Assembly: GCF_963676685.1 (NCBI RefSeq)
Contig: NC_092345.1
Span: forward strand, 30,070,001 to 30,134,000
Direction: 5' to 3'
DNA: 64,000 nucleotides
Origin: Mytilus edulis
Taxonomy: Eukaryota
Shown here: positions 1-64,000 of the stretch, one piece after another
Layout: the number at the start of each line of letters is the position of its first letter
Numbering within the stretch: position 1 is the first letter of the stretch
The notes under the pieces: generated by a model
What the model was told of the DNA's origin: nothing
Seen by the model: only the letters and a program-made list of their open reading frames with translations
Databases searched by the model: none
Program-made: the position numbers and the translations under genes

Positions 1-224
1 AAACCGTGGGCTGTTAAATATTTTACATATAAACTTTAAAATTTTACTAGTAATTTATTTTATTAGAACTTTAATAATTAATGTTGTGATCACTTTCATT
101 TATTAAGTAATTCATGTGCGGCCAAAGTATGTTAAGAGCAAAATCACAAACGCAACGTTCTCGCTGCCCATATTCATTGTAACATGTGTGACATGTTGAA
201 ATTAGAGCTTGAATAGAAAGAATT

Positions 225-782
225 ATTCACACGAGTCATTATATCAGAGGGAGAGGTATCCATTGCCTCAAAAATGACAAAAATCTTTAATGCCCTAGAC
301 TCGTACGACTTAGCCAGGAAAGGATAAGGTTGGTACCTTTATATATCACAAAGTCGAAATGAACTATTGCCAGCTGCCCAAACCAAGACATTTTCCACAT
401 GGGTCATGACACAAGAGGTATATGTAGTAGTTGTATAATGACCCATAGTACTTATGTCCTAGACCCGTACGAGTTTGTCAGGAGGGGATAACAAGGGTTG
501 TGGTACTCCGATTCATCACGAAGTCGAAAAAAACTATTGCCGGATGGCCAAATTAAGAAATTCTCCACGTGGGTCATTATATCAGAGGAAGAAATAGGAA
601 TTGCCTCTAAAATGACCCATACTACTATACCCTAGACCGTACGACCTAGTCAGCAAAGAGAAAGATGGGCACCTTTATATATCTCGCAGTCGAATTGAAC
701 TATTGACGACTTGTCAAACTAAAAGATTCTCCTCTTGGACCATGATACAGAGGTTAAGGTACTAATTACCTTTAAAATGACC
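225..782. repeat. Degenerate copies of the same satellite in inverted orientation
   Basis: About 438-480 'atgacccatagtacttatgtcctagacccgtacgagtttgtca' is the reverse complement of the array motif; similar copies near 290 and 610-650. Confidence 0.85.
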
Positions 783-829
783 AGCAAGTAAAAGTATGTT
801 TGAATATTTTGATATACAAGAGTACTTCC

Positions 830-3800
830 CTTACCCTTTTCCTACCAATACGTACGGATCTATGATATACGATACATGGGCCTTTTTAGAGAAAACACCT
901 ACGCTAATCTTTTTGTTAGCCCACAAGGAGAAACTCTTAGTTTGGTCTTTGTGATATACAAGAGTACTTCCCTTTGCTGTTCAACAGGTACGGGTCTAGG
1001 ACATAAGAACCATGGGTAATTTTTGAGGCAACAATATTCCATACATCTGATATGTTTGACAACGCAATCAGGGTTAGTGCTATGGCCCATCTTAAAGGCA
1101 ATGGCTACCTCTACCTCTGCGAATATGGTCCACGTTTAGATTATCTTAGTCGGTCAGCTGGCAATATTTCATTTTGACTTCGTTGTACACCAGGATACTA
1201 TATCCCCCTTTAAACCGTCTGCTGACAAATTTACACAGGTCTAGGGCATGATTGTTATGGGCCATTTTAGAGGAAATGCCTACCTCTACCACTGGTATAA
1301 TGGCCCACGTGGAGAATCTCATAGTTTGGCCAGCCGGCAATAATTCAGATCGAATTCGTTGTATACCGTGACACCACATCCCCCCTATTAACCCTTTACT
1401 GACAAAATCGTACGGGTCTAGGGTATAAGTGTTATAGGCCATTTTAAAGGCAATAAGTACCTCTTCCTCCGGTATCATTGCCCACGTGGTGAATCTCTTC
1501 GTTTGGCCAGCCGGCAATAGTTCATTTTCGAATTTGTGATATACCAGGGTACCCCCCCCCCCCTTATCCTTTTCTGACTAACTCGTACGGGTCTAGGGCA
1601 TAAGTGCTATGGGCCATTTTAGAGGCAATACCAACCTCTACCTCTACCTCTGGTATAATGGTCGATGTGGAGAATCTCTTAGTTTGGCCAGCCAGCAATA
1701 GTTCAGTTCGAATTCGTTGTATCCGGGATACCATATCCCCCCTTTGAACCCTCTACTGACAAACTCGTACGGGTCTAGGGTATAAGTGCTATGGGCCATT
1801 TTAAAGGCAATAAGTACCTCTTCCTCTGGTATCATTGCCCACGTGGAGAATCTCTTCGTTTGGCCAGCCGGCAATAGTTCATTTTCGAATTTGTGATATA
1901 CCAGGGTACCCCCCTTATCCTTTTCTGACTAACTCATACGGGTCTAGGGCATAAGTGCTATGGGCCATTTAAGAGGCAATACCAACCTCTACCTCTGGTA
2001 TAATGGTCGATGTGGAGAATCTCTTAGTTTGGCCAGCCGGCAATAGTTCAGTTCGAATTCGTTGTATCCGGGATACCATATCCCCCCTTTTAACCCTCTA
2101 CTGACAAACTCGTACGGGTCTAGAGTATAAGTGCTATGGGCCATTTTAAAGGCAATAAGTACCTCTTCCTCTGGTATCATTGCCCACGTGGAGAATCTCT
2201 TCGTTTGGCCAGCCGGCAATAGTTCATTTTCGAATTTGTGATATACCAGGGTACCCCCCTTATCCTTTTCTGACTAACTCGTACGGGTCTAGGGCATAAG
2301 TGCTATGGGCCATTTAAGAGGCAATACCAACCTCTACCTCTGGTATAATGGTCGATGTGGAGAATCTCTTAGTTTGGCCAGCCGGCAATAGTTCAGTTCG
2401 AATTCGTTGTATCCGGGATACCATATCCCCCCTTTTAACCCTCTACTGACAAACTCGTACGGGTCTAGAGTATAAGTGCTATGGGCCATTTTAAAGGCAA
2501 TAAGTACCTCTTCCTCTGGTATCATTGCCCACGTGGAGAATCTCTTCGTTTGGCCAGCCGGCAATAGTTCATTTTCGAATTTGTGATATACCAGGGTACC
2601 CCCCTTATCCTTTTCTGACTAACTCGTACGGGTCTAGGGCATAAGTGCTATGGGCCATTTTAGAGGCAATACCAACCTCTACCTCTGGTATAATGGTCGA
2701 TGTGGAGAATCTCTTAGTTTGGCCAGCCGGCAATAGTTCAGTTCGAATTCGTTGTATCCGGGATACCATATCCCCCCTTTGAACCCTCTACTGACAAACT
2801 CGTACGGGTCTAGGGTATTAGTGCTATTGGCCATTTTAAAGGCAATAAGTATCTCTTCCTCTGGTATCATTGCCCACGTGGAGAATCTCTTCGTTTGGCC
2901 AGCCGGCAATAGTTCATTTTCGAATTTGTGATATACCAGGGTACCCCCCTTATCCTTTTCTGACTAACTCGTACGGGTCTAGGGCATAAGTGCTATGAGC
3001 CATTTTAGAGGCAATACCAACCTCTACCTCTGGTATAATGGTCGATGTGGAGAATCTCTTAGTTTGGCCAGCCGGCAATAGTTCAATTCGAATTCGTTGT
3101 ATCCGGGATACCATATCCCCCCTTTGAACCCTCTACTGACAAACTCGTACGGGTCTAGGGTATAAGTGCTATGGGCCATTTTAAAGGCAATAAGTACCTC
3201 TTCCTCTGGTATCATTGCTCACGTGGAGAATCTCTTCGTTTGGCCAGCCGGCAATAGTTCATTTTCGAATTTGTGATATACCAGGGTACCCCCCTTATCC
3301 TTTTCTGACTAACTCATACGGGTCTAGGGCATAAGTGCTATGGGCCATTTTAGAGGCAATACCAACCTCTACCTCTGGTATAATGGTCGATGTGGAGAAT
3401 CTCTTAGTTTGGCCAGCCGGCAATAGTTCAGTTCGAATTCGTTGTATCCGGGATACCATATTCCCCATTGAACCCTCTACTGACAAACTCGTACGGGTCT
3501 AGGGTATAAGTGCTATGGGCCGTTTTAAAGGCAATAAGTACCTTTTCCTCTGGTATCATTGCCCACGTGGAGAATCTCTTCGTTTGGCCAGCCGGCAATA
3601 GTTCATTTTCGAATTTGTGATATACCAGGGTACCCCCCTTATCCTTTTCTGACTATCTCGTACGGGTCTAGGGCATAAGTGCTATGCGCCATTTTAGAGG
3701 CAATACCAACCTCTACCTCTGGTATAATGGTCGATGTGGAGAATCTCTTAGTTTGGACCAGCCGGCAGTAGTTCAGTTCGAATTCGTTGTATCCGGGATA

Positions 3801-5340
3801 CCATATCCCCCCTTTGAACCTTCTACTGACAAACTCGTACGGGTCTAGGGTATAAGTGCTATGGGCCATTTCAAAGGCAATAAGTACCTCTTCCTCTGGT
3901 ATCATTGCCCACGTGGAGAATCTCTTCGTTTGGCCAGCCGGCAATAGTTCATTTTCGAATTTGTGATATACCAGGGTACCCCCCTTATCCTTTTCTGACT
4001 AACTCGTACGGGTCTAGGGCATAAGTGCTATGGGCCATTTTAGAGGCAATACCAACCTCTACCTCTGGTATAATGGTCGATGTGGAGAATCTCTTAGTTT
4101 GGCCAGCCGGCAATAGTTCAGTTCGAATTCGTTGTATCCGGGATACCATATTCCCCATTGAACCCTCTACTGACAAACTCGTACGGGTCTAGGGTATAAG
4201 TGCTCAGAGCCATTTTAAAGGCAATAAGTACCTCTTCCTCTGGTATCATTGCCCACGTGGAGAATCTCTTCGTTTGGCCAGCCGGCAATAGTTCATTTTC
4301 GAATTTGTGATATACCAGGGTACCCCCCTTATCCTTTCCAGACTAACTCGTACGGGTCTAGGGCATAAGTGCTCTGAGCCATTTTATAGACAATACCAAC
4401 CTCTACCTCTGGTATGATGGTCGATGTGGAGAATCTCTTAGTTTGGCCAGCCGGCAATAGTTCAGTTCGAATTCGTTGTAAACCGGAATACCATATCCCC
4501 CCTTTTAACCCTCTACTGACAAACTCGTACGGGTCTAGGGTACAAGTTCTAAGAGCCATTTTAAAGGCAATAAGTACCTCTTCCTCTGGTATCATTGCCC
4601 ACGTGGAGAATCTCTTCGTTTGGCCAGCCGGCAATAGTTCATTTTCGAATTTGTGATATACCAGGGTACCCCCCTTATCCTTTTCTGACTAACTCGTACG
4701 GGTCTAGGGCATAAGTGCTATGGGCCATTTTAGAGGCAATACCAACCTCTACCTCTGGTATAATGGTCGATGTGGAGAATCTCTTAGTTTGGGCCAGCCG
4801 GCAATAGTTCAGTTCGAATTCGTTGTATCCGGGATACCATATCCCCCCTTTGAACCCTCTACTGACAAACTCGTACGGGTCAAGGGTATAAGTGCTATGG
4901 GCCATTTTAAAGGCAATAAGTACCTCTTCCTCTGGTATCATTGCCTACGTGGAGAATCTCTTCGTTTGGCCAGCCGGCAATAGTTCATTTTAGAATTTGT
5001 GATATACCAGGGTACCCCCCTTATCCTTTCCAGACTAACTCGTACGTGTCTAGGGCATAAGTGCTCTGAGCCATTTTATAGGCAATACCAACCTCTACCT
5101 CTGGTATGATGGTCGATGTGGAGAATCTCTTAGTTTGGCCAGCCGGCAATAGTTCAGTTCGAATTCGTTGTAAACCGGAATACCATATCCCCCTTTTAAC
5201 CCTCTACTGACAAACTCGTACGGGTCTAGGGTACAAGTGCTAAGAGCCATTTTAAAGGCAATAAGTACCTCTTCCTCTGGTATTATTGCCCACGTGGAGA
5301 ATCTCTTCGTTTGGCCAGCCGGCAATAGTTCATTTTTGAA
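830..5340. repeat. Tandem satellite array with a 345-bp unit made of two diverged subunits (~169 + ~176 bp); about 12 dimers
   Basis: Near-identical ORF-track translations recur at 1989, 2334, 2679 and 3024 (345-bp period). The motif 'aactcgtacgggtctagggYataagtgctatgggccatttt' occurs twice per unit. Units are degenerate at 830-1500 and homogeneous at 1500-5340. Confidence 0.95.
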
Positions 5341-6381
5341 CTTTTGTAGGATTTCATCATCCCCTTGAGAAGTTATCTCCCTTATATTGATTTTTTTCAA
5401 CATGGCCCCCCCTTGTTGTTTTTAAAGATATCATGACTTTATTTGGACAATAGGCAGATCTAATCATGATGTATTACCATATGAGGCTGCAAAGGATTTC
5501 ATCATCCCCTATGAGAGTTATATCCCCTTGAAACAATTTCTTTCCTTTGCATTTTTCTCTTTTAAAGGCAATGATATAAATTGTTAATGTTAGATTAATG
5601 ACTGAGATTGGTCTCCGTAATTTTGAAGAATTATATGTCATTGAAATAGTACTTGACAGTTTTTATTTTTCTGTTGTTTTTATTTCTGCAATTAACTATG
5701 TTTCTATTTTTTCTGATCTGTTTAAATAGAAAATACTGTCTGTATTGTATGTTTTAGTTTCATGATTGGACTATATTTGTAGACAACGAACAACGAACAA
5801 ATTATGGAATGCCCATATGACCATCAATTCTCTGTAATTCCTAAATTTCTATACTAGTATTCAATCATTTTTTTTATTTATTGTAGCTTACATTAATTCA
5901 ATAATCACAAAATTTTAATAAGAACTGTTCTTTACTTTATTTGTTTGTTGTAATGTCCCATTAAATTTCTATATTTAATTATATTTATTTCAACTTGTTA
6001 TTGCTTGAGTTTACATTATTTCTCTTATCACAGAATGTTAAAAGACCATTACTTTGTTTTATATTTATGGAAGCATTTGCATTGTTTTTATTACATTTAC
6101 AATGTTATTTAAAGACGCAGACCTAGAAGTCCTTGAAGAAGACCAAAAGTTAATTTAGTAAACGCGGACCTCGAAGAAGACACCCATTGACATGCCTGTT
6201 TGAAGTAATATCACTTATAAATAGGAACGTTATTTAATCATAGTTATCGTTCATAGTTTCTAACAACACTTCTTCGAACGCAAGTCATCTCATGAATATT
6301 ATTGCCGGCTCATGAATATTATTGAAGGCTGGCCTCATGAATATTAACGCCGGCTGCTATCGACGGCTAGATCCACACTAG
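5341..6381 (+). mobile_element. Probable 3' arm of a non-autonomous Helitron-like element adjoining the satellite
   Basis: Ends in an imperfect GC hairpin (gccggc..gacggc, ~6349-6367) followed by CTAG|T at 6378-6382; three 'ctcatgaatatta' repeats just upstream. Confidence 0.45.
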
Positions 6382-7731
6382 TGATTTTTGCCTTTCAAAA
6401 GTTTCGACGAGAGATATTTTACGGCTATGTAATTCTGCATTTAAAAAATTATATATGACGACAAAAAATCTTATCAACTTTTCAATTATCAAATGATTAA
6501 AAATATATGAGAAAAAAATCTCTGGGTCATTTCAGTGCTGCTTCCCTGACTCAAAGCAATTAAATTTTGAAGAAAAAGCCATTTTTAATTTTGACCCTTG
6601 AATTCGAAAAGTTATATAAATATAAAAACTAACATTTTCAATAAACATATCATTCTATATGCTGTGCTAAGTTTTCTTTATTACCAAGCCACATACATGA
6701 CAACAAAAATACCAAACTCAGAGGACAATTCTAAACGGAAAGCTCAACAGCCCAAACAGTTCAAACGAATGGATAACAACTGACATATTCTTTACATGGT
6801 ACAGACATTTTCTTAATATGTGAATCGTACTTTAAATATAGAAGACAAATTGTTTACTTAGTTTGATAATACGTTTATTTCTAGTAATCTTCTTACTATT
6901 TTTGATGGTAACATATTAAAATAGCGTCTCAAGAGTTTGTTATAAGTGATAACCGACACTGATGTTTATACAGACTTCAATAACTAAGAATAGATATTTA
7001 AAAGTATTAAATATAGGTACAAACTTTAAAAGTGTCATACTTACCCTGCATTGAAAACGGAAGAAAGACAGACAAGAGAAGGTATTTCACACAACAGCAA
7101 CATAATAGGTAACGTACACGATATCTCCAGATTTAACACACCATAATATTTTAAAAGAAAACACATGTACCAAGTCAGCAATATTACAGTTGTTTCCATA
7201 CGTTCCGTTTGTTCATAAAATCTGACGTTTGATTTTTGTCGGTTTTTTTTTTTTTTTTTTTTTTTTTTATGAACTTCCCCTTTTTTCGAATATACCTTGG
7301 AGTTCGGTATTTTTGTTATTATACTTTTTTCCATTCAACAATATTTAAACCTGTATTTGTGATACTGAATAATTAATTTTATTTAGAATGGGTAAATGCA
7401 AATTATAGATTTAAGTTTATCAATATCTCATGTTAAAAATTGTATATACAGCGCACGTTTAATTTTTTTTTTTTGGAGCACCCAATCGTAGCTTTTGATA
7501 GCCTGGGATTTGACCATGATTTTTTAGTTTTTAGTATACGGATATGGATAATAAAATACCCGTTGCTAGAAAAAAAAAGAAATCTTGATGCCAAAATTAA
7601 TTGGGTTAATAATTGAATACAAATAGATAGAAATGAGAAATAAAAAAATAAAAAAACAGACTTTTTTTTGCATCTGAGTGGCTACTACCTCATCACTCAC
7701 CTATATTTCGTTATTTGCAGATTATTGAAAA

Positions 7732-10700
7732 ATGAAAGTGGCTATAATTGGTGCTGGAGCCAGTGGAATAACTGCCATCAAATGCTGTTTAGACGAAGGA
7801 TTACAACCAGCATGCTACGAACGAACACATGATATTGGTTGGTTTTACATATTATCTAATCTAAATTAAAACACTTACAAGAAACAACTGTTCATATAAA
7901 GAATAAAATTGAGAAAGAAACATGTATACGTATTGCTGGCTAGGATGAAAAATTTTGTCCTGCCTTTTTTTTAAATTTCATTCTTATAAAATAAAATAAA
8001 ACAAAATGTATCAACTGGTGTTATAGGTGGTCTTTGGCGCTATACGGATGAGGTCTCAGAAGGTCAGGCATGCGTAATGAGGTCAACAATCATCAACACC
8101 AGTAAAGAAACGATGTGTTTCAGTGATTTCCCAATACCAGCGGAATACCCAATCTATATGCATCATTCTTATGTTCAGAAATATTTCAATTTGTATGTCG
8201 ACAAATTTGAATTGAGGAAACATATTTGCTTCAGGCACGAGGTGAGAACTTTTTGAATGTCAGTTTGTTCAATTCATAAAGGAACTTGGTATATATCGCT
8301 AGTGTTACGCTTCAGAGATACCTCTTTATGTCCCACGGTCTCCACCTAAGGGCAATTATATTTTTTGGTCTGTGCGTCCGTTCGTCCGTCCGTCCGTCTG
8401 TACGTGCGTCATTAATTCAGCTGTCGAAATTAGTCTTAAAAAATGCATGTCGTTATAAACTATGCAAACATTGATAATAAGATGATTAGCTGCAAAACTT
8501 CAATCATATAACATTCAATCTGATCGATGGAGAAATACAGTAACTATTACATTAAAACAAATCTTTAGAGTTCCCATTATCTATATTTCAATGTCAGTTC
8601 GACAAACTAGGATCCAAAATTACCGATTTAGATAAATCCAAGCGTAAGTGTGAAATTGATAAAGATAGAGGCGATTGATACTGGTGCCAACGTGACATTA
8701 ACTCTTATAAGTCGAAATAAACTGACAACGCCATGACATAAAAGTTAAAACTAACAAAATACAAACAACAGTATGAAACACAGCTGCATTGAACGCTACA
8801 GACTAAACAACACGAACCCCACCAATTACCGGAGGTGATCTCAGGTTAAAGAATTCGGCACATATGCATAAAACCACTTATGTAAAAATAATCCAATCGT
8901 AGTATTAATTTATCGTTGAACATGCAGAAAAATTCGTTCATTCAGAATTAAGAACAATTCTTACCTTAAGTAGATTTACGCATACGGACCTCGACCCTTT
9001 CATTAGTTTTCAAACAGCATAGTCTATCGATACAATTGCAATTCATCAACAGTTGACTGTCCCTCTGGTATCTTTTACCCTTCTTCTTTAATATTTTCAA
9101 ATTCCTTTATTTTAAATGATGTTTTTGTGTTTTGAGATTAAATCAGTTAAACCAGCAGATGATTTTGAAATAAGCGGCCAATGGGAACTGAAAGTCAAAG
9201 ATTTAGCTAAAGATGAGGAACAAAGTATAACATACGATGCCATAATGATATGTACTGGACACCATGCTGAGAAAAACATGCCAGATTTTCCTGGAATGCA
9301 CAATTTCAAGGGAAAAGTTCTTCATAGCCATGACTACAGGCATACTGCTGGATACGAAGACAAGAGGGTCGTTGTCGTTGGTATTGGTAATTCTGGTGGC
9401 GATGCAGCCGTGGAACTTAGCAGAGTGGCATCACAGGTAACGTTAATCTTTTGATAAACTTGAAAGTTTTGTTGACTGATACTTGTAAGCAATGAATTTG
9501 CTTTTTCAAATAGTGGTAGACTGAAAAAAAAACAAAAAAAAACCCGAACAATTCTCTCACACAATGTCATGTAAGTGCTGTAAAATAAAATTTATCAAAG
9601 GAAAAACTTTTAAAAAGAACAAAAATACTCACAACAATAACCAACAAAAGAGAATGTCACGAACTATGCATTTCTCCATGAATTTGACAGTACATCATCT
9701 CCTTATACATATTTAACCCATGGGGTAAAATTAAGCAAGACAAGAAACATCTTTTTATCTGTTTGTTCCATTTATTGCGTATGTTATATAGAAACAATGG
9801 ATAAGCGTTGATTCTTGAAAAAGAAACCGTGAGCCCGGATAATAGTTTAATTCTATTGTCACAATTGTTTTAGTCTTGAAATTTGATTTATTTCCATTTC
9901 TCTGATCTATAGTTATTTGCTATTTGTCTATCTGCTGGGGAAATTTATTCTTGAACTTTTTAATCTTAGTCCTGTTTAAATTCTTTTTAGACATACTTGA
10001 GCACAAGATCCGGAAGCTGGGTATACAATCGAATATCAGATAGAGGTTTACCATTGGATATGCTTTATGCACGCCGGATAACGTTTGCACTAAAAAATAT
10101 GATTGGTGGACCTTTAGTTGAACGATTAGCTCAAAAGAAACTGGAACAAAGATTTGATCATTCGATGTATGGCTTAAAACCAAAACATGGGATACTTGCT
10201 CAACATCCAATGGTCAATGACGAACTACCAAATAGACTTGCTAGTGGTACGCTTAAACTTAAACCAAATATAAAACATTTTACAGAGAGTGGCGTTGCAT
10301 TTGAAGACGGAACAACAGAGAACGATATTGATGTTGTAATGTTTGCTACTGGATATGTGTTTGGGTTTCCTTTCTTAGATGAATCTGTTATAAAAGTAGT
10401 AGAAAATAAAGTAGAATTATATAAATATATATTTCCGCCGAATCTAAAGAGACAGACTTTGTGCATTATTGGTTGTGTTCAGGCACTGGGCGCCTTAATG
10501 CCAGTGAGTGAAATGCAAAGTCGTTTGGCAACAAGAGTATTCAAGGTAAATTAAATGTAAATCTAATTCAGGCAAGTATTCAAAACCCTTCAAATACATT
10601 TGTTTACGACTCAATAATGTATTATCGACAAAAAAATGTTTCAGTCGGTGATTGTTGATCGAAACTTGGCTGCTTATTAACTCACTGATTTTGACCTAAG

Positions 10701-13700
10701 ATTACAGATTGTCATCGGGATAAACGATCAACACAAAAACAAGGAATTCATGTATACACATGGAAAAAAGTATTGCAACACCAAATTGAAATTGAAATTA
10801 AAAAAACACTTTTCATTTTTTTGGGATATAATTTGGTAAAATAGAACTAGTTAAACATTATTTAAGTATCACCTGAGTTTAATAAAAAAAATATCGACTC
10901 GATAATTTTTTATCTGCACATGCAGCTACTCTACCCGTAAACAGCAAAACAGTTGTTTTTATCCTCATTGTTTTCAACCCTTTAAATAACCAAATTTTTA
11001 AAGTTATGTAATTGACATCTTATAATGGGTCCTGGACAACTCTTAACTGCAGCAAGATGGCAGATTATCAGCATAAGGGAAGCAGGGATGTCGCTGTAAA
11101 AACTGCACGTTTTGTTGGTCATCACCATTTCTCTATAAGTCGTTTTGAGAATAAATCAGGCAATAAATGCTGTAAAAGACATTCCGAGATAATGAAGACC
11201 CCCTATACCATTTGCTAAGAAAAATCAAGCATAATGAAGGTTGGTCAGAAGGAAACCCATTGCATACAAGACAATCATAAAAAGAGAGTGGTGGCCATAC
11301 AGGAGCCTTTTAACAAGAACTGTTCGAGATCGACTCATCGCTACTGGTTATCGTGCGATAAGACCATTTCGGAGACCTTTGCTAACGAACAGACACACAG
11401 TTTTCCGTATCCAATGTTGTGCAGAGTTCGCCAAAGTTGGAAATTAGCATCGTGGAGGAAGATCCAATGTTCAAATGGAATTCGGTTCATCTTCCTTGGC
11501 ACGATCGTAGCCCGGATTTCAACCATATCGAGCATATTTGGGACACTATTGGGCGGAAAGTGCGCGAAAGGACACCCCAGTTCAAACCAATCATGAAATA
11601 AACAATGCCCGTCATCAGAAATGGTTGCTGCTACCTTAGCAACAAATTAGTCGATTTATGGCAGGAATCAGAAGACGTTTAGATGCGGTTATCCGTTTGG
11701 ATAGAGGCTGCGCACAAAGTACTAATTCTTTGGCGTATAACCATCAACCATGATGTGAACAGTCATCTAAGGATTAATTTTGAAATGTCTGACATTGTAA
11801 TGTTCGACTACAGTAGAAGTTGTAAAATGCATTTTTTTGTACAAAAAACACTCCATTTTGGTATTAAAATTGTGGTTATATAAATCATTTTTTTTTTCAA
11901 ACATTTTTTGTTCGTGCCAATGTTATCATAAACTATGTTTCAATAATATTATACACATATTTTATTATATTTCATCCAAAAAAAGAGGCTGATTTTTCAA
12001 GTTTTAAAAAATCAAGGTGTTGCAATACTTTTTTCCATGTGTATATAATAATTGACAGGATAGAACAATGATTATTTTTTTTTATTGTCCTAGATCATTT
12101 TCGTAGATTACAATTATCACTTTTCGTTTATTCAGGAAAATTTGTGGATATATTTTCTAGAGAGTTTGGATAATGACTGTTCAAGAAAATAGAAAAGTTA
12201 TATTTCAGTAAATATTTAATTTCATGGTTTACCTACACCCATGACATCTATGAAATGAGTACCATACGAAGATTTAATGTATCCACAGTATTTTGAGATG
12301 ACGAAATGTATATTGTTGATATACAATACTAAAAATATTCATATTAAAGCAACTATTGTGTAAATAAATTCATCATAGATACCAGGACTAAATTTTGTAT
12401 ATACGCCAGACGCGCGTTTCGTCTACAAAAGACTCATCAGTGACGCTCGAATCCAAAAAAGTTAAAAAAGCCAAATAAAGTACGAAGTTGAAGAGAATTG
12501 AGTACCAAAATTCCTAAAGTTTTATAACGGTACTTTAAAGTTAACCGGATGCTACTGGAGTTCTAATATATTTATCATATCAAACCTCTAGGGAGACGTT
12601 TTGCTTCCACCAAAAGAAGAAATGTGGAAAGATATACATGAAAACATTGAAGCAATGAGAAAGAGATACATTGCTGGAACGCGTCATACAATCCAAGTTG
12701 AATGGCTAGAATATATGGATGGATTAGCAACTCTTATTAAATGCATACCAGACCTATGTAAGTATTAATAAAGTGATTCATTCTCTTCGTCTTTCAATCT
12801 CACTCTTTCCAACTCATCCATTTCAACTTTTCATCGCCCCTCATTCACACACTCTTTTAATCTCACTTTTCTACTCTCGCTCTCTCTTCTACCCTTGCTC
12901 TTTGTCCTTTTCTCCTCTCACTCTTTCCCCCATTCTTCTCTATCTTAATATGACTCCATCGCTCGCTTCCTCTCTCTGTCTCCATCTCACACTCACTCAC
13001 TGCTCACTCTTTCCCCTCTCTCACTACTAACTCTGTCTCTGTCCCTCTCCCTCGCACTCCTCACTATGTCCCTCTCTTTCACTATCGCACTACCCTCTCT
13101 GTCCCACTCTCTCTCACTCTCACTGCTCATTCTGTCTCTCTTTCTCACTCGCACTCTCACTCTCACCCTCACTCGCACCCTCTTCCTCTCTCTCCCTTTC
13201 AATTACTCTCAATGCTCACTCTGTCCCTCTCGTTGCTCTCTCTGTCCCGCTGCACTCTCTCTGATGTGCTACTTTCTGTCGCTGTGTCTCTCTCTTTCTC
13301 TGTCCTCTCTTACTCTCACTTTCTCGCTGCTCTCTCTGTAAGGGTAAGAGCAGAAAGGTTAGAGAGAGAAAGACAGAGTAAGTGATAGAGGGAGAGTAAA
13401 AAAAAGAATGTGATAAGATAGAAAAAATTAAAGATAGCGAAAAATGAGAGAGAATAGGAAATGAGTGTGAGATATAAAGAAAGAGAGAGAGAGGGGGATT
13501 AGAACGACATATAAGGAGAAACAACTAGAGTCTAAGAATAAGACCTAGAGAGAAAGAAAAACAAACGAGCGAGAAAGAGAAAAGGTGATTTTTAGAGTAA
13601 AATCACTTGTAAAAGATCCTTTCCAAGTTAAAATCTTTAAGGCTGCATTAGCAAGAAAGAAATTACACTCGTGGTATAGTGCATGGCTACGGCAGCATAG

Positions 13701-15893
13701 CGTTCTTTTCCGTCAGGGCTGAACAATTAAGCAGTCCATCGGGGAGTGCACCATTGCCTACCAGTATCATGGAAAGGACGGCGCTCTAACCTTCAGTTGT
13801 CCTTCATTAGGTTTGAGCACAATACTGTATATGTTGAAGTAAAGGTCTTATCTCAACAGAAATAATGTACAGATGTGGTATTTAAGTTTTTGACGTTTTG
13901 TGTTTTAACTTTTAAATAAGGAAGTCATTGTCATTTTGCTTTCATTTGAGTATTGTAGTTGATCATTCTTCAGAACTATTCATTCTGCTTTCATTAAAAA
14001 AGTTTAAATCTTTGAATATTCAGAAATGTTTTAAATGAACATATTCAGGGGTGGTAACTTGACAAATTGTATATGTATATATGTGTACCTCAAATAAAAC
14101 AAACCATGTGTTAACCGATCTATCAACGTGTAATATTAGAGAAGTACTAGTACCAGAAAATAGACAGCTTTCGTTTAACTTCTAGATTTTTTTAACCTAT
14201 TTATTAATGAATTTGTTGACCGTTATTGAATATTCGTTTACAGATGATATCAGATACGTTCCTTATGTCGTTAATACAATCCCGTTCTCTTTTCACGACT
14301 ATGACCTACCCAATTATACTATTTACCATGTTTGTAATAACTCTAGCAACAGGACGGGTGCTAACCTTTAGGGAGCTCATGAGATCATGCACAAATTTTG
14401 ATGGGGTTCGTGTTGCTTAGTCTTTAGTTTTCTCTGTTGTGTCTTGTGTACTATTATTTGTCTGTCTGTTGTCGAATGACCCTATGGTATCTACCTATCT
14501 ACCTTCGAAAATATAGTTTACAATGTGACTATCTCTAAATGAATCAACTTAGTTAAAATATCAATTATATGGTCATTTTTATAAATTTCCTGTTTACAAA
14601 AGTATGAATTTTTCGAAAAACTAAGGATTTTCTTATCCCAGGCATAGATTACCTTAGCCGTATTTGGTACAACTTTTTTGTAATTTTGGGTCCTTAATGC
14701 TCTTCATTTTTGTACTTGTTAAGCTTTAAAACTATTTTTATCTGATCGTCAATGATCAGTCTTATGTAGACAAAACGCGCGTCTGACGCATCTGGCGTAC
14801 GGTGACCTGTAGTTGTTAACTTCTGTGTCATTTTGGTCTCTTATGGAGATTTGTCTCATTGGCAATCAAACCACATCTTATTTTTGATACATTATAAGCC
14901 TGGTACCTTTGATAACTAATTACGTACGCCATTACAATCGAGTATGTTATGGAATATTATTTATTAAAGAATTGAAAGGTTCTTTTTGTAAATTTATTGG
15001 GGTGTAAAAGCGTTGACCGAAGTACATTTCGTATTCCGCGCTTCATTCTAAACATGTTCGCACGGTGTCAACGCTTTTGAACCGTATGAAATAACACAAA
15101 GAAGCATTCGATATTTAAAATTACCTTTTTTAGCTAGGATCATGAAAACACCTTTTTTTATCAAGTACATTTCGTATTACGCGCTTCATTCTAAACATGT
15201 TCGCACGGTCAACGCTTTTAAACCGTATCAAATAACAAAAAGAAGCATTCGATACTTAAAATTACTTTTTTTAGCTAGGATCATGAAAACACCATTTCTA
15301 TCAAGTTTGACGTTAATATCCTGTTGACTTTATTGTTGGACCTCGTGTCATAATGACTGTTACATTTCATTGTGTAATGAATGTTAATTTCAGAAGGACG
15401 GGAGATTACTGTTATCCAATCAAAATTACGTATCATAATGAAACATACATTTGATATGATTATAATATATTAGGAAAAACAAAACTATGATACTGAATGT
15501 TTACTTTACATGCTATAGTAAATACAAGAAATCGTGAAGCTGCCAAAAATAAGACATTTTCAAGAAATAAACGTAAATCAATGTATATATATCGTAAGCT
15601 TTCAAAATTTTTAATCGTTTATTTTAGGGAATATGTTGAAAACAGATCCAAAATTGGCATTGACATGTTACTTTGGACCAAGTACTCCATATCAATATCG
15701 ACTTGAAGGTCCAGGAAAATGGAGTGGTGCTCGTGAGGCTATCTTTACACAGTGGGATCGAACACTTTCGTCGTTGAAATCAAGACCTGTAGACTTTGAA
15801 GAGAATACCACTGGATTTTCAAAATTCAATGTCTTTTGCATCGCAGTCGTGGCTATTATTGTTTATTACTTTATTGCATACTATAAAATATGA
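7732..15893 (+). CDS. FMO: Flavin-containing monooxygenase (FMO5-like), 6 coding exons, ~535 aa
   Basis: Exons 7732-7837, 8027-8241, 9137-9436, 9991-10545, 12592-12757 and 15628-15893 with GT-AG boundaries and consistent phases (1608 nt). Motifs: GAGASG (FAD), [15 protein letters not shown] (FMO fingerprint), GIGNSG (NADPH), FATGY, hydrophobic C-terminal anchor. Confidence 0.95.
8325..8410 (+). repeat. Fragment of a DINE-1/HINE-like element with a (GTCC)n tract
   Basis: 'tttatgtcccac..ggtctgtgcgtccgttcgtccgtccgtccgtctg'; layout typical of non-autonomous Helentron ends. Confidence 0.4.
10757..12041 (+). mobile_element. Decayed, internally deleted Tc1/mariner transposon in FMO intron 4
   Basis: Perfect 26-bp TIRs cacatggaaaaaagtattgcaacacc (10757-10782 / 12016-12041) flanked by TA. 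Frameshifted transposase remnants [24 protein letters not shown] and [18 protein letters not shown] (Tc1 WPxxSPDLNPIE motif). Confidence 0.92.
12362..12525 (-). mobile_element. Partial retrozyme-like repeat, antisense to FMO
   Basis: Nearly identical to 34522-34690 and contains a hammerhead core. Confidence 0.75.
12402..12450 (-). ncRNA. Type I hammerhead ribozyme core
   Basis: Minus strand reads CUGAUGA-GUCU(UUUGU)AGAC-GAAA-CGC(GCGUCUG)GCG-UA: all core nucleotides, stems II and III and a GUA cleavage triplet. Stem I is weak. Confidence 0.75.
12790..13585. repeat. Degenerate (CT)n polypyrimidine tract switching to a (GA)n polypurine tract
   Basis: CT-rich 12790-13338, GA-rich 13340-13585, in FMO intron 5. 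Confidence 0.9.
14230..14470 (+). mobile_element. Degenerate 3' fragment of the Penelope-like element
   Basis: Translates ..[10 protein letters not shown].., matching the C-terminus QMISDMFLTS of ORF 23604-24170, followed by the same 3' region ('ggggttcgtgttgct..tagtttt'). Confidence 0.7.
14560..14918 (+). mobile_element. Retrozyme-like repeat (second subfamily) with a mutated hammerhead, interrupted by a SINE-like piece
   Basis: 14751-14799 'aatgatcagtcttatgtagacaaaacgcgcgtctg..gcgta' (CUGAUGA and GAAA mutated); upstream sequence is homologous to the reverse complement of 34690-34800. Confidence 0.65.
14981..15475. mobile_element. Hairpin-type non-autonomous element with an internal ~140-bp duplication
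   Basis: Inverted arms 'aaaagcgttgaccg' / 'cggtgtcaacgctttt'; ~15020-15163 is repeated at ~15164-15305. Confidence 0.55.
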
Positions 15894-16280
15894 ACAACTA
15901 TACGAATATTATATCTTTTGACGCGTTCACTGAAAGATTCAATTCAATTAGTATTATTGTTCTGCTTATATCAGTGGTAACTCTTGCTGTTGGTTTGTAT
16001 GTGGAACATTTTTTAAAGATAATTAGCAAGCCAACATTGGTAGAAAATGAGGAAAATGTTGTGTGTAACTAATGTTCCTTGTTTGACGATAATTGTATTA
16101 TATTCGATAGAAACCACATGTGGATCAGTTGTTTAAGACTTTTCATATGCCATTCTCATAAAGATTCAATTTGGCTTTTAAAGAGTTTTCAATCGGAAAT
16201 TTAAGACAAAAATGTCGTCATGTTTGCCACCAGATCGATAATAATAATAATTATAATAACAATAATAATAATAGTAATAA

Positions 16281-16696
16281 TAGAATGAAATTCAAAACAG
16301 TGTGGCTGTGGCCATTGATTGACACATTAAATTCATTCATTGACTGGGACAATTTACGTGAACGTTTGTCTGTAACGACCACTGTTCACGACGTACCTAC
16401 GATAGACATTTAAACTGTGGGGTCACCAAAGGTTTCTTAACGCCTTTAATTATAAAACAATTCGAAAAATTAATCAGGAATAACCTTTATGTTTTGATTT
16501 ATTTCTGATTAATTTTTCGAATTACTTTATTAAGGTGTTGAGAACCTTTGGTGACCCCATAGTTTAAGTGTCTTTAAAAAGTACATAGTAAGCAGTGGTT
16601 GTTACATACAAACGTTCAACTAAATTGTCCCAGTCAATGGATGAATTTAATGTGTCAAACAATGGCCACAGCCACACTGTTTTGAATTTCATTCTA
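16281..16696. mobile_element. Long imperfect palindromic MITE, copy 1
   Basis: Arms 'tagaatgaaattcaaaacagtgtggctgtggccattg' / 'caatggccacagccacactgttttgaatttcattcta'; near-identical copy at 47270-47712. Confidence 0.9.
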
Positions 16697-18214
16697 TTTA
16701 CAAATTTCACACTTTGTTTAAAATATAATCACTAATGAGTATATTTGAATGCAGATACAGCTTTCGATTTCTTAATTTTTAGTGACAGAGATTTCCAAAA
16801 AATTAGACTACTAAAAAAATACTTAATTTGTATAATTCTGCATTTTATTTAGGAACTTTAAAATTATCTGATGATAAAAGACGAGCATATTACGATTGTT
16901 TACAAGTGTAGACAAAACCACATTTATACATTAATAATAACCTGTGGTAAAGTATTCTTTTAGTAACATATTGAGGATTTTAACAAACTGCAACGCAAAT
17001 GTTGTCTAGAAAAGCGAAGAGAGAAATATTCCAATATCGTCTTAATAGTCATGTTAATCTTCACAGTATTCTTTTGAAAACTGCTTTTAAGATAGTATGA
17101 GGACAATTTGAAATTAAGTCGTATATGACATTTAACATGTTTTACACTGACCATATTCAGAATTAGAATTTCCAAAACTACGTTCACTCTGTTTTTAATT
17201 TAAAACAAAACGGATGCAATAAAAAGTGTAATCAATAATTCATAAGTCCCTGAACTTAATAAAAATTGAAACCCAAAGGGAAAATAACAACATAATACTG
17301 AGATTGACATTTTATTCGTCTGTTTTCTCATGCTTACTGACGACAAACAGAACCATTGGTACGTATACATTCGTACTTGTAGCACTGCCAACTAATATTA
17401 CATTTGTTGTTCATCACCTGCACCACATGAAACAATGGAATAAACCTTCAATAAAGTAGAATTTCTCACAGGTCAGTATGTTACATTAGTTTATTACTAA
17501 TCTTAAGTTTGATCAATTCATGGTTAATAAGAAAGTCAACATGATAAATACAATTGCTTTAATCAATATTAAAAACCGTCATAATATTAAGTTAACATTA
17601 AGTTCATATTTTATGATTCACAATTTACCCAGCTTCAAGCACATGTTAAGGTATAGCTAATCTTATAAAAGAACATGGCTTAAATACAGTTATTGAAGAA
17701 AACACAATTTATCAGAAATAAAAAAAAAATCTTTCTTTCTGGTTTATGTCTAATTCTGAGGAGAGCGTATATGTTTTCAAATTGTAATGAATGCAAGGAA
17801 AAGTATTGGCAATTTGCTATTTTTCACTGGATACATTTAATACTCGTTGTATGATTTCGTTGTTTTATTAAATAATAATTTTAACACATGGTTAAATGAT
17901 GTTCTATCAATACATGCAAAGTGAAACCTACATTTATTATTGTGTTTACATGCAATGGAAATATTTATATTAAGCGTGGGAGGTCATAGAAATATCTCTT
18001 GGTTCATCTATTTATCCGTATGCATAAATACATAATACATGATAATAGAATCTAAAGCACTTGAGGGTCTTCATGGTTACGAGGTATAGTTGATAATTCC
18101 ATAACCTGATAAAGGTTTATGACATGTCAGAATCACCTGTCATGTTCTCTGAAATTGGTATCATAAGCTTTAAAATAATTGGAGTAACGGAAGTGTGTAC
18201 ATAATTGAACAAAG

Positions 18215-18370
18215 GGAACTACATTTTACGAACAAAAAGAGATATGATTTTTCCTTTTGTCAACTTTTGTATTCCATTTGTAGCAAGAATTTTGAAATTC
18301 CATGACAATCATGCAAGATATTTTACTGTCAAGGAGCACACGAGAGATGCAACGCATTGTGCAGGACCTG
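18215..18370 (+). pseudogene. Highly decayed Penelope-like RT fragment
   Basis: 'TKRDMIFPFVNF' resembles DKRDDFSFPIVNFPF of the RT at 23604-24170. Confidence 0.4.
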
Positions 18371-19675
18371 ATTTCTTTTCCAGTGTAAATATTTAGTTCA
18401 TCCTCAGTTTTTGTTGTGAACTTATTTGCTCATACTTTTTGTAGTTCAACCATATGCAGGATGTGACTATGCTCAATCTGATTATCTATCCCATAGTGTT
18501 CTAATTTGTATTTAAAATGTTTATTACTTTTTTTGTGAATGTCTGCGAGATACATATGTTGATAGTTTGAGAAGTTTGCAGTGATACCTATGTAATATTT
18601 GACAAATTCCTTGCACCTTTTTGTACTTTTGTGTATCTTTTAAAAGTATTATTAATAGTTATTGAAATAATTAATTCTGCTTGTGTCCGAACTATTGGTC
18701 TAAATTATGCAAATAAGAGAATTATTGAAAAAAACTATGCCTTTTTACGGTCCAAGCTAACCGGATTTTCTTTTTTCTAGGATAACTGACTTAAAACAAT
18801 GTCTTTTTCAATTTTGTATTAAATTATAATCCTGGTACGTTTGAAAACTTTTTTTGTATATACTAGTATATAAGAACGCATATTTTATTGTTTTTATCTT
18901 GTGTGATGTAAATTACCCGTATAGATCCTCAAAGATTCTGGTGCAGTTGCCAATTATGATAGAAAAATGAACAAGTCACCTCAAGGTACATATGATTGAC
19001 CGATAAGAAACACATGTATACACACATAGAAATTATGATTATTATATACATTATTATTTGTATGTATCTAGTGTGTTGACTCGCCTAGTATAAATACTTT
19101 GATACAGATTAATAAAACAAAAATGTGTTCTGTATAAGTTATTGATATTTCTCTGAAAAAAACCACATTGATGTGCATTGAAGATGCTATTAAATATAAA
19201 TGGTTAGTCTGCATTTATCTTTCGATACCACGAAATAAGATAATATTGCTAAAGATCCTTTGTAAAAAAAATTTAAAGCTATCATTGTGCCTTAACTATA
19301 ATAACCATTGGATATATTATATTATCTTCCGGCATAAAAAGGATGTAGACAAAATGCATGTTTTGCGTAATACATTATAGGCATGCTAGCTTTGGCGAGT
19401 ATTTACATTATGTCATGTATGAAAAGAAAGATCATGTGATTTCGGTGCTAGTATGGATAAATAAAATAAGATAAAAAGCAGTTTTTTGGCAATTATGTCG
19501 TTGCAAATATTTCAAATGCGTATTTATATATTACGTTTTTAGTGGGATGATGGAAATATGGAAATTCACACAACTCTTTTCATTGTGAGTATCACTCCTT
19601 GTTAATGAATCGAGAAAATTCACAAAAAAAAGTGCCTAAATCATATACATTTTTTTACTTATAGGTTAACAGATA

Positions 19676-20545
19676 ATGGGGCGAAACCAATTTGCAGTTC
19701 TTGGTCTCATGCCTGGGGCATCAGGGGATGAGATCAAGAAGGCTTTTAGGTCCCTGGCACTGCAATACCACCCAGATAAGAATAAGCATGCAGGAGCTGA
19801 AGAAAAGTTTAAAATCATGTGTGCAGCATACGACTTTCTCAAAGACGAGACCAATCGTTTATCGCACGCGAGAGAATTGCGAGAAAATTTTGATTGCAAG
19901 CGAAAACATAGAAAAGGACACAGTGAAAAGCATTATACTTATTCAAGTCAACAAGAAACTGATCCATTCGGACATTCACAGACGTTTGAAGACAGGTTTA
20001 GACCAAAATTTGATAGAAAGGGATATGAAAGAACAAGCACGGACTCAAACAGTAGATCAAGACATGATAGAAGCAAACAGGAAAATAACGGGGATCAAAA
20101 GTCGGAGAATAAAAGACGAGATTCTCAAAGGAAGAATAGAACGGAAAACGAAGAGTTTTACCAGAGAGATCACAAAAGGTTTATTCCAGGATTCATTTTC
20201 GAAGACTTCTTTTCCATTTTTAGTGAACCATTCAGGTCTTTCGAGCAGGATTTCGGCCCATTCCGTCAAAGGAGAAGCCCATTTAATGTGTTTCATAATT
20301 CGCACTTTGAGGAGCCATTATTCGACAGACATTTTGAAGAACATTTTCATGTATTTCAAGAATTTGAAAAGGAACCTATGGCACACTCATTCGGACCTTC
20401 AAATATTGAGGATATGATGAATGACTTCGAACCTTTTGCCGACGTCGGAAGGGATAGAGCTCATAGTCGGCGAAGGTATAAACCTGCAAGACGAAATTAT
20501 ACTTCATTCCATTATCGAGGAGACCCATTCAGAGAAACACTTTAA
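19676..20545 (+). CDS. DnaJ/Hsp40 J-domain protein, single coding exon, 289 aa
   Basis: N-terminal J domain ([37 protein letters not shown]) with intact HPD; charged middle and Phe-rich low-complexity tail; acceptor-like 'ttatag' just before the ATG. Confidence 0.9.
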
Positions 20546-21215
20546 GACGAAGCCTTAAATAATCATTGGTTAACATGAAATGGATAATTGAAACGACGCT
20601 GGAAACAAATGAAAGAATGTTTGATCATGTTTGCCAAAATTGCCAAACATGCCAAAATTGTCAAACATCTGTGAAAATATATTGCACTGTAAATTTTTGT
20701 AATTCACGATCAACTTTAACTTGGTATTAAATGTTTATTTAAATTGGATTATTCAATTTAAGCTAAGTTTTATTCCAAATTGATTAGACTCAATTATTCA
20801 CACACTCTGAAGATTCATTTCTGAAAACAACCTTGTAATTAATCTACGATGTATTAATCTATACAAAAAAGTACAATACAGGATTATAAATATAAGAAAG
20901 GTCGTGAGGAATCTTCTATGTCAGGTCAGTTTCATTACCTACAAACTCAACCTGCAATATCAAAACTCATAAAAATAAACAGATTAACTAAATTTACCCC
21001 TATAATAACGACAGATCGATTAAATGTTGTTGCTTTCAAAATGAATGACAATTAAGCTTATTCAATACAAGAACCCATCTAACAGTATATCAATTTAGTA
21101 GGTTGTGTAAAATACGTTCGGGATGAATGTTGGGGAATGTTGACCTGAAAATGAAAAGACAATAAAATATCGTTGATTGCTAAATGCAAGCTTAATGCAA
21201 GCTTAATGCAAGCTA

Positions 21216-21437
21216 CCGTATAGCGGGTTATTTTTGCGGGGTGTAAATTTTCGCTTATTTTCGCAGATAGAACAAAATCGCCAAAATAAATTCCGTCAAT
21301 TTATATAAAAATGTACATGCAAAGGATTTGATAAATATTTTGAATCCGCCAAAATAATAACCGCCAAAATATTCAGAATACTTTTTTTCTATGAAAATCG
21401 CGAAATTTTACACCCGCGAAAATAACCCGCTATACGG
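21216..21437. mobile_element. Tc1/mariner-type MITE
   Basis: TIRs ccgtatagcgggttatttt.. / ..aaaataacccgctatacgg with TA on both sides. Confidence 0.85.
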
Positions 21438-22539
21438 TATTAGCATGTCGAAATGTCCTATTGTAATGTTTATTAGTGTATTTCTCTGTCTTAAATTTCT
21501 TGAATTTATTTGTAATGTAGTAATGTCATGTACTGTAGTCATTTTAGTATTATATTTGACATTGCCACAAAAGCGCGAGGTTTGGCTAGCCGCAAACCAG
21601 ATTCAACCCACCATTTTTCTTAAATGTCCTGTACCAAGTCAGGAAAATGACAGTTGTTATCCTATAGTTTCTGTCTGTGTTTCATTGTCGTTTTGGTTTT
21701 TGTTGCACTTCAGTGTTTCTGGTGTTTCGTTGTTTTCCTCGTATAACTGATGTTTTTACCTCAGTTTTAGTTTGTAACCCGGATTTGTTTTCTCTCAATC
21801 GATTTATGATTTTCGAAAAGCGGTATACTACTGTTGCCTTTATTAATGCATTGCAAAATCAAGACGAGAGAAAACAACAGTAAATTGAAAAGGAGGTACC
21901 GGAAAGGTTTGGCGTGAGAGTGAAATCGGAAGAAATATATTCAGGCTACAATAACCTACGAGCCTTCCGAAAAGTTATTGCAATTATTTTATAATTTACG
22001 AAACATTAGGAGTTCAATATACATGAGCCATCAGAGTTACTGTCCCAAAAACGAAAGAATAATACTCATCATTTATATATCCTCAACGGATTGTAGGTAG
22101 TCCTAGTTACTATTTTTTTTAATTTAGTACCACAGTTACCCTTGTGGTCAAATTCTTTTTCGAATCCAAAAAAAAAATAATACCACTGTATTAATGCTTG
22201 TCTTATTTTCTTAATTGATAAGTCCTCATAACAACTACTCAAATCCCACATTTTGGGCATATGTAGGATATATAACTGTAAATACATTGATGTTTGTTAA
22301 AAGTTTGTTAAAACCTTTAACCACCTTAAACATTTGAATACGTTTGTTAATATATAAACTTGGGGGAAAACTGCTGCTGATGACATACATACAACATGAA
22401 AGTATAAACGCACACACAAAAAGGAGGTACCATATAGATCGTTGAATCCAGAATAGTACAAAAATGATTGTAAGAATTAATGAGTGTTATACAAAAATGT
22501 TTGGCTCATATGAACTATATGCATAATATATGATATTGC

Positions 22540-23305
22540 AAATTGAAATGGGGAAAATGTCAAACCCGACCAAAGAGCAGACAGCAGCCGAAGGCCAAAA
22601 ATGGGTCTTCAATGCAGCGAGAAACTGGCGTGCTTCAGCTGGCTCCTAAACAAAAATGTATACTAGTTCAGTTATAATGGACGTCAAACTTAACTCCGAA
22701 ATATACACAAGAATTAAAATTAAAAATCATTCAAGACTAACAAAGGCCAGAGGCTCCTGTTTGGGACAGACGCAAAAATGTGGCGGGGTTAAACAATTTT
22801 TTTTTTAGATATCAACCCTCCCCCTATACCTCTAGCCAATGTAGAATAAACAAACACACAACAATACGCTCAGTAAACTCAGTTCAAAAGAAGTCCGAGT
22901 TCGATGTCAGAATATGTAACAATTGAAAATAAACAAAATGACAATGGTGCATAAATTACCACAGGACTACTAGCAGCTACTAACATGCCAGCTCCAAACC
23001 GGAATTAAACTGATTGAAAGATTATGTATTCAACATATGAATATCAAGTAGCTCAATCCTTGTTTAGTATTATACCATCATAAACTATATGAGAAGAACA
23101 TAATCTGTATCATGCCAACAACTGGTTTAGAATGAATGTGTTTATTTCCGATGCAAAGACCCTATAAGTATATCAATATTAAGGCCAACATATGCAATCT
23201 TTAATGACCTGACAACAGTATCGTAACTATATCCCTTCTTAATAAGTCTGTTTTAAGGTTTTGTTAGCTTTTGACGTGAATGCCGATATTTTTGTGCTTT
23301 GTAAA
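22540..23305 (+). repeat. Interspersed repeat family ('ggaaatggggaatgtgtcaaagagacaacaacccgacc' type)
   Basis: Homologous copies at 33480-33660 (-), 34075-34315 (-) and 62250-62590 (+). Confidence 0.75.
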
Positions 23306-24194
23306 GGAGGGACGAAAGATACCAAAGGGACAGTCAAACTCTGAAATCTAAAATAAACTGACAACGCCATGGCTAAAAATGAAAAAGACAAACAGACAAA
23401 CTATAGTACACATGACACAACATAGAAAACTAAAGAATAAACAACACGAACCCCACCAAAAACTAGGGGTGATCCCAGGTGCTTCGGAAGGGTAAGCAGA
23501 TCCTGCTCCACATGTGGCACCCGTCGTGTTGCTTATGTGATAACAAATCCGGTAAATAGTCTAATTCGGTAGGTCACATTCATGAAAGGGAAGGGGATTG
23601 TAGTTACGACGTAAGGAACATATCCGATATCATTTGTGAAACGGTTATTCCGTAACTGTCAACCAACTCGTGATGGCGTCCGTAAAATTTACGAAGGGAT
23701 GATTTCAACTTCACCATTTGGAACTCTTGGTTTAATAGCTTCCTTGTGAGCAGCAACCCTCTATCAAGACAATCACGATAGGAAATGCAAGCACGGGAAT
23801 ATCGTATCAATTGGGAGATATATACCCCGTATGCAGGTGCTGCTGGAATGTTGCTACTTAGAAATGGAAAGTTCACAATTGGAAAGCTGAAATCATCTCT
23901 TTTGTCGTAAAGTTTTGTTTTCAACCGACCCTCATTGACAATTTCTAGATATACGTCAAGATATGAGGCTGACGTAACTGTATCTGTAGTATCCTTTATC
24001 TCTAGTTCGATGGGATAGATGCGTTCCACATAGTCATCAAATTTTGAATTATTTAGCGAAAGAAAATCATCTATATAGCGGAAAGTAGAGTTAAAGGATA
24101 TTACTAGCTTCTTGTCTTTCTTCCTAAGAAGTTCCTGCATGAGGTCAGCATCATAATAATAAAGACACAAGTCGGCAAGTAGAGGGGCACAGTT
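23306..24194 (-). mobile_element. 5'-truncated Penelope-like retroelement (RT C-terminal half plus 3' region)
   Basis: NCAPLLADL..FRYIDD..SASYLD..KLYDKRDDFSFPIVNFPFLSSNIP..AYGVYISQLIRYSRAC; ORF ends at 23604. Shorter 3'-end copies at ~8680-8850, 14230-14470 and 39430-39660. Confidence 0.85.
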
Positions 24195-25506
24195 AAAAAT
24201 ATTACCAGAAAAAATTGGATGTGAAATACCTGAAGGTATAAGATGTCTGCATGTTGAATTATATTTACGAATGATGTTTTTGTATTGATGATAAAATTTA
24301 GTAAATAATTTGTGTTTATGTCCTGGTGTGATAATTTTTCAGTAATACACAACTTCTCTCGCTAAAACTTGTACGTTGTTACATACACGAGCAATTCTTA
24401 CAAGTTGAGATATATGTATTTCATGTATGTATTTCAAAGTCTGAGTTTGAGTAGGTTAACAACTATGTTATATAATGGAGTTTCTCGTCTCCAGTTCCTA
24501 TAGTTTGAAAATTATGCAACTTGAAGAGCAACTCAAACGTTTCAGAAAACGATTTAGTAGCATATCGGATAAGGTCGTACATACTAAGTTTTAATATGTG
24601 ACTTAGTAATATTTATACTGAACGCCAAGGGGAGGTCATAAAAGGTAAATTTATAAACAAATATGCAACTTTTCTGTTAAAACAGTACAATTTTATTTTA
24701 TACAAAAAACTTTAATTTTAACCTTTTAGTTATTATTCTGATGGGTTTGACGTAGGTATCATCAAGGTTATAATTGCCAAGATTTACTTCACTTATCAGA
24801 TAATAATGAAGGAGACATTTGATAAACAGATTGTTCCACTTTGTGATGTAAGTACGTTTATAGTGCTCACAGTAATTTTCCCAACAGTTGCTCATCCTAG
24901 TAGATATGGTTTGGAAATAGAATAACATAAAATATTAATTCTAACTCGATTTTTTTTTACTCGCATATAGATATAATTAGATAAAGTAGAATTGCCAATG
25001 ATACAAATATCCAACTTGGGCAAAGGAGAAAAGGGATTTGGAAATATTTGTTTTCTTGTCTTTCGTTTTTGCCTTTAGGTACCTCTATATTTGACTGTTT
25101 GTTTTGTTAACACATCCATGACACATCATTGTCAATATAATGGAATTTGTATGCGACTGTCATACAAGTGAGTGGTTTGGCTAACTTTAAACCCAGGTCT
25201 AATCCACCATTTTCCAAATATGAAAATGCCTGTACCAAGTCAGGAATATGACAGTTGTTATCCATTCGTTTGAAGTGTTTGAGCTTTCGGTTTTGCCATT
25301 TAATTACGGACTTTCAGTTTTGAAACTTACTCGGAGTTCGGTATTTTTGAGATTTTTTATAATAATCTTATATAAAGGGCAAAACCAATAGTAAGTTGTA
25401 AAAATATTCGAATTGTCCTTTACATACAAGTGATACAAGTGATACGTGCATAGTCATTTATTACATTGAGTAAGTAAAACATAAGGTATTTGACCATGTG
25501 GAATGA

Positions 25507-28500
25507 TTAACAACTGCCACTCTGGGTTGTGATTGGTAGTGTTATCCTTGGAATGTCTTTATTATTCCAGTTGCCCTGCAAAACAAAATCTTAACTTTGT
25601 CAACCGACATATCTACACTTATCAGTCTCCAATGTTATTATCCGCTCAGTAGTCGGTGCTTCGGTACCGGCATAATTCAAATTGGAAACCTTTCCTGGGT
25701 TTCGATTATATACTTTATGATTATTAAGAAACTAAGGTTACAACTCCATCAGGCAACGTTGATCTGAGATGGACTTTGGCTATTATTTTAAGTTCCTTTT
25801 CATCATAAAGCTCCATAAGTTGTTATCAAAAAGTCTGTTTCTATATATGTTGGCATTGTTTGTGTTGCAGTTCAGTGTTTCTGTTGTTCCGTTATGCATA
25901 ATGTGTTTCCCTTGGTTGTAGTTTGTAAACCAGATTTGTTTTCTCTAAATCGGTTTATGGCTATTGAACAGCGATATACAACTGTTGCCTTTTTTCTTTA
26001 ACTGTTTTAATTCTTATACATCCTTTGGTTTCAAATATTTGGTTTTGAGCGTTCCAGATGAAGATTAATCCAGAAATGCGCTTCGGACGCATGTATTTAT
26101 AAAGTATTGTTTTTATCTTATGTGGTTTATTCAAGATCAGGATTATGTAATTTCATTTACACATGATTATATTTACCATGTATTTAGACAAAGTGACAAA
26201 TTAATATTAAGGAAGTGAGTGGAAATTTTTCATATTAAGGTAACCTCGCTAATTTGTGTTTCCAACCTTTTTTTGTGTACTAGTATTACAATTTTTTTTT
26301 TGCTACTTTGCATTGTAAGTTGTATGAACGTTTTGACTGTAATTTTGGAGTACAATTTCATCGGCCTTTAAGTGACATTATCTACGTATACCAGATATAA
26401 CAAAAAAATAAAATAGTTTTTTTGGTTTTCAATCATAAATGAGTATGAAATAGTGAAATAATTATTCGCTTTTAGCAGTCGAATTAAAATTGTCAAAATA
26501 GGCAGAGAAATATTGCTGATGAGTAATTCACTTGAAACTGAATAATTCGATATCATTCAATTTGTATTAAAGTGACCTTAAATTTAATCTTTAGCTAGGG
26601 ACGGGTTCCCGTGAATCATGCGTGTTTAGATGTTAAAAGGAAAGGAATATCTACATTGAAAGTAAAACCAGTATAACCCATTTGATTGACTGATTCTATC
26701 CACAAGAACTGATTATTTACATATATTTTAACCTATTATTCCAAATCAAACAGACCTAGAAAAAAACAATTGCACGAGTTCGCTATCTATATATATCTAT
26801 AATAATGTTTATATTGGATGACTGTCAGTAGACTTTGTATGTCACCTCAAGAATTTATTAGATGGCGTCTAGACTAAACTACTCACGAAATGCTGTCCCA
26901 TATTATTGAGCCCGTGCATTGTAAATTGTTTATTTTAGTCGATTTTTTATAATTTGTATATACGATTTAGTATGTTATAAATCAAATTTGAGAATTTGAG
27001 TTGAATCGGCGAACATGAATTTGATAGCTAATGTCCCTTTTTCTAGAACCATTTAACAGAACACTTGCTTTTTTTTAAATTTCACCATCACTCAGTTTCT
27101 AAAAATATCAGATTTACTAACTATCTGTATGCCACGGATTAGTTTGCTGTAAACAATTTCCTTTCTTTAAACATATTTCCTTGATAACTTGAATGTGGTT
27201 TGAATAAACTTTGATAGAGAAGTATGGTATGGTATGGGCTTTTTGCTCATTGTTGAAGACCGTACGGTGACCTATAGTTGCTAATGTCTGTGTCATTTTG
27301 GTCTTTTGTGGATAGTTGTCTCATTGGCAATCATACCACATCTTCTTTTTTATATTTGATAGAGAAGAAACATGGTTTATAAAATTATAAGAAACTGCAC
27401 ATTCAAGTCATAACAAACAAAATGTAAAAGATGTAATTGACAGGTACTCACTGGGAATCTGGTTCCATCTGATCGATTACATTGCATCGATAATGGTGCG
27501 ATATCGTAAAAATTGCTCAACATCTGACTTGCTAGATAAGACCATTTAATGGACTGGTAGTTTTCTGCAATGCTTTTCGTCGATGAGGTGTTATCTTTGT
27601 AACGTCTAAAAATGAAAATTTAATTTTTTATGTTATTTTGAAGAAAAATTCAACAATATTTTCAACTTACTCTTATAGATGCCACAAAGATTCAAATGTT
27701 GTCTGTTATTGACTCGTTATTGTTGTATTGTAAAATTCATTATAGAAACAGGATTAGAATTGTATACGTCACGTCTTTCGTCTATAAAAAATCATCAGAA
27801 ACGCTCGAAAACACAAAGTTAAAAAGGCAAAATAATGTACGAATTCGAAGTTGAAGAGCAACGAGGACCAAAATTTTCAAACGTTTTTGACAAACACAGC
27901 TTAGGTAACCTATTCTTAGAGAAAAAATATCTGTTGTATCTAGAAATTTCTTTTTTAACAGTCATTTCATAATAATGACCAGATCAACACAGAAATTCTG
28001 ACTATTTGGCTGCTTGTACTATCGGGTAGGAAACCTTCCACCAAGCAGTGACATTAACCCATGATTTTAGATATACTCATCAGATACCAGGGTTACAAAG
28101 GTGTATGAGAACTAACTATGATATTATATATCTCACTTATTCATGAATCTAAAGAATGCCCGAAGGGCGTCCGAATCGACAGAACTCTTGCAGACTTCCA
28201 AATCAACTGCTGGATAGTAATGAATGTAGTTTACACACATTTCTTCTTTAATGGAAAAGCCACCCTAAAATACAAAACGTATCGAGCTAAGTTATATTTA
28301 TATTGGTTCTTTGACTATTTTGTGATATTTCTATTACATATTTTTTTCAATGTGACCAAACTATTAAAACAACTTGTTAGACTTTAATTTAAGCATGCAT
28401 ATTCTCATTGTAAAACAAATTATATTTATTAATGTATTAGTTTATTATCAATACGTTCATCGACGTGCCTTTCGGGTTTTTAAAACTGACTGATAATAGG

Positions 28501-31500
28501 TCTACGGATATGACATGTATCCACACAGCATTTTAGACTTTTTGAACTTCTATTGCTTGCTTAAAATAGTAAACATATTTTGTCTGAAGTAATCTTTATT
28601 ATATAAACCTCATCTGATCAGACTTAATAATATCATGAATAATTGGTTATTTCGTGTTCAGTCTTTCAGTATTTCTTGTATTAATCGACTGCCGTAAATG
28701 CAACTCGCTTGCGGTCAATTCAGTAATGTTCGGTAGCTTTTCAGACAATTCAGTATGATGTTGATCTTTACAGGTGAATATCAACTACTGAACAGTTTGA
28801 ACATAGACTGAACATATTTACTCAACTGCAAGCGAATAATCTCAATAAACGGTATGGAATTGACTGCAGTCGTTAGGTCTGAAATTGACTAAAAACTGAA
28901 AATGACTTTATAATATTCTGTTCAGTGTTTTAGATCTGTTTAAATCAAAATGACCGCTTCAGACTAATATTCATTACTAGCGTTGAATACTATGAGGCGT
29001 AGTCTCAAAATTTCATATATTTTTCAACATCAATTTTTATTAGATATCAAGTATAATTATATCTATTTAAGGTCTCCAAGTAACAGAAATTCAGAGAACA
29101 CACACAGTTATGTCAATAAAAGAGAACGATACTTGACTGTCGATTTTGTTAGTAAAATAACCCCAAAAAAACTTACGCTGCATTCATCATTTTTCTCTTT
29201 GGAAAGCTGTTCTAGTATTGCTAAATCGCGCTTAAGGGAAGGGAGTGTCATCCTACTGCATGGTCCGAGGTAATTGTCATTATAAACAAAACATATAGGG
29301 ACAACTTCATATTGAGGGGTTATAAATTCAGTTTGACCGATTAAGCCATACTCATTTTTCACCTTTTTCAACAACCAAATCACTTATTTACCCGTTATAT
29401 TTAATTCCTGTCTCATTTTTTTCAAAGTGTTATGTATAAAAGTGTTAAATCAAAGTTTAATTACTGTGTTCTCGTACTATCAGTATAGTTTTATTAATCT
29501 TATACCGCAATGTATTTGTCATCTAATTGAAATGTCAGTAAATTTCAGACTAGTGTCATTAAAACTGAAGTGTATGTTCATTAAACTTATATTTCAAACA
29601 TTTATTCCAAAAAAAAAGGACTTGTAATTTTATTTTAATTGTAATGCTGATTGATTTTTACCATATTTTACATTTAAAAAGATTGCTTACTAATGTAATG
29701 TTCTCTCTATCAAGTGTACTATCTTCACATGTAGTTATAAGACTGTCTCCCTACAAGACAAAGTAGTATATTATTTTTAGTATATATGATTGACAACAAT
29801 TGTTTTTTTAATGTTTTAAACAGTTTTCGAACTTCATAACTTTAAGACACTTTTTACGTTTCTTATAGTTTCAATTTTTATTAAGCGTTTACGTATGAGC
29901 ATGATACATTTCTCTGGCTAAGAAAGAAACGCATCTCGTACATGTATGCATCAAATCGGTATAACACATCCATCAAACTTTTTGTTTTAAGACAATCACA
30001 GGCTATATGCTTGGGGAAATACAAAATGAACAAAACCGGTTTAGACAAAGCAGACAATTGAACATTACATCAGTCTTCTAATCTGAAAAGTATTTGCAGC
30101 TTTGGTTCAAATACATTACAGTCATATAATTGCTATCATTTCTCCTATTCTTAAGTAAGATGAACGATGTGCTTTTAAAATTATTATAGCTGTCAGTGAC
30201 ATTCGTACATAAAGCAAACATGAAATATTCTTTTCTTTTTTTATTGATTGTAGTTTTATTACTTTATCATCTAATATGATTACACCTACTGGTAAAACAT
30301 CGACCGGTTCTTGAAGTCTTCTTATCTCTTGAAAATGTGGACTATAATGATTGTCTCTATTCAGTTCCGGTAATTCTTTGCCATTTCTGACATGCTTTGT
30401 ATATACACGTTTCCCCGTCATATGCGTGTGCAATTGAGAAGCATATATGTGTATGCCTGCTCTTGGTAACGCCTGCAAAATCAAGAAAAAAAATATCGAT
30501 GGAGAGGCAAAACGTGAAAGGAACTTATATCATTACAAATATGCAAATTACTTTTAAGTATTCAACAAATGTGCTTTTCTATCCTTTTCTTTTTTTTTTT
30601 TTTTTTTTTTATATCCCAGATGAGATACCTAATGATAGTTTTGTTGCAACGCAATTAAGATTAATCAAATTTGTAAAACCAAATTTTTTTATTTTTAAAT
30701 TTTACCTAAATCAAAAGTGGATATGTTACTAGATCTAGGCTTGTTTGTTTTTAAAAAAAAGCTGCTGCTTATTTTATAATTTAATACATGATTCTCACGG
30801 TTCGTGTGCAATCAGGAATACAGTATCCTGTCAGAGAAAACAAGTTCTGGTTTGGAGGAATCGCCATTTTGTTTGTATATTCCAACCCCAGCTCCATTAT
30901 TCCGGAATCATATTTTCTAATTTTACTTGTAACATACAAACGGATGCCAGATGAATCTTTAATATCTGTAAAATATTATAGTAAATTGGGATAAGCAAAA
31001 ATGATGCAAAAAGGATAAACATATTACATGCCAAAACATCTGTTGAAATATTTGCGTTTTGGCAGTATAAAACTGAATGCGAACAGAGAACATCAACATA
31101 TTGGCATAGAGCATTCGGAATTACTAACTGAATAATTTCAAATAATCGAATGTGTCTTCGGTCATGGCAACATACCAAATACATCTTTTTCTGAAAAAAA
31201 GTTACATTTTATCACATTGACTTCTTTCGAGGGGTTAGTGTAGTTTTGCTTAAAACGTTACATTTTTATCACAGTGACTTCTCTCGAGGTGAATATATAA
31301 TACAAGTATCTCTGTAAACAGTGAAACTACATTGTCACTTTTCGATTTGTTTAAGAATGCTCCTAAACTTCTTTCAGTCTTTGAAGCCAGTGCCTCTTGG
31401 ATTTAAGATATGTTAACTGTCATCTATATACTACGTTCATATCTAATAAACCGGATGATGTATACAGACAATAACTGCTGATGATGGTAAAAACGACTAT

Positions 31501-34500
31501 GTCAATTTTAATTTGGTTCCTTGGGGTGATCTTCATAAATTAATTATGATCTAGATAATGAGTTGTTCAAGACAGAACAGTGACAAATGACTACTTTGAA
31601 TTCAGTGAACAATTCTTGCATTCTAAAAAGCTGTAAAATTTCCATTATAGCAGCATCGGATTTCATTTGAATAGCTGAACGTTCCTGTTGAAGCTAGTTT
31701 GTACAACGAAATATTTCGTGAATCTACGTAGAATATATTTTCATTATCACTTATAAGCGTGTTAAAGTTACGTTCTTGGGCTTTTAAACATATATATTGC
31801 ATATTATTGGGAAATTTTATATCTTTTAGAATATTTTCTTTAACAGAAGTGACAATAATGAGGGTCTTTTCAGAAAATCCTTCCAAAACAATTACTAGTA
31901 GTATATTTCATGTCATACATCATTACATGCATGAATAACCTAGTTTCTCATTTTTAACAAAGTCTTATCAAACTGCATCATTTTGCAGCCATTAGCAATG
32001 CATGTGTCTGCATGCAACCATCTTCGTTCTCTTCAATAATGATCGACTGACTATTTGACATATGACCTAAACCTTGGCGATTGGGCTAGCTTAATGGATG
32101 AGGACAAGTCTGTTCTTAATCATAACAGAGGAACTTATTCTATGCTTGTCTTAACTTCAATAGCTGACTGGCGGTATGGGCTTTGCTCACTATTGAAGAC
32201 GGTACAGTGACCTATAATTGTTAATTTTTGTGTCATTTGGTCTCTTGTGAAGAGTCGTATCATTGGCACTCATGCCTCATCTTCTTTTTTTATATTTAGT
32301 ATAGTACTTAGTCTAGCGATGTGAGTAGTCTTGTTATAATTACCTTTGCTCAGCTGTGGATTATTATAATGTACCTCTAGCAGCACAAATCTAGACCAAC
32401 CATCTCCGCCTACTGGCGTTCCAGCTTCCTCTGGTAATGTTACTGACTGTAATATATTATTAAAGTCACAAGTTAAGGGTGCTGAACAAATATTGCTTTT
32501 CTGATACCCAGATGCAAGGAATTATACAATTCAAATGTGCAAATACCTGAATATTTTTATGAGAAAACGAATTAAAGGATTTTACTAGGTGTAAAGAGTA
32601 TGTTTGTATGACGCATATGGAAAAAAAGATGAATTTAAATTATATAAGACAAGTGAAGTTCTTTGATTTGGCATATTTAGCTATTTATATTGGATCGTCA
32701 TGATGGTTTTTGTCTTACCTAGTTCTTATTATCTAATTAAATATATTGAGTAATTAGGGATTCAATGTAAATTACTTTTCTAATATTTTAAGCGAGTCCA
32801 AAATATGCAACACAGCCTGCATTTAGGTTGATAGAATGTGAAAATGAGGGGAACATAGCATAAAGAGTGAACAGGTCGGAAGTGAAAAAGATTAAGAAAA
32901 AAAACCCAGTAATTTCAAAATTATCAAACTGAATCGGATAATAAGACACTTAAGACACATTTCACTTCCATCTTATTGTATAAAACTATTCTTTCGCTTC
33001 GTCAATTTGAATAGGTTCGTTAAATTATTGTTAGTTTAAATCTTTATAGCCATGGATATTTTTTTATTTTGGAATTGATCGCGACCTTTGTGTACTACTA
33101 TCATACTTACTGATGCACCCATTGCCCATGCGCCAATGACTTTACGACAGATTGACAGCCCTGGTGGTTTTCCCTCCGCTAAGCCAGGACCATTATAGGA
33201 TGGAACAACTTCATCTGGTCTGGCTTCACAATGAAATAGTTCCATATGGTGAACAAGATGTTCGTGGCCTTTCTCGATGATTCCTTCATACTACGAGAAC
33301 ACATAGGAAAAATATTTCTATATAATATTATAAAGTCTTGTAATATTTTCACAACTGATAATGATTTCAGATGATCAAATCATGGATACGGAGTTGCATC
33401 TTAGTTACTACATAAAAACTTTTAGAATAAATAGCCGTACATTGTAATGTGCGTGTTATTTCTTCATTTCAGTAAAAAAAAAAGTCTATTTTAACTGAAC
33501 TAGTAAACATTTTTGTTTTGAGGCCAGCTAAAGCCCGACTCCGGTGTGGGATTTTCTCGTTGTGTTGAACACCCATTGGTGACATAAGGCTGTTTTCTGC
33601 ACATTGTTCGGGTTGTTGTCTTTTTGACACAATCTTAATTTCCATTCTCAATTTTATTTTTAAATACAAAATATAAGAAGGTAAGAAGAAACATTTTTGT
33701 TTTCTTGTTATAATTTAAATATACTTCATATTTGTTTTCTTATTCTAATGTTACCTTGATGATATGATGTTTCCGTTTGAAATCTGGTAACTTAGTTAGA
33801 TACCACCAGTAAGTGGTATCAGTTGATGGAACTGTTATCTGTAAAAAAAAATATTGAGACAGGAACTTGACCATTTTTACACATTTGTAACTACCTGGTA
33901 TTTTAAAATTTTAAATTATTTAAGTCCGTCGTTTTTCAGAAATTTTCGTATACCATTTACATGCCTAGATTGATTTCTGTTTCATCAACATTTTTATCAA
34001 TTCTGAAAATTGTCATTAAGAAAGAATTTCTGCAGATTAAGTAGTCAAACTGTTAAAAATTGAAAAAAAAAGCCGGAGCCTTTGTTAGTCTTGTATTATT
34101 TTAATTTTAGTTTCTTGTGTACAATTTGGAAATTAGTATGGCGTTCATTATCACTGGACTAGTATATATAAGTTTAGGGGCCAGCTGAGGGACGCCTCCG
34201 GGTGCGGGAATTTCTCGCTACATTGAAGACCTGTTGGTGACCCTCTGCTGTTGTTTTTTATTTGGTCGGGTTGTTGTCTCTTTGACACATTCCCCATTTC
34301 CATTCTCAATTTTATAATCTATACAATTCTATACATTATAATTCTAGAATTTTTATTTGATACTTTCCAAGGAAATAAAACAGTTCCAATTATTAGATAC
34401 CAAAATGTGTAAGTGCTATTTTAAAAAGTTGCAAAAGAAAATTGAGATTTGGCTTAACTGAACAGTTTGTTGAACTTGATTACGGCAGACCATTGAGTTT

Positions 34501-36762
34501 TGGCGTTACCAGGAAAGTCGGAAATAAACTCATCATAGGTACATGTACCAGGACTAAATTTTATATATATACGCCAGACGCGCGTTTCGTCTACAAAAGA
34601 CTCATCAGTGACGCTCGAATCCAGAAAAGTTTTTAAAAAAAAGTCTAATAAAGTACGACGTTGAGGAGCATTGAGGTCCAAAATTCCTAAAAGTGTTGCC
34701 AAATACATCTAAGGTAATCTATGCCTGAGGTAGAAAAGCCTTAGTATTTCAAAAAAATCCAAATTTTGTAAACAGTTAATTTATAAATATAACAATATCA
34801 ATGATAATTCGTGTCAGCACAAAAAGTGTTGACTACTGGGCTTGTGATACCCTCGGGGAAATAAATCTTCGCCAGTAGTGGCATCGACTCAGTGGTTGTA
34901 AATAAACTCATCATAGATACCAGGACTAAATTTTATATATATTCGCCTACATTGCAAACTTTAATCTTATTTATTAGCTTCATACCTCTTGGTTCGTGAC
35001 GTCAATGACTGTTGTGTCTTTTGGTATGTTCACATCTGGAATATCTGGTTTCAAAATTTGAACTCTCTGTAGGCCTTTCTTATATTGTAAAGTGTTGATA
35101 TGTCTGGGATATTCGTAGCCAGTGAAAAATATTATGTGTGTCGTTCCATTCTGTTGAAACATACAAATTGTTAATCAGATTTTCGAATATTTGAATACAT
35201 TCTATTTTTTATGTGATGAAACTAAATGAGAATTAAATTATATGTTAAATATAGAATTGTAGAACCGGAACATTGATGACTTATTAAAGTGAATCGTGAG
35301 CATTTGTATTTGTTCTTGTTATTCAAGACTGAACAAGGTGATACAAGGTGATACTGCGAATTGTACAACAGTTGAAATAAGTCGAAAGACACGTTTCTTT
35401 ACATGTATTGCGGAATAATAACGACGGTACACCGGATGACGGTCAATTATACAAAATCGCAATCTGTCAAAGAGTCTCAGAGGAGTTACATTAAACAGTG
35501 TCATTCTTGCACTATAGTGAAATAATGATCATATCATAATGACAGTCTTATCTGGTCATTTATTGTATATATGAACAAACAATCATAGCAAGTACGAGAA
35601 CTTTCTGATAAAGAGTGTCAAAAGAGTTTCGTTCAAAAAGTGACAAGCTTTCTCTCAAACGGTCTCTGGAGTATTGATGTGTTTCGCGGGACGGACGTAC
35701 GAACAGAGACCATCACCACCACCCAACATATTCCAACCCCACCCTTGAGGCGTGAGCAAGGTTTTCAAAAATTTTTCAAAATAAAAATGTATAAGAAAAC
35801 AGCTGCACTAGACTTAAACTAGTTTCTATCGCTTATCATTGTTTTCATATGTTTTACCACAGAGTGGGAATAATTTGTATATCGAACGTTCGTGAGATAA
35901 CCCGCGTTTTATTTTAACTCTTCCACTACCCATTAAACTTACGTCTAGTTTGTAATCGTCCTCGTCACATGTATCAAACTTTCTTATGAATTCTAGCGTA
36001 AACCTGTTATATTTCAACTTTTCAGTAAGTGTCCGCACGTAGTTTTGGTTTTGGTCAATGTGTATATATCCTCTATTGTTTGTATGGACGTCCTAAATTG
36101 AAAAGGCATTAATAAAAATAAAGATTTTTTTTTACAAAATTAACTAAAAATACTATTTTGATTTATAAGTGAATGAATGGAGTACAAGTTGACCATCAAG
36201 ACTCACTACTTACAGTTTTGTATTAAACAATCATACAATTTTCACACGATTCTTTAATTTTAATTGGCCGAGACAGTCCAATAGTATATTTAATTTCCGT
36301 GTAAAATTCAACATCTACTAATGACTGTACGTGTACGTGACAAAGTCAAAACAATGTTTAAAAAACAAGAGAAAGCCTTAGTTTATGTAACTCTTAATTT
36401 AATGGTTGTTGCATATATTCTTTTCCATCTGACTTTCAATTCATCAATCGTTTGTGAATAAATTATTCATACTATCTAAAGGATGAACTTACTTTGAACA
36501 TTTTATTACCAAATAAGTCCTTCCAAAACAAAACTAAATCAGCATTTTCACATTCACCATAATCAGAAAACCCGAACGCTAACCATTCGTTTGGTCGCAG
36601 TTTTCCTTGTATCCGAAATTTCACTAGTTCGTCGGCATAATTCACATTCCATTGTAGGTTGAGCGATTTGTCCTTACTAAGAATTGTTTCATATTTAAAA
36701 TGTTCGGCAAAAGTTATTATATAAAAGGAAAATACAGAACACACAAATGCAATAGAATTCAT
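25507..36762 (-). CDS. DBH: Dopamine/tyramine beta-hydroxylase (DOMON + copper type II monooxygenase domains), 12 coding exons, ~570 aa
   Basis: Exons 36493-36762, 35943-36092, 34986-35150, 33755-33838, 33111-33290, 32344-32446, 30799-30965, 30290-30472, 29691-29750, 28137-28264, 27452-27605 and 25507-25575 (1713 nt, phases consistent). Signal peptide, DOMON (WLAFGFS..ADLV), CuH ligands LVHHM and EVHYNNP, CuM ligands QLHTH and EEMC. Confidence 0.95.
25630..26115 (+). mobile_element. Degenerate retrozyme-related repeat of a different family, with a hammerhead-like remnant
   Basis: ~26045-26092 'ttgagcgttccagatgaagattaatccagaaatgcgcttcggacgca'; related remnant near 50713-50750. Confidence 0.4.
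27230..27355 (-). repeat. Abundant SINE-like repeat ('aagaagatgtggtatgattgccaatgagacaac' family)
   Basis: Further copies at ~14800-14885, 32170-32295, 41730-41900, 50440-50550, 51630-51700, 52445-52650, 53560-53670, 59155-59230 and 62755-62990. Confidence 0.8.
27731..28093 (-). mobile_element. Degenerate full-length retrozyme-like monomer in a DBH intron
   Basis: Colinear with 34522-34947; CUGAUGA and GAAA are retained but stems II and III are eroded. Confidence 0.65.
34522..34947 (-). mobile_element. Full-length retrozyme-like element: ~378-nt monomer plus ~45-nt terminal redundancy
   Basis: Direct repeat 'aaataaactcatcatag..accaggactaaattttatatatat..cgcc' at 34522 and 34900; non-coding; carries an intact hammerhead core. 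Confidence 0.8.
34570..34618 (-). ncRNA. Type I hammerhead ribozyme core in sense orientation in DBH intron 3
   Basis: Same core sequence as 12402-12450. Confidence 0.75.
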
Positions 36763-37910
36763 TTTGCTGCTCTTTGAATCAGTACGTGCAATTCGTATGC
36801 CAGTTACGAACGTAGACTATATTTCTTCATTTATATGTTCCTTAAAGTTTCTTATTGAGAAAGGCTCAAAGAGCTGAGTAATTCTACCTCGATTTTTTTT
36901 AATTAAATGAACTTTGGCGCATTTTCTTATCTGTAATATGTGTAGGTCGTAAATAAATTATTCATGCCCTTTTTAGACGCCAGAGGTATCAAATAATCAC
37001 CATATTAAGTTAAATCAAATCTTAAATTAGATTCTTAATTACTATTCTTTAGTGTAAATTAAAGGTCCATCAATTAGAAAAAATATTTTAATCTTGTTAT
37101 TCTTGTCCAATTTCATTTCATGCAAAGAAATGAAGACGTACATTTCTCGTTGGTCATTACTCTCTCCCAGACAATGGAACCGAGGCTTGACAGGTGCTTC
37201 CCAAATTGATTCCGGATATTGAATGAGTGTTGACAAGATGAATATTTCTTTATTTCTTTATTCAGTTAAAGATAGCTCTGAATTAATTTGTAGTTATTGA
37301 TGCAATGTTTTGTTGTCGAAAATTTAATCAAGTGTTTACAAAAAAATGAGTTTCGTGACACGTTTTCCCTCAATTACCGCTTAAGTAATTGATGACATTT
37401 GATTTCTTGTATATTGCTGTATTTGTTGATTTTCGTGTATTACGCATTCATTACATGCTTTCTGGCATGTTAAACTTATTAGGATTGGTCTGGAACTATA
37501 TTTGATAGACACATTTAGAAAGAACATTCTGTGAGTCGAACTTCTGCGTCCTTTTCAGTATTTTATTGCACCGTAAGAGTAAAAAAAAAATAGAAGGAAC
37601 AACTTTGTCAAATAATGCACTGCAGCAATGACTAAATATAGTACCAAAATGTTTTGTTAAAGACCAGACAGGTGCAGTTATTCGAAAATCAAAGGCATAT
37701 TCATATTTGTTCAAAAATCAACGGCTTCGGAAAGAAAGAAATAAAATACCAGCACGTGAATCAAAACGATACCGGTTGTTAACACAATTAATTAAGTTTA
37801 AGTCTAGTACCCATAAAAATGTGAACAAATTTTCAGTAAATCTTTCAAAGATATTATATAATACTACTGGAAATGGCAAAGCATTAAAAACAAGGAAAAC
37901 AGATTGAAAA

Positions 37911-39916
37911 TCATATGATACCCTTATTTGCCCTCAAATCACAATGAAGACTGTCTCCCTCATCAAAGAACCATCCGCCCATTTTCTTGCATACTACCCA
38001 GAATTCACTTATTCGGAGCATATCCTTTTTCAGATCAACTGCATCTCCTGCATAATGTGGTGAATTACAATCGTGACAACCACCAACAAAATCATTTGCC
38101 TAAAATGTACGTATTATCTGTAAAGGCAATAATTAGTCAAAAACATGGCATTCTATTGCGGTACCCTTCTATTGGCATTAATACTTTAATTTGATGTTGC
38201 GGCTTTAAACACATTATTCCTTTAACAGTTATTTTTTAAATGTTCAATTAGGAGATAACTGTACTGTATTTTAAGCTCCGACGGCATCAATTAGGGATTT
38301 GATGGTCGCAAATTAAGTTTACTGGCGACGCGTTAGCGGAGACAGTAAACGGGTATTTGCGACCATCAAATCCCCAATTGATGCCGTCGGAGCTTAACGT
38401 ACAATATCGTTATCTCCATTCTAATGAAACCGACAGAAAATAACGTTAAAACATGATTTTAAAATCTGTCATATGCCGTCTGCGCTTGCGCGTACGTCCC
38501 ATAGCACCAATTGTCAATTGATGCCATGTAAATAAGTGACGTTATCCAATCAAAATGAACGTTACAAATGTTGTTGCATTAGAAAGTGTAATGACGGTAT
38601 CAGATTTTTCGGAGTGATTGACTTCCAAACAGCACAGTTCAATATTCGTGATTTTTTTTATTTTTGGAAAATATATCTAGATTGCTGCAAATATTGCACA
38701 ATAAAGAAATTTCCGATGTAAAATAGCAAGAATATTTCAAAGTTGCTATAGATTACAAAACCAAAATCAAAAACATAAAGCATAAAAAGGAAAGTCCAAA
38801 TAGCATAAGAAGCAACTGTATAATAATTAGCAAAAATGATTCATTTAACTTCAGTAACTTATAGATTGATTGTGTAAATCAAAACTAAATGGCTGACAAT
38901 AACCAATTGTTTATACGATGCTCGTTAGAAGATAAACTTCCCACGAAAAGAGTCCAAAAAAGGTTTACATGACCTTTGTTTTATATATAACATTGTACAG
39001 TGTATATTTCTACAATCAAGATTTCTTCTTTAATGCACGAGACCTAAATATTTGAAACTTCACACTTGTCACATTTATAGCTTCAATGAACGAGCGAAGT
39101 TCAACAATGACAAAGCCATGCATTAACCGCAAATAATTAATAATACGTACTAACAAAACAAAAAAAATGAATATTTCATCAGAATAAAAAAAAACCTGAA
39201 AATCGAATCGTCGTCCCTTTGCATTAATTAAGAATAAAATTATGTATATATACCATAACACTCATCAATAAAAAGCTCAATTTTCAGAGGGTACCCTCCT
39301 GATATCCAAGTTGTTCGTTTAATTCTATGTTCTGCATTGTTCATTTTTTAAGAGGAAGAACCCTAAAGACATTATTAATGGTATTTTTCAGTGAGAGACC
39401 ACGAATAAATGAAAAAATAAAAGTGAACGGTTTACCGGGTTTGAAATAAAATGAGCAACACGACAGGTGCCACGTGTGGAGCAGGATCTGCTTACCCTTT
39501 CGGAGCACCTGAGATCACCCACATTTTTTTTGGTAGGGTTCGTGTTGCTTAGTCTAGTCTTAGTTTTCTATGTTGTGTCTTGTGTATCATTATTTGTCTG
39601 GTTGTCTTTTTATTTTTTAGCCATGGCGTTGTCAGTCTATTTTCGTATCTTTAGCCCCCCTTTTGTGAAACTTGACCTTGGTCGAAGCTTCGTACAAAAA
39701 AGTTTGTTGGCACTACACACCACGTGGTCATTGACTGCATTGCTGTTGCCTTTTCTGTATGGTTGTCTGCGTGCTGTTGTGCTAATGTTATTCTTGGATC
39801 TACGATAAATTGGCATGCCATTGCATAAGACAAAGGATTGAAGCAATTTCCCAGTGCCTTGGCTGAAATAAGCATATAGAAGAACTCCACTTCAAAACAA
39901 ACAAGATTTTTTTTAT
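37911..39916 (-). pseudogene. Gene or pseudogene for a small Cys-containing zinc DD-peptidase/M15-like (LAS) protein
   Basis: Terminal exon 37911-38099 after 'ttttag': ANDFVGGCHDCNSPHYAGDAVDLKKD..CKKMGGWFFDEGDSLHCDLRANKGII* (H-x6-D and xxH motifs). Upstream exon ~39677-39916: ..ACQFIVDPRITLAQQHADNHTEKATAMQSMTTWC..VRS. Candidate ATG|GTAAGT exon at 42138-42140; joining it needs a frameshift and the middle exon is uncertain. Confidence 0.6.
38251..38584. mobile_element. Double-hairpin non-autonomous element
   Basis: ~80-bp inverted arms at 38251-38417, followed by a second IR pair ttctaatg (38419) / cattagaa (38577-38584). Confidence 0.7.
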
Positions 39917-40246
39917 CTGTGAAATGTTTGCAAATGTGTCGAAAATGATTCTCTCTGCAAATGATAGAATAGGTAGAAACATAAACTAATTAATTGCAAG
40001 TAATATATACATATATATGTTTAGCCATTCAATATAAAAAAAATAAAAAGATCTGATCTGACTTTTATTGTTGACAACTTTCCATTTGAGACCAGGTGCG
40101 TGTTTTTTTTTTTGTTCTTCGGTAGTGAGCAAGGTGGGGTCCATTTCTGGTTGGTTTTTTATTTTGCACTGGGAGGATCTACCTCTTCTTTTTAAAAATG
40201 TGATTTATACGCAGGGGCACATCACAAACATGGCGTCGTTTAGTAT

Positions 40247-41395
40247 TGCAGCCTCAGAACATTCCTGTAGGGAAGATAAAGACTCAGAACATTCCTGTAG
40301 GGAAGACAAAGCCTCAGAACATTCCTGTAGGGACGACAAAGCCTCAGAACATTCCTGTAGAGAAGACAAAGCATAAGAACATTCCTGTAGGGAAGACAAA
40401 GCCTCAGAACATTCCTGTAGGGAAGACAAAGCCTCAGAACATTCCCGTAGGGAAGACAAAGCCTCAGAACATTCCTGTAGGGAAGACAAAGCCTAAGAAC
40501 ATTCATGTAGGGAAGACAAAGCCTCAGTACATTCCTGTAGGGAAGACAAAGCCTCAGAACATTCCCGTAGGGAAGACAAAGCCTCAGAACATTCCTGTAG
40601 GGAACACAAAGCCTCAGAACATTCCTGTAGGGAAGACAAAGCCTCCGAACATTCCTGTAGGGAACACAAAGCCTCAGAACATTCCTGTAGGGAAGATAAA
40701 GCCTAACAACATTCCTGTAGGGAACACAAAGACTCAGAACATTCCTGTAGGGAAGATAAAGACTCAGAACATTCCTGTAGGGAAGACAAAGCCTCAGAAC
40801 ATTCCTGTAGGGACGACAAAGTCTCAGAACATTCCTGTAGGGAAGACAAAGCATAAGAACATTCCTGTAGGGAAGACAAAGCCTCAGAACATTCCTGTAG
40901 GGAACACAAAGCCTCAGAACATTCCTGTAGGGAAGATAAAGCCTAAGAACATTCCTGTAGGGAACACAAAGACTCAGAACATTCCTGTAGGGAAGATAAA
41001 GACTCAGAACATTCCTGTAGGGAAGACAAAGCCTCAGAACATTCCTGTAGGGACGACAAAGTCTCAGAACATTCCTGTAGGGAAGACAAAGCATAAGAAC
41101 ATTCCTGTAGGGAAGACAAAGCCTCAGAACATTCCTGTAGGGAAGACAAAGCCTCAGAACATTCCCGTAGGGAAGACAAAGCCTCAGAACATTCCTGTAA
41201 GGAACACAAAGCCTCAGAACATTCCTGTAGGGAACACAAAGCCTTAGAACATTCCTGTAGAGAAGACAAAGCCTCAGGATATTCCTGTAGGGAACACAAA
41301 GCCTCAGAACATTCCTGTATGGAACACAAAGCCTCAGAACATTCCTGTAGGGAAGATAAAGCCTTAGACAGAACATTCCTGTAGGGAAGATAAGC
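40247..41395. repeat. 30-bp minisatellite, ~38 units (gcctcagaacattcctgtagggaagacaaa)
   Basis: Directly visible. The variant block 'ggacgacaaa..gcataagaac' at 40331, 40811 and 41051 indicates 240-bp higher-order duplication. Confidence 0.97.
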
Positions 41396-42261
41396 TTGAT
41401 AAATATGGACAACAACAGTTAGGGAACGACTATTTGTTATTATGGTCAAGGGGAGGGAGCATGCTGGATGTTTTGCGGATTTATTATTAATTTTAATATG
41501 TCCTTAAGCATGCCTATTTTCAGCTCTTACCTGGCCAACCATGATATTCCTATTCAAAATCCTCTATCCCGTCCCAATCAAAAATAATATCAAATGGTTT
41601 TCTCCTGATTTAACACAAATTAAAATTGATTGATTGTTTGACGCTTATTTTCAACGTCCAGTGACAAATAGTTCATGCATTTTCAGGAAAACCTCGAATC
41701 TTACAGTAAGGTATATAATATAGAAATAAGGAAATGTGGTATGAGTGCCAATGCGACAACTATCCATTGGAGTTCAAATGAAGACGATATAATGAATTAT
41801 AGGCAACCGTATGACCTTCAACAATGATAAAAATCCATACCATATAGTCGGCTATTAAAGGACCTAACATGAAAAAAGGGAAACGATTCAATCCGAAAAA
41901 ATAACGGCAGTATGATATATAACAAAAACAATTAACAAATATCGAATATGAGTCAACACGCATGAACCAGTTTTAACTACAACCACTGAACTACAGGCAC
42001 CTGACTTAGGACATGCACATTAAGAATGTGTTTGTGATCGCTCAACTCTCCCTATTAAACTAGAGATATAGACAATAAACTCACAAAAATACTGATAAAA
42101 TAATAGCCAAATAAATAAGGACGAACACATTACTTACCATTTTGAAATATAATTTGAAATGTATAAAATTCTTCGAGAAAATTGACATTTTTTTACAATA
42201 TTTCAAACATTTCATTCAAGCAGTGTAATCTTATAAATATACGAAATGGAAACCATGTAAA

Positions 42262-43290
42262 TGTTTCGGACCATATGAGTATTTGGACCATACGCGTATG
42301 GTCATGACCATATGCGTATACTCATATGGTCCGACCATACGCGTATGGTCCGACCGTACGCGTATGGTCGGACCATATGAGTATAATACTCGTTTGGTTA
42401 TTAACGGGCCGGACCATATGAGTATTTGGACCATATAGGTATATTTATTTTTCCAAATTACATTATAAACGTTTCAATAATACAAGAACTTTATCTAAAA
42501 AAAAAACAGTGATGGTTTAAAACATGACAATTTTTTAATTTTATAATAAAAAAAACTACGTAAAAATTTAATATTGATGTCATAGTTAGTTTTCATCGCT
42601 AGTTACATTAGTGCATGTAGGCTTGGATGACATTCACTTCCACACGGTATCATAGCTTTTTTGCATTTGCAAGTTTTGTGCACGATCTTTTTCATTTACA
42701 CATTTTGTTTGCGAGTGAAAAACAATCCTTTTTTGCAGCTGCGTACAGTGATACCGAGGTCTTTGGCAATTCTGATGTCTACAGTGTTTTTAAGAAGCTC
42801 TAGATCTCAAATATCGTAAAATGGTTGACTGCAATACACCATCTTCACAACACAACTTAAATAAACTAATAGTATGCTACTTTCCAGTGACTTCTTATGT
42901 AACAGTTCATTAAGAAATTTTTGGAATTTAATTTTTTAGTCGACATATTGCCATTTACTCGTAATAACAAATCGGTTATGACCATCGGTAATGACCATCG
43001 GTATAAAATGTGTTTACTTTAAATTTGACAATTAAGTAAAATTAACAATGTGAAACTTCTTATTTTTATTTAGCTTATCTTTTTATTATAATATAACGAT
43101 AAAATTACCTATATGATAGCGTCTTTTGAATGAACGGTCATACCATATGAAGAGTTTAGAAGTATTAAAAGTAAACTGTAACAGAGTGTTAATTACCCCG
43201 ACCATACGCGTATGGTCGGACCATATGAGTATATACCCATATGGTCATGACCATACGCGTATGGTCCAAATACTCATATGGTCCGGAACA
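42262..43290. mobile_element. Non-autonomous DNA transposon with ~90-bp TIRs, TGT..ACA ends and a 4-bp TSD (Ginger-like)
   Basis: TIRs tgtttcggaccatatgagtatttggaccatacgcgtatggtc.. / ..gaccatacgcgtatggtccaaatactcatatggtccggaaca; 'taaa' at 42258-42261 and 43291-43294. Confidence 0.85.
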
Positions 43291-45649
43291 TAAACAATCA
43301 TATTAGTACACGGTAATACAGACATAATTTGTAAACAGATCTATAATAATACATACACGTTAATTTGGTTCAGACATTTTTGTTTATTCGGAAAAAAACA
43401 GTTATCAACAAAAAAAATAGAATATATACAATGTTGATTAGGTTTTCACAAGTTGGTAAAAGGACTTTTCTTTATCTGTGACAAATTTTTCCTTTTTTCG
43501 TTAATAATTTTAATAATCGCATTAAAAAAATGGTAAATATTAGCATGAAAATGGTAAAAAATGAAAATTAAATGCGAAGGCATATATTAAAGGACTACCT
43601 GACTCACTTTCCCTCTTTAAAAATAAAACGGATCCACATCGGTCTATTATTCTAATAATCACGAAGTATGTTCGTTACTCTCCCCTGACGTTAACTGTAA
43701 CTTGAAGCACCATGGCTTTTTATGCGCTGTGTCCAGACTCTCAAAAGGAGGTAAAACATATAATTAATGACGTAACAAAATATAATTTACAAAAAAATAT
43801 CACATACACACACTCACACCATAACATTCATTACAAAAAAAAAAAATCTTATAAAACCATTGATGATCATTGATTTGCGTGTCGATCCTGTAGCAAATAA
43901 GAAACAAGGGAATAATTAAATATGTCTCTCAAGATCATATGCTCAAAATTCAAGAGTAGATATTTTTATATACAAAATGAGGAAAAATATTAGTCGAGGA
44001 ATTTGTTAAAACCAGAAATATGTCATCGTTATGGCTTCGGTTTGTTTGAATAATGAAACAATCAACTTTAGGCGTGTTTGGTTCATAAAATTATTAAGGA
44101 TTATGTACACTTGTGTTGCTTCAATGCTAAACATATGGAAATTTTATATTCTCATATTTGGCAAATCGGTGCTTGAAAGATAGAGGACAATTACATGCAG
44201 TGCTAGCAATGATTTCCTTAAAACAAGTTTATTTTCGATATTGGTCAAAATAAATATAAATATGGACCAATTCAAGTACACCTTTTTGGGTTCGCTCGAC
44301 TTTAGCTACTCAACACGAGGTATTTTGGAATTTAAAGGTTCTTAAGGACTTTTTGTAAACAATAAACGCTAGCTGATCATAGAAAAACAAGTGAGTAAAC
44401 TATGTTTCAAATTTTATAACAAAAATCTCTGTATTAAAGTCTGTGGACATGCTAAAAATTCTTGATTTTATTTTCACCAAATTCCCTTTTTCTATTAAAC
44501 GCAATGAAACTATAAATAATTATGCTTTGCACGAAGTTTCCCCTTGGTATCATACGTACAAAATGGCCTATCTCTATTATTCATTATCTTTGCTGTTTTG
44601 ATAGTATTGCTTGCAGTTTGAAAAGTTCATAATTCACAGGCCTCATAAACCTTAACTTAAGGTGTGTTTGAATATTAAGATACATGTGCCATAAACATTC
44701 AAGACTTCTTGTGAAGAAGATATCCGTTTAATAAAGCTTGCTAATGTTACATAATATATAAAATTATAAGTGTGATAAGGGCCTAAAATGGTTTAATCTG
44801 AGAAAAGTACTATTTAATTGATACAGTTGGTTTCATCAAACAATAAAAACAGAAGCATTTTAGTTTCTCTTTAAGAAAAAAAGTGTATGTAAAAAAAAAA
44901 TAACATAAGGTAAATTAAATAGTGTTGTTTATTATGATTAAAAGACGATTTTTTAAACCTTTAAATGAAAATTACCAAACTTGGCCTTCGTTCTCAATAG
45001 CAAGTATCCAAAGCAACATTATTAAAATCTGTACGTTTTTCATCGGTTTTCCTATGTTTATAATAAATAGGATTTTTTTATGCAGTGTATTTTACAGAAC
45101 TTAATTAGACAAGCTTTTTTTTTGAAATCATAAGAAAAACTTACTGTATACTTTGACTTTTCTGTATTTTATTGATAAACAGACTTAATAAGTTGGTGGT
45201 CGAAACGTTATTATATTCCTTGAATAATTACGTTAGGTTTGTCATTTAAAAAGTCTGATCAACTTCCGGTTAATATGAAGCGAGTCACTCAGTACTCTTA
45301 GTACATTATCTCACTAATGTGACGATTTTCCAAGCAAATGAAAAAGGTTCGTCTAATACACAAAATATTCATCAGTAAACATCTATATATCTTCACAGTG
45401 AAATATGACACATGCTAGTTAAGCTCGTACAAATAAATCATCGTCTTACAACAATCGTTTAACAACAAACATCTATCCACACAAATATTAGGTTTAACAA
45501 GACAGTGTTGTTTGAAGTAGTTTGGGTTTTTTTGGTTTTTTTTTCACTTTGTTCAGTCTAAGTGGCCGAATGTATGACAATCGGACAATCCGACATGCAA
45601 TCATGAGCGATTTTAACAGTAATGTATATCAACTTTTTTTAATTTATAG

Positions 45650-46471
45650 ATGCCTCCAGTTGTGAAACTTAATGTAGGAGGTAGATATTTTGAAACGAGG
45701 CTTGAAACATTAAGGAAATATCCGGAATCAATGCTAGGAGCTATGTTTAGCGGCCGATATAAATTAGATTTGACCAATGATGGACGGTATTTCATCGACA
45801 GAAACGGTGATTACTTTGAACATATTTTAGAATTTCTCAGAGACAGCTCTTACAAACCACCTAAGGACTTTCTTTCCGCAGTTTTCCGTGAAGCTGACTA
45901 TTTTGCCCTTGTTGCACTACGCGATAAAATGATGATGACACCACCAATATATCCATTTTGCGGTGACAGACCAGAACCAGTTCCAAATTACATGGAAATT
46001 AAAGAAAATATAATGAAAGAATCACGTGATTTCGTTAAAGCTACAGCACGTGGACAAACAATTGTATATTTACTTGCGCTTCAGGAAGAAGAAGAGCCAA
46101 CGCCTGAGTATGTGTACTGCAGTGAAAAAGACCACCTGTTAAAAATCATTGTACCTATTGATAATCCAACTATGGTTTTTTCACACCAATCAAATGGAAT
46201 TATTAAAAGTATCGTAGATGACCAGGAAATTGAGGGTATCGAAGATGTTCCACCTATACTTACATTTAAAGCTGACAGCAAAGACCACGCTCTGTCGGTT
46301 TCCAATTGCTTATTCTATGATTTAAAGAAACATGCATTTGACATCAAAATGGAAAATGAAAACTGTACTTCACAAGGTGTTTTCTATGACTTCGGTTTTA
46401 AAACAAAAGAATATGGAGAATTTGGATGTAATCCATGTTATCATCATAGTAAATTCACGTTCCTCTGGTAA
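45650..46471 (+). CDS. BTB/POZ (T1-type) KCTD-family protein, single coding exon, 273 aa
   Basis: VVKLNVGGRYFETRLETLRKYPESMLGAMFSGR..YFIDRNGDYFEHILEFLRD..VFREADYF; acceptor 'tttatag' immediately before the ATG. Confidence 0.92.
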   Translation: MPPVVKLNVGGRYFETRLETLRKYPESMLGAMFSGRYKLDLTNDGRYFIDRNGDYFEHILEFLRDSSYKPPKDFLSAVFREADYFALVALRDKMMMTPPIYPFCGDRPEPVPNYMEIKENIMKESRDFVKATARGQTIVYLLALQEEEEPTPEYVYCSEKDHLLKIIVPIDNPTMVFSHQSNGIIKSIVDDQEIEGIEDVPPILTFKADSKDHALSVSNCLFYDLKKHAFDIKMENENCTSQGVFYDFGFKTKEYGEFGCNPCYHHSKFTFLW

Positions 46472-47269
46472 CTAGAATATTGCTGATGTAATTGTGATTA
46501 GTCAATCAGAAATGTTGTGTTTGGCCAAATGCACGCGATTTTACATAAACCAAGTCGATATGTTAGATAATAGCGGCTGAACAATCAGTTTTAAATAAAA
46601 TAATGCTATCTGCTACTTTGAATATAAACATTTTCAGAACAAAGATTGTTTTAATAAATGTATATTCCTGTGACTTTTTCTGATTTGTAAATAAGCATTG
46701 TAATGGTCAGTCTTGGCAATCACTTATAGTATAATCCGATTTATACTGCATATGACAATTACTAAAGTTAAATGTTAATGTATACTGACGGACGTTAAAA
46801 ACACATTCCTGAAGAATATTCTTTATTCCCATTTAAAAAAAAGGCATTTTTTGTAAACATAAATCTTATCTATTTTTTAATTGTAAATCTATTTTTTAAT
46901 TGTAAAAATAGTTTCAATGTTGACATTTTTTTTTCATTCTCTAAAAAAGCTAAACACGTCAAGTGCACGCGAAACCCATCTCCAACTAAGGGGCTACATT
47001 GGAGGTCACATGAATAGGTCGAATTATTCACTTGCAAGTGAATAATTTAATAATTCGTTAGCAATGTTTCTTAGCTTATTTTGTCAAAAGCGAACCTAAC
47101 TGGTTGCTAAAAGCGAATATTTTAATTACCTTTTCACTTTCATATAATGATTCAATTTTAACCAAAAAAAATATATTTCATTTTGTTAATATCTCGTAAC
47201 TAATGCCTCTTTAACTAGCGAGCTAGCTAGACTGCAGTTATATCTTATCTCACTAACTTGTAGAATCAA

Positions 47270-47712
47270 TAGAATGAAATTCAAAACAGTGTGGCTGTAG
47301 CCATTGATTGACACATTAAATTCATTGACTGGGACAATTTACGTGAACGTTTGTCTGTAACGACCACTGTTCACGACGTACCTACGATAGACATTTAAAC
47401 TGTGGGGTCACCAAAGGTTTCTTAACGCCTTTATTCATAAAATAATTCGAAAAATTAATCAGGAATAACCTTTATGTTTTGATTTATATAATTGATATAA
47501 ATCAAAACATCGTGTTATTTCTGATTAATTTTTCGAATTACTTTATTAAGGTGTTGAGAACCTTTGGTGACCCCATAGTTTAAGTGTCTTTAAAAAGTAC
47601 ATAGTGAACAGTGGTCGTTACATACAAACGTTCACCTAAATTGTCCCAGTCAATGGATGAATTTAATGTGTCAATCAACGGCCACAGCCACACTGTTTTG
47701 AATTTCATTCTA
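47270..47712. mobile_element. Long imperfect palindromic MITE, copy 2
   Basis: Same family as 16281-16696 with a longer centre; degenerate half copy at ~61640-61787. Confidence 0.9.
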
Positions 47713-48026
47713 TGTGTATACACTCTTCAAGGCCAGACACTCATTATTGGTTGTAGCTTTCCAGTTATAAATACGTTTCCATGGGTGATGTCATGTAGAT
47801 CGTCTGTATCAATTTGGGCTATAGTCTCACTATTGGTTGATCCTCGCACAAATGGAATTTTTTTTTCATCCAAAAGCACCATCGTCGAGGTGTGATCTCT
47901 CTTGATTTGGAAATGAAATGTCGGATATTAGTTTTTTTGGCTTTGGTGATGACTAGTCAGCTGACAAATGATGGAGATTGTTTATTGTGACCTTGACTTA
48001 TCAGCGAATCCACTGAGGTGTTCTTA

Positions 48027-48932
48027 AATGACAAGGAGCATTCTCACGTAACGTTTGGTGATTTATTAGACATGTACCATAAAATAAGGCATTACATTGG
48101 ATCACTCAAAGTTTGGTAAATGTTTGACAATTGGTTTAAAAGATACCATCTAGAAACAAAATTGCGGTCCTTATTTCTGTGTCTATATACTGCTACTGTG
48201 ACCTTGACCAGTGATATTGAAATTAAATATAAAGGCAACAGTAGTATACCGCTGTTCAAAACTCATAAATCCAGGGACAAAAAACAAAATCGAGGTAACA
48301 AACTAAAACCGAGGGAAACGCATTTTAAATATAAGAGGAGAACAACGACATAACACCGAAACGTAACACACACAGAAACGGATAAGAGAGGTTGTGTCCA
48401 TCCCATAGGATATTATCCCACCAAGTTATTTTTCATTAGTAATACAAATGTTTCTTAAACAAAAATGTTGTCCTAGTTTCATTAGTTTATCGAACACTGC
48501 TCACAGAAATCTTCATCTTGAACTTAATTATCACAGCAAGTGATGTAAATATAAGACCTTGACCTATTGAAAATAAAATCACTAATTATGTCCCTAATTT
48601 CATATGCAGGATTTTATCAAACAAACATTGTTAAAAATATTAATAAGCATAGGATCAAAACATAACATCCAAAACCAAACTGTTGTCCAAATTTCAGTAC
48701 ATCAATATCTGCTGTGACAATGACCTTTGACCTAATGTCCCCAAATTCAACAAACAAAAATTCTTCATCCTTTGGGGCATTATTGAAACCTAGTTGGGTA
48801 AAGATTTTATTTATGACTCTAAAGATTTTGTTCTCAAACAAATATATTGACCTTAGGACAGCCGGATGCTCGGATATGCGGACGGAATTCCTCCTATAGT
48901 CGAGTTTTTCTTCGTCGAAACTCGACTGAAAT
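48027..48932 (+). mobile_element. Probable HINE/Helentron-like element with 'tgaccttgacc' internal repeats and a terminal palindrome
   Basis: Repeated tgacctt(t)gacc motifs; terminal hairpin agtcgagttt..aaactcgact (48898-48927) preceded by 'cggacgga'; another repeat nested at 48228-48380. Confidence 0.45.
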
Positions 48933-49208
48933 GAAACGTTTGTATAACAAAAAGTTCAAATAAACGTTTTAATATACATGTAAAACAACAACAACAAATA
49001 TAAATCTTTATAACATTGAACACATAGTACGTACCGTAATATTAAACAAAGGAATACCTTTCCTTGACAGAAACATGATTTATATGAACATTGTACAAAT
49101 ATTAATAAACAAGCAAATTCAATATATGTTTATTACAAAAAATAGCTTTTGTTTGAGCAGTTAAAATAAACGAGTTTACCGATAATATAACTAGACTAGC
49201 CAATTTCT

Positions 49209-52200
49209 TCAACCAATCTTAGTTGTTCTCTTATTTCTTAAATTATTGCGTACAATCAATACTACTCCAAGGCCGACGGCAATTAGTGCCACGCCAAATG
49301 TCAAAAGATACCCATAACGAGTGCAATGTAAACCTTTGCAAAACGTTGAAGCACTTGAACTAACTTCAAGATCATATATTTCACCGAAAATCAAATGAAG
49401 AATAATTATAAGAACAGCTCGAAGTAGCATTACCAACCCCCAGTTGCGCATTAAATTATCAATGTGAAACACTTCACTCATAGCTGTAGGTCCAATGGTA
49501 TACACTATACCAGTTCCAACAGCAGCTAGCACTACCGCAGTGATGACAACGCCCTTTCCTGACGATAAGAAAGCATTTAACAACGAACTGATGGCTAAAC
49601 ATACTACTCCCGCGATTAAAAATGATGTCCTCGTTAAAATATGCTTCAATTTATCGGATGCTGAACTGAATACCAATGCGGCAATAATCACTATCGGTGG
49701 ATACATAATCGTGATGATAGTATCTATAGAGGTCAGATCAAGTTCTTTTGTTAAAACTGTCATATTGTTGCTTAGCAACAGCGACACAGCAAATGCCGAT
49801 GAACACATCCATGCAAGCAATTGATAGTCAACAGTGCAGAGAAGTTCCGAAAAGGATTTTTCTGATAATGCGTTATCAGTGTCCATTGCTTCATATTTGA
49901 AATTAGAAGACTGTGGTTCTTCATTATCAACAGTAAGTTCTCCTATATTGGATGATGCATTTCTGAGGAATATCATACAAAATATATATACTGCAGCATT
50001 GAAAGATACCACAACAATCAAAAGTCCTTCGAATCGTGCGTCTGCTGGAAAAGCCTTGTAATATATAACAGTGAAGCTGATCATGCCAATATCAATAAAA
50101 ATAAACATCATCGCCATTATTCGACCCCTTTTGTCTTCTGCAAAATGCGTTGCGTTAAATCTTAATGCCATAATGTAAGCTACAGAACCTCCAAGACCTT
50201 AAAAATAAAAAAAATATCATTTAAAAGCTTTAGTTTGACCATTTCCTTCGTTATAGATATACTAGGTAAAGTTCTTACAAAATAGTTCTAAAACACCTGC
50301 ATGTGTTTGCACCTTTCCTAAGTCAGTAACCTGTTTTTCAGTGGTTGTCGTTTGTGATTAGCCCGTTGGTTTTCCTGTTTGAACTATTTTACACGAGTCA
50401 TTTTGAGACCCTTAAATATCTTGCCGTTCGGTGTGGACCAAGGCGCCGTGTTGAAGGCCGTCCTTTGACTTACAATTGCTTACTTTTTACACATTGTGAC
50501 TTGAATGGAGAGTTGTCTCATTGGCACTCATATCACAACTTCTTATTTCTACTTAAATACGAAATAATAAAATGGATAAAAATAAATGATTAATGAATAC
50601 TCTCCAAAACAGTTTTGTAGTTGTAGTCGTTGAAATTGTCTTTACTGTTACAGGTTCCCTTTGATCATATCTCTAACGGTTCCTATCTTTACATCTCTTA
50701 AAGTATTTAGGTTTGAGCGTTTCTGATGACGGTAAATGCAGAGAAACACTTTATAATAGAACGTTATTAGGTTGTCGCAATATACAGGACAATATTTAAA
50801 GGATGTTATTGATTCAAGAGTCAATGCATTGTTCTATAACAATAGGACTATTCAGGAAAGAAGTTTATATGTAACTTACCGCTAATAAGAAAATAGAAAG
50901 CCATTAGCCAGCTCTTTCCCTCATAGAATGCCACCATCCTTGTAGAGCTCCACAATAAAAGTAAACCAGTAGTACTCAACAGTAAACCAATAACTAATAT
51001 CCATGTAGATTTCAGTTTGCTACCAATCAAATTAGGTAAAAACCCAAGGCCAATTCCGGCATTCAACATGGACGCAAACAATTCCACTGAAATGTAATAT
51101 ACTTAGACTTTAATCCCAGCTTGTGCAAATACTTTGTACATGTATATATCTAAACCTGTATTTTTGTTTCTAATTTTAATTGACATAACTCATGTCGACA
51201 CTCTTCCCTTGCTGATAAAATTATAAGCCTTTAATATAAACTTCATAAAAATTCTTGTGTGTGAGATGACGCCCGCTATATCGATGCCCCCCCCCCCCCC
51301 CCTTCCGAACGCCATTGCTCGGGGACATTCAAATTATTCATTAATTTCAATATAACGTTTGTTCTGTGAAATAAAATGGGCCACTAAAGTCTAGAAAATT
51401 AAAGTATGGTGTCACCTTAACGTCATAAATATATGTTGAAATTGCGTTTATATATTAAATAGGCCGCTTTATCCATACCTTTTTGTTAAAATAAGAATGA
51501 TCGAACGAATTACTCAATATTTTGTCCAAATTAGAATGGTTGTACAAGGCAGTCTTTCAGTCTTTAGCGTAATAAATTTTCAAAATATGCATACAACATG
51601 TACAAAAGTATACAAGTACTTTAACCTATAATGGTTTACTTTTATAAATTGTGACTTGGATGGAGGGTTGTCTCATTAGCACTCATACCTCATCTTCTTA
51701 TATCTAAGTTATAATAGTACCTTCTTTCTGGTTATAGTGAAACTTGGCTTTGATATCATTGATGTAGACATAGAATATCAGATTGGATGCCAACATAGCA
51801 TGAGCAAATCCTCCGGCAAGTAGAGACATCCATCGGAGACAATAGTTCTTTTTTGAAGTCGACAGCAGTTTATCTGTTTCATTCCCCTACAAAGAAAATG
51901 CCATATTATACGCATAGATGTAATACCTATGTTATACTTTACCGTCACATGACCAGTAATTGAAGTTCCTTATTCGAAGTTTGATTCTGCTCGCGATTTT
52001 CCAAAATTTGATTGTTTTTTAATTCTACATAAAATTGTGTTTTGAAATCATTGCATAGTCTTTGTGTGAGGTATAAGGCGTCTGTACATATTTAATTATT
52101 ATATGCGCAACTGTACTGTCATGACAAATATAATTCGAATGATGTCCGATTGTAATGGGGATGTGGTAAAATTCAGTTTACATGAGATAAATATCCAAAA

Positions 52201-55200
52201 GTGTTAAAATAACGTGCATGTAAGAAACCATAAGTCACTGTAAACCTTCAGCAATACGTAAAACCGATACCATATAATCACCTAAAAACGACATCGACAT
52301 GACAAAATATGAAACAATGTAAACGAGAAAACTAACGGTACTTATTTATAATTATCGATAAACGAAAAACAAAATATGATAGACAGCTACCAACGATAGT
52401 CCATGAAATACAGGCTTGTGACTTGGGATATATTTATTGAATATATAAAAAAGAAGATGTGGTTTGATTGCCAATGAGACAACTATCCACAAAAAAACCA
52501 AAATGACGCAGACATTAACAACTATAGGTCACCGTACGGCCTTTAACAATGAGCAAAACCCATACCGCATAGTCAGCTATAATAGGCCCCGATAAGACAA
52601 TGTAAACAATTCAAACGAGAAAACTAACGGCCTTATTTGTGTAAAAAAATGAAGCACACTTATTTTCTCGTTAAGATGGGCAACTAAAACTAACTATTCT
52701 GATAATTTAAAAAAAAATGTTTTTGCAGACTTATATAAATAAAGTAGAAGTCAAAAGAAAATTGGACAAACACATCTGATTAATAAAGATATAAATTTAA
52801 ATAAATGAAGATTTCGGAAATACGGACACTTTCGTGGTAATGACCTGTCCGATGAACGAGAAAATCACGCGGATAAATGACCGATTGTTTAAATAAAAAC
52901 ATACCCATTAACATTTTGTTTATGGTGGGTGGATACCTTCCTGTATTAATCTAATGAGAAATTCATCATAAAGACACAACAAGAAATGCATTTGACATAA
53001 AAATGTTTATTGTACCAACATAGTAATTTGTAGAATATCGATTATTTCCTTATTTATAGTACCCTTGCTGCAATATGAAAAGACTTACTGGTTCCTTTAG
53101 AAAACGCAGACAATTTTTGAAATTCCACATTCTTAATATATATCAAACAGGAAAAATCCTTTTAAATTACTACTATATAGTCATGATAGTACACTGTGGT
53201 TCCAAATTTAATATTTTCACACAAATGTGTGTAATAATTTGTAGTTAACTGTTTTGGAATTTTTCTGTAAATACGGAAGCATGGTAACCACCTTTAAAAT
53301 AGATATCTAAAGTATCCAAACACAAATAGGCGTAGAAAGTTATTGCTTACTCTAAATGAAAAAAGAAGAAAAACAAGAACATGACATATTGATCGTAATC
53401 ACATTATGCAGTTGCAACATATTTCATGTATTTAGATAAACGATTTTAACAGGTGTCGGTGGTACTTTCACCTTTATCATTTTGTACACAAAGATCAGGT
53501 CATAGGTTTTCTCGCTGGAACTGTTTTACATTCGGCAATTTGGGGCCTTTTATAACTTACAGTGTGGTGTTTTTGAAGGCCGTAATGTACCTATATACTT
53601 GTTGTTAAATTCTACGTCATTTTGGTCCTTGATTGTGAGTTTGGCAATCATAGCACATCTTCTTAGTTTTATACAGACGTCATATATTGTGTGGAGTCCG
53701 CAATATGTACGTTACATGATGGTGACGGTGATTTGTAGTTTTGTGCCTGTCACTAGATGGAAATATGTGGTACTAGTATTTATGAAGATCAAACAAGCCA
53801 CCGTTCAACTTTCGTGTGTGTGTGGTGTGGGGGGAGAGATATGTATAGGCCGTTGAAAATGATCACTTTTCTAGCTCCATGATATATAAGTTCTGTCGAG
53901 AAATTGAGATGAAAAAGCTAAGGTGCGCCTACTTTATTTTTATGTTTTTCCTACTTATCTTATTGAATATTTCAACTTTTAAAAAGTTTGCAACTTCCAA
54001 ATCAGATACTAGACTAGTAATACATAAGGTATAAAAGGACGGTTGAATATCTTCAGCAAATACTAGAAATTGGACATGCATTTAAATGTAATATAATTAA
54101 ACAAGTGTTAGCTTTTTATATCAATTATCAATGTCAAGTAAAGACAATTCTTCTTCGACTGATGGACTCGGTGAATATCATATTTCTGGAATCAATAAAC
54201 CATTGTTGCAAACTCATAAAAAGTCAATAATAATTATTTAAGGTGGCTGATTGAATCATAAATATCCGAAAATAATCAGAAGTCGATTATTTAACAAATG
54301 TTAATGCACCAACTATTTGTCAAATTTATTTATTTCTCCGTGAAAACGCTTTTTTAAAAGCATTTAAGCTTTAGATATATTGTTTGTAAAAAAAAACATA
54401 TGCAAGGTGTCTTTGACATTCAAAATATGTGAAAAGGGTGGGTCCTCAATACAACAGCTGCTCATTTCTACCACAGTAAGGCTAAAGTGTTAAGGGTATA
54501 TAAAAAATAAATGCGAACGACAGGTTTAACTAGTTTTTAATCACGGTGTAGGAGCAGTAGGGCTCCCCTTTTAATTTTTCAATACTTGGTCAGCTTAATA
54601 CAATTTGTAGCGGAGTTTAAACTTTGATTGTGCTTACATGTTACGATATGTTAATACTTAACACCTGGATTCAGCATGACTTTTCTTAAAGCCAGTTTTC
54701 ATTTTTTTTTTAAATTAATAATCTGGTTTCAGATTGAATTAGAGACTGGATTGGTTCGACCAGATTTTCAACTCTGATATAAAAATAAGGCGATATGCAG
54801 GTATGATCGCCAATTAAGAAAATTATACAAGAGTTAAAATGAAGAGGGTGTTATCAATTATAGGCAACCGTACAGCATCAACAATGAGAAAAAATAATGA
54901 TGTCTTAGTAAAATTTAATTAGCTCGATAGACTTTGAAGTGTTCGTTTATCAATACGACGGATTGTGTATGTATATGTCCTTGATTGCATAAAACAGAAT
55001 GTCTTCTCATGTTTTTTAAGTGAAACTTCCTTTTACAAAACTACATCATGTGTACATTGACCTACATGTAATGTGTGATCATATGTAGATATTTTAATAA
55101 GTTTAATATATCTAATATTGAATTAATAAGGTACATGTATATCGTAGAGTCAGTGAAATTATTAAAACAAAAACAAAAAAAACTGAAAGCGTACTCGTAC

Positions 55201-57657
55201 AGTATAAAGGCAATAGAACTCTTGCACAATACACATAAGTTACTGTTATGCTAATAGTATACTATATATCTGATAGTATGTTGTATATTAAATATACTTT
55301 CAAGCATTATTTTTTTTTTATTATTTCCTGTTGATAAAGAAACAATTTGTTCACAGCCACAATACATGTACTGTGTAACAGAAAATAGTTTTTGCTTATT
55401 TTTCTTCAACTGAACATGGAGACAGATTTATTTAATCCTTAGTTACGTGTTCAAGTTCTTGATCCAACTTGACATTACGACTTTATTTTGTATAAGATGT
55501 TGTTATTTTCATGGTTTGATAAATACTATTTTCAATAACACATGATTTAACATGAACATGAAATAAAACGATGGGCGTTTTTATACAGTGTTAATCGATT
55601 TGTGCTTTTTTTTTCTTTTTTTTTTTTTGCTTTACAAAACTCAGGAAAAGGTTACTTTTCCTGTGGTTACTTTTCCTGCGATGAATTTGGAAACAAATTC
55701 GTGACGACATAGTTTTGTGTGCAAACATTAGCTTATTCCTATATCAATCTTTTTTTCATTACAAAATTCAGAATCTTTTACTCCTTTTTGTCTTGTTGAA
55801 ACGGGTTGACTTTATCTGTTTATTCTTAGTGATAAGTTAAATCAGTTATTTATATTTTTCTTTTTCTTTTTCAAAAAAATGTTTATTTGGTTAGTAAAAT
55901 AAAAATAAGCTAAAACTTTGAGGTAGAAATTATGAATTTGTGTAAATATGCTCTCATAAATCTCAATAGAATGATACTTGTATAACTTTTATAGTGACAC
56001 GTGTTTTGTAGGCGTATGTATGGCGCGGAATCAGGGTCAAAAATACTTCTTTGTGTATATACATAATTCGATTTACGTATATACAAAAATAATTACGTAT
56101 ATACGTTAATCCAATTATGTATATACAGAAATAATTTCGTATACACAGAAATAATTCCGTATACACAGAAATAGAATTACGTATATACAAAATTAATTCC
56201 GTATACACAGAAATCAAATAACGTATATACAGAAATAGAATAACGTATATACAGAAATAATTCCGTATATACAGAAATATTCATGTAAAGACAGAAAGAT
56301 CGTATTTCTGTATATACGGAATTCGATTTACGTATATACGTAAATCGAATTCTGTATATACAGAAATAATTCTGTATATACGTTAATAGAATTCTGTATA
56401 TACGTAAATCGATTTCTGTGTATACGTAAATTGAATTTCGTATATACGTAAATCGAATTTCGTATATACATAATTATTTCTGTATATACATAATTATTTA
56501 CGTATATACATAATTATTTCTGTATATACGGAAATCGATTTATGTATATACAGAATTCGATTTACGTATATACGTTATTAGTTCTGTATATACAGAATTC
56601 GATTAACGTATATACGGAATTCGATTTACGTATATACATAAATCGAATTCCGTATATGCATAAATAATTATGTCTATACGTAAATAAGTATTTTTGACCC
56701 TGATTCCGCGCCATACGTATGACACTTGTGTTCTTATGTTATACTCATATATTCTATAATCATGTATCTTATAAACACTAAACTGAATCTGATTCTAAAT
56801 CGACTTAGAATAATACTTAAAATAAAACAGCTGTACCAATCGACAAAACATGTACATGTAAAAAAAAAGATCAAACTAAAATTTCGCCAAAAAACTGATT
56901 TGTAAAAAAGCAAATTTAAACAAATATAATATATAATATTAAAAAGGTCTGCATTTATCAATTCTTAATCATTTGAACCCATTTTCGATTACTAACATAC
57001 ATGGGAACCAAAAACTAAAACTAAAATAAAAATGCTTTTCAATTTTTACGCACAAGTTATTAACAAAAAAAAGTAAAGGACAAAACAGGATAATGTCTTG
57101 CCCTTGGCTCTGAAATATATATCTTTAAATGTATAGGGTCAGGCATGGTCATTCTATTTTATCCTTTACTATATATTCATTCAAAAGACGCATACCAAAC
57201 TTATCCCTTTATTCATAAAAATAATTTATAGAATGAACTATGTTTGTCTGATACAACATCATTCTTGACAATTGCATCTTTTAAAGATGATACGTCATAC
57301 ATAAAGATCGTCCTGAACATGCATGAAATATTTGCCACTGTACGTTAATTAATCATCAATCAATCACACAAGAATTCATAAAATAAGACCATGAAGACCG
57401 TTTGTGTTTTAAATATATTTTGAATTTGTTTTCATTGAACACATAAACAAATTCCCACATGTGTGCTTACATAACTGTAAAAGTGTTCTTACATAACTGA
57501 ATAAATGTTAAGAGAAGGCGAACAGATAACCGCAAGTGTGTCTATAATATATTACTGCATGAATAAGTGTTGAGAAAAGACAATAATTTAAATAGGTTGA
57601 GAAGAAAAAGCCTACCTGAACCGGTTCGGGGGAATTCTCTTTCCATATATCATCCAT
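49209..57657 (-). CDS. Major facilitator superfamily transporter (Nodulin-like/MCH1-type), 4 coding exons, ~467 aa
   Basis: Exons 57616-57657 (MDDIWKENSPEPVQ, least certain), 51721-51886, 50880-51086 and 49209-50197, phases consistent (1404 nt). Many hydrophobic helices; SSASDKL, SEVF..NWG and FGEIYD..C.G..C motifs. Confidence 0.85.
56019..56715. mobile_element. Foldback-like element: 30-bp TIRs enclosing inverted arrays of a ~20-bp repeat
   Basis: tatggcgcggaatcagggtcaaaaatactt / aagtatttttgaccctgattccgcgccata; flanking duplication cgtatg; internal 'cgtatatacagaaat' repeats flip orientation near 56300. Confidence 0.88.
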
Positions 57658-58181
57658 CTTTATTGTTGTTAGATTTTCACTTGCTAGTCCATCTGTCACG
57701 TTTTGTTTCTACATAAAATCGATTTCCGTCTACATATATTTAGAATAATTTATTAAATTACGGCACACGGTTCATTTACGATGGATATTCTCGGGATATT
57801 TAAATACAACACGTCAAGTTCAACTAAAGACCACAAACCGCTGCAAATGAAATAAAGTTATAAATTAAGAGTTCTACATCCATTCTTGCACTTAACGTTT
57901 TGAAAGAAAATATTAGATCATTTTGATATATAACAAATTATATTAACACTGAAAAAGATATACACTTACATCCTTTTTCTTTATATATTTTATTAAATGT
58001 GAGCAAATCGACGATTTGATGTTTTTTTTTAACAACGTGAAAGAAGTATAGTTTTTTTATATGAATAATGAGTTTTGAAAAAGGCCAATAAAAATCATCT
58101 AAAAACATGAATATGTTATTTTTTTACTTGAATGCGTAAGATTTAGAACAAAAGAAAAAACACGTGTGCATAAAATAATTA

Positions 58182-58462
58182 TAGATTATCGGTGATCATC
58201 TCAACGAGATTGATTTTCTCGCTTGAGCCGGGACGGCGAAAGCGAGAAAGGCAATCGAGTTGAGATGAACAATGGTAATCTTTTTATCGCTATTTTACCT
58301 ATGACGACGTTGTCAATTTCATGTCAATTTCATGTCAATTTCGTTAGCAACGCCACGTGTAGCTTAGTTTCTAGCGATAATTTTCCATCTCAAGCGAGTA
58401 GCATGATATGAAAATTATCACAAAAAAAGATCAAAGGAAAAATGCACAAAATAGCGATAAAA
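58182..58462. mobile_element. Double-hairpin non-autonomous element (second family)
   Basis: Hairpin 58182-58281, followed by the IR pair ttttatcgctatttt / aaaatagcgataaaa. Confidence 0.7.
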
Positions 58463-59274
58463 TACATTATCTCATAAAAATCTTCAAAAGGAATTGTTTA
58501 TTATTATCTGCATGCAGGTGCCATGCCACGACATTCTCGTTAGAAATCGCCAATCGCAAACCACAAGTGAACATTTTGATGAAAGACAAAGAAAATTGAT
58601 GTAACATGATAAACAAATAAAAACGTATGGAAAGTATAAAAAATAAATATATATAATATAACTGAAGGTCAATGTCAGACAAATTTAAACTTGTTTGTGT
58701 GAGGCTGGAAAACTGGTGAAAGGCGAGGTTTTATCGACGCCTTCCCCAGTTTTGTGTCAATACAAAAAACTTTATATTTCATGACATTGTCCTAGCATTG
58801 TTTTCATAGTGCAACTTGAATTACTACATTGAAAGCTATTTAAGTTGTAACCCAAATTTCAAACTCACTTCACCCTTAATAAACCTCTGATTCCATGATG
58901 AAATTGACATCGCTCTATCGTATTGACAATATTCTATCGAGTACGTGCTCCATGAAGGTCACGATCGGAAACTTTCTGCAATTGAACCAAAAATTAATTA
59001 GCCGCCTATTTTTCAATCAACAATCACCGGAAAAAAATGTTTTTGTTTTCTTTACAAGTCAAGGAGAAGAGGAAAGAAGCCTAATTGAGAGTTTTTGTCA
59101 AGGAATTTAATGTTTTTAAGATTTAATTAGTCGAAATAAAGCTACTGGTGATAATAAGAAGATGTGGTATGATTGCCAATGAGACAACTTTCCAGCAGAG
59201 ACCAAAAGACGCTTAAAGTTAGCAACTATAAATCAGTTACAACTGAATTGGGACTTGGGATGACAGAACGGGAC

Positions 59275-59490
59275 GGATGCGTTTTTTTTATTAGTTACAT
59301 GTATTGGCTTTGAACAAGCTTTGGAATATACCAAAATCAGAGTTTTGTATCTTAATTAGACCGCACACAAGTCACAAAAACAACTAACACAAAAGATTTA
59401 TAGACACAAAATACAAATCTGGTAGAACTCGCAGCTATACAGAAAGCTTGTTCAAAGCCAATACATGTAACTAATAAAAAAAATGCATCC
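59275..59490. mobile_element. MITE-like inverted repeat with ~48-bp arms
   Basis: ggatgcgttttttttattagttacatgtattggctttgaacaagcttt / aaagcttgttcaaagccaatacatgtaactaataaaaaaaatgcatcc. Confidence 0.8.
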
Positions 59491-60131
59491 AAGACTAAGA
59501 TATCAATCAGGGTTGCGTTCAATATCGTAGTAGCTACATAGGGCTACGTAGATGTTTGTCTGCTGAACGAGTAGCTAGCCTAGCCGCTATCTATATCTAT
59601 TTAGCAGCTAGGCTATCTTTTGGTAGTTCGGGATGTTTTTCGCTTTTTTCCAATGTTTCGCGGATAAGGTGTGATAACCTAATATATGATAGAAATTCAG
59701 CAAACACGAGACTATTCTGGTGACCTTTTCCTATTCATAAATGTTGTCAGAATGCGAAAATGTCTGGTCAAACCACCAGTCTAATGTCAAACAGGCAATA
59801 ACATGGTCAAAACCAATTTTTTTTCTCTGTAGCCCCGATTTTATAGGTGTCCGAGCAGTTCTAATACAATCGCCTTTTGTAGTATAATTGCTTATAAGAA
59901 GCTTTATTCTGATTGTCTGACTGTAGGGAAGGCTTTTTGTGCCAAGTTTAAGAGGGAAGGGGGGGGGGTGATATTGATGTTTGTTTGAGAGCTTGTAATA
60001 CAGATGTGTCGATATGATTCCATCCTTTATACTTGTAATAATAAATGTGAATACTTTGTTGAAACTGCGATTTTATTCTAATAGAGAAAACTACTTCTGT
60101 AGATATAATAAAATTAAAATCGAATAATGTC

Positions 60132-61042
60132 TCAAAGAACAGTACATGTTTCACTGATAGTCCTTGTGTTTCCATATTTTTTACTAAAGTTATTTTTTTC
60201 TTCACTCGTTTCTGCATCATCAACTAGAATTGTAACATCTTGGCCAGAAGCGTGACTTTTTGTAAGCTCTTCTTCTTCTATCACCTCGATCTCAGCTCCA
60301 TTCTTTCCAATAACTGGAAGGGAACAGTACGTATCAGCTGGTTCTTCCATAAAATCATCGTGTCGACCAATCAGAAAGTACGTATTTAACAGACCTTTAC
60401 CTTTCACCTCTATCCTTCCGCGATCTCTGAATATGTAGTCCTCATTTATAAGCAAACTGTAATGAGTAATTCAAGGCAACTGTACATTGTACATACGCAT
60501 TTGTTTTTATAAATTTCGAGCAGATTTTAGTTTAATGTCTTACTCAGATATTGTTGATAAGAAGTCCGGTTACCTTTATGTTATTACATCTAGTCTTTTG
60601 GACTATATATATATATATATATATATGTGGTGTATAGCTGTCTCATTCGCAATCATACCGCATCTACTAAATATTTGCGATGATTATTTTCTTATGAAAA
60701 TCTCAAAAGATTGTCTTAATACTTTGTCAGGCATTCTATTTTATACCAGTATGAGCATAAACAATGAACAAACACCTTATCGTATTGTACATGAAAGCTA
60801 TAAAAGATCCTGACGCAATGTGAAATAATACGACAGAAAAGATATAAAAAAAAGCCTGTATGATGACACACTGAATAAGCTACCCACCTGTAAGCTAGAG
60901 GACTGACATGTATACGACCAGGAACTCCGTGGCTTTCCATCCTTGATGCAGTGTTAACAGTATCTCCAAACAAACAATATCTAGGCATCTTAACACCAAC
61001 CACACCAGCCACAACTGGACCGCTATGAAACCCTACTCTTAT
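60132..61042 (-). CDS. Guanylate cyclase, last two coding exons (catalytic C-terminus, probably soluble type); gene continues upstream
   Basis: Exons 60888-61042 ([39 protein letters not shown]) and 60132-60456 ([20 protein letters not shown]). Confidence 0.92.
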
Positions 61043-62323
61043 CTGAAATATAATGAAAGAGATGAGATGGAATCAGCACTAACATGATGCTAGATATATC
61101 TGTTAAATTAGATTGACATTGTCTCAGCCAAATTGTTAACATAATTTGAAATACCTTTATATTAATTTAGAGTTTGGGATGCTAAGATTAAAATAAAATG
61201 TTTTTAAAGATGTTCAAATACGTGGAGAACAATATAATTATAAAAAGAAGTATTGTAGTGTATCACCAGCATGTATAAAAGAGATCTTATGCTTATTTGT
61301 CTGTTAAACAAAGCGAGACGCAACGCTGATTAGTTATATTGCAACAGTGTACAGTAAACTGTTAACACAAATAAAGAATCATTTTCATAACAGCGTGGAC
61401 AACCGCAATACTTATGTTGATACTAATACAGAATCATTCACATTTAACTTGTTTGTTATCGGCTATCGATAACAGCGATTTTACACTTACTCATTCTGGT
61501 AGAGGCCTTCCAATAGGAATTAAAGAGAATAAAAGAGTAAAGTACACGCAGAAGCTTGAGAAGAAAAAAAGAAAGTTTAAGTAATCAACCTTTTAATAAA
61601 CACATAAGGTGCTAGTTATTTGTATTGTTTGATTTAGGCCTTTAGAACCATTGGCGACCCCACAGGGTAAATGTCTATGACATGTTCGATATGACAAGTG
61701 GTCGTTACAGACGAAGGTTCACCTAATCTGACCCAATCAATTGATAAGAATCGGCCTTGTCCACGCTCTTATGAAAATGATTCTATGTCTCGTCTTAAAG
61801 TTATTTTGATAGTAAAATGCAAACGTTGCAATTAAAATAGCAATACTTTAACATGCAAAATTTTCAAAATATTCAATCAATTAACCATTGCTAAAGCTAC
61901 AAGGCAAAAGGTCCGTGTAACACTTATCAATTCAAAGTTTTAAAACGTTTTGAAATTTTAGATTTTTGGAATTTTGATCAAAGTTTTAAAATATCAAAAT
62001 TTCAAATTGCGTAAAAGTTTTGAAATTTAGAAAGTTTAACCAAATAATTAAAATATCAAAATTCTAAATATCGTTTTTAAATTTGATAGTTTAAAAATTT
62101 GATCAAACTTTTAAAATACTAAACCTAACGTGCAATTTTGATTATTTCACTTTTTGAAAGTTTGATATTTTAAATTTTTGATTAAAATATCAAAAATAGA
62201 AAAGGGGCGAAAAGAGGGAAACATATACACACGGCACCTATTTAAACCGGCATCAAAAAGGCCAGAGGCTCCTGAATTGGGACAGATGCAGGCCCACAAA
62301 TGCACATGTTTCGTGAGATCACT

Positions 62324-62355
<32 letters not shown>

Positions 62356-63258
62356 TTCTACCTCTAGAAAATGTAGAATGAACTAACATTCACACAGTTA
62401 ATTAAACACACTTTAAAAGAAATCCAAGTCCTATGTCAGAATAGGAAACATAAGAAAGTAATCAAAATGACAATGTTAATAAATTAACAAAGGACTGCCA
62501 TATATATACATGTATAAAGCCAGCTCCAGACCTCAATTAAACTAATTGAAAGATAATGTCTTCATCAAATGAATAACAAACACAAATCCTCCCTGGTGTA
62601 TTTATTGCTATCATTCATGAAATATTTGTCACTGACAACCAAAAATCGATAATTCAAAATAGGTTCTTTACATACAAATTTCAAAGAAACTCAGGATTCA
62701 GCTGGCTCGGGCAAAGTAGCCCTTATAGATGTATTTTGGTATGTTTAATAGATAAAGAAAGATGTGGTATGCGTGCCAATGAGACACTCGACATCCAAAT
62801 AACAATTTATATAAGTAAACCATTATAGGTTAAGGTAAGGCCTTCAACACGGAGCGTTGGCTCACACCGAACAGCAAGCTATAAAGTGCCCCAAAAATTA
62901 CTAGTGTTAATCATTCAAACGGGAAAACCAACGGTCTTATCTATATCAAAACGAGAAACACGTATGAACTACATCAACAGAAGACAACCATTGTACATCA
63001 GATTAACTTCATTTTAGCGAAACACCTCTTCAATTGATTCGGTTCTTATATATACCTCACTTTCAAATATTCAGTTTTCAGTGTTCTGAAGGTGAATGCT
63101 TTACTTGAAATTCAGCATTTTACAATGTACTGGTTTTTCGAGAGCAACATTGGTGTATGGCCAAAAATGGAAAAATCCATCATGCAGCTGGCAGCGTGGC
63201 ACTCTCTTTACACGTCCCATTCTGATTGGACGTACCTGTGTTCTTTTACTTTGATTAA

Positions 63259-63813
63259 GGGGGTTCGCGGGTCTAAATCATTTATATAGGATTTCTCTAT
63301 ATTTTTCTATAAATGAACTTTATCTTATAGTTAACAGAAAAATAAAATAAAAAAGTGGGGTCACCGTTCATTTGCGCTCACAATCTGCCTTCAAAAGAAG
63401 CATACATTTTTGTAAAGGTGGTTTTTTTCTGTTGAAGTAATAGGAGAAATAAAGGTAATATCGAAATAAAAAAAAGAAATTTATTACAGAAATCGCTAAA
63501 ATTTTACAATAATTTAGTTTAAGTACAGCTTATATGGAAATTATATTAAAAAAGATAGGTCACCGATGAGTTGAAAAAGATATTTCAATTTTAGAGCCAA
63601 AAAATGGCATTTTTCCACCAAAGGGAGATAATTTGGAACTTTTTCAATGATGTATACATTTTGAAAGTCATCTGGGGCCAACACGAATTGATTGTTTTGA
63701 ATGATTTTTGTACCATATGATAAAGTAACAACTACAAAAGGAAAGAAATAAAATTTGTAATGAAAAACAAATGTTTGATTTTTTTTCTGAAATTTTTATA
63801 CCCTCGAGCCTCC
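63259..63813. mobile_element. Kolobok-like non-autonomous element
   Basis: TTAA on both sides, GG..CC ends and imperfect 19-bp TIRs (gggggttcgcgggtctaaa / tttataccctcgagcctcc). Confidence 0.65.
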
Positions 63814-64000
63814 TTAAAGTTGATTATCGTTCGATAACTTAAAAATGATATCTCTTGATACCAAAAAAAAAACCCTTTTCCTTTTATGTGCTATTTAAAA
63901 ACAGAGGTTGATTTAGAGCCCCCAATGGAGCTACGTATATGATAAATGCATATACTTTTTACAAGCATCAGTCCAAACGTTATCTAAGGGAGCGCCCATT

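What the first reader, a model, noticed from the sequence alone, without database searches (positions are those of the whole stretch)
34522..34947. Complete retrozyme-like unit with an intact hammerhead ribozyme, in sense orientation in a DBH intron
Seen: a non-coding ~378-nt monomer with ~45 nt of terminal redundancy. Its minus strand has a full hammerhead core (CUGAUGA, stem II, GAAA, stem III, GUA) about 400 nt downstream of the DBH exon 3 donor, on the transcribed strand. The minus-strand copy starts almost at the cleavage-site sequence and runs slightly more than one unit. Known: tandem type I hammerhead retrozymes that give small circular RNAs are described in metazoans, including mussels. 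Inference: this is a reverse-transcribed circle that could cut the DBH pre-mRNA co-transcriptionally. Stem I is weak, and the palindrome ACGCGCGU in stem/loop III suggests conditional or dimer-dependent cleavage.
Basis: partly seen in the sequence, partly recalled or inferred. Interest (0 to 1): 0.8.

Follow-up and report, generated by a model that had tools for sequence, protein, structure and literature searches.

The report
Ordinary mussel hammerhead retrozyme copy
This is one of several thousand copies of an already described mussel "retrozyme", a small mobile repeat carrying a self-cutting hammerhead RNA; it lies in an intron of a dopamine-beta-hydroxylase-like gene, and nothing suggests it does anything special there.

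Summary
Window 34522-34948 (minus strand) is a non-coding copy 1.13 units long of a 372-nt repeat. It has one intact type I hammerhead at 34614-34571 (Rfam RF00163, 32.5 bits, gathering score 34, E 4e-6). The copy lies in sense, 37 nt into intron 3 of a DBH-like gene.

This is the known Mytilus non-LTR retrozyme (Cervera & de la Pena 2020, PMC7229834). By eye, its hammerhead matches letter for letter that of their cloned, self-cleaving Mg353 repeat. The exact 32-nt core occurs 3,596 times in this genome.

Across 65 copies, almost all share one 3' end about 50 nt past the cut site, and their 5' starts are scattered. The start at the cut site is therefore probably chance. With a single hammerhead, this locus cannot release a unit-length RNA or a circle.

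RNA-seq shows the family expressed, but no reads on the host exons or the unique intron, so an effect on the pre-mRNA is untested and probably negligible.

This scan has met the family before on other DNA of this genome (s1-838849 reached the same verdict). A lead from earlier notes held up: a 70-nt block of the unit is homologous to the 5' UTR of an intact Naiad-type Penelope-like element.

The parts
34522..34948 (-). Retrozyme insertion, 427 bp, 1.13 units. Its 5' end is at unit position 1-2 and its 3' end at unit position 49 (...GAGTTTATTT).
   Evidence: 34.7% GC; longest ATG ORF in a unit dimer is 63 aa
34577..34948 (-). One full 372-nt unit, written from cut site to cut site.
   Evidence: on average 93.4% identical to 38 other units of the genome
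34571..34614 (-). Type I hammerhead ribozyme. Stem I: 34614-34609 with 34576-34571. CUGAUGA: 34608-34602. Stem II: 34601-34598 with 34592-34589. GAAA: 34588-34585. Helix III palindrome ACGCGCGU: 34585-34578. Cleavage triplet GUC: 34579-34577.
   Evidence: RF00163, 32.5 bits, E 4.2e-6, model 1-45; by eye, identical to the hammerhead of the cloned M. galloprovincialis repeat Mg353
34576..34577 (-). Predicted self-cleavage site, between C34577 and U34576 of the minus-strand RNA.
   Evidence: Rfam alignment; the cut site is marked at the same place in the Mg353 sequence in the supplement
34522..34576 (-). Terminal redundancy: a second copy of unit positions 1-49 with a 6-nt CATGTA insertion. It ends at the family's fixed 3' terminus.
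34833..34902 (-). Block (unit positions about 47-116) homologous to the 5' UTR of a Naiad-type Penelope-like element. It contains the helix ACUACUGG/CCAGUAGU around a CCCCGAGGG hairpin.
   Evidence: nhmmer 16.5 bits, E 5.6e-4; best of 450 shuffles 3.1 bits
34986..35150 (-). Exon 3 of the host DBH-like monooxygenase gene; donor GT at 34985-34984.
33740..33874 (-). ORF that contains the next exon (start of the Cu2_monooxygen domain; the exon begins near 33841). Intron 3 is about 1.15 kb.

Best explanation
Window 34522-34948(-) is a 5'-truncated insertion, 1.13 units long, of the known Mytilus non-LTR hammerhead retrozyme. It lies in sense in intron 3 of a DBH-like monooxygenase gene.

Shown: the repeat anatomy; the intact type I hammerhead; its identity by eye to the published, experimentally self-cleaving mussel hammerhead; the copy number; and the family-wide pattern of one fixed 3' end (unit position about 49-52) with scattered 5' starts.

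Inferred: reverse transcription started at that fixed point on a retrozyme RNA longer than one unit (a multimer or a circle), ran 427 nt and stopped. The enzyme was most likely that of a Penelope-like element, with a Naiad-type element as the best candidate. The stop next to the cut site is probably coincidence.

The copy has one hammerhead, so a transcript of this locus cannot release a unit-length RNA or a circle. At most, the slow ribozyme (about 0.1 per min in vitro for the same sequence) nicks some intron RNA. It is probably helped by pairing with a second hammerhead RNA. Any consequence for the host mRNA is likely negligible.
For: - Hammerhead: RF00163, full-length match, E 4.2e-6; 3 sites, none in shuffles.
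- Same family as the published one: unit of 372 nt within the published 350-390 bp, about 5000 copies, and a hammerhead that by eye is letter-identical to Mg353, which self-cleaved at about 0.1 per min.
- Copy number in this genome: 4,924 candidates; 3,153 exact copies of the 3' tail 27-mer; 3,596 exact copies of the 32-nt core.
- Fixed 3' end and scattered 5' starts: 25 elements plus an unbiased sample of 40 loci.
- Single hammerhead in this copy.
- Helix III energetics.
- Family RNA, including reads that cross the unit boundary ('goes back about 370').
- Naiad link.
- Host gene.
Against: - The Rfam score is 1.5 bits below the gathering score.
- No target-site duplications were detectable.
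- No similarity was found between the retrozyme 3' end and the 3' ends of the Naiad or of five other Penelope-like elements. The helper enzyme and the priming signal are therefore not established.
- The 5' end lies within 1-2 nt of the cut site, so run-off of the reverse transcriptase on a template already self-cleaved there cannot be excluded for this copy.
- No RNA from this locus was seen, so neither cleavage nor its absence in vivo is shown.
Confidence: 0.88

Rival explanations
1. One reading: the copy is cDNA of a circular retrozyme RNA. Reverse transcription started near unit position 50, went once round the circle, and ended where the circle had been opened by the hammerhead.
For: The copy is longer than one unit, and its 5' end lies within 1-2 nt of the cut site. 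Circles are the main RNA form of this family (PMC7229834). Some two- or three-unit arrays have 99.4-100% identical units, as a rolling-circle copy would (L011, L029).
Against: A circle opened at the cut site could not have been crossed by the enzyme the first time, about 50 nt after the start. The two copies of the redundant 49 nt differ at 2-3 positions plus a 6-nt indel. Starts at the cut site are not enriched in the family: 0 of about 40 in the unbiased sample and 3 of 65 overall, against 1.4 expected. Mean identity within arrays (95.6%) barely exceeds identity between loci (94.9%).
Confidence: 0.3
2. The hammerhead has been co-opted. It cuts the DBH-like pre-mRNA co-transcriptionally and so tunes or gates expression, possibly only when it pairs with a second hammerhead RNA in trans.
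For: It is in sense orientation, 408 nt into intron 3, with an intact core that by eye matches an active ribozyme. Helix III favours dimers. Retrozyme RNA is abundant.
Against: It is one of 3,596 identical cores. The copy is slightly more diverged than average (93.4% against 94.9%), with no sign of special conservation. The published rate of about 0.1 per min is slow. My own estimate, not tested here, is that this is slow compared with typical intron removal. By my recollection of mammalian work, also not checked here, cleavage inside an intron need not stop splicing. No host transcripts were available to test this.
Confidence: 0.04
3. The copy is the remnant of a longer tandem array that lost its upstream units by deletion after insertion.
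For: Arrays of up to 7.3 units exist. Deletions in repeats are common.
Against: The family shows the graded 5' truncation typical of incomplete reverse transcription, down to 35-nt tails. The 5' boundary is sharp and lies 37 nt from an intact splice donor.
Confidence: 0.06

Closest known systems
Mytilus galloprovincialis non-LTR retrozyme (Cervera & de la Pena 2020, NAR 48:5054, PMC7229834); cloned genomic repeat Mg353
   Same: Same hammerhead by eye (GAGCGTCACTGATGAGTCTTTTGTAGACGAAACGCGCGTC|TGGCGTAT). Same unit size class (372 nt against 350-390 bp), low GC, non-coding, about 5000 copies per genome, same flanking unit sequence.
   Different: This copy has a single hammerhead and is 5'-truncated, so it is not a ribozyme-flanked unit. 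The paper does not describe the fixed 3' terminus or the 5' truncation ('truncat' occurs 0 times). The 2020 review says no conserved motif points to the helper element.
Newt/salamander satellite 2 and Schistosoma Sm-alpha type I hammerheads (the Rfam RF00163 consensus)
   Same: Same CUGAUGA...GAAAC GCGC GUC core and the same short palindromic helix III. According to PMC7229834 and PMC7761336, that helix makes amphibian hammerheads act as dimers.
   Different: Different repeat family and host. The single-hammerhead mussel construct did self-cleave in vitro, though slowly.
Non-autonomous derivatives of Penelope-like elements (Craig et al. 2021, PMC8557442)
   Same: High degree of 5' truncation, one fixed 3' end, multicopy head-to-tail insertions, no clear target-site duplications. 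A 70-nt block is shared with a Naiad 5' UTR.
   Different: The published non-autonomous Chlamys elements resemble their partners at the 3' end; no 3' similarity was found here. Naiads are reported to lack canonical hammerheads. No (TA)n target bias was noticed by eye in the flanks printed; it was not measured.
Conserved intronic hammerheads of amniotes (HH9/HH10)
   Same: A hammerhead lying in sense in an intron of a protein-coding gene.
   Different: Those are single-copy, deeply conserved motifs. This is a recent copy of a repeat present thousands of times. Only RF00163 was listed from the hammerhead clan (one lower-scoring overlapping match of the same clan was left out).

Membership tests
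Hammerhead ribozyme, type I (Rfam RF00163) | Conserved catalytic core (CUGAUGA ... GAAA ... UH cleavage triplet) in a three-helix junction with helix I open | tested here: met
   full-length alignment 1-45/45, every conserved core letter present, E 4.2e-6. Helices I (6 bp) and II (4 bp) are formed; helix III is the consensus ACGCGCGU.
Hammerhead ribozyme, type I (Rfam RF00163) | Score at or above Rfam's curated gathering score (34 bits) | tested here: not met
   32.5 bits, 1.5 bits short. This is a curation threshold, not a structural feature. The shortfall comes from stem I letters that differ from the consensus.
Hammerhead ribozyme, type I (Rfam RF00163) | Self-cleavage in Mg2+ | not testable with these tools
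   A hammerhead that by eye has the same sequence, in the cloned Mg353 repeat, self-cleaved co-transcriptionally at about 0.1 per min (PMC7229834).
Metazoan non-LTR retrozyme (Mytilus family) | Short (150-450 bp), low-GC, non-coding repeat unit carrying a type I hammerhead, without LTR | tested here: met
   372-nt unit, 35.5% GC, longest ORF 63 aa, no repeats other than the unit redundancy.
Metazoan non-LTR retrozyme (Mytilus family) | Thousands of dispersed and tandem copies in the genome | tested here: met
   4,924 candidates; 3,596 exact cores; arrays of up to 7.3 units.
Metazoan non-LTR retrozyme (Mytilus family) | Sequence identity to the published element | tested here: met
   Compared by eye with Mg353 in the supplement: hammerhead identical, flanks clearly homologous. 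No computed alignment was made, because the supplement sequence is not a stored locus.
Metazoan non-LTR retrozyme (Mytilus family) | Unit flanked by two hammerheads, so that a monomer can be released and circularised | tested here: not met
   This copy has one hammerhead. The feature holds for other copies of the family. So this is a truncated member, not a circle-producing locus.
Metazoan non-LTR retrozyme (Mytilus family) | Expression as unit-length circular RNA | tested here: inconclusive
   Family reads at depth 100-1500 and joints crossing the unit boundary appear in 3 raw RNA runs, but these fit tandem transcripts as well as circles. There was no pile-up of read ends at the cut site. Circles were shown by northern blot and RT-PCR in PMC7229834.
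Non-autonomous Penelope-like (Naiad-dependent) element | Fixed 3' terminus, frequent 5' truncation, head-to-tail multicopy insertions | tested here: met
   nearly all of 65 copies end at unit position 45-58; starts are scattered; lengths run from 0.09 to 7.3 units.
Non-autonomous Penelope-like (Naiad-dependent) element | Sequence shared with an autonomous partner | tested here: inconclusive
   A 70-nt block is shared with the 5' UTR of an intact Naiad (1012-aa ORF with an N-terminal GIY-YIG domain and CxC, DKA and YIDD motifs): nhmmer E 5.6e-4. No similarity at the 3' ends. Only one Naiad family was examined.

The most novel reading that the evidence does not exclude
The sense-strand hammerhead in intron 3 acts on the host transcript. 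When abundant retrozyme RNA pairs with it through the palindromic helix III (a trans double hammerhead), the DBH-like pre-mRNA is cut 408 nt into the intron. Catecholamine synthesis would then be coupled to retrozyme RNA levels, and the same would apply to hundreds of other genes with sense intronic copies.
Probability: 0.04. Interest if true: 0.6.

Novelty: already known. Interest (0 to 1): 0.12.

Why it matters
As a single locus it matters little. It is one more copy of a described family, and a single slow hammerhead inside a 1.15-kb intron is unlikely to affect the host gene.

Two family-level points are of some use. First, genomic copies share one precise 3' end about 50 nt past the cut site and are 5'-truncated, the signature of target-primed reverse transcription from a defined start. 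Second, the first 70 nt after that point are homologous to the 5' UTR of an intact Naiad-type Penelope-like element. The literature read here says no motif points to the helper element, so this is a testable lead. Other reports of this scan had already noted it.

Tried and rejected
- **Target-site duplications.** The longest common word between 5' and 3' flanks of 55 elements averaged 5.42 nt, against 5.52 in shuffled pairings. No signal.
- **Excess of 5' ends at the cut site.** None of about 40 copies in the unbiased sample and 3 of 65 overall within 8 nt, against about 1.4 expected. Not significant.
- **Identity within arrays against between loci, as a test for rolling-circle copying.** 95.6% against 94.9%. 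Not decisive.
- **Thermodynamic folds.** The minimum-energy fold of the 71-nt hammerhead region is not the hammerhead fold (z = 0.11). The 372-nt unit is no more stable than shuffles (z = 0.87). This is uninformative, as is usual for hammerheads.
- **Similarity of the retrozyme to 3' regions of other elements.** Five Penelope-like elements with a C-terminal endonuclease, and the Naiad 3' UTR, gave nothing significant. A 16-nt match in L075 lies 60-90 nt inside that element's 3' end.
- **RNA evidence at the locus.** The exons and the unique intron had zero depth in three raw RNA runs and one contig set.
- **Larger genomic sample.** Only small pieces were fetched afterwards.
- **Mg353 comparison.** I did not type the published Mg353 sequence into any tool, so that comparison is by eye only.
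- **Spliced model.** The host gene was searched exon by exon only. The joined protein was not built or searched.

Full report
**What is there**

On the minus strand, window 34948-34522 carries a 372-nt unit followed by a second copy of its first 49 positions. Direct repeats lie 372 and 378 nt apart; the difference is a 6-nt CATGTA insertion in the downstream copy. The element is 34.7% GC, and the longest ORF in a unit dimer is 63 aa.

The Rfam type I hammerhead model RF00163 aligns over its whole length to 34614-34571(-) at 32.5 bits, E 4.2e-6 in the local search. That is 1.5 bits under the gathering score, which is why the whole-window gathering scan was empty. Every conserved core letter is present. 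A core pattern allowing three mismatches finds three sites in the window and none in 100 shuffles.

The alignment puts the cut after GUC, between C34577 and U34576. Stem I is 6 bp with two G.U pairs, stem II is 4 bp, and helix III is the palindrome ACGCGCGU. As a hairpin, helix III costs +0.8 kcal/mol. Between two hammerheads it forms an 8-bp duplex of -14.7 kcal/mol. It is the classical double-hammerhead situation described for amphibian repeats (PMC7229834, PMC7761336).

**Host gene**

The exons were checked one at a time; the joined model was deliberately not built or searched.
- 36472-36762(-) is a DOMON domain.
- 33740-33874(-) and 33036-33245(-) are Cu2_monooxygen.
- The 34986-35150(-) peptide aligns to human dopamine beta-hydroxylase residues 125-177 (E 2.4e-4).
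- 33036-33245(-) aligns to human DBH residues 225-269.

The donor GT is at 34985-34984. The element begins 37 nt into intron 3, the hammerhead 371 nt in, and the cut site 408 nt in. The intron is about 1.15 kb.

**What it is**

The genome is 1.37 Gb with 14 large contigs. It holds 4,924 candidate matches to the element, 3,153 exact copies of a 27-mer from its 3' tail and 3,596 exact copies of the 32-nt hammerhead core.

Cervera & de la Pena (2020, PMC7229834) described this family in Mytilus galloprovincialis:
- about 5000 type I hammerheads in repeats of 350-390 bp;
- abundant circular RNAs in all tissues tested;
- co-transcriptional self-cleavage at about 0.1 per min;
- circularisation by a tRNA-type ligase.

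Their supplement prints the cloned genomic repeat Mg353. Its hammerhead, with the cut site marked, reads the same letter for letter as the window's, and the flanks are plainly homologous (compared by eye). The construct as printed has a single hammerhead, so one hammerhead in cis is active, though slowly. The finding is therefore a copy of an already characterised element.

**How the copy arose**

I mapped 25 independent elements from the best genome matches. I also mapped an unbiased sample of 40 loci, taken in coordinate order from the 3'-tail pattern hits.
- Nearly all end at unit positions 45-58, most at 48-53 (...TATGATGAGTTTATTT[AC]).
- Their 5' starts are scattered over the unit.
- Lengths run from 0.09 to 7.3 units.

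This is the signature of reverse transcription from one defined start with frequent early termination. It matches what is described for Penelope-like elements and their non-autonomous derivatives (PMC8557442).

No target-site duplications are detectable. The window copy starts within 1-2 nt of the cut site. None of the unbiased sample does, and only 3 of 65 copies start within 8 nt of it (about 1.4 expected), so this is most simply chance. Run-off on a template already cut there cannot be excluded for this one copy.

A template longer than one unit is required, but a circle and a multimeric transcript are not distinguishable. Within arrays, units are on average only slightly more alike than units between loci (95.6% against 94.9%), although two short arrays are 99.4-100% identical. 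The two copies of the redundant 49 nt in the window differ at 2-3 positions and by the 6-nt indel.

**What it can do here**

The copy has one hammerhead. A transcript through this locus therefore cannot release a unit-length RNA, and hence no circle.

The ribozyme could nick the intron RNA. Three things argue against a real effect on the host mRNA:
- The published rate is about 0.1 per min.
- The mussel hammerhead lacks the usual loop-loop contacts.
- The intron is only 1.15 kb. My own estimate, not tested here, is that most introns of this size are removed before such a slow ribozyme acts.

The copy is slightly more diverged than average (93.4% against 94.9%) and shows no sign of special conservation. 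With 3,596 identical cores in the genome, intronic sense copies must be common. Another first-stage note of this scan describes one in a different gene's intron.

**RNA data**

Three raw RNA-seq runs and one contig set of the same species label were laid on 33700-35300 at 90% likeness.
- The host exons and the unique intron flanks had zero depth. The gene was not expressed in those samples, and nothing can be said about its pre-mRNA.
- The retrozyme stretch had depth of about 100-1500, with many variant letters. These reads come from other copies.
- Reads crossing the unit boundary ('goes back about 370') were present. They fit tandem transcripts or circles.
- There was no pile-up of read ends at the cut site. 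That is compatible with mostly circular or uncut RNA but proves nothing.

**The helper element (a lead from earlier notes, partly tested)**

Sampling GIY-YIG hits in the genome produced an intact 1012-aa ORF at G000:C5:1351366-1354404(-). It has an N-terminal GIY-YIG domain (aa 138-228) and CxC, DKA and YIDD motifs. These are the diagnostic features of Naiad-type Penelope-like elements listed in PMC8557442.

A block of its 5' UTR, ending about 10 nt before the ATG, is homologous to retrozyme unit positions about 47-116 (window 34902-34833):
- nhmmer with a profile of 39 units gives 16.5 bits, E 5.6e-4;
- the best of 450 shuffled controls scores 3.1 bits;
- the outer helix ACUGCUGG/CCAGUAGU is kept, with wobble changes.

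In the retrozyme, this block begins exactly where the genomic copies end. Full-length copies of this Naiad family start about 190 nt upstream of the block. The 3' regions of the Naiad and of five Penelope-like elements with a C-terminal endonuclease show no significant similarity to the retrozyme. A Naiad helper is thus a supported lead, not a demonstration, and what defines the reverse-transcription start remains open.

**Verdict**

Novelty: already known. This scan had already met the family on other DNA of this genome and reached the same conclusion (s1-838849).

Noticed in passing
window 12359-12518 (-): A second copy of the same retrozyme family: 160 bp, unit positions 258 to 52 (0.45 unit), with a hammerhead core identical to the one at 34577-34608 and the same fixed 3' end.
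   Followed up: partly
window 14556-14925 (+): A diverged copy (77% identity) of a second retrozyme subfamily. Its hammerhead core is dead (ATGATCA for CUGAUGA, CAAAAC for CGAAAC). It has extra sequence after the cut site and a different tail (...CCTGGTACCTTTGATAACTAATTAC). RNA reads with this subfamily's tail are abundant (loose ends at 34570).
   Followed up: partly
window 34078-34347, with a relative at about 33469-33669 (same intron): A young, roughly 240-bp dispersed repeat: at least 1,631 candidate copies, the best 98-99% identical, with one fixed end at about 34078. RNA-seq depth is 600-2000. No tRNA or Rfam match. Family not identified.
   Followed up: partly
G000:C5:1350200-1354749 (loci L078, L079, L080): An apparently intact Naiad-type Penelope-like element (1012-aa ORF), followed head-to-tail by the 5' end of a further copy. 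Its 3' UTR holds two tandem repeats of about 250 nt.
   Followed up: partly
L079, reverse-complement positions about 783-812: A 27-nt insert in one of the two Naiad 3' UTR repeats equals the 3' tail of the second retrozyme subfamily. It looks like an extremely 5'-truncated retrozyme insertion.
   Followed up: no
L075 (G000:C10:14960450-14961650) and 43 related places: A family of Penelope-like elements with a C-terminal endonuclease. The 3' ends of its copies pile up in a (TA)n stretch. About 200 nt after the stop codon there is a hammerhead-like motif with C instead of U at core position 4 (CCGAUGA...GAAA).
   Followed up: no
L056/L057 and L065/L069: Pairs of retrozyme copies with the same flanking sequence. 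They are either segmental duplicates or insertions carried inside another repeat, so they are not independent insertions.
   Followed up: no
window 15633-15893 (+): An ORF whose sequence recalls the C-terminal end of a flavin-containing monooxygenase. This is by recollection only; no search was run. It probably belongs to a neighbouring gene on the other strand.
   Followed up: no

Follow-up and report, generated by a model that had tools for sequence, protein, structure and literature searches.

Exons of a broken gene in the window

The window, by which we mean the whole stretch of 64,000 nucleotides of Mytilus edulis DNA that was analysed, contains two exons and the stub of a third from a gene with orthologues in other bivalves, an interspersed repeat, and two segments that had been proposed to encode the start of the protein:

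37911..38099, minus strand: exon C, the last exon; open frame of 62 codons plus the stop codon TGA, with a phase-0 acceptor
39062..39080, minus strand: stub of exon B, the middle exon, reading S/YKCDKC, with a phase-2 acceptor at 39082-39081
39431..39653, no strand assigned: high-copy interspersed repeat in the intron immediately past exon A
39671..39862, minus strand: exon A, the first half of the domain, with a phase-1 acceptor at 39864-39863, reading A-K-A-L
39863..39916, minus strand: signal-like segment of the initial annotation, most likely intron, with no match in orthologues
42132..42140, minus strand: ATG/GTAAGT, the proposed first exon, at chance level and with its membership in the gene unsupported

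Exon C is 90% identical across 60 amino acids to the Mytilus californianus protein XP_052092343 and 86-88% identical to the proteins of Dreissena and Sinanodonta; for exon A the corresponding values are 81% (across 59 amino acids), 70% and 57%. Both exons are joined within single proteins of all three bivalves, and the initial annotation was therefore right to assign the upstream exon to the same gene, although its start at 39916 is not upheld, homology beginning at 39862. The last exon at 38099-37911 with its H-x6-D and S-L-H motifs is borne out by the sequence. The exon B stub, SYKCDKC, is identical to M. californianus at seven of seven residues and scores 45, a value equalled in none of 150 shuffles (mean 24.6, maximum 39); neither this stub nor the frameshift and missing donor described below appeared in the initial annotation. 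A stretch at 39340-39232, considered as a degraded middle exon, was dropped because the M. californianus protein places the stub at 39082-39062; this stretch tolerates a 5-nt insertion in contigs of other sequencing runs. The repeat at 39431..39653 occurs in up to nine copies in other sequence examined, and contig depth over it is very high.

It had also been proposed that an ATG at 42138 supplies a signal-peptide-like start by way of a 1-nt frameshift. This start is absent from the orthologues and its motif is at chance level: the window has a single copy of ATGGTAAGT, chance alone would give 0.81, and shuffling produced one or more copies in 56 of 100 cases. Joining the ATG to the acceptor at 39918 leads to a stop after 39 amino acids, the 1-nt loss at 39907 seen in four of four runs fails to restore the frame, and the phase 0 of ATG/GTAAGT does not match the phase-1 acceptor of exon A. 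Three of the ten AG sites downstream of the ATG enter the exon A frame without a frameshift, in poor contexts. Because the orthologues instead run upstream into a Gly/Ser/Asn-rich region, no such frameshift is needed.

A predicted zinc site of the Hedgehog/DD-peptidase type

Exon C contains all three predicted zinc ligands (His, Asp and the final His), together with His(-6) and Glu(-5), and has Ser where H-x-H would begin with His; the earlier observation of this Ser alongside three retained predicted ligands is upheld. Exon C has the motif S-x-H-x2-G-x-A-x-D (H-x6-D), as do 205 of 206 domain rows of the family alignment, in which the zinc His is found in all 206 rows, the zinc Asp in 205 and the last zinc His in 182 (19 rows have gaps). 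The first His of H-x-H occurs in 170 of the 206 rows; neither the window nor the orthologues have H-x-H. Through the family, the His of S-L-H aligns with His183 of Sonic hedgehog (Shh) and His197 of the zinc DD-peptidase 1LBU. At -5, the candidate counterpart of the general-base position, all 78 parsed bacterial loci (out of 80, selected by motif) have His, and 13 of the 20 animal rows that were parsed (out of 21), with the window among them, have Glu.

Single exons used as queries against Pfam and PDB sequences brought no useful match, so homologues were needed to establish the family link. With the family profile, Hedgehog N-domains were the best match among PDB sequences (E 3e-6), and 1LBU followed at E 0.2. 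A model of the Dreissena orthologue (pTM 0.70) has the antiparallel sheet beneath the zinc site and the helices behind it that define the LAS fold, with modest scores: in VIA-align it matched Shh at Z 7.5 (rmsd 3.3, 111 residues aligned) and 1LBU at Z 6.9 (rmsd 3.2, 103 aligned), and the top 11 rows were LAS-fold proteins throughout, all at Z <8. Foldseek returned no match to this model at E<=0.001. Atlas clusters were taken as leads only: those at 0.92 are unnamed, and those of Hedgehog/M15_3 lie at 0.83-0.86. The expected Peptidase_M15/Hedgehog match was thus obtained through the family profile, with Hedgehog best, and not with single exons or at Pfam cut-offs, the domain cut-off being reached by no scanned member. 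The proposed zinc site of Hedgehog/DD-peptidase (LAS) type is upheld, and for the intact orthologue a LAS-fold zinc peptidase is the prediction.

Comparison with known systems

The Hedgehog N-domain (Sonic/Indian/Desert; PDB 3ho5, 6rmg; PF01085) shares with the family the H-x5-H-x6-D spacing, including the equivalent of His135, as well as the last zinc His and the fold. It differs in that the sequence match spans only ~58 profile columns, HH_signal matches one of 70 family members (E 0.021), the full-length orthologues have no Hint domain and hence not the ~150-aa HH_signal plus Hint arrangement, and the S-L-H clade has Ser at the position of Shh His181. The part of Shh carrying the calcium sites and the N-terminal lipidated Cys was unaligned in the family profile search.

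Among solved bacterial enzymes, 1LBU resembles the family in the S-x-H-x2-G-x-A-x-D motif and in the G-H-x-x-H-x-H tail of bacterial members, its residues His154, Asp161, His192, His195 and His197 aligning with the family motifs. In 1LBU the general base is His192, whose position would correspond to Shh Glu177. M15A (PF08291), in contrast, matches only 12 of 70 members at E<=0.1, with relatives at 13.9-21.1 bits, below the gathering cut-off of 23.2 bits, and with exons and orthologues unmatched; in the family, moreover, G-G-x-H precedes the first ligand and animal members mostly have Glu at -5.

Rusticalins (PMC6339383) are secreted animal proteins with a bacterial-type MD/M15 domain and a proposed horizontal origin, found in tunicates, lancelets, a coral and Trichoplax, and they match Ply500 (2VO9) at E 1.5e-16. 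In our searches 2VO9 was unlisted by the family profile at E<=10 and was listed by fold at Z 5.1. Cys-rich repeats that look similar by eye occur in family members of Patella, Lottia and Diadema, but the paired Cys-rich repeats before the domain are absent from the orthologues, which have the Gly/Ser/Asn-rich region, and the named family members are molluscs and echinoderms. BacHh proteins (PMC6027127) are bacterial LAS peptidase domains near Hedgehog and a proposed source of an animal gene; they are >50% identical to ShhN and have calcium sites, whereas the Dreissena model is 16-21% identical to Shh.

Ply500, LysB4 and VanX, E/D-x-x-H LAS enzymes, resemble the D/E-S-L-H of the clade in having no His at -2 and an acid at -3 (PMC4102407, PMC6354061). 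Their fold match is weaker (Z 5.1-5.3), and in them an Arg stabilises the intermediate where the family has His. Because Pro occupies the position of Shh His181 in Ply500 (PMC4102407), a His would not be strictly needed there.

A family shared by bacteria, molluscs and echinoderms

The family was found in at least 14 named mollusc and three echinoderm genera or species and in eight bacterial phyla. In an unrooted tree, with bacteria mostly chosen by one motif, the named animal members (molluscs, echinoderms) split from the bacterial members at 100/100. Cell-wall or glycan domains are fused to the domain in 19 of 32 scanned bacterial ORFs (picked from 80 loci); bacterial members have amidase genes as neighbours and, like 1LBU, PG_binding_1 fusions. 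GenBank phages gave no match to the family, and two viral contigs did. The product thus has bacterial relatives tied to peptidoglycan. As to the horizontal origin suggested by the initial annotation, molluscs and echinoderms lie together on one side of the tree, and any transfer would be ancient and not particular to the M. edulis genome. The animal family would have arisen from bacterial cell-wall peptidases in one event before the mollusc/echinoderm split. In open main texts, neither the family nor six accession/locus names are described, and supplementary proteome or transcriptome tables might list them. This is an unnamed family of LAS/M15 type common to bacteria, molluscs and echinoderms.

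The S-L-H clade and its possible function

S-L-H replaces H-x-H in the window and in all orthologues (M. californianus, Dreissena, Sinanodonta) and is fixed in four of four full-domain clade members of the tree, from three bivalve orders. With this fixation, the altered motif reflects an old trait of the clade and does not indicate decay.

The intact protein would consist of a hydrophobic leader (predicted in the longest orthologue model only), a long Gly/Ser/Asn-rich region, a helix and the ~150-aa domain. The N-terminal region of the orthologues is ~50% Gly+Ser+Asn with conserved islands, and SH3b or Cys-rich binding modules are absent. In M. californianus numbering, zinc would be bound by His176, Asp183 and His213, and His170 would stabilise the transition state as does Shh His135; water may be activated by Glu208 or an adjacent acid, a general-base assignment that comes from the sequence alignment and is one residue off Shh Glu177. 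In the bivalve S-L-H clade the pocket would be altered and the zinc site retained. The default substrate of the family would be the peptidoglycan stem peptide; family members may plausibly act against bacteria, less surely so in the slow-evolving S-L-H clade.

For this clade we also considered that the orthologues have ceased to be antibacterial enzymes and are zinc-binding structural or signalling proteins (matrix, shell or larval secretion) that target a partner molecule of the animal itself, parallel to Hedgehog. Domain identity among the three bivalve orders is 74-79% against 40-55% in other bivalve members, a loose comparison as the latter may not be orthologues, and in the tree a long stem (1.43) is followed by very short branches; together with the Gly/Ser/Asn-rich N-terminus in place of binding modules, the single copy, and Shh as closest solved relative, this speaks for such a function. 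On the other side, every zinc ligand is retained, as are His(-6) and Glu(-5), and the gene was dispensable in one mussel lineage; we consider this the less likely reading.

The window copy is probably a pseudogene

Two lesions affect the 3' end of exon A:

39693..39702, minus strand: frameshift at a run of six T (39701-39696) near the 3' end of exon A, where M. californianus homology changes frame
39669..39670, minus strand: TT instead of GT at the expected phase-2 donor after R-S-S (three-frame reading)

Homology to M. californianus extends up to residue 119 in one frame and covers residues 110-126 in another. At the position homologous to the exon A donor, paralogues have GTAAGT in phase 2. 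Exon B retains seven of ~38 codons, ~31 codons and the donor being gone, and the best score for its remainder in the window, 24, is that of shuffled sequence (mean 23.9). In Dreissena model numbering, what is missing comprises a predicted helix (174-184) and the first part of a strand (189-193), leaving the window copy without part of the LAS fold. Searched genome-wide, the M. californianus protein matched nothing at this locus beyond exons A and C and still caught the middle exon of a paralogue at 35% identity. The 5' part of the gene was found neither in the window plus 40 kb nor genome-wide with a 61-aa query, and the window contains no complete open frame across all orthologous exons. Polarised substitutions in exon C number seven derived in the window and none in M. 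californianus; overall the counts are nine and one (p=0.021; 10 sites, amino acids only), and the tree branch lengths are 0.11 and 0, so that the window copy has changed faster. Against a dead copy, exon C still has an open frame and every zinc ligand, and exon A remains open as far as the frameshift.

The lesions were compared with contigs of runs X2, X4, X8 and X11, covering three species labels. The exon B breakpoint is crossed by contigs in all four, without a joint. The frameshift is covered and shared in three of four (X2, X8, X11), an X15 contig also spanning it without a gap, and the short-read contigs of X2, X8, X11 and X15 have an identical T-run length. In X4, most of exon A is without cover, which proves nothing. 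Contigs lose rare variants, and an intact allele may thus occur elsewhere. Indels that had been anticipated at ~39890 and ~39262 were listed in none of the four runs; those listed nearby lie at 39907 (1 nt lost) and 39290 (5 nt gained). An X2 haplotype carries 39813 G>C, which alters a conserved Cys of exon A, and a contig over exon A, its RNA label guessed, runs unspliced into the repeat. In ~6% of the raw RNA run X21, from another species label, there was no depth in bins 37000-38001 and no exon junction among 15 of 569 joints listed, repeats having swamped the tables; this null is no evidence of silence.

Could the window copy still make a short product, starting near exon A and spliced straight from exon A to exon C with exon B skipped? 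A phase-0 GT near 39670, in the upstream frame (Q/GTTTCA), would join the stop-free exon C in frame, and the three AG sites noted above allow an in-frame start from the ATG. Such a product would be missing the helix at the core of the fold and depend on weak splice sites, and the excess of derived substitutions, the X2 change of a conserved Cys and the unspliced contig also count against it; we regard it as improbable. That the gene is intact in the animal, its breaks being assembly errors or a rare broken haplotype, is more improbable still and already largely refuted: the frameshift does sit in a homopolymer run, and the sparse X4 cover and loss of rare variants leave some room, but the run length is the same in four runs, the exon B breakpoint recurs under three species labels, and ~90 missing nucleotides cannot be a homopolymer error.

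We conclude that the gene is real and that the present copy is most likely a pseudogene rather than an assembly error. The initial annotation had left open pseudogenisation or assembly indels; the copy is defective, and assembly indels are disfavoured by the same lesions in short-read contigs of other runs. In our view the window probably holds a unitary pseudogene, now dead; the orthologues that are intact are predicted to be secreted and to act as zinc peptidases with the Hedgehog/DD-peptidase (LAS) fold. The loss would be later than the split from M. californianus and earlier than the parting of the three sampled species labels.

Implications

A dead gene at this locus is ordinary; the family behind it is less so. 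By profile and fold it is nearer to Hedgehog than to the solved bacterial M15 enzymes, and its members would be living intermediates for the origin of Hedgehog from a cell-wall peptidase. If active on peptidoglycan, they would represent an overlooked arm of invertebrate immunity. More speculatively, and in our view rather unlikely, the family may be a second, unrecognised Hedgehog-like animal lineage, with one entry of a bacterial cell-wall zinc peptidase into bilaterians, mostly antibacterial members, and one bivalve copy recruited, like Hedgehog, to an endogenous matrix or signalling task and later lost in one mussel lineage; if true, this copy has stayed near-unchanged across three bivalve orders and the mussel loss is a natural knockout. 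Comparing species can test the function, since the clade is conserved among bivalves and the gene has been lost naturally in that mussel lineage.

The window gene and its orthologues

The exon described in the initial annotation as carrying the H-x6-D and S-L-H motifs was confirmed at 38099-37911 on the minus strand (exon C), where it has a phase-0 acceptor and a stop codon. Elsewhere in this 1.37-Gb genome, four exons resemble exon C at 35-46%, and two bivalve proteins match it at 86-88% (2 matches among 3 candidates). The cluster members included another orthologue, Mytilus californianus XP_052092343 (223 aa), and a partial one is present in Potamilus. The M. californianus protein is closest to the window copy (89% over 104 columns), which points to a Mytilus-type mussel as the source; residues 61-119 of this protein correspond to exon A (81%) and residues 163-222 to exon C (90%). 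In the paralogues, a middle exon that was overlooked in the first reading is flanked by phase-2 and phase-0 introns.

Homology of exon A begins at a phase-1 acceptor (39864-39863), upstream of which the orthologues run into a region composed of roughly half Gly/Ser/Asn with conserved islands; the signal-like peptide suggested as the start of the gene is not borne out, the orthologues having this region instead. Similarly, ATGGTAAGT at 42140-42132 is unsupported as the first exon: it occurs at chance level (1 seen versus 0.81 expected) and its phase does not fit. Joining this start to the acceptor at 39918 gives a stop after 39 aa, and the right exon A frame can be reached from it via 3 of 10 AG sites, all in poor contexts. 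Directly upstream of exon A lies a 30-bp tandem repeat (window 40250-41390; 37.9 copies, 91% matches), which produces long spurious ORFs. The window also contains the following features, of which the putative genes were assigned by eye from translation.

Neighbouring features in the window
1146-5421, minus strand: array of ~345-bp units, each repeating a ~94-aa open frame
9116-15893, plus strand: putative flavin monooxygenase
19670-20545, plus strand: putative DnaJ ORF
36472-36816, minus strand: putative copper monooxygenase (tyramine beta-hydroxylase-like), just downstream of the gene
45650-46471, plus strand: putative BTB/KCTD ORF
49209-51102, minus strand: putative MFS transporter
60132-61072, minus strand: putative soluble guanylate cyclase

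The window copy is very probably a pseudogene

Four lesions were identified. First, there is a frameshift at a six-T run (39701-39696), where the match shifts frame and continues to R-P-R-S-S. Second, the donor expected after R-P-R-S-S reads TT. Third, the middle exon (exon B) is reduced to SYKCDKC at 39082-39062; this stub scores 45 versus 24.6 +/- 3.2 for shuffles and was equalled by 0 of 150 shuffles, while the remaining 31 exon B residues score at chance level. A genome-wide search with the M. californianus protein picked up the middle exon of a paralogue at 35% identity, which gives the missing exon B an internal control. Fourth, neither the window plus 40 kb nor the genome as a whole yielded the 5' part, in searches that had no such control. 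When polarised against a freshwater bivalve outgroup, the window copy has 9 derived substitutions and M. californianus 1 (2 unpolarised; p=0.021). All in all, we regard the window copy as very probably a pseudogene.

An assembly error behind the lesions was rejected, as contigs from sequencing runs of three species labels (A, B and C) carry the exon-B breakpoint and the frameshift. No joint interrupts the contigs that cross the breakpoint, which come from runs X4 (label A), X2 (label B), and X8 and X11 (both label C). Contigs of X2, X8 and X11 cover 39616-39990 with a single gap, which is intronic (39907), and, therefore, share the frameshift; it is also present in an X15 contig (label A). The indels suspected at ~39890 and ~39262 did not materialise, none being listed in the run contigs relative to the window. 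In X2, a conserved Cys codon of exon A is altered. Because the lesions are common to runs of three labels, the loss is likely older than their split, and we place it, likely, after the split from M. californianus; of note, contigs drop rare variants and could thus miss an intact allele.

Fold and zinc site

A profile of 70 family sequences ranked Hedgehog N-domains first in PDB (E 3e-6), with 1LBU reaching E 0.2. When the Dreissena orthologue was modelled (mean pLDDT 77, pTM 0.70), the top Foldseek rows were Hedgehog (best E 0.025, none at 0.001), and VIA-align returned Shh (Z 7.5) and 1LBU (6.9) followed by VldE, MepA, VanX and Ply500; all top 11 rows have the LAS fold, with modest scores. 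Exon C alone had no match in Pfam or PDB; the suggested link to bacterial-type zinc peptidases came from the family profile and the model, which reach Hedgehog and 1LBU. Motif and fold are those of the LAS superfamily, and the modelled protein is predicted to work like a LAS zinc peptidase. It differs from M15A in lacking H-x-H and in a Pfam score below cut-off; unlike Hedgehog, the orthologues lack Hint and match over a short stretch only, and they lack the Cys-rich repeats of rusticalins (PMC6339383, PMC7379824). BacHh proteins lie far closer to Shh than the family does (PMC6027127).

All 206 domain rows have the first zinc His, and 204 have a His six residues before it, at the position of Shh His135; 205 have the zinc Asp and 170 the first His of H-x-H. 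The Ser noted initially in place of the latter is indeed seen, but it marks a whole clade (100/100 support, long stem of 1.43, short inner branches) and is common to the orthologues; domain identity in this S-L-H clade is 74-79% over three bivalve orders. By analogy, the replacement need not abolish catalysis. Shh His135 and His181 have been described as transition-state residues rather than zinc ligands, with Glu177 as base (PMC8052667); Ply500 carries Pro where Shh has His181 (PMC4102407), and in LysB4 and VanX the base is an acid (PMC6354061). At -5, all 78 bacterial loci that were parsed have His, and 13 of the 20 animal rows parsed have Glu, those of the S-L-H clade among them. The -5 residue aligns to 1LBU His192, which we take to be the general base, and may itself have this function.

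Family members, paralogues and origin

A search with the Lottia homologue against 1.84 billion representatives gave 108 matches at E<=0.001; those named among the 20 looked up were from gastropods, bivalves, sea stars and one actinobacterium, and a separate search added a sea urchin member. Bacterial homologues comprise 7 plasmid records, two with amidase genes nearby, and 80 of 92 genomic loci found by one motif. PG_binding_1, GH46, L,D-transpeptidase or Rv2525c-like domains are carried by 19 of 32 scanned bacterial ORFs, eCIS_core by 2 and no domain by 11; bacterial members L057 and L089 are eCIS_core fusions. Two viral contigs (L116, L117) also carry the domain. Outside the S-L-H clade, hydrophobic leaders were present in 7 of 7 animal members checked, and partners in animal members are SH3b-like, Cys-rich, SLT or VWA. 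P0010, P0022 and P0125 are unnamed members fused behind VWA domains (four in P0125) that have lost the last zinc His and are probable non-catalytic variants. P0127 (Saccostrea, oyster) matches SLT weakly at its C-terminal end (E 4e-4, below cut-off), and P0117 (Patella vulgata, limpet) is named 'lysozyme 3' at source, yet its C-terminal domain is the family peptidase domain. The main texts of the open full-text papers searched contain no description of the family.

Paralogues L006 (G000:C1:58349000-58358999) and L008 (C1:122397500-122407499) have open, spliceable domain exons with H-I-H intact, and L006 additionally has a leader and an SH3b-like exon; these are likely the working family members of this genome. 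L007 (C1:58431500-58441499; exon 8029-8193) is a near-copy of L006 with the zinc-ligand Asp changed to Asn; upstream, ORFs at 3-2965 resemble, by eye, the reverse transcriptase and tyrosine recombinase of a DIRS-type element. More family exons lie at G000:C7:77142914, C7:77065416 and C1:37380787, and because at least two have internal stops, these include further decayed copies.

When 45 named rows, without the unnamed and viral ones, were placed in an unrooted tree, a split with 100/100 support separated 21 animal from 24 bacterial sequences. In a 94-row tree with unnamed rows, the side holding the named animals has an SH-aLRT of 87 and the opposite side, with 58 bacterial or bacteria-like rows, one of 94; two unnamed rows lie between. 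The trees fit a single acquisition, as in the proposed horizontal origin, but an ancient one. Transfer from bacteria to animals is suggested only by the presumed substrate and the spread across 8 bacterial phyla, the tree being unrooted and the bacteria biased.

For the intact S-L-H clade, an endogenous matrix or signalling role is a tentative alternative, and a non-catalytic binder is improbable. We suggest that these bivalve proteins are somewhat likely to be peptidoglycan peptidases.
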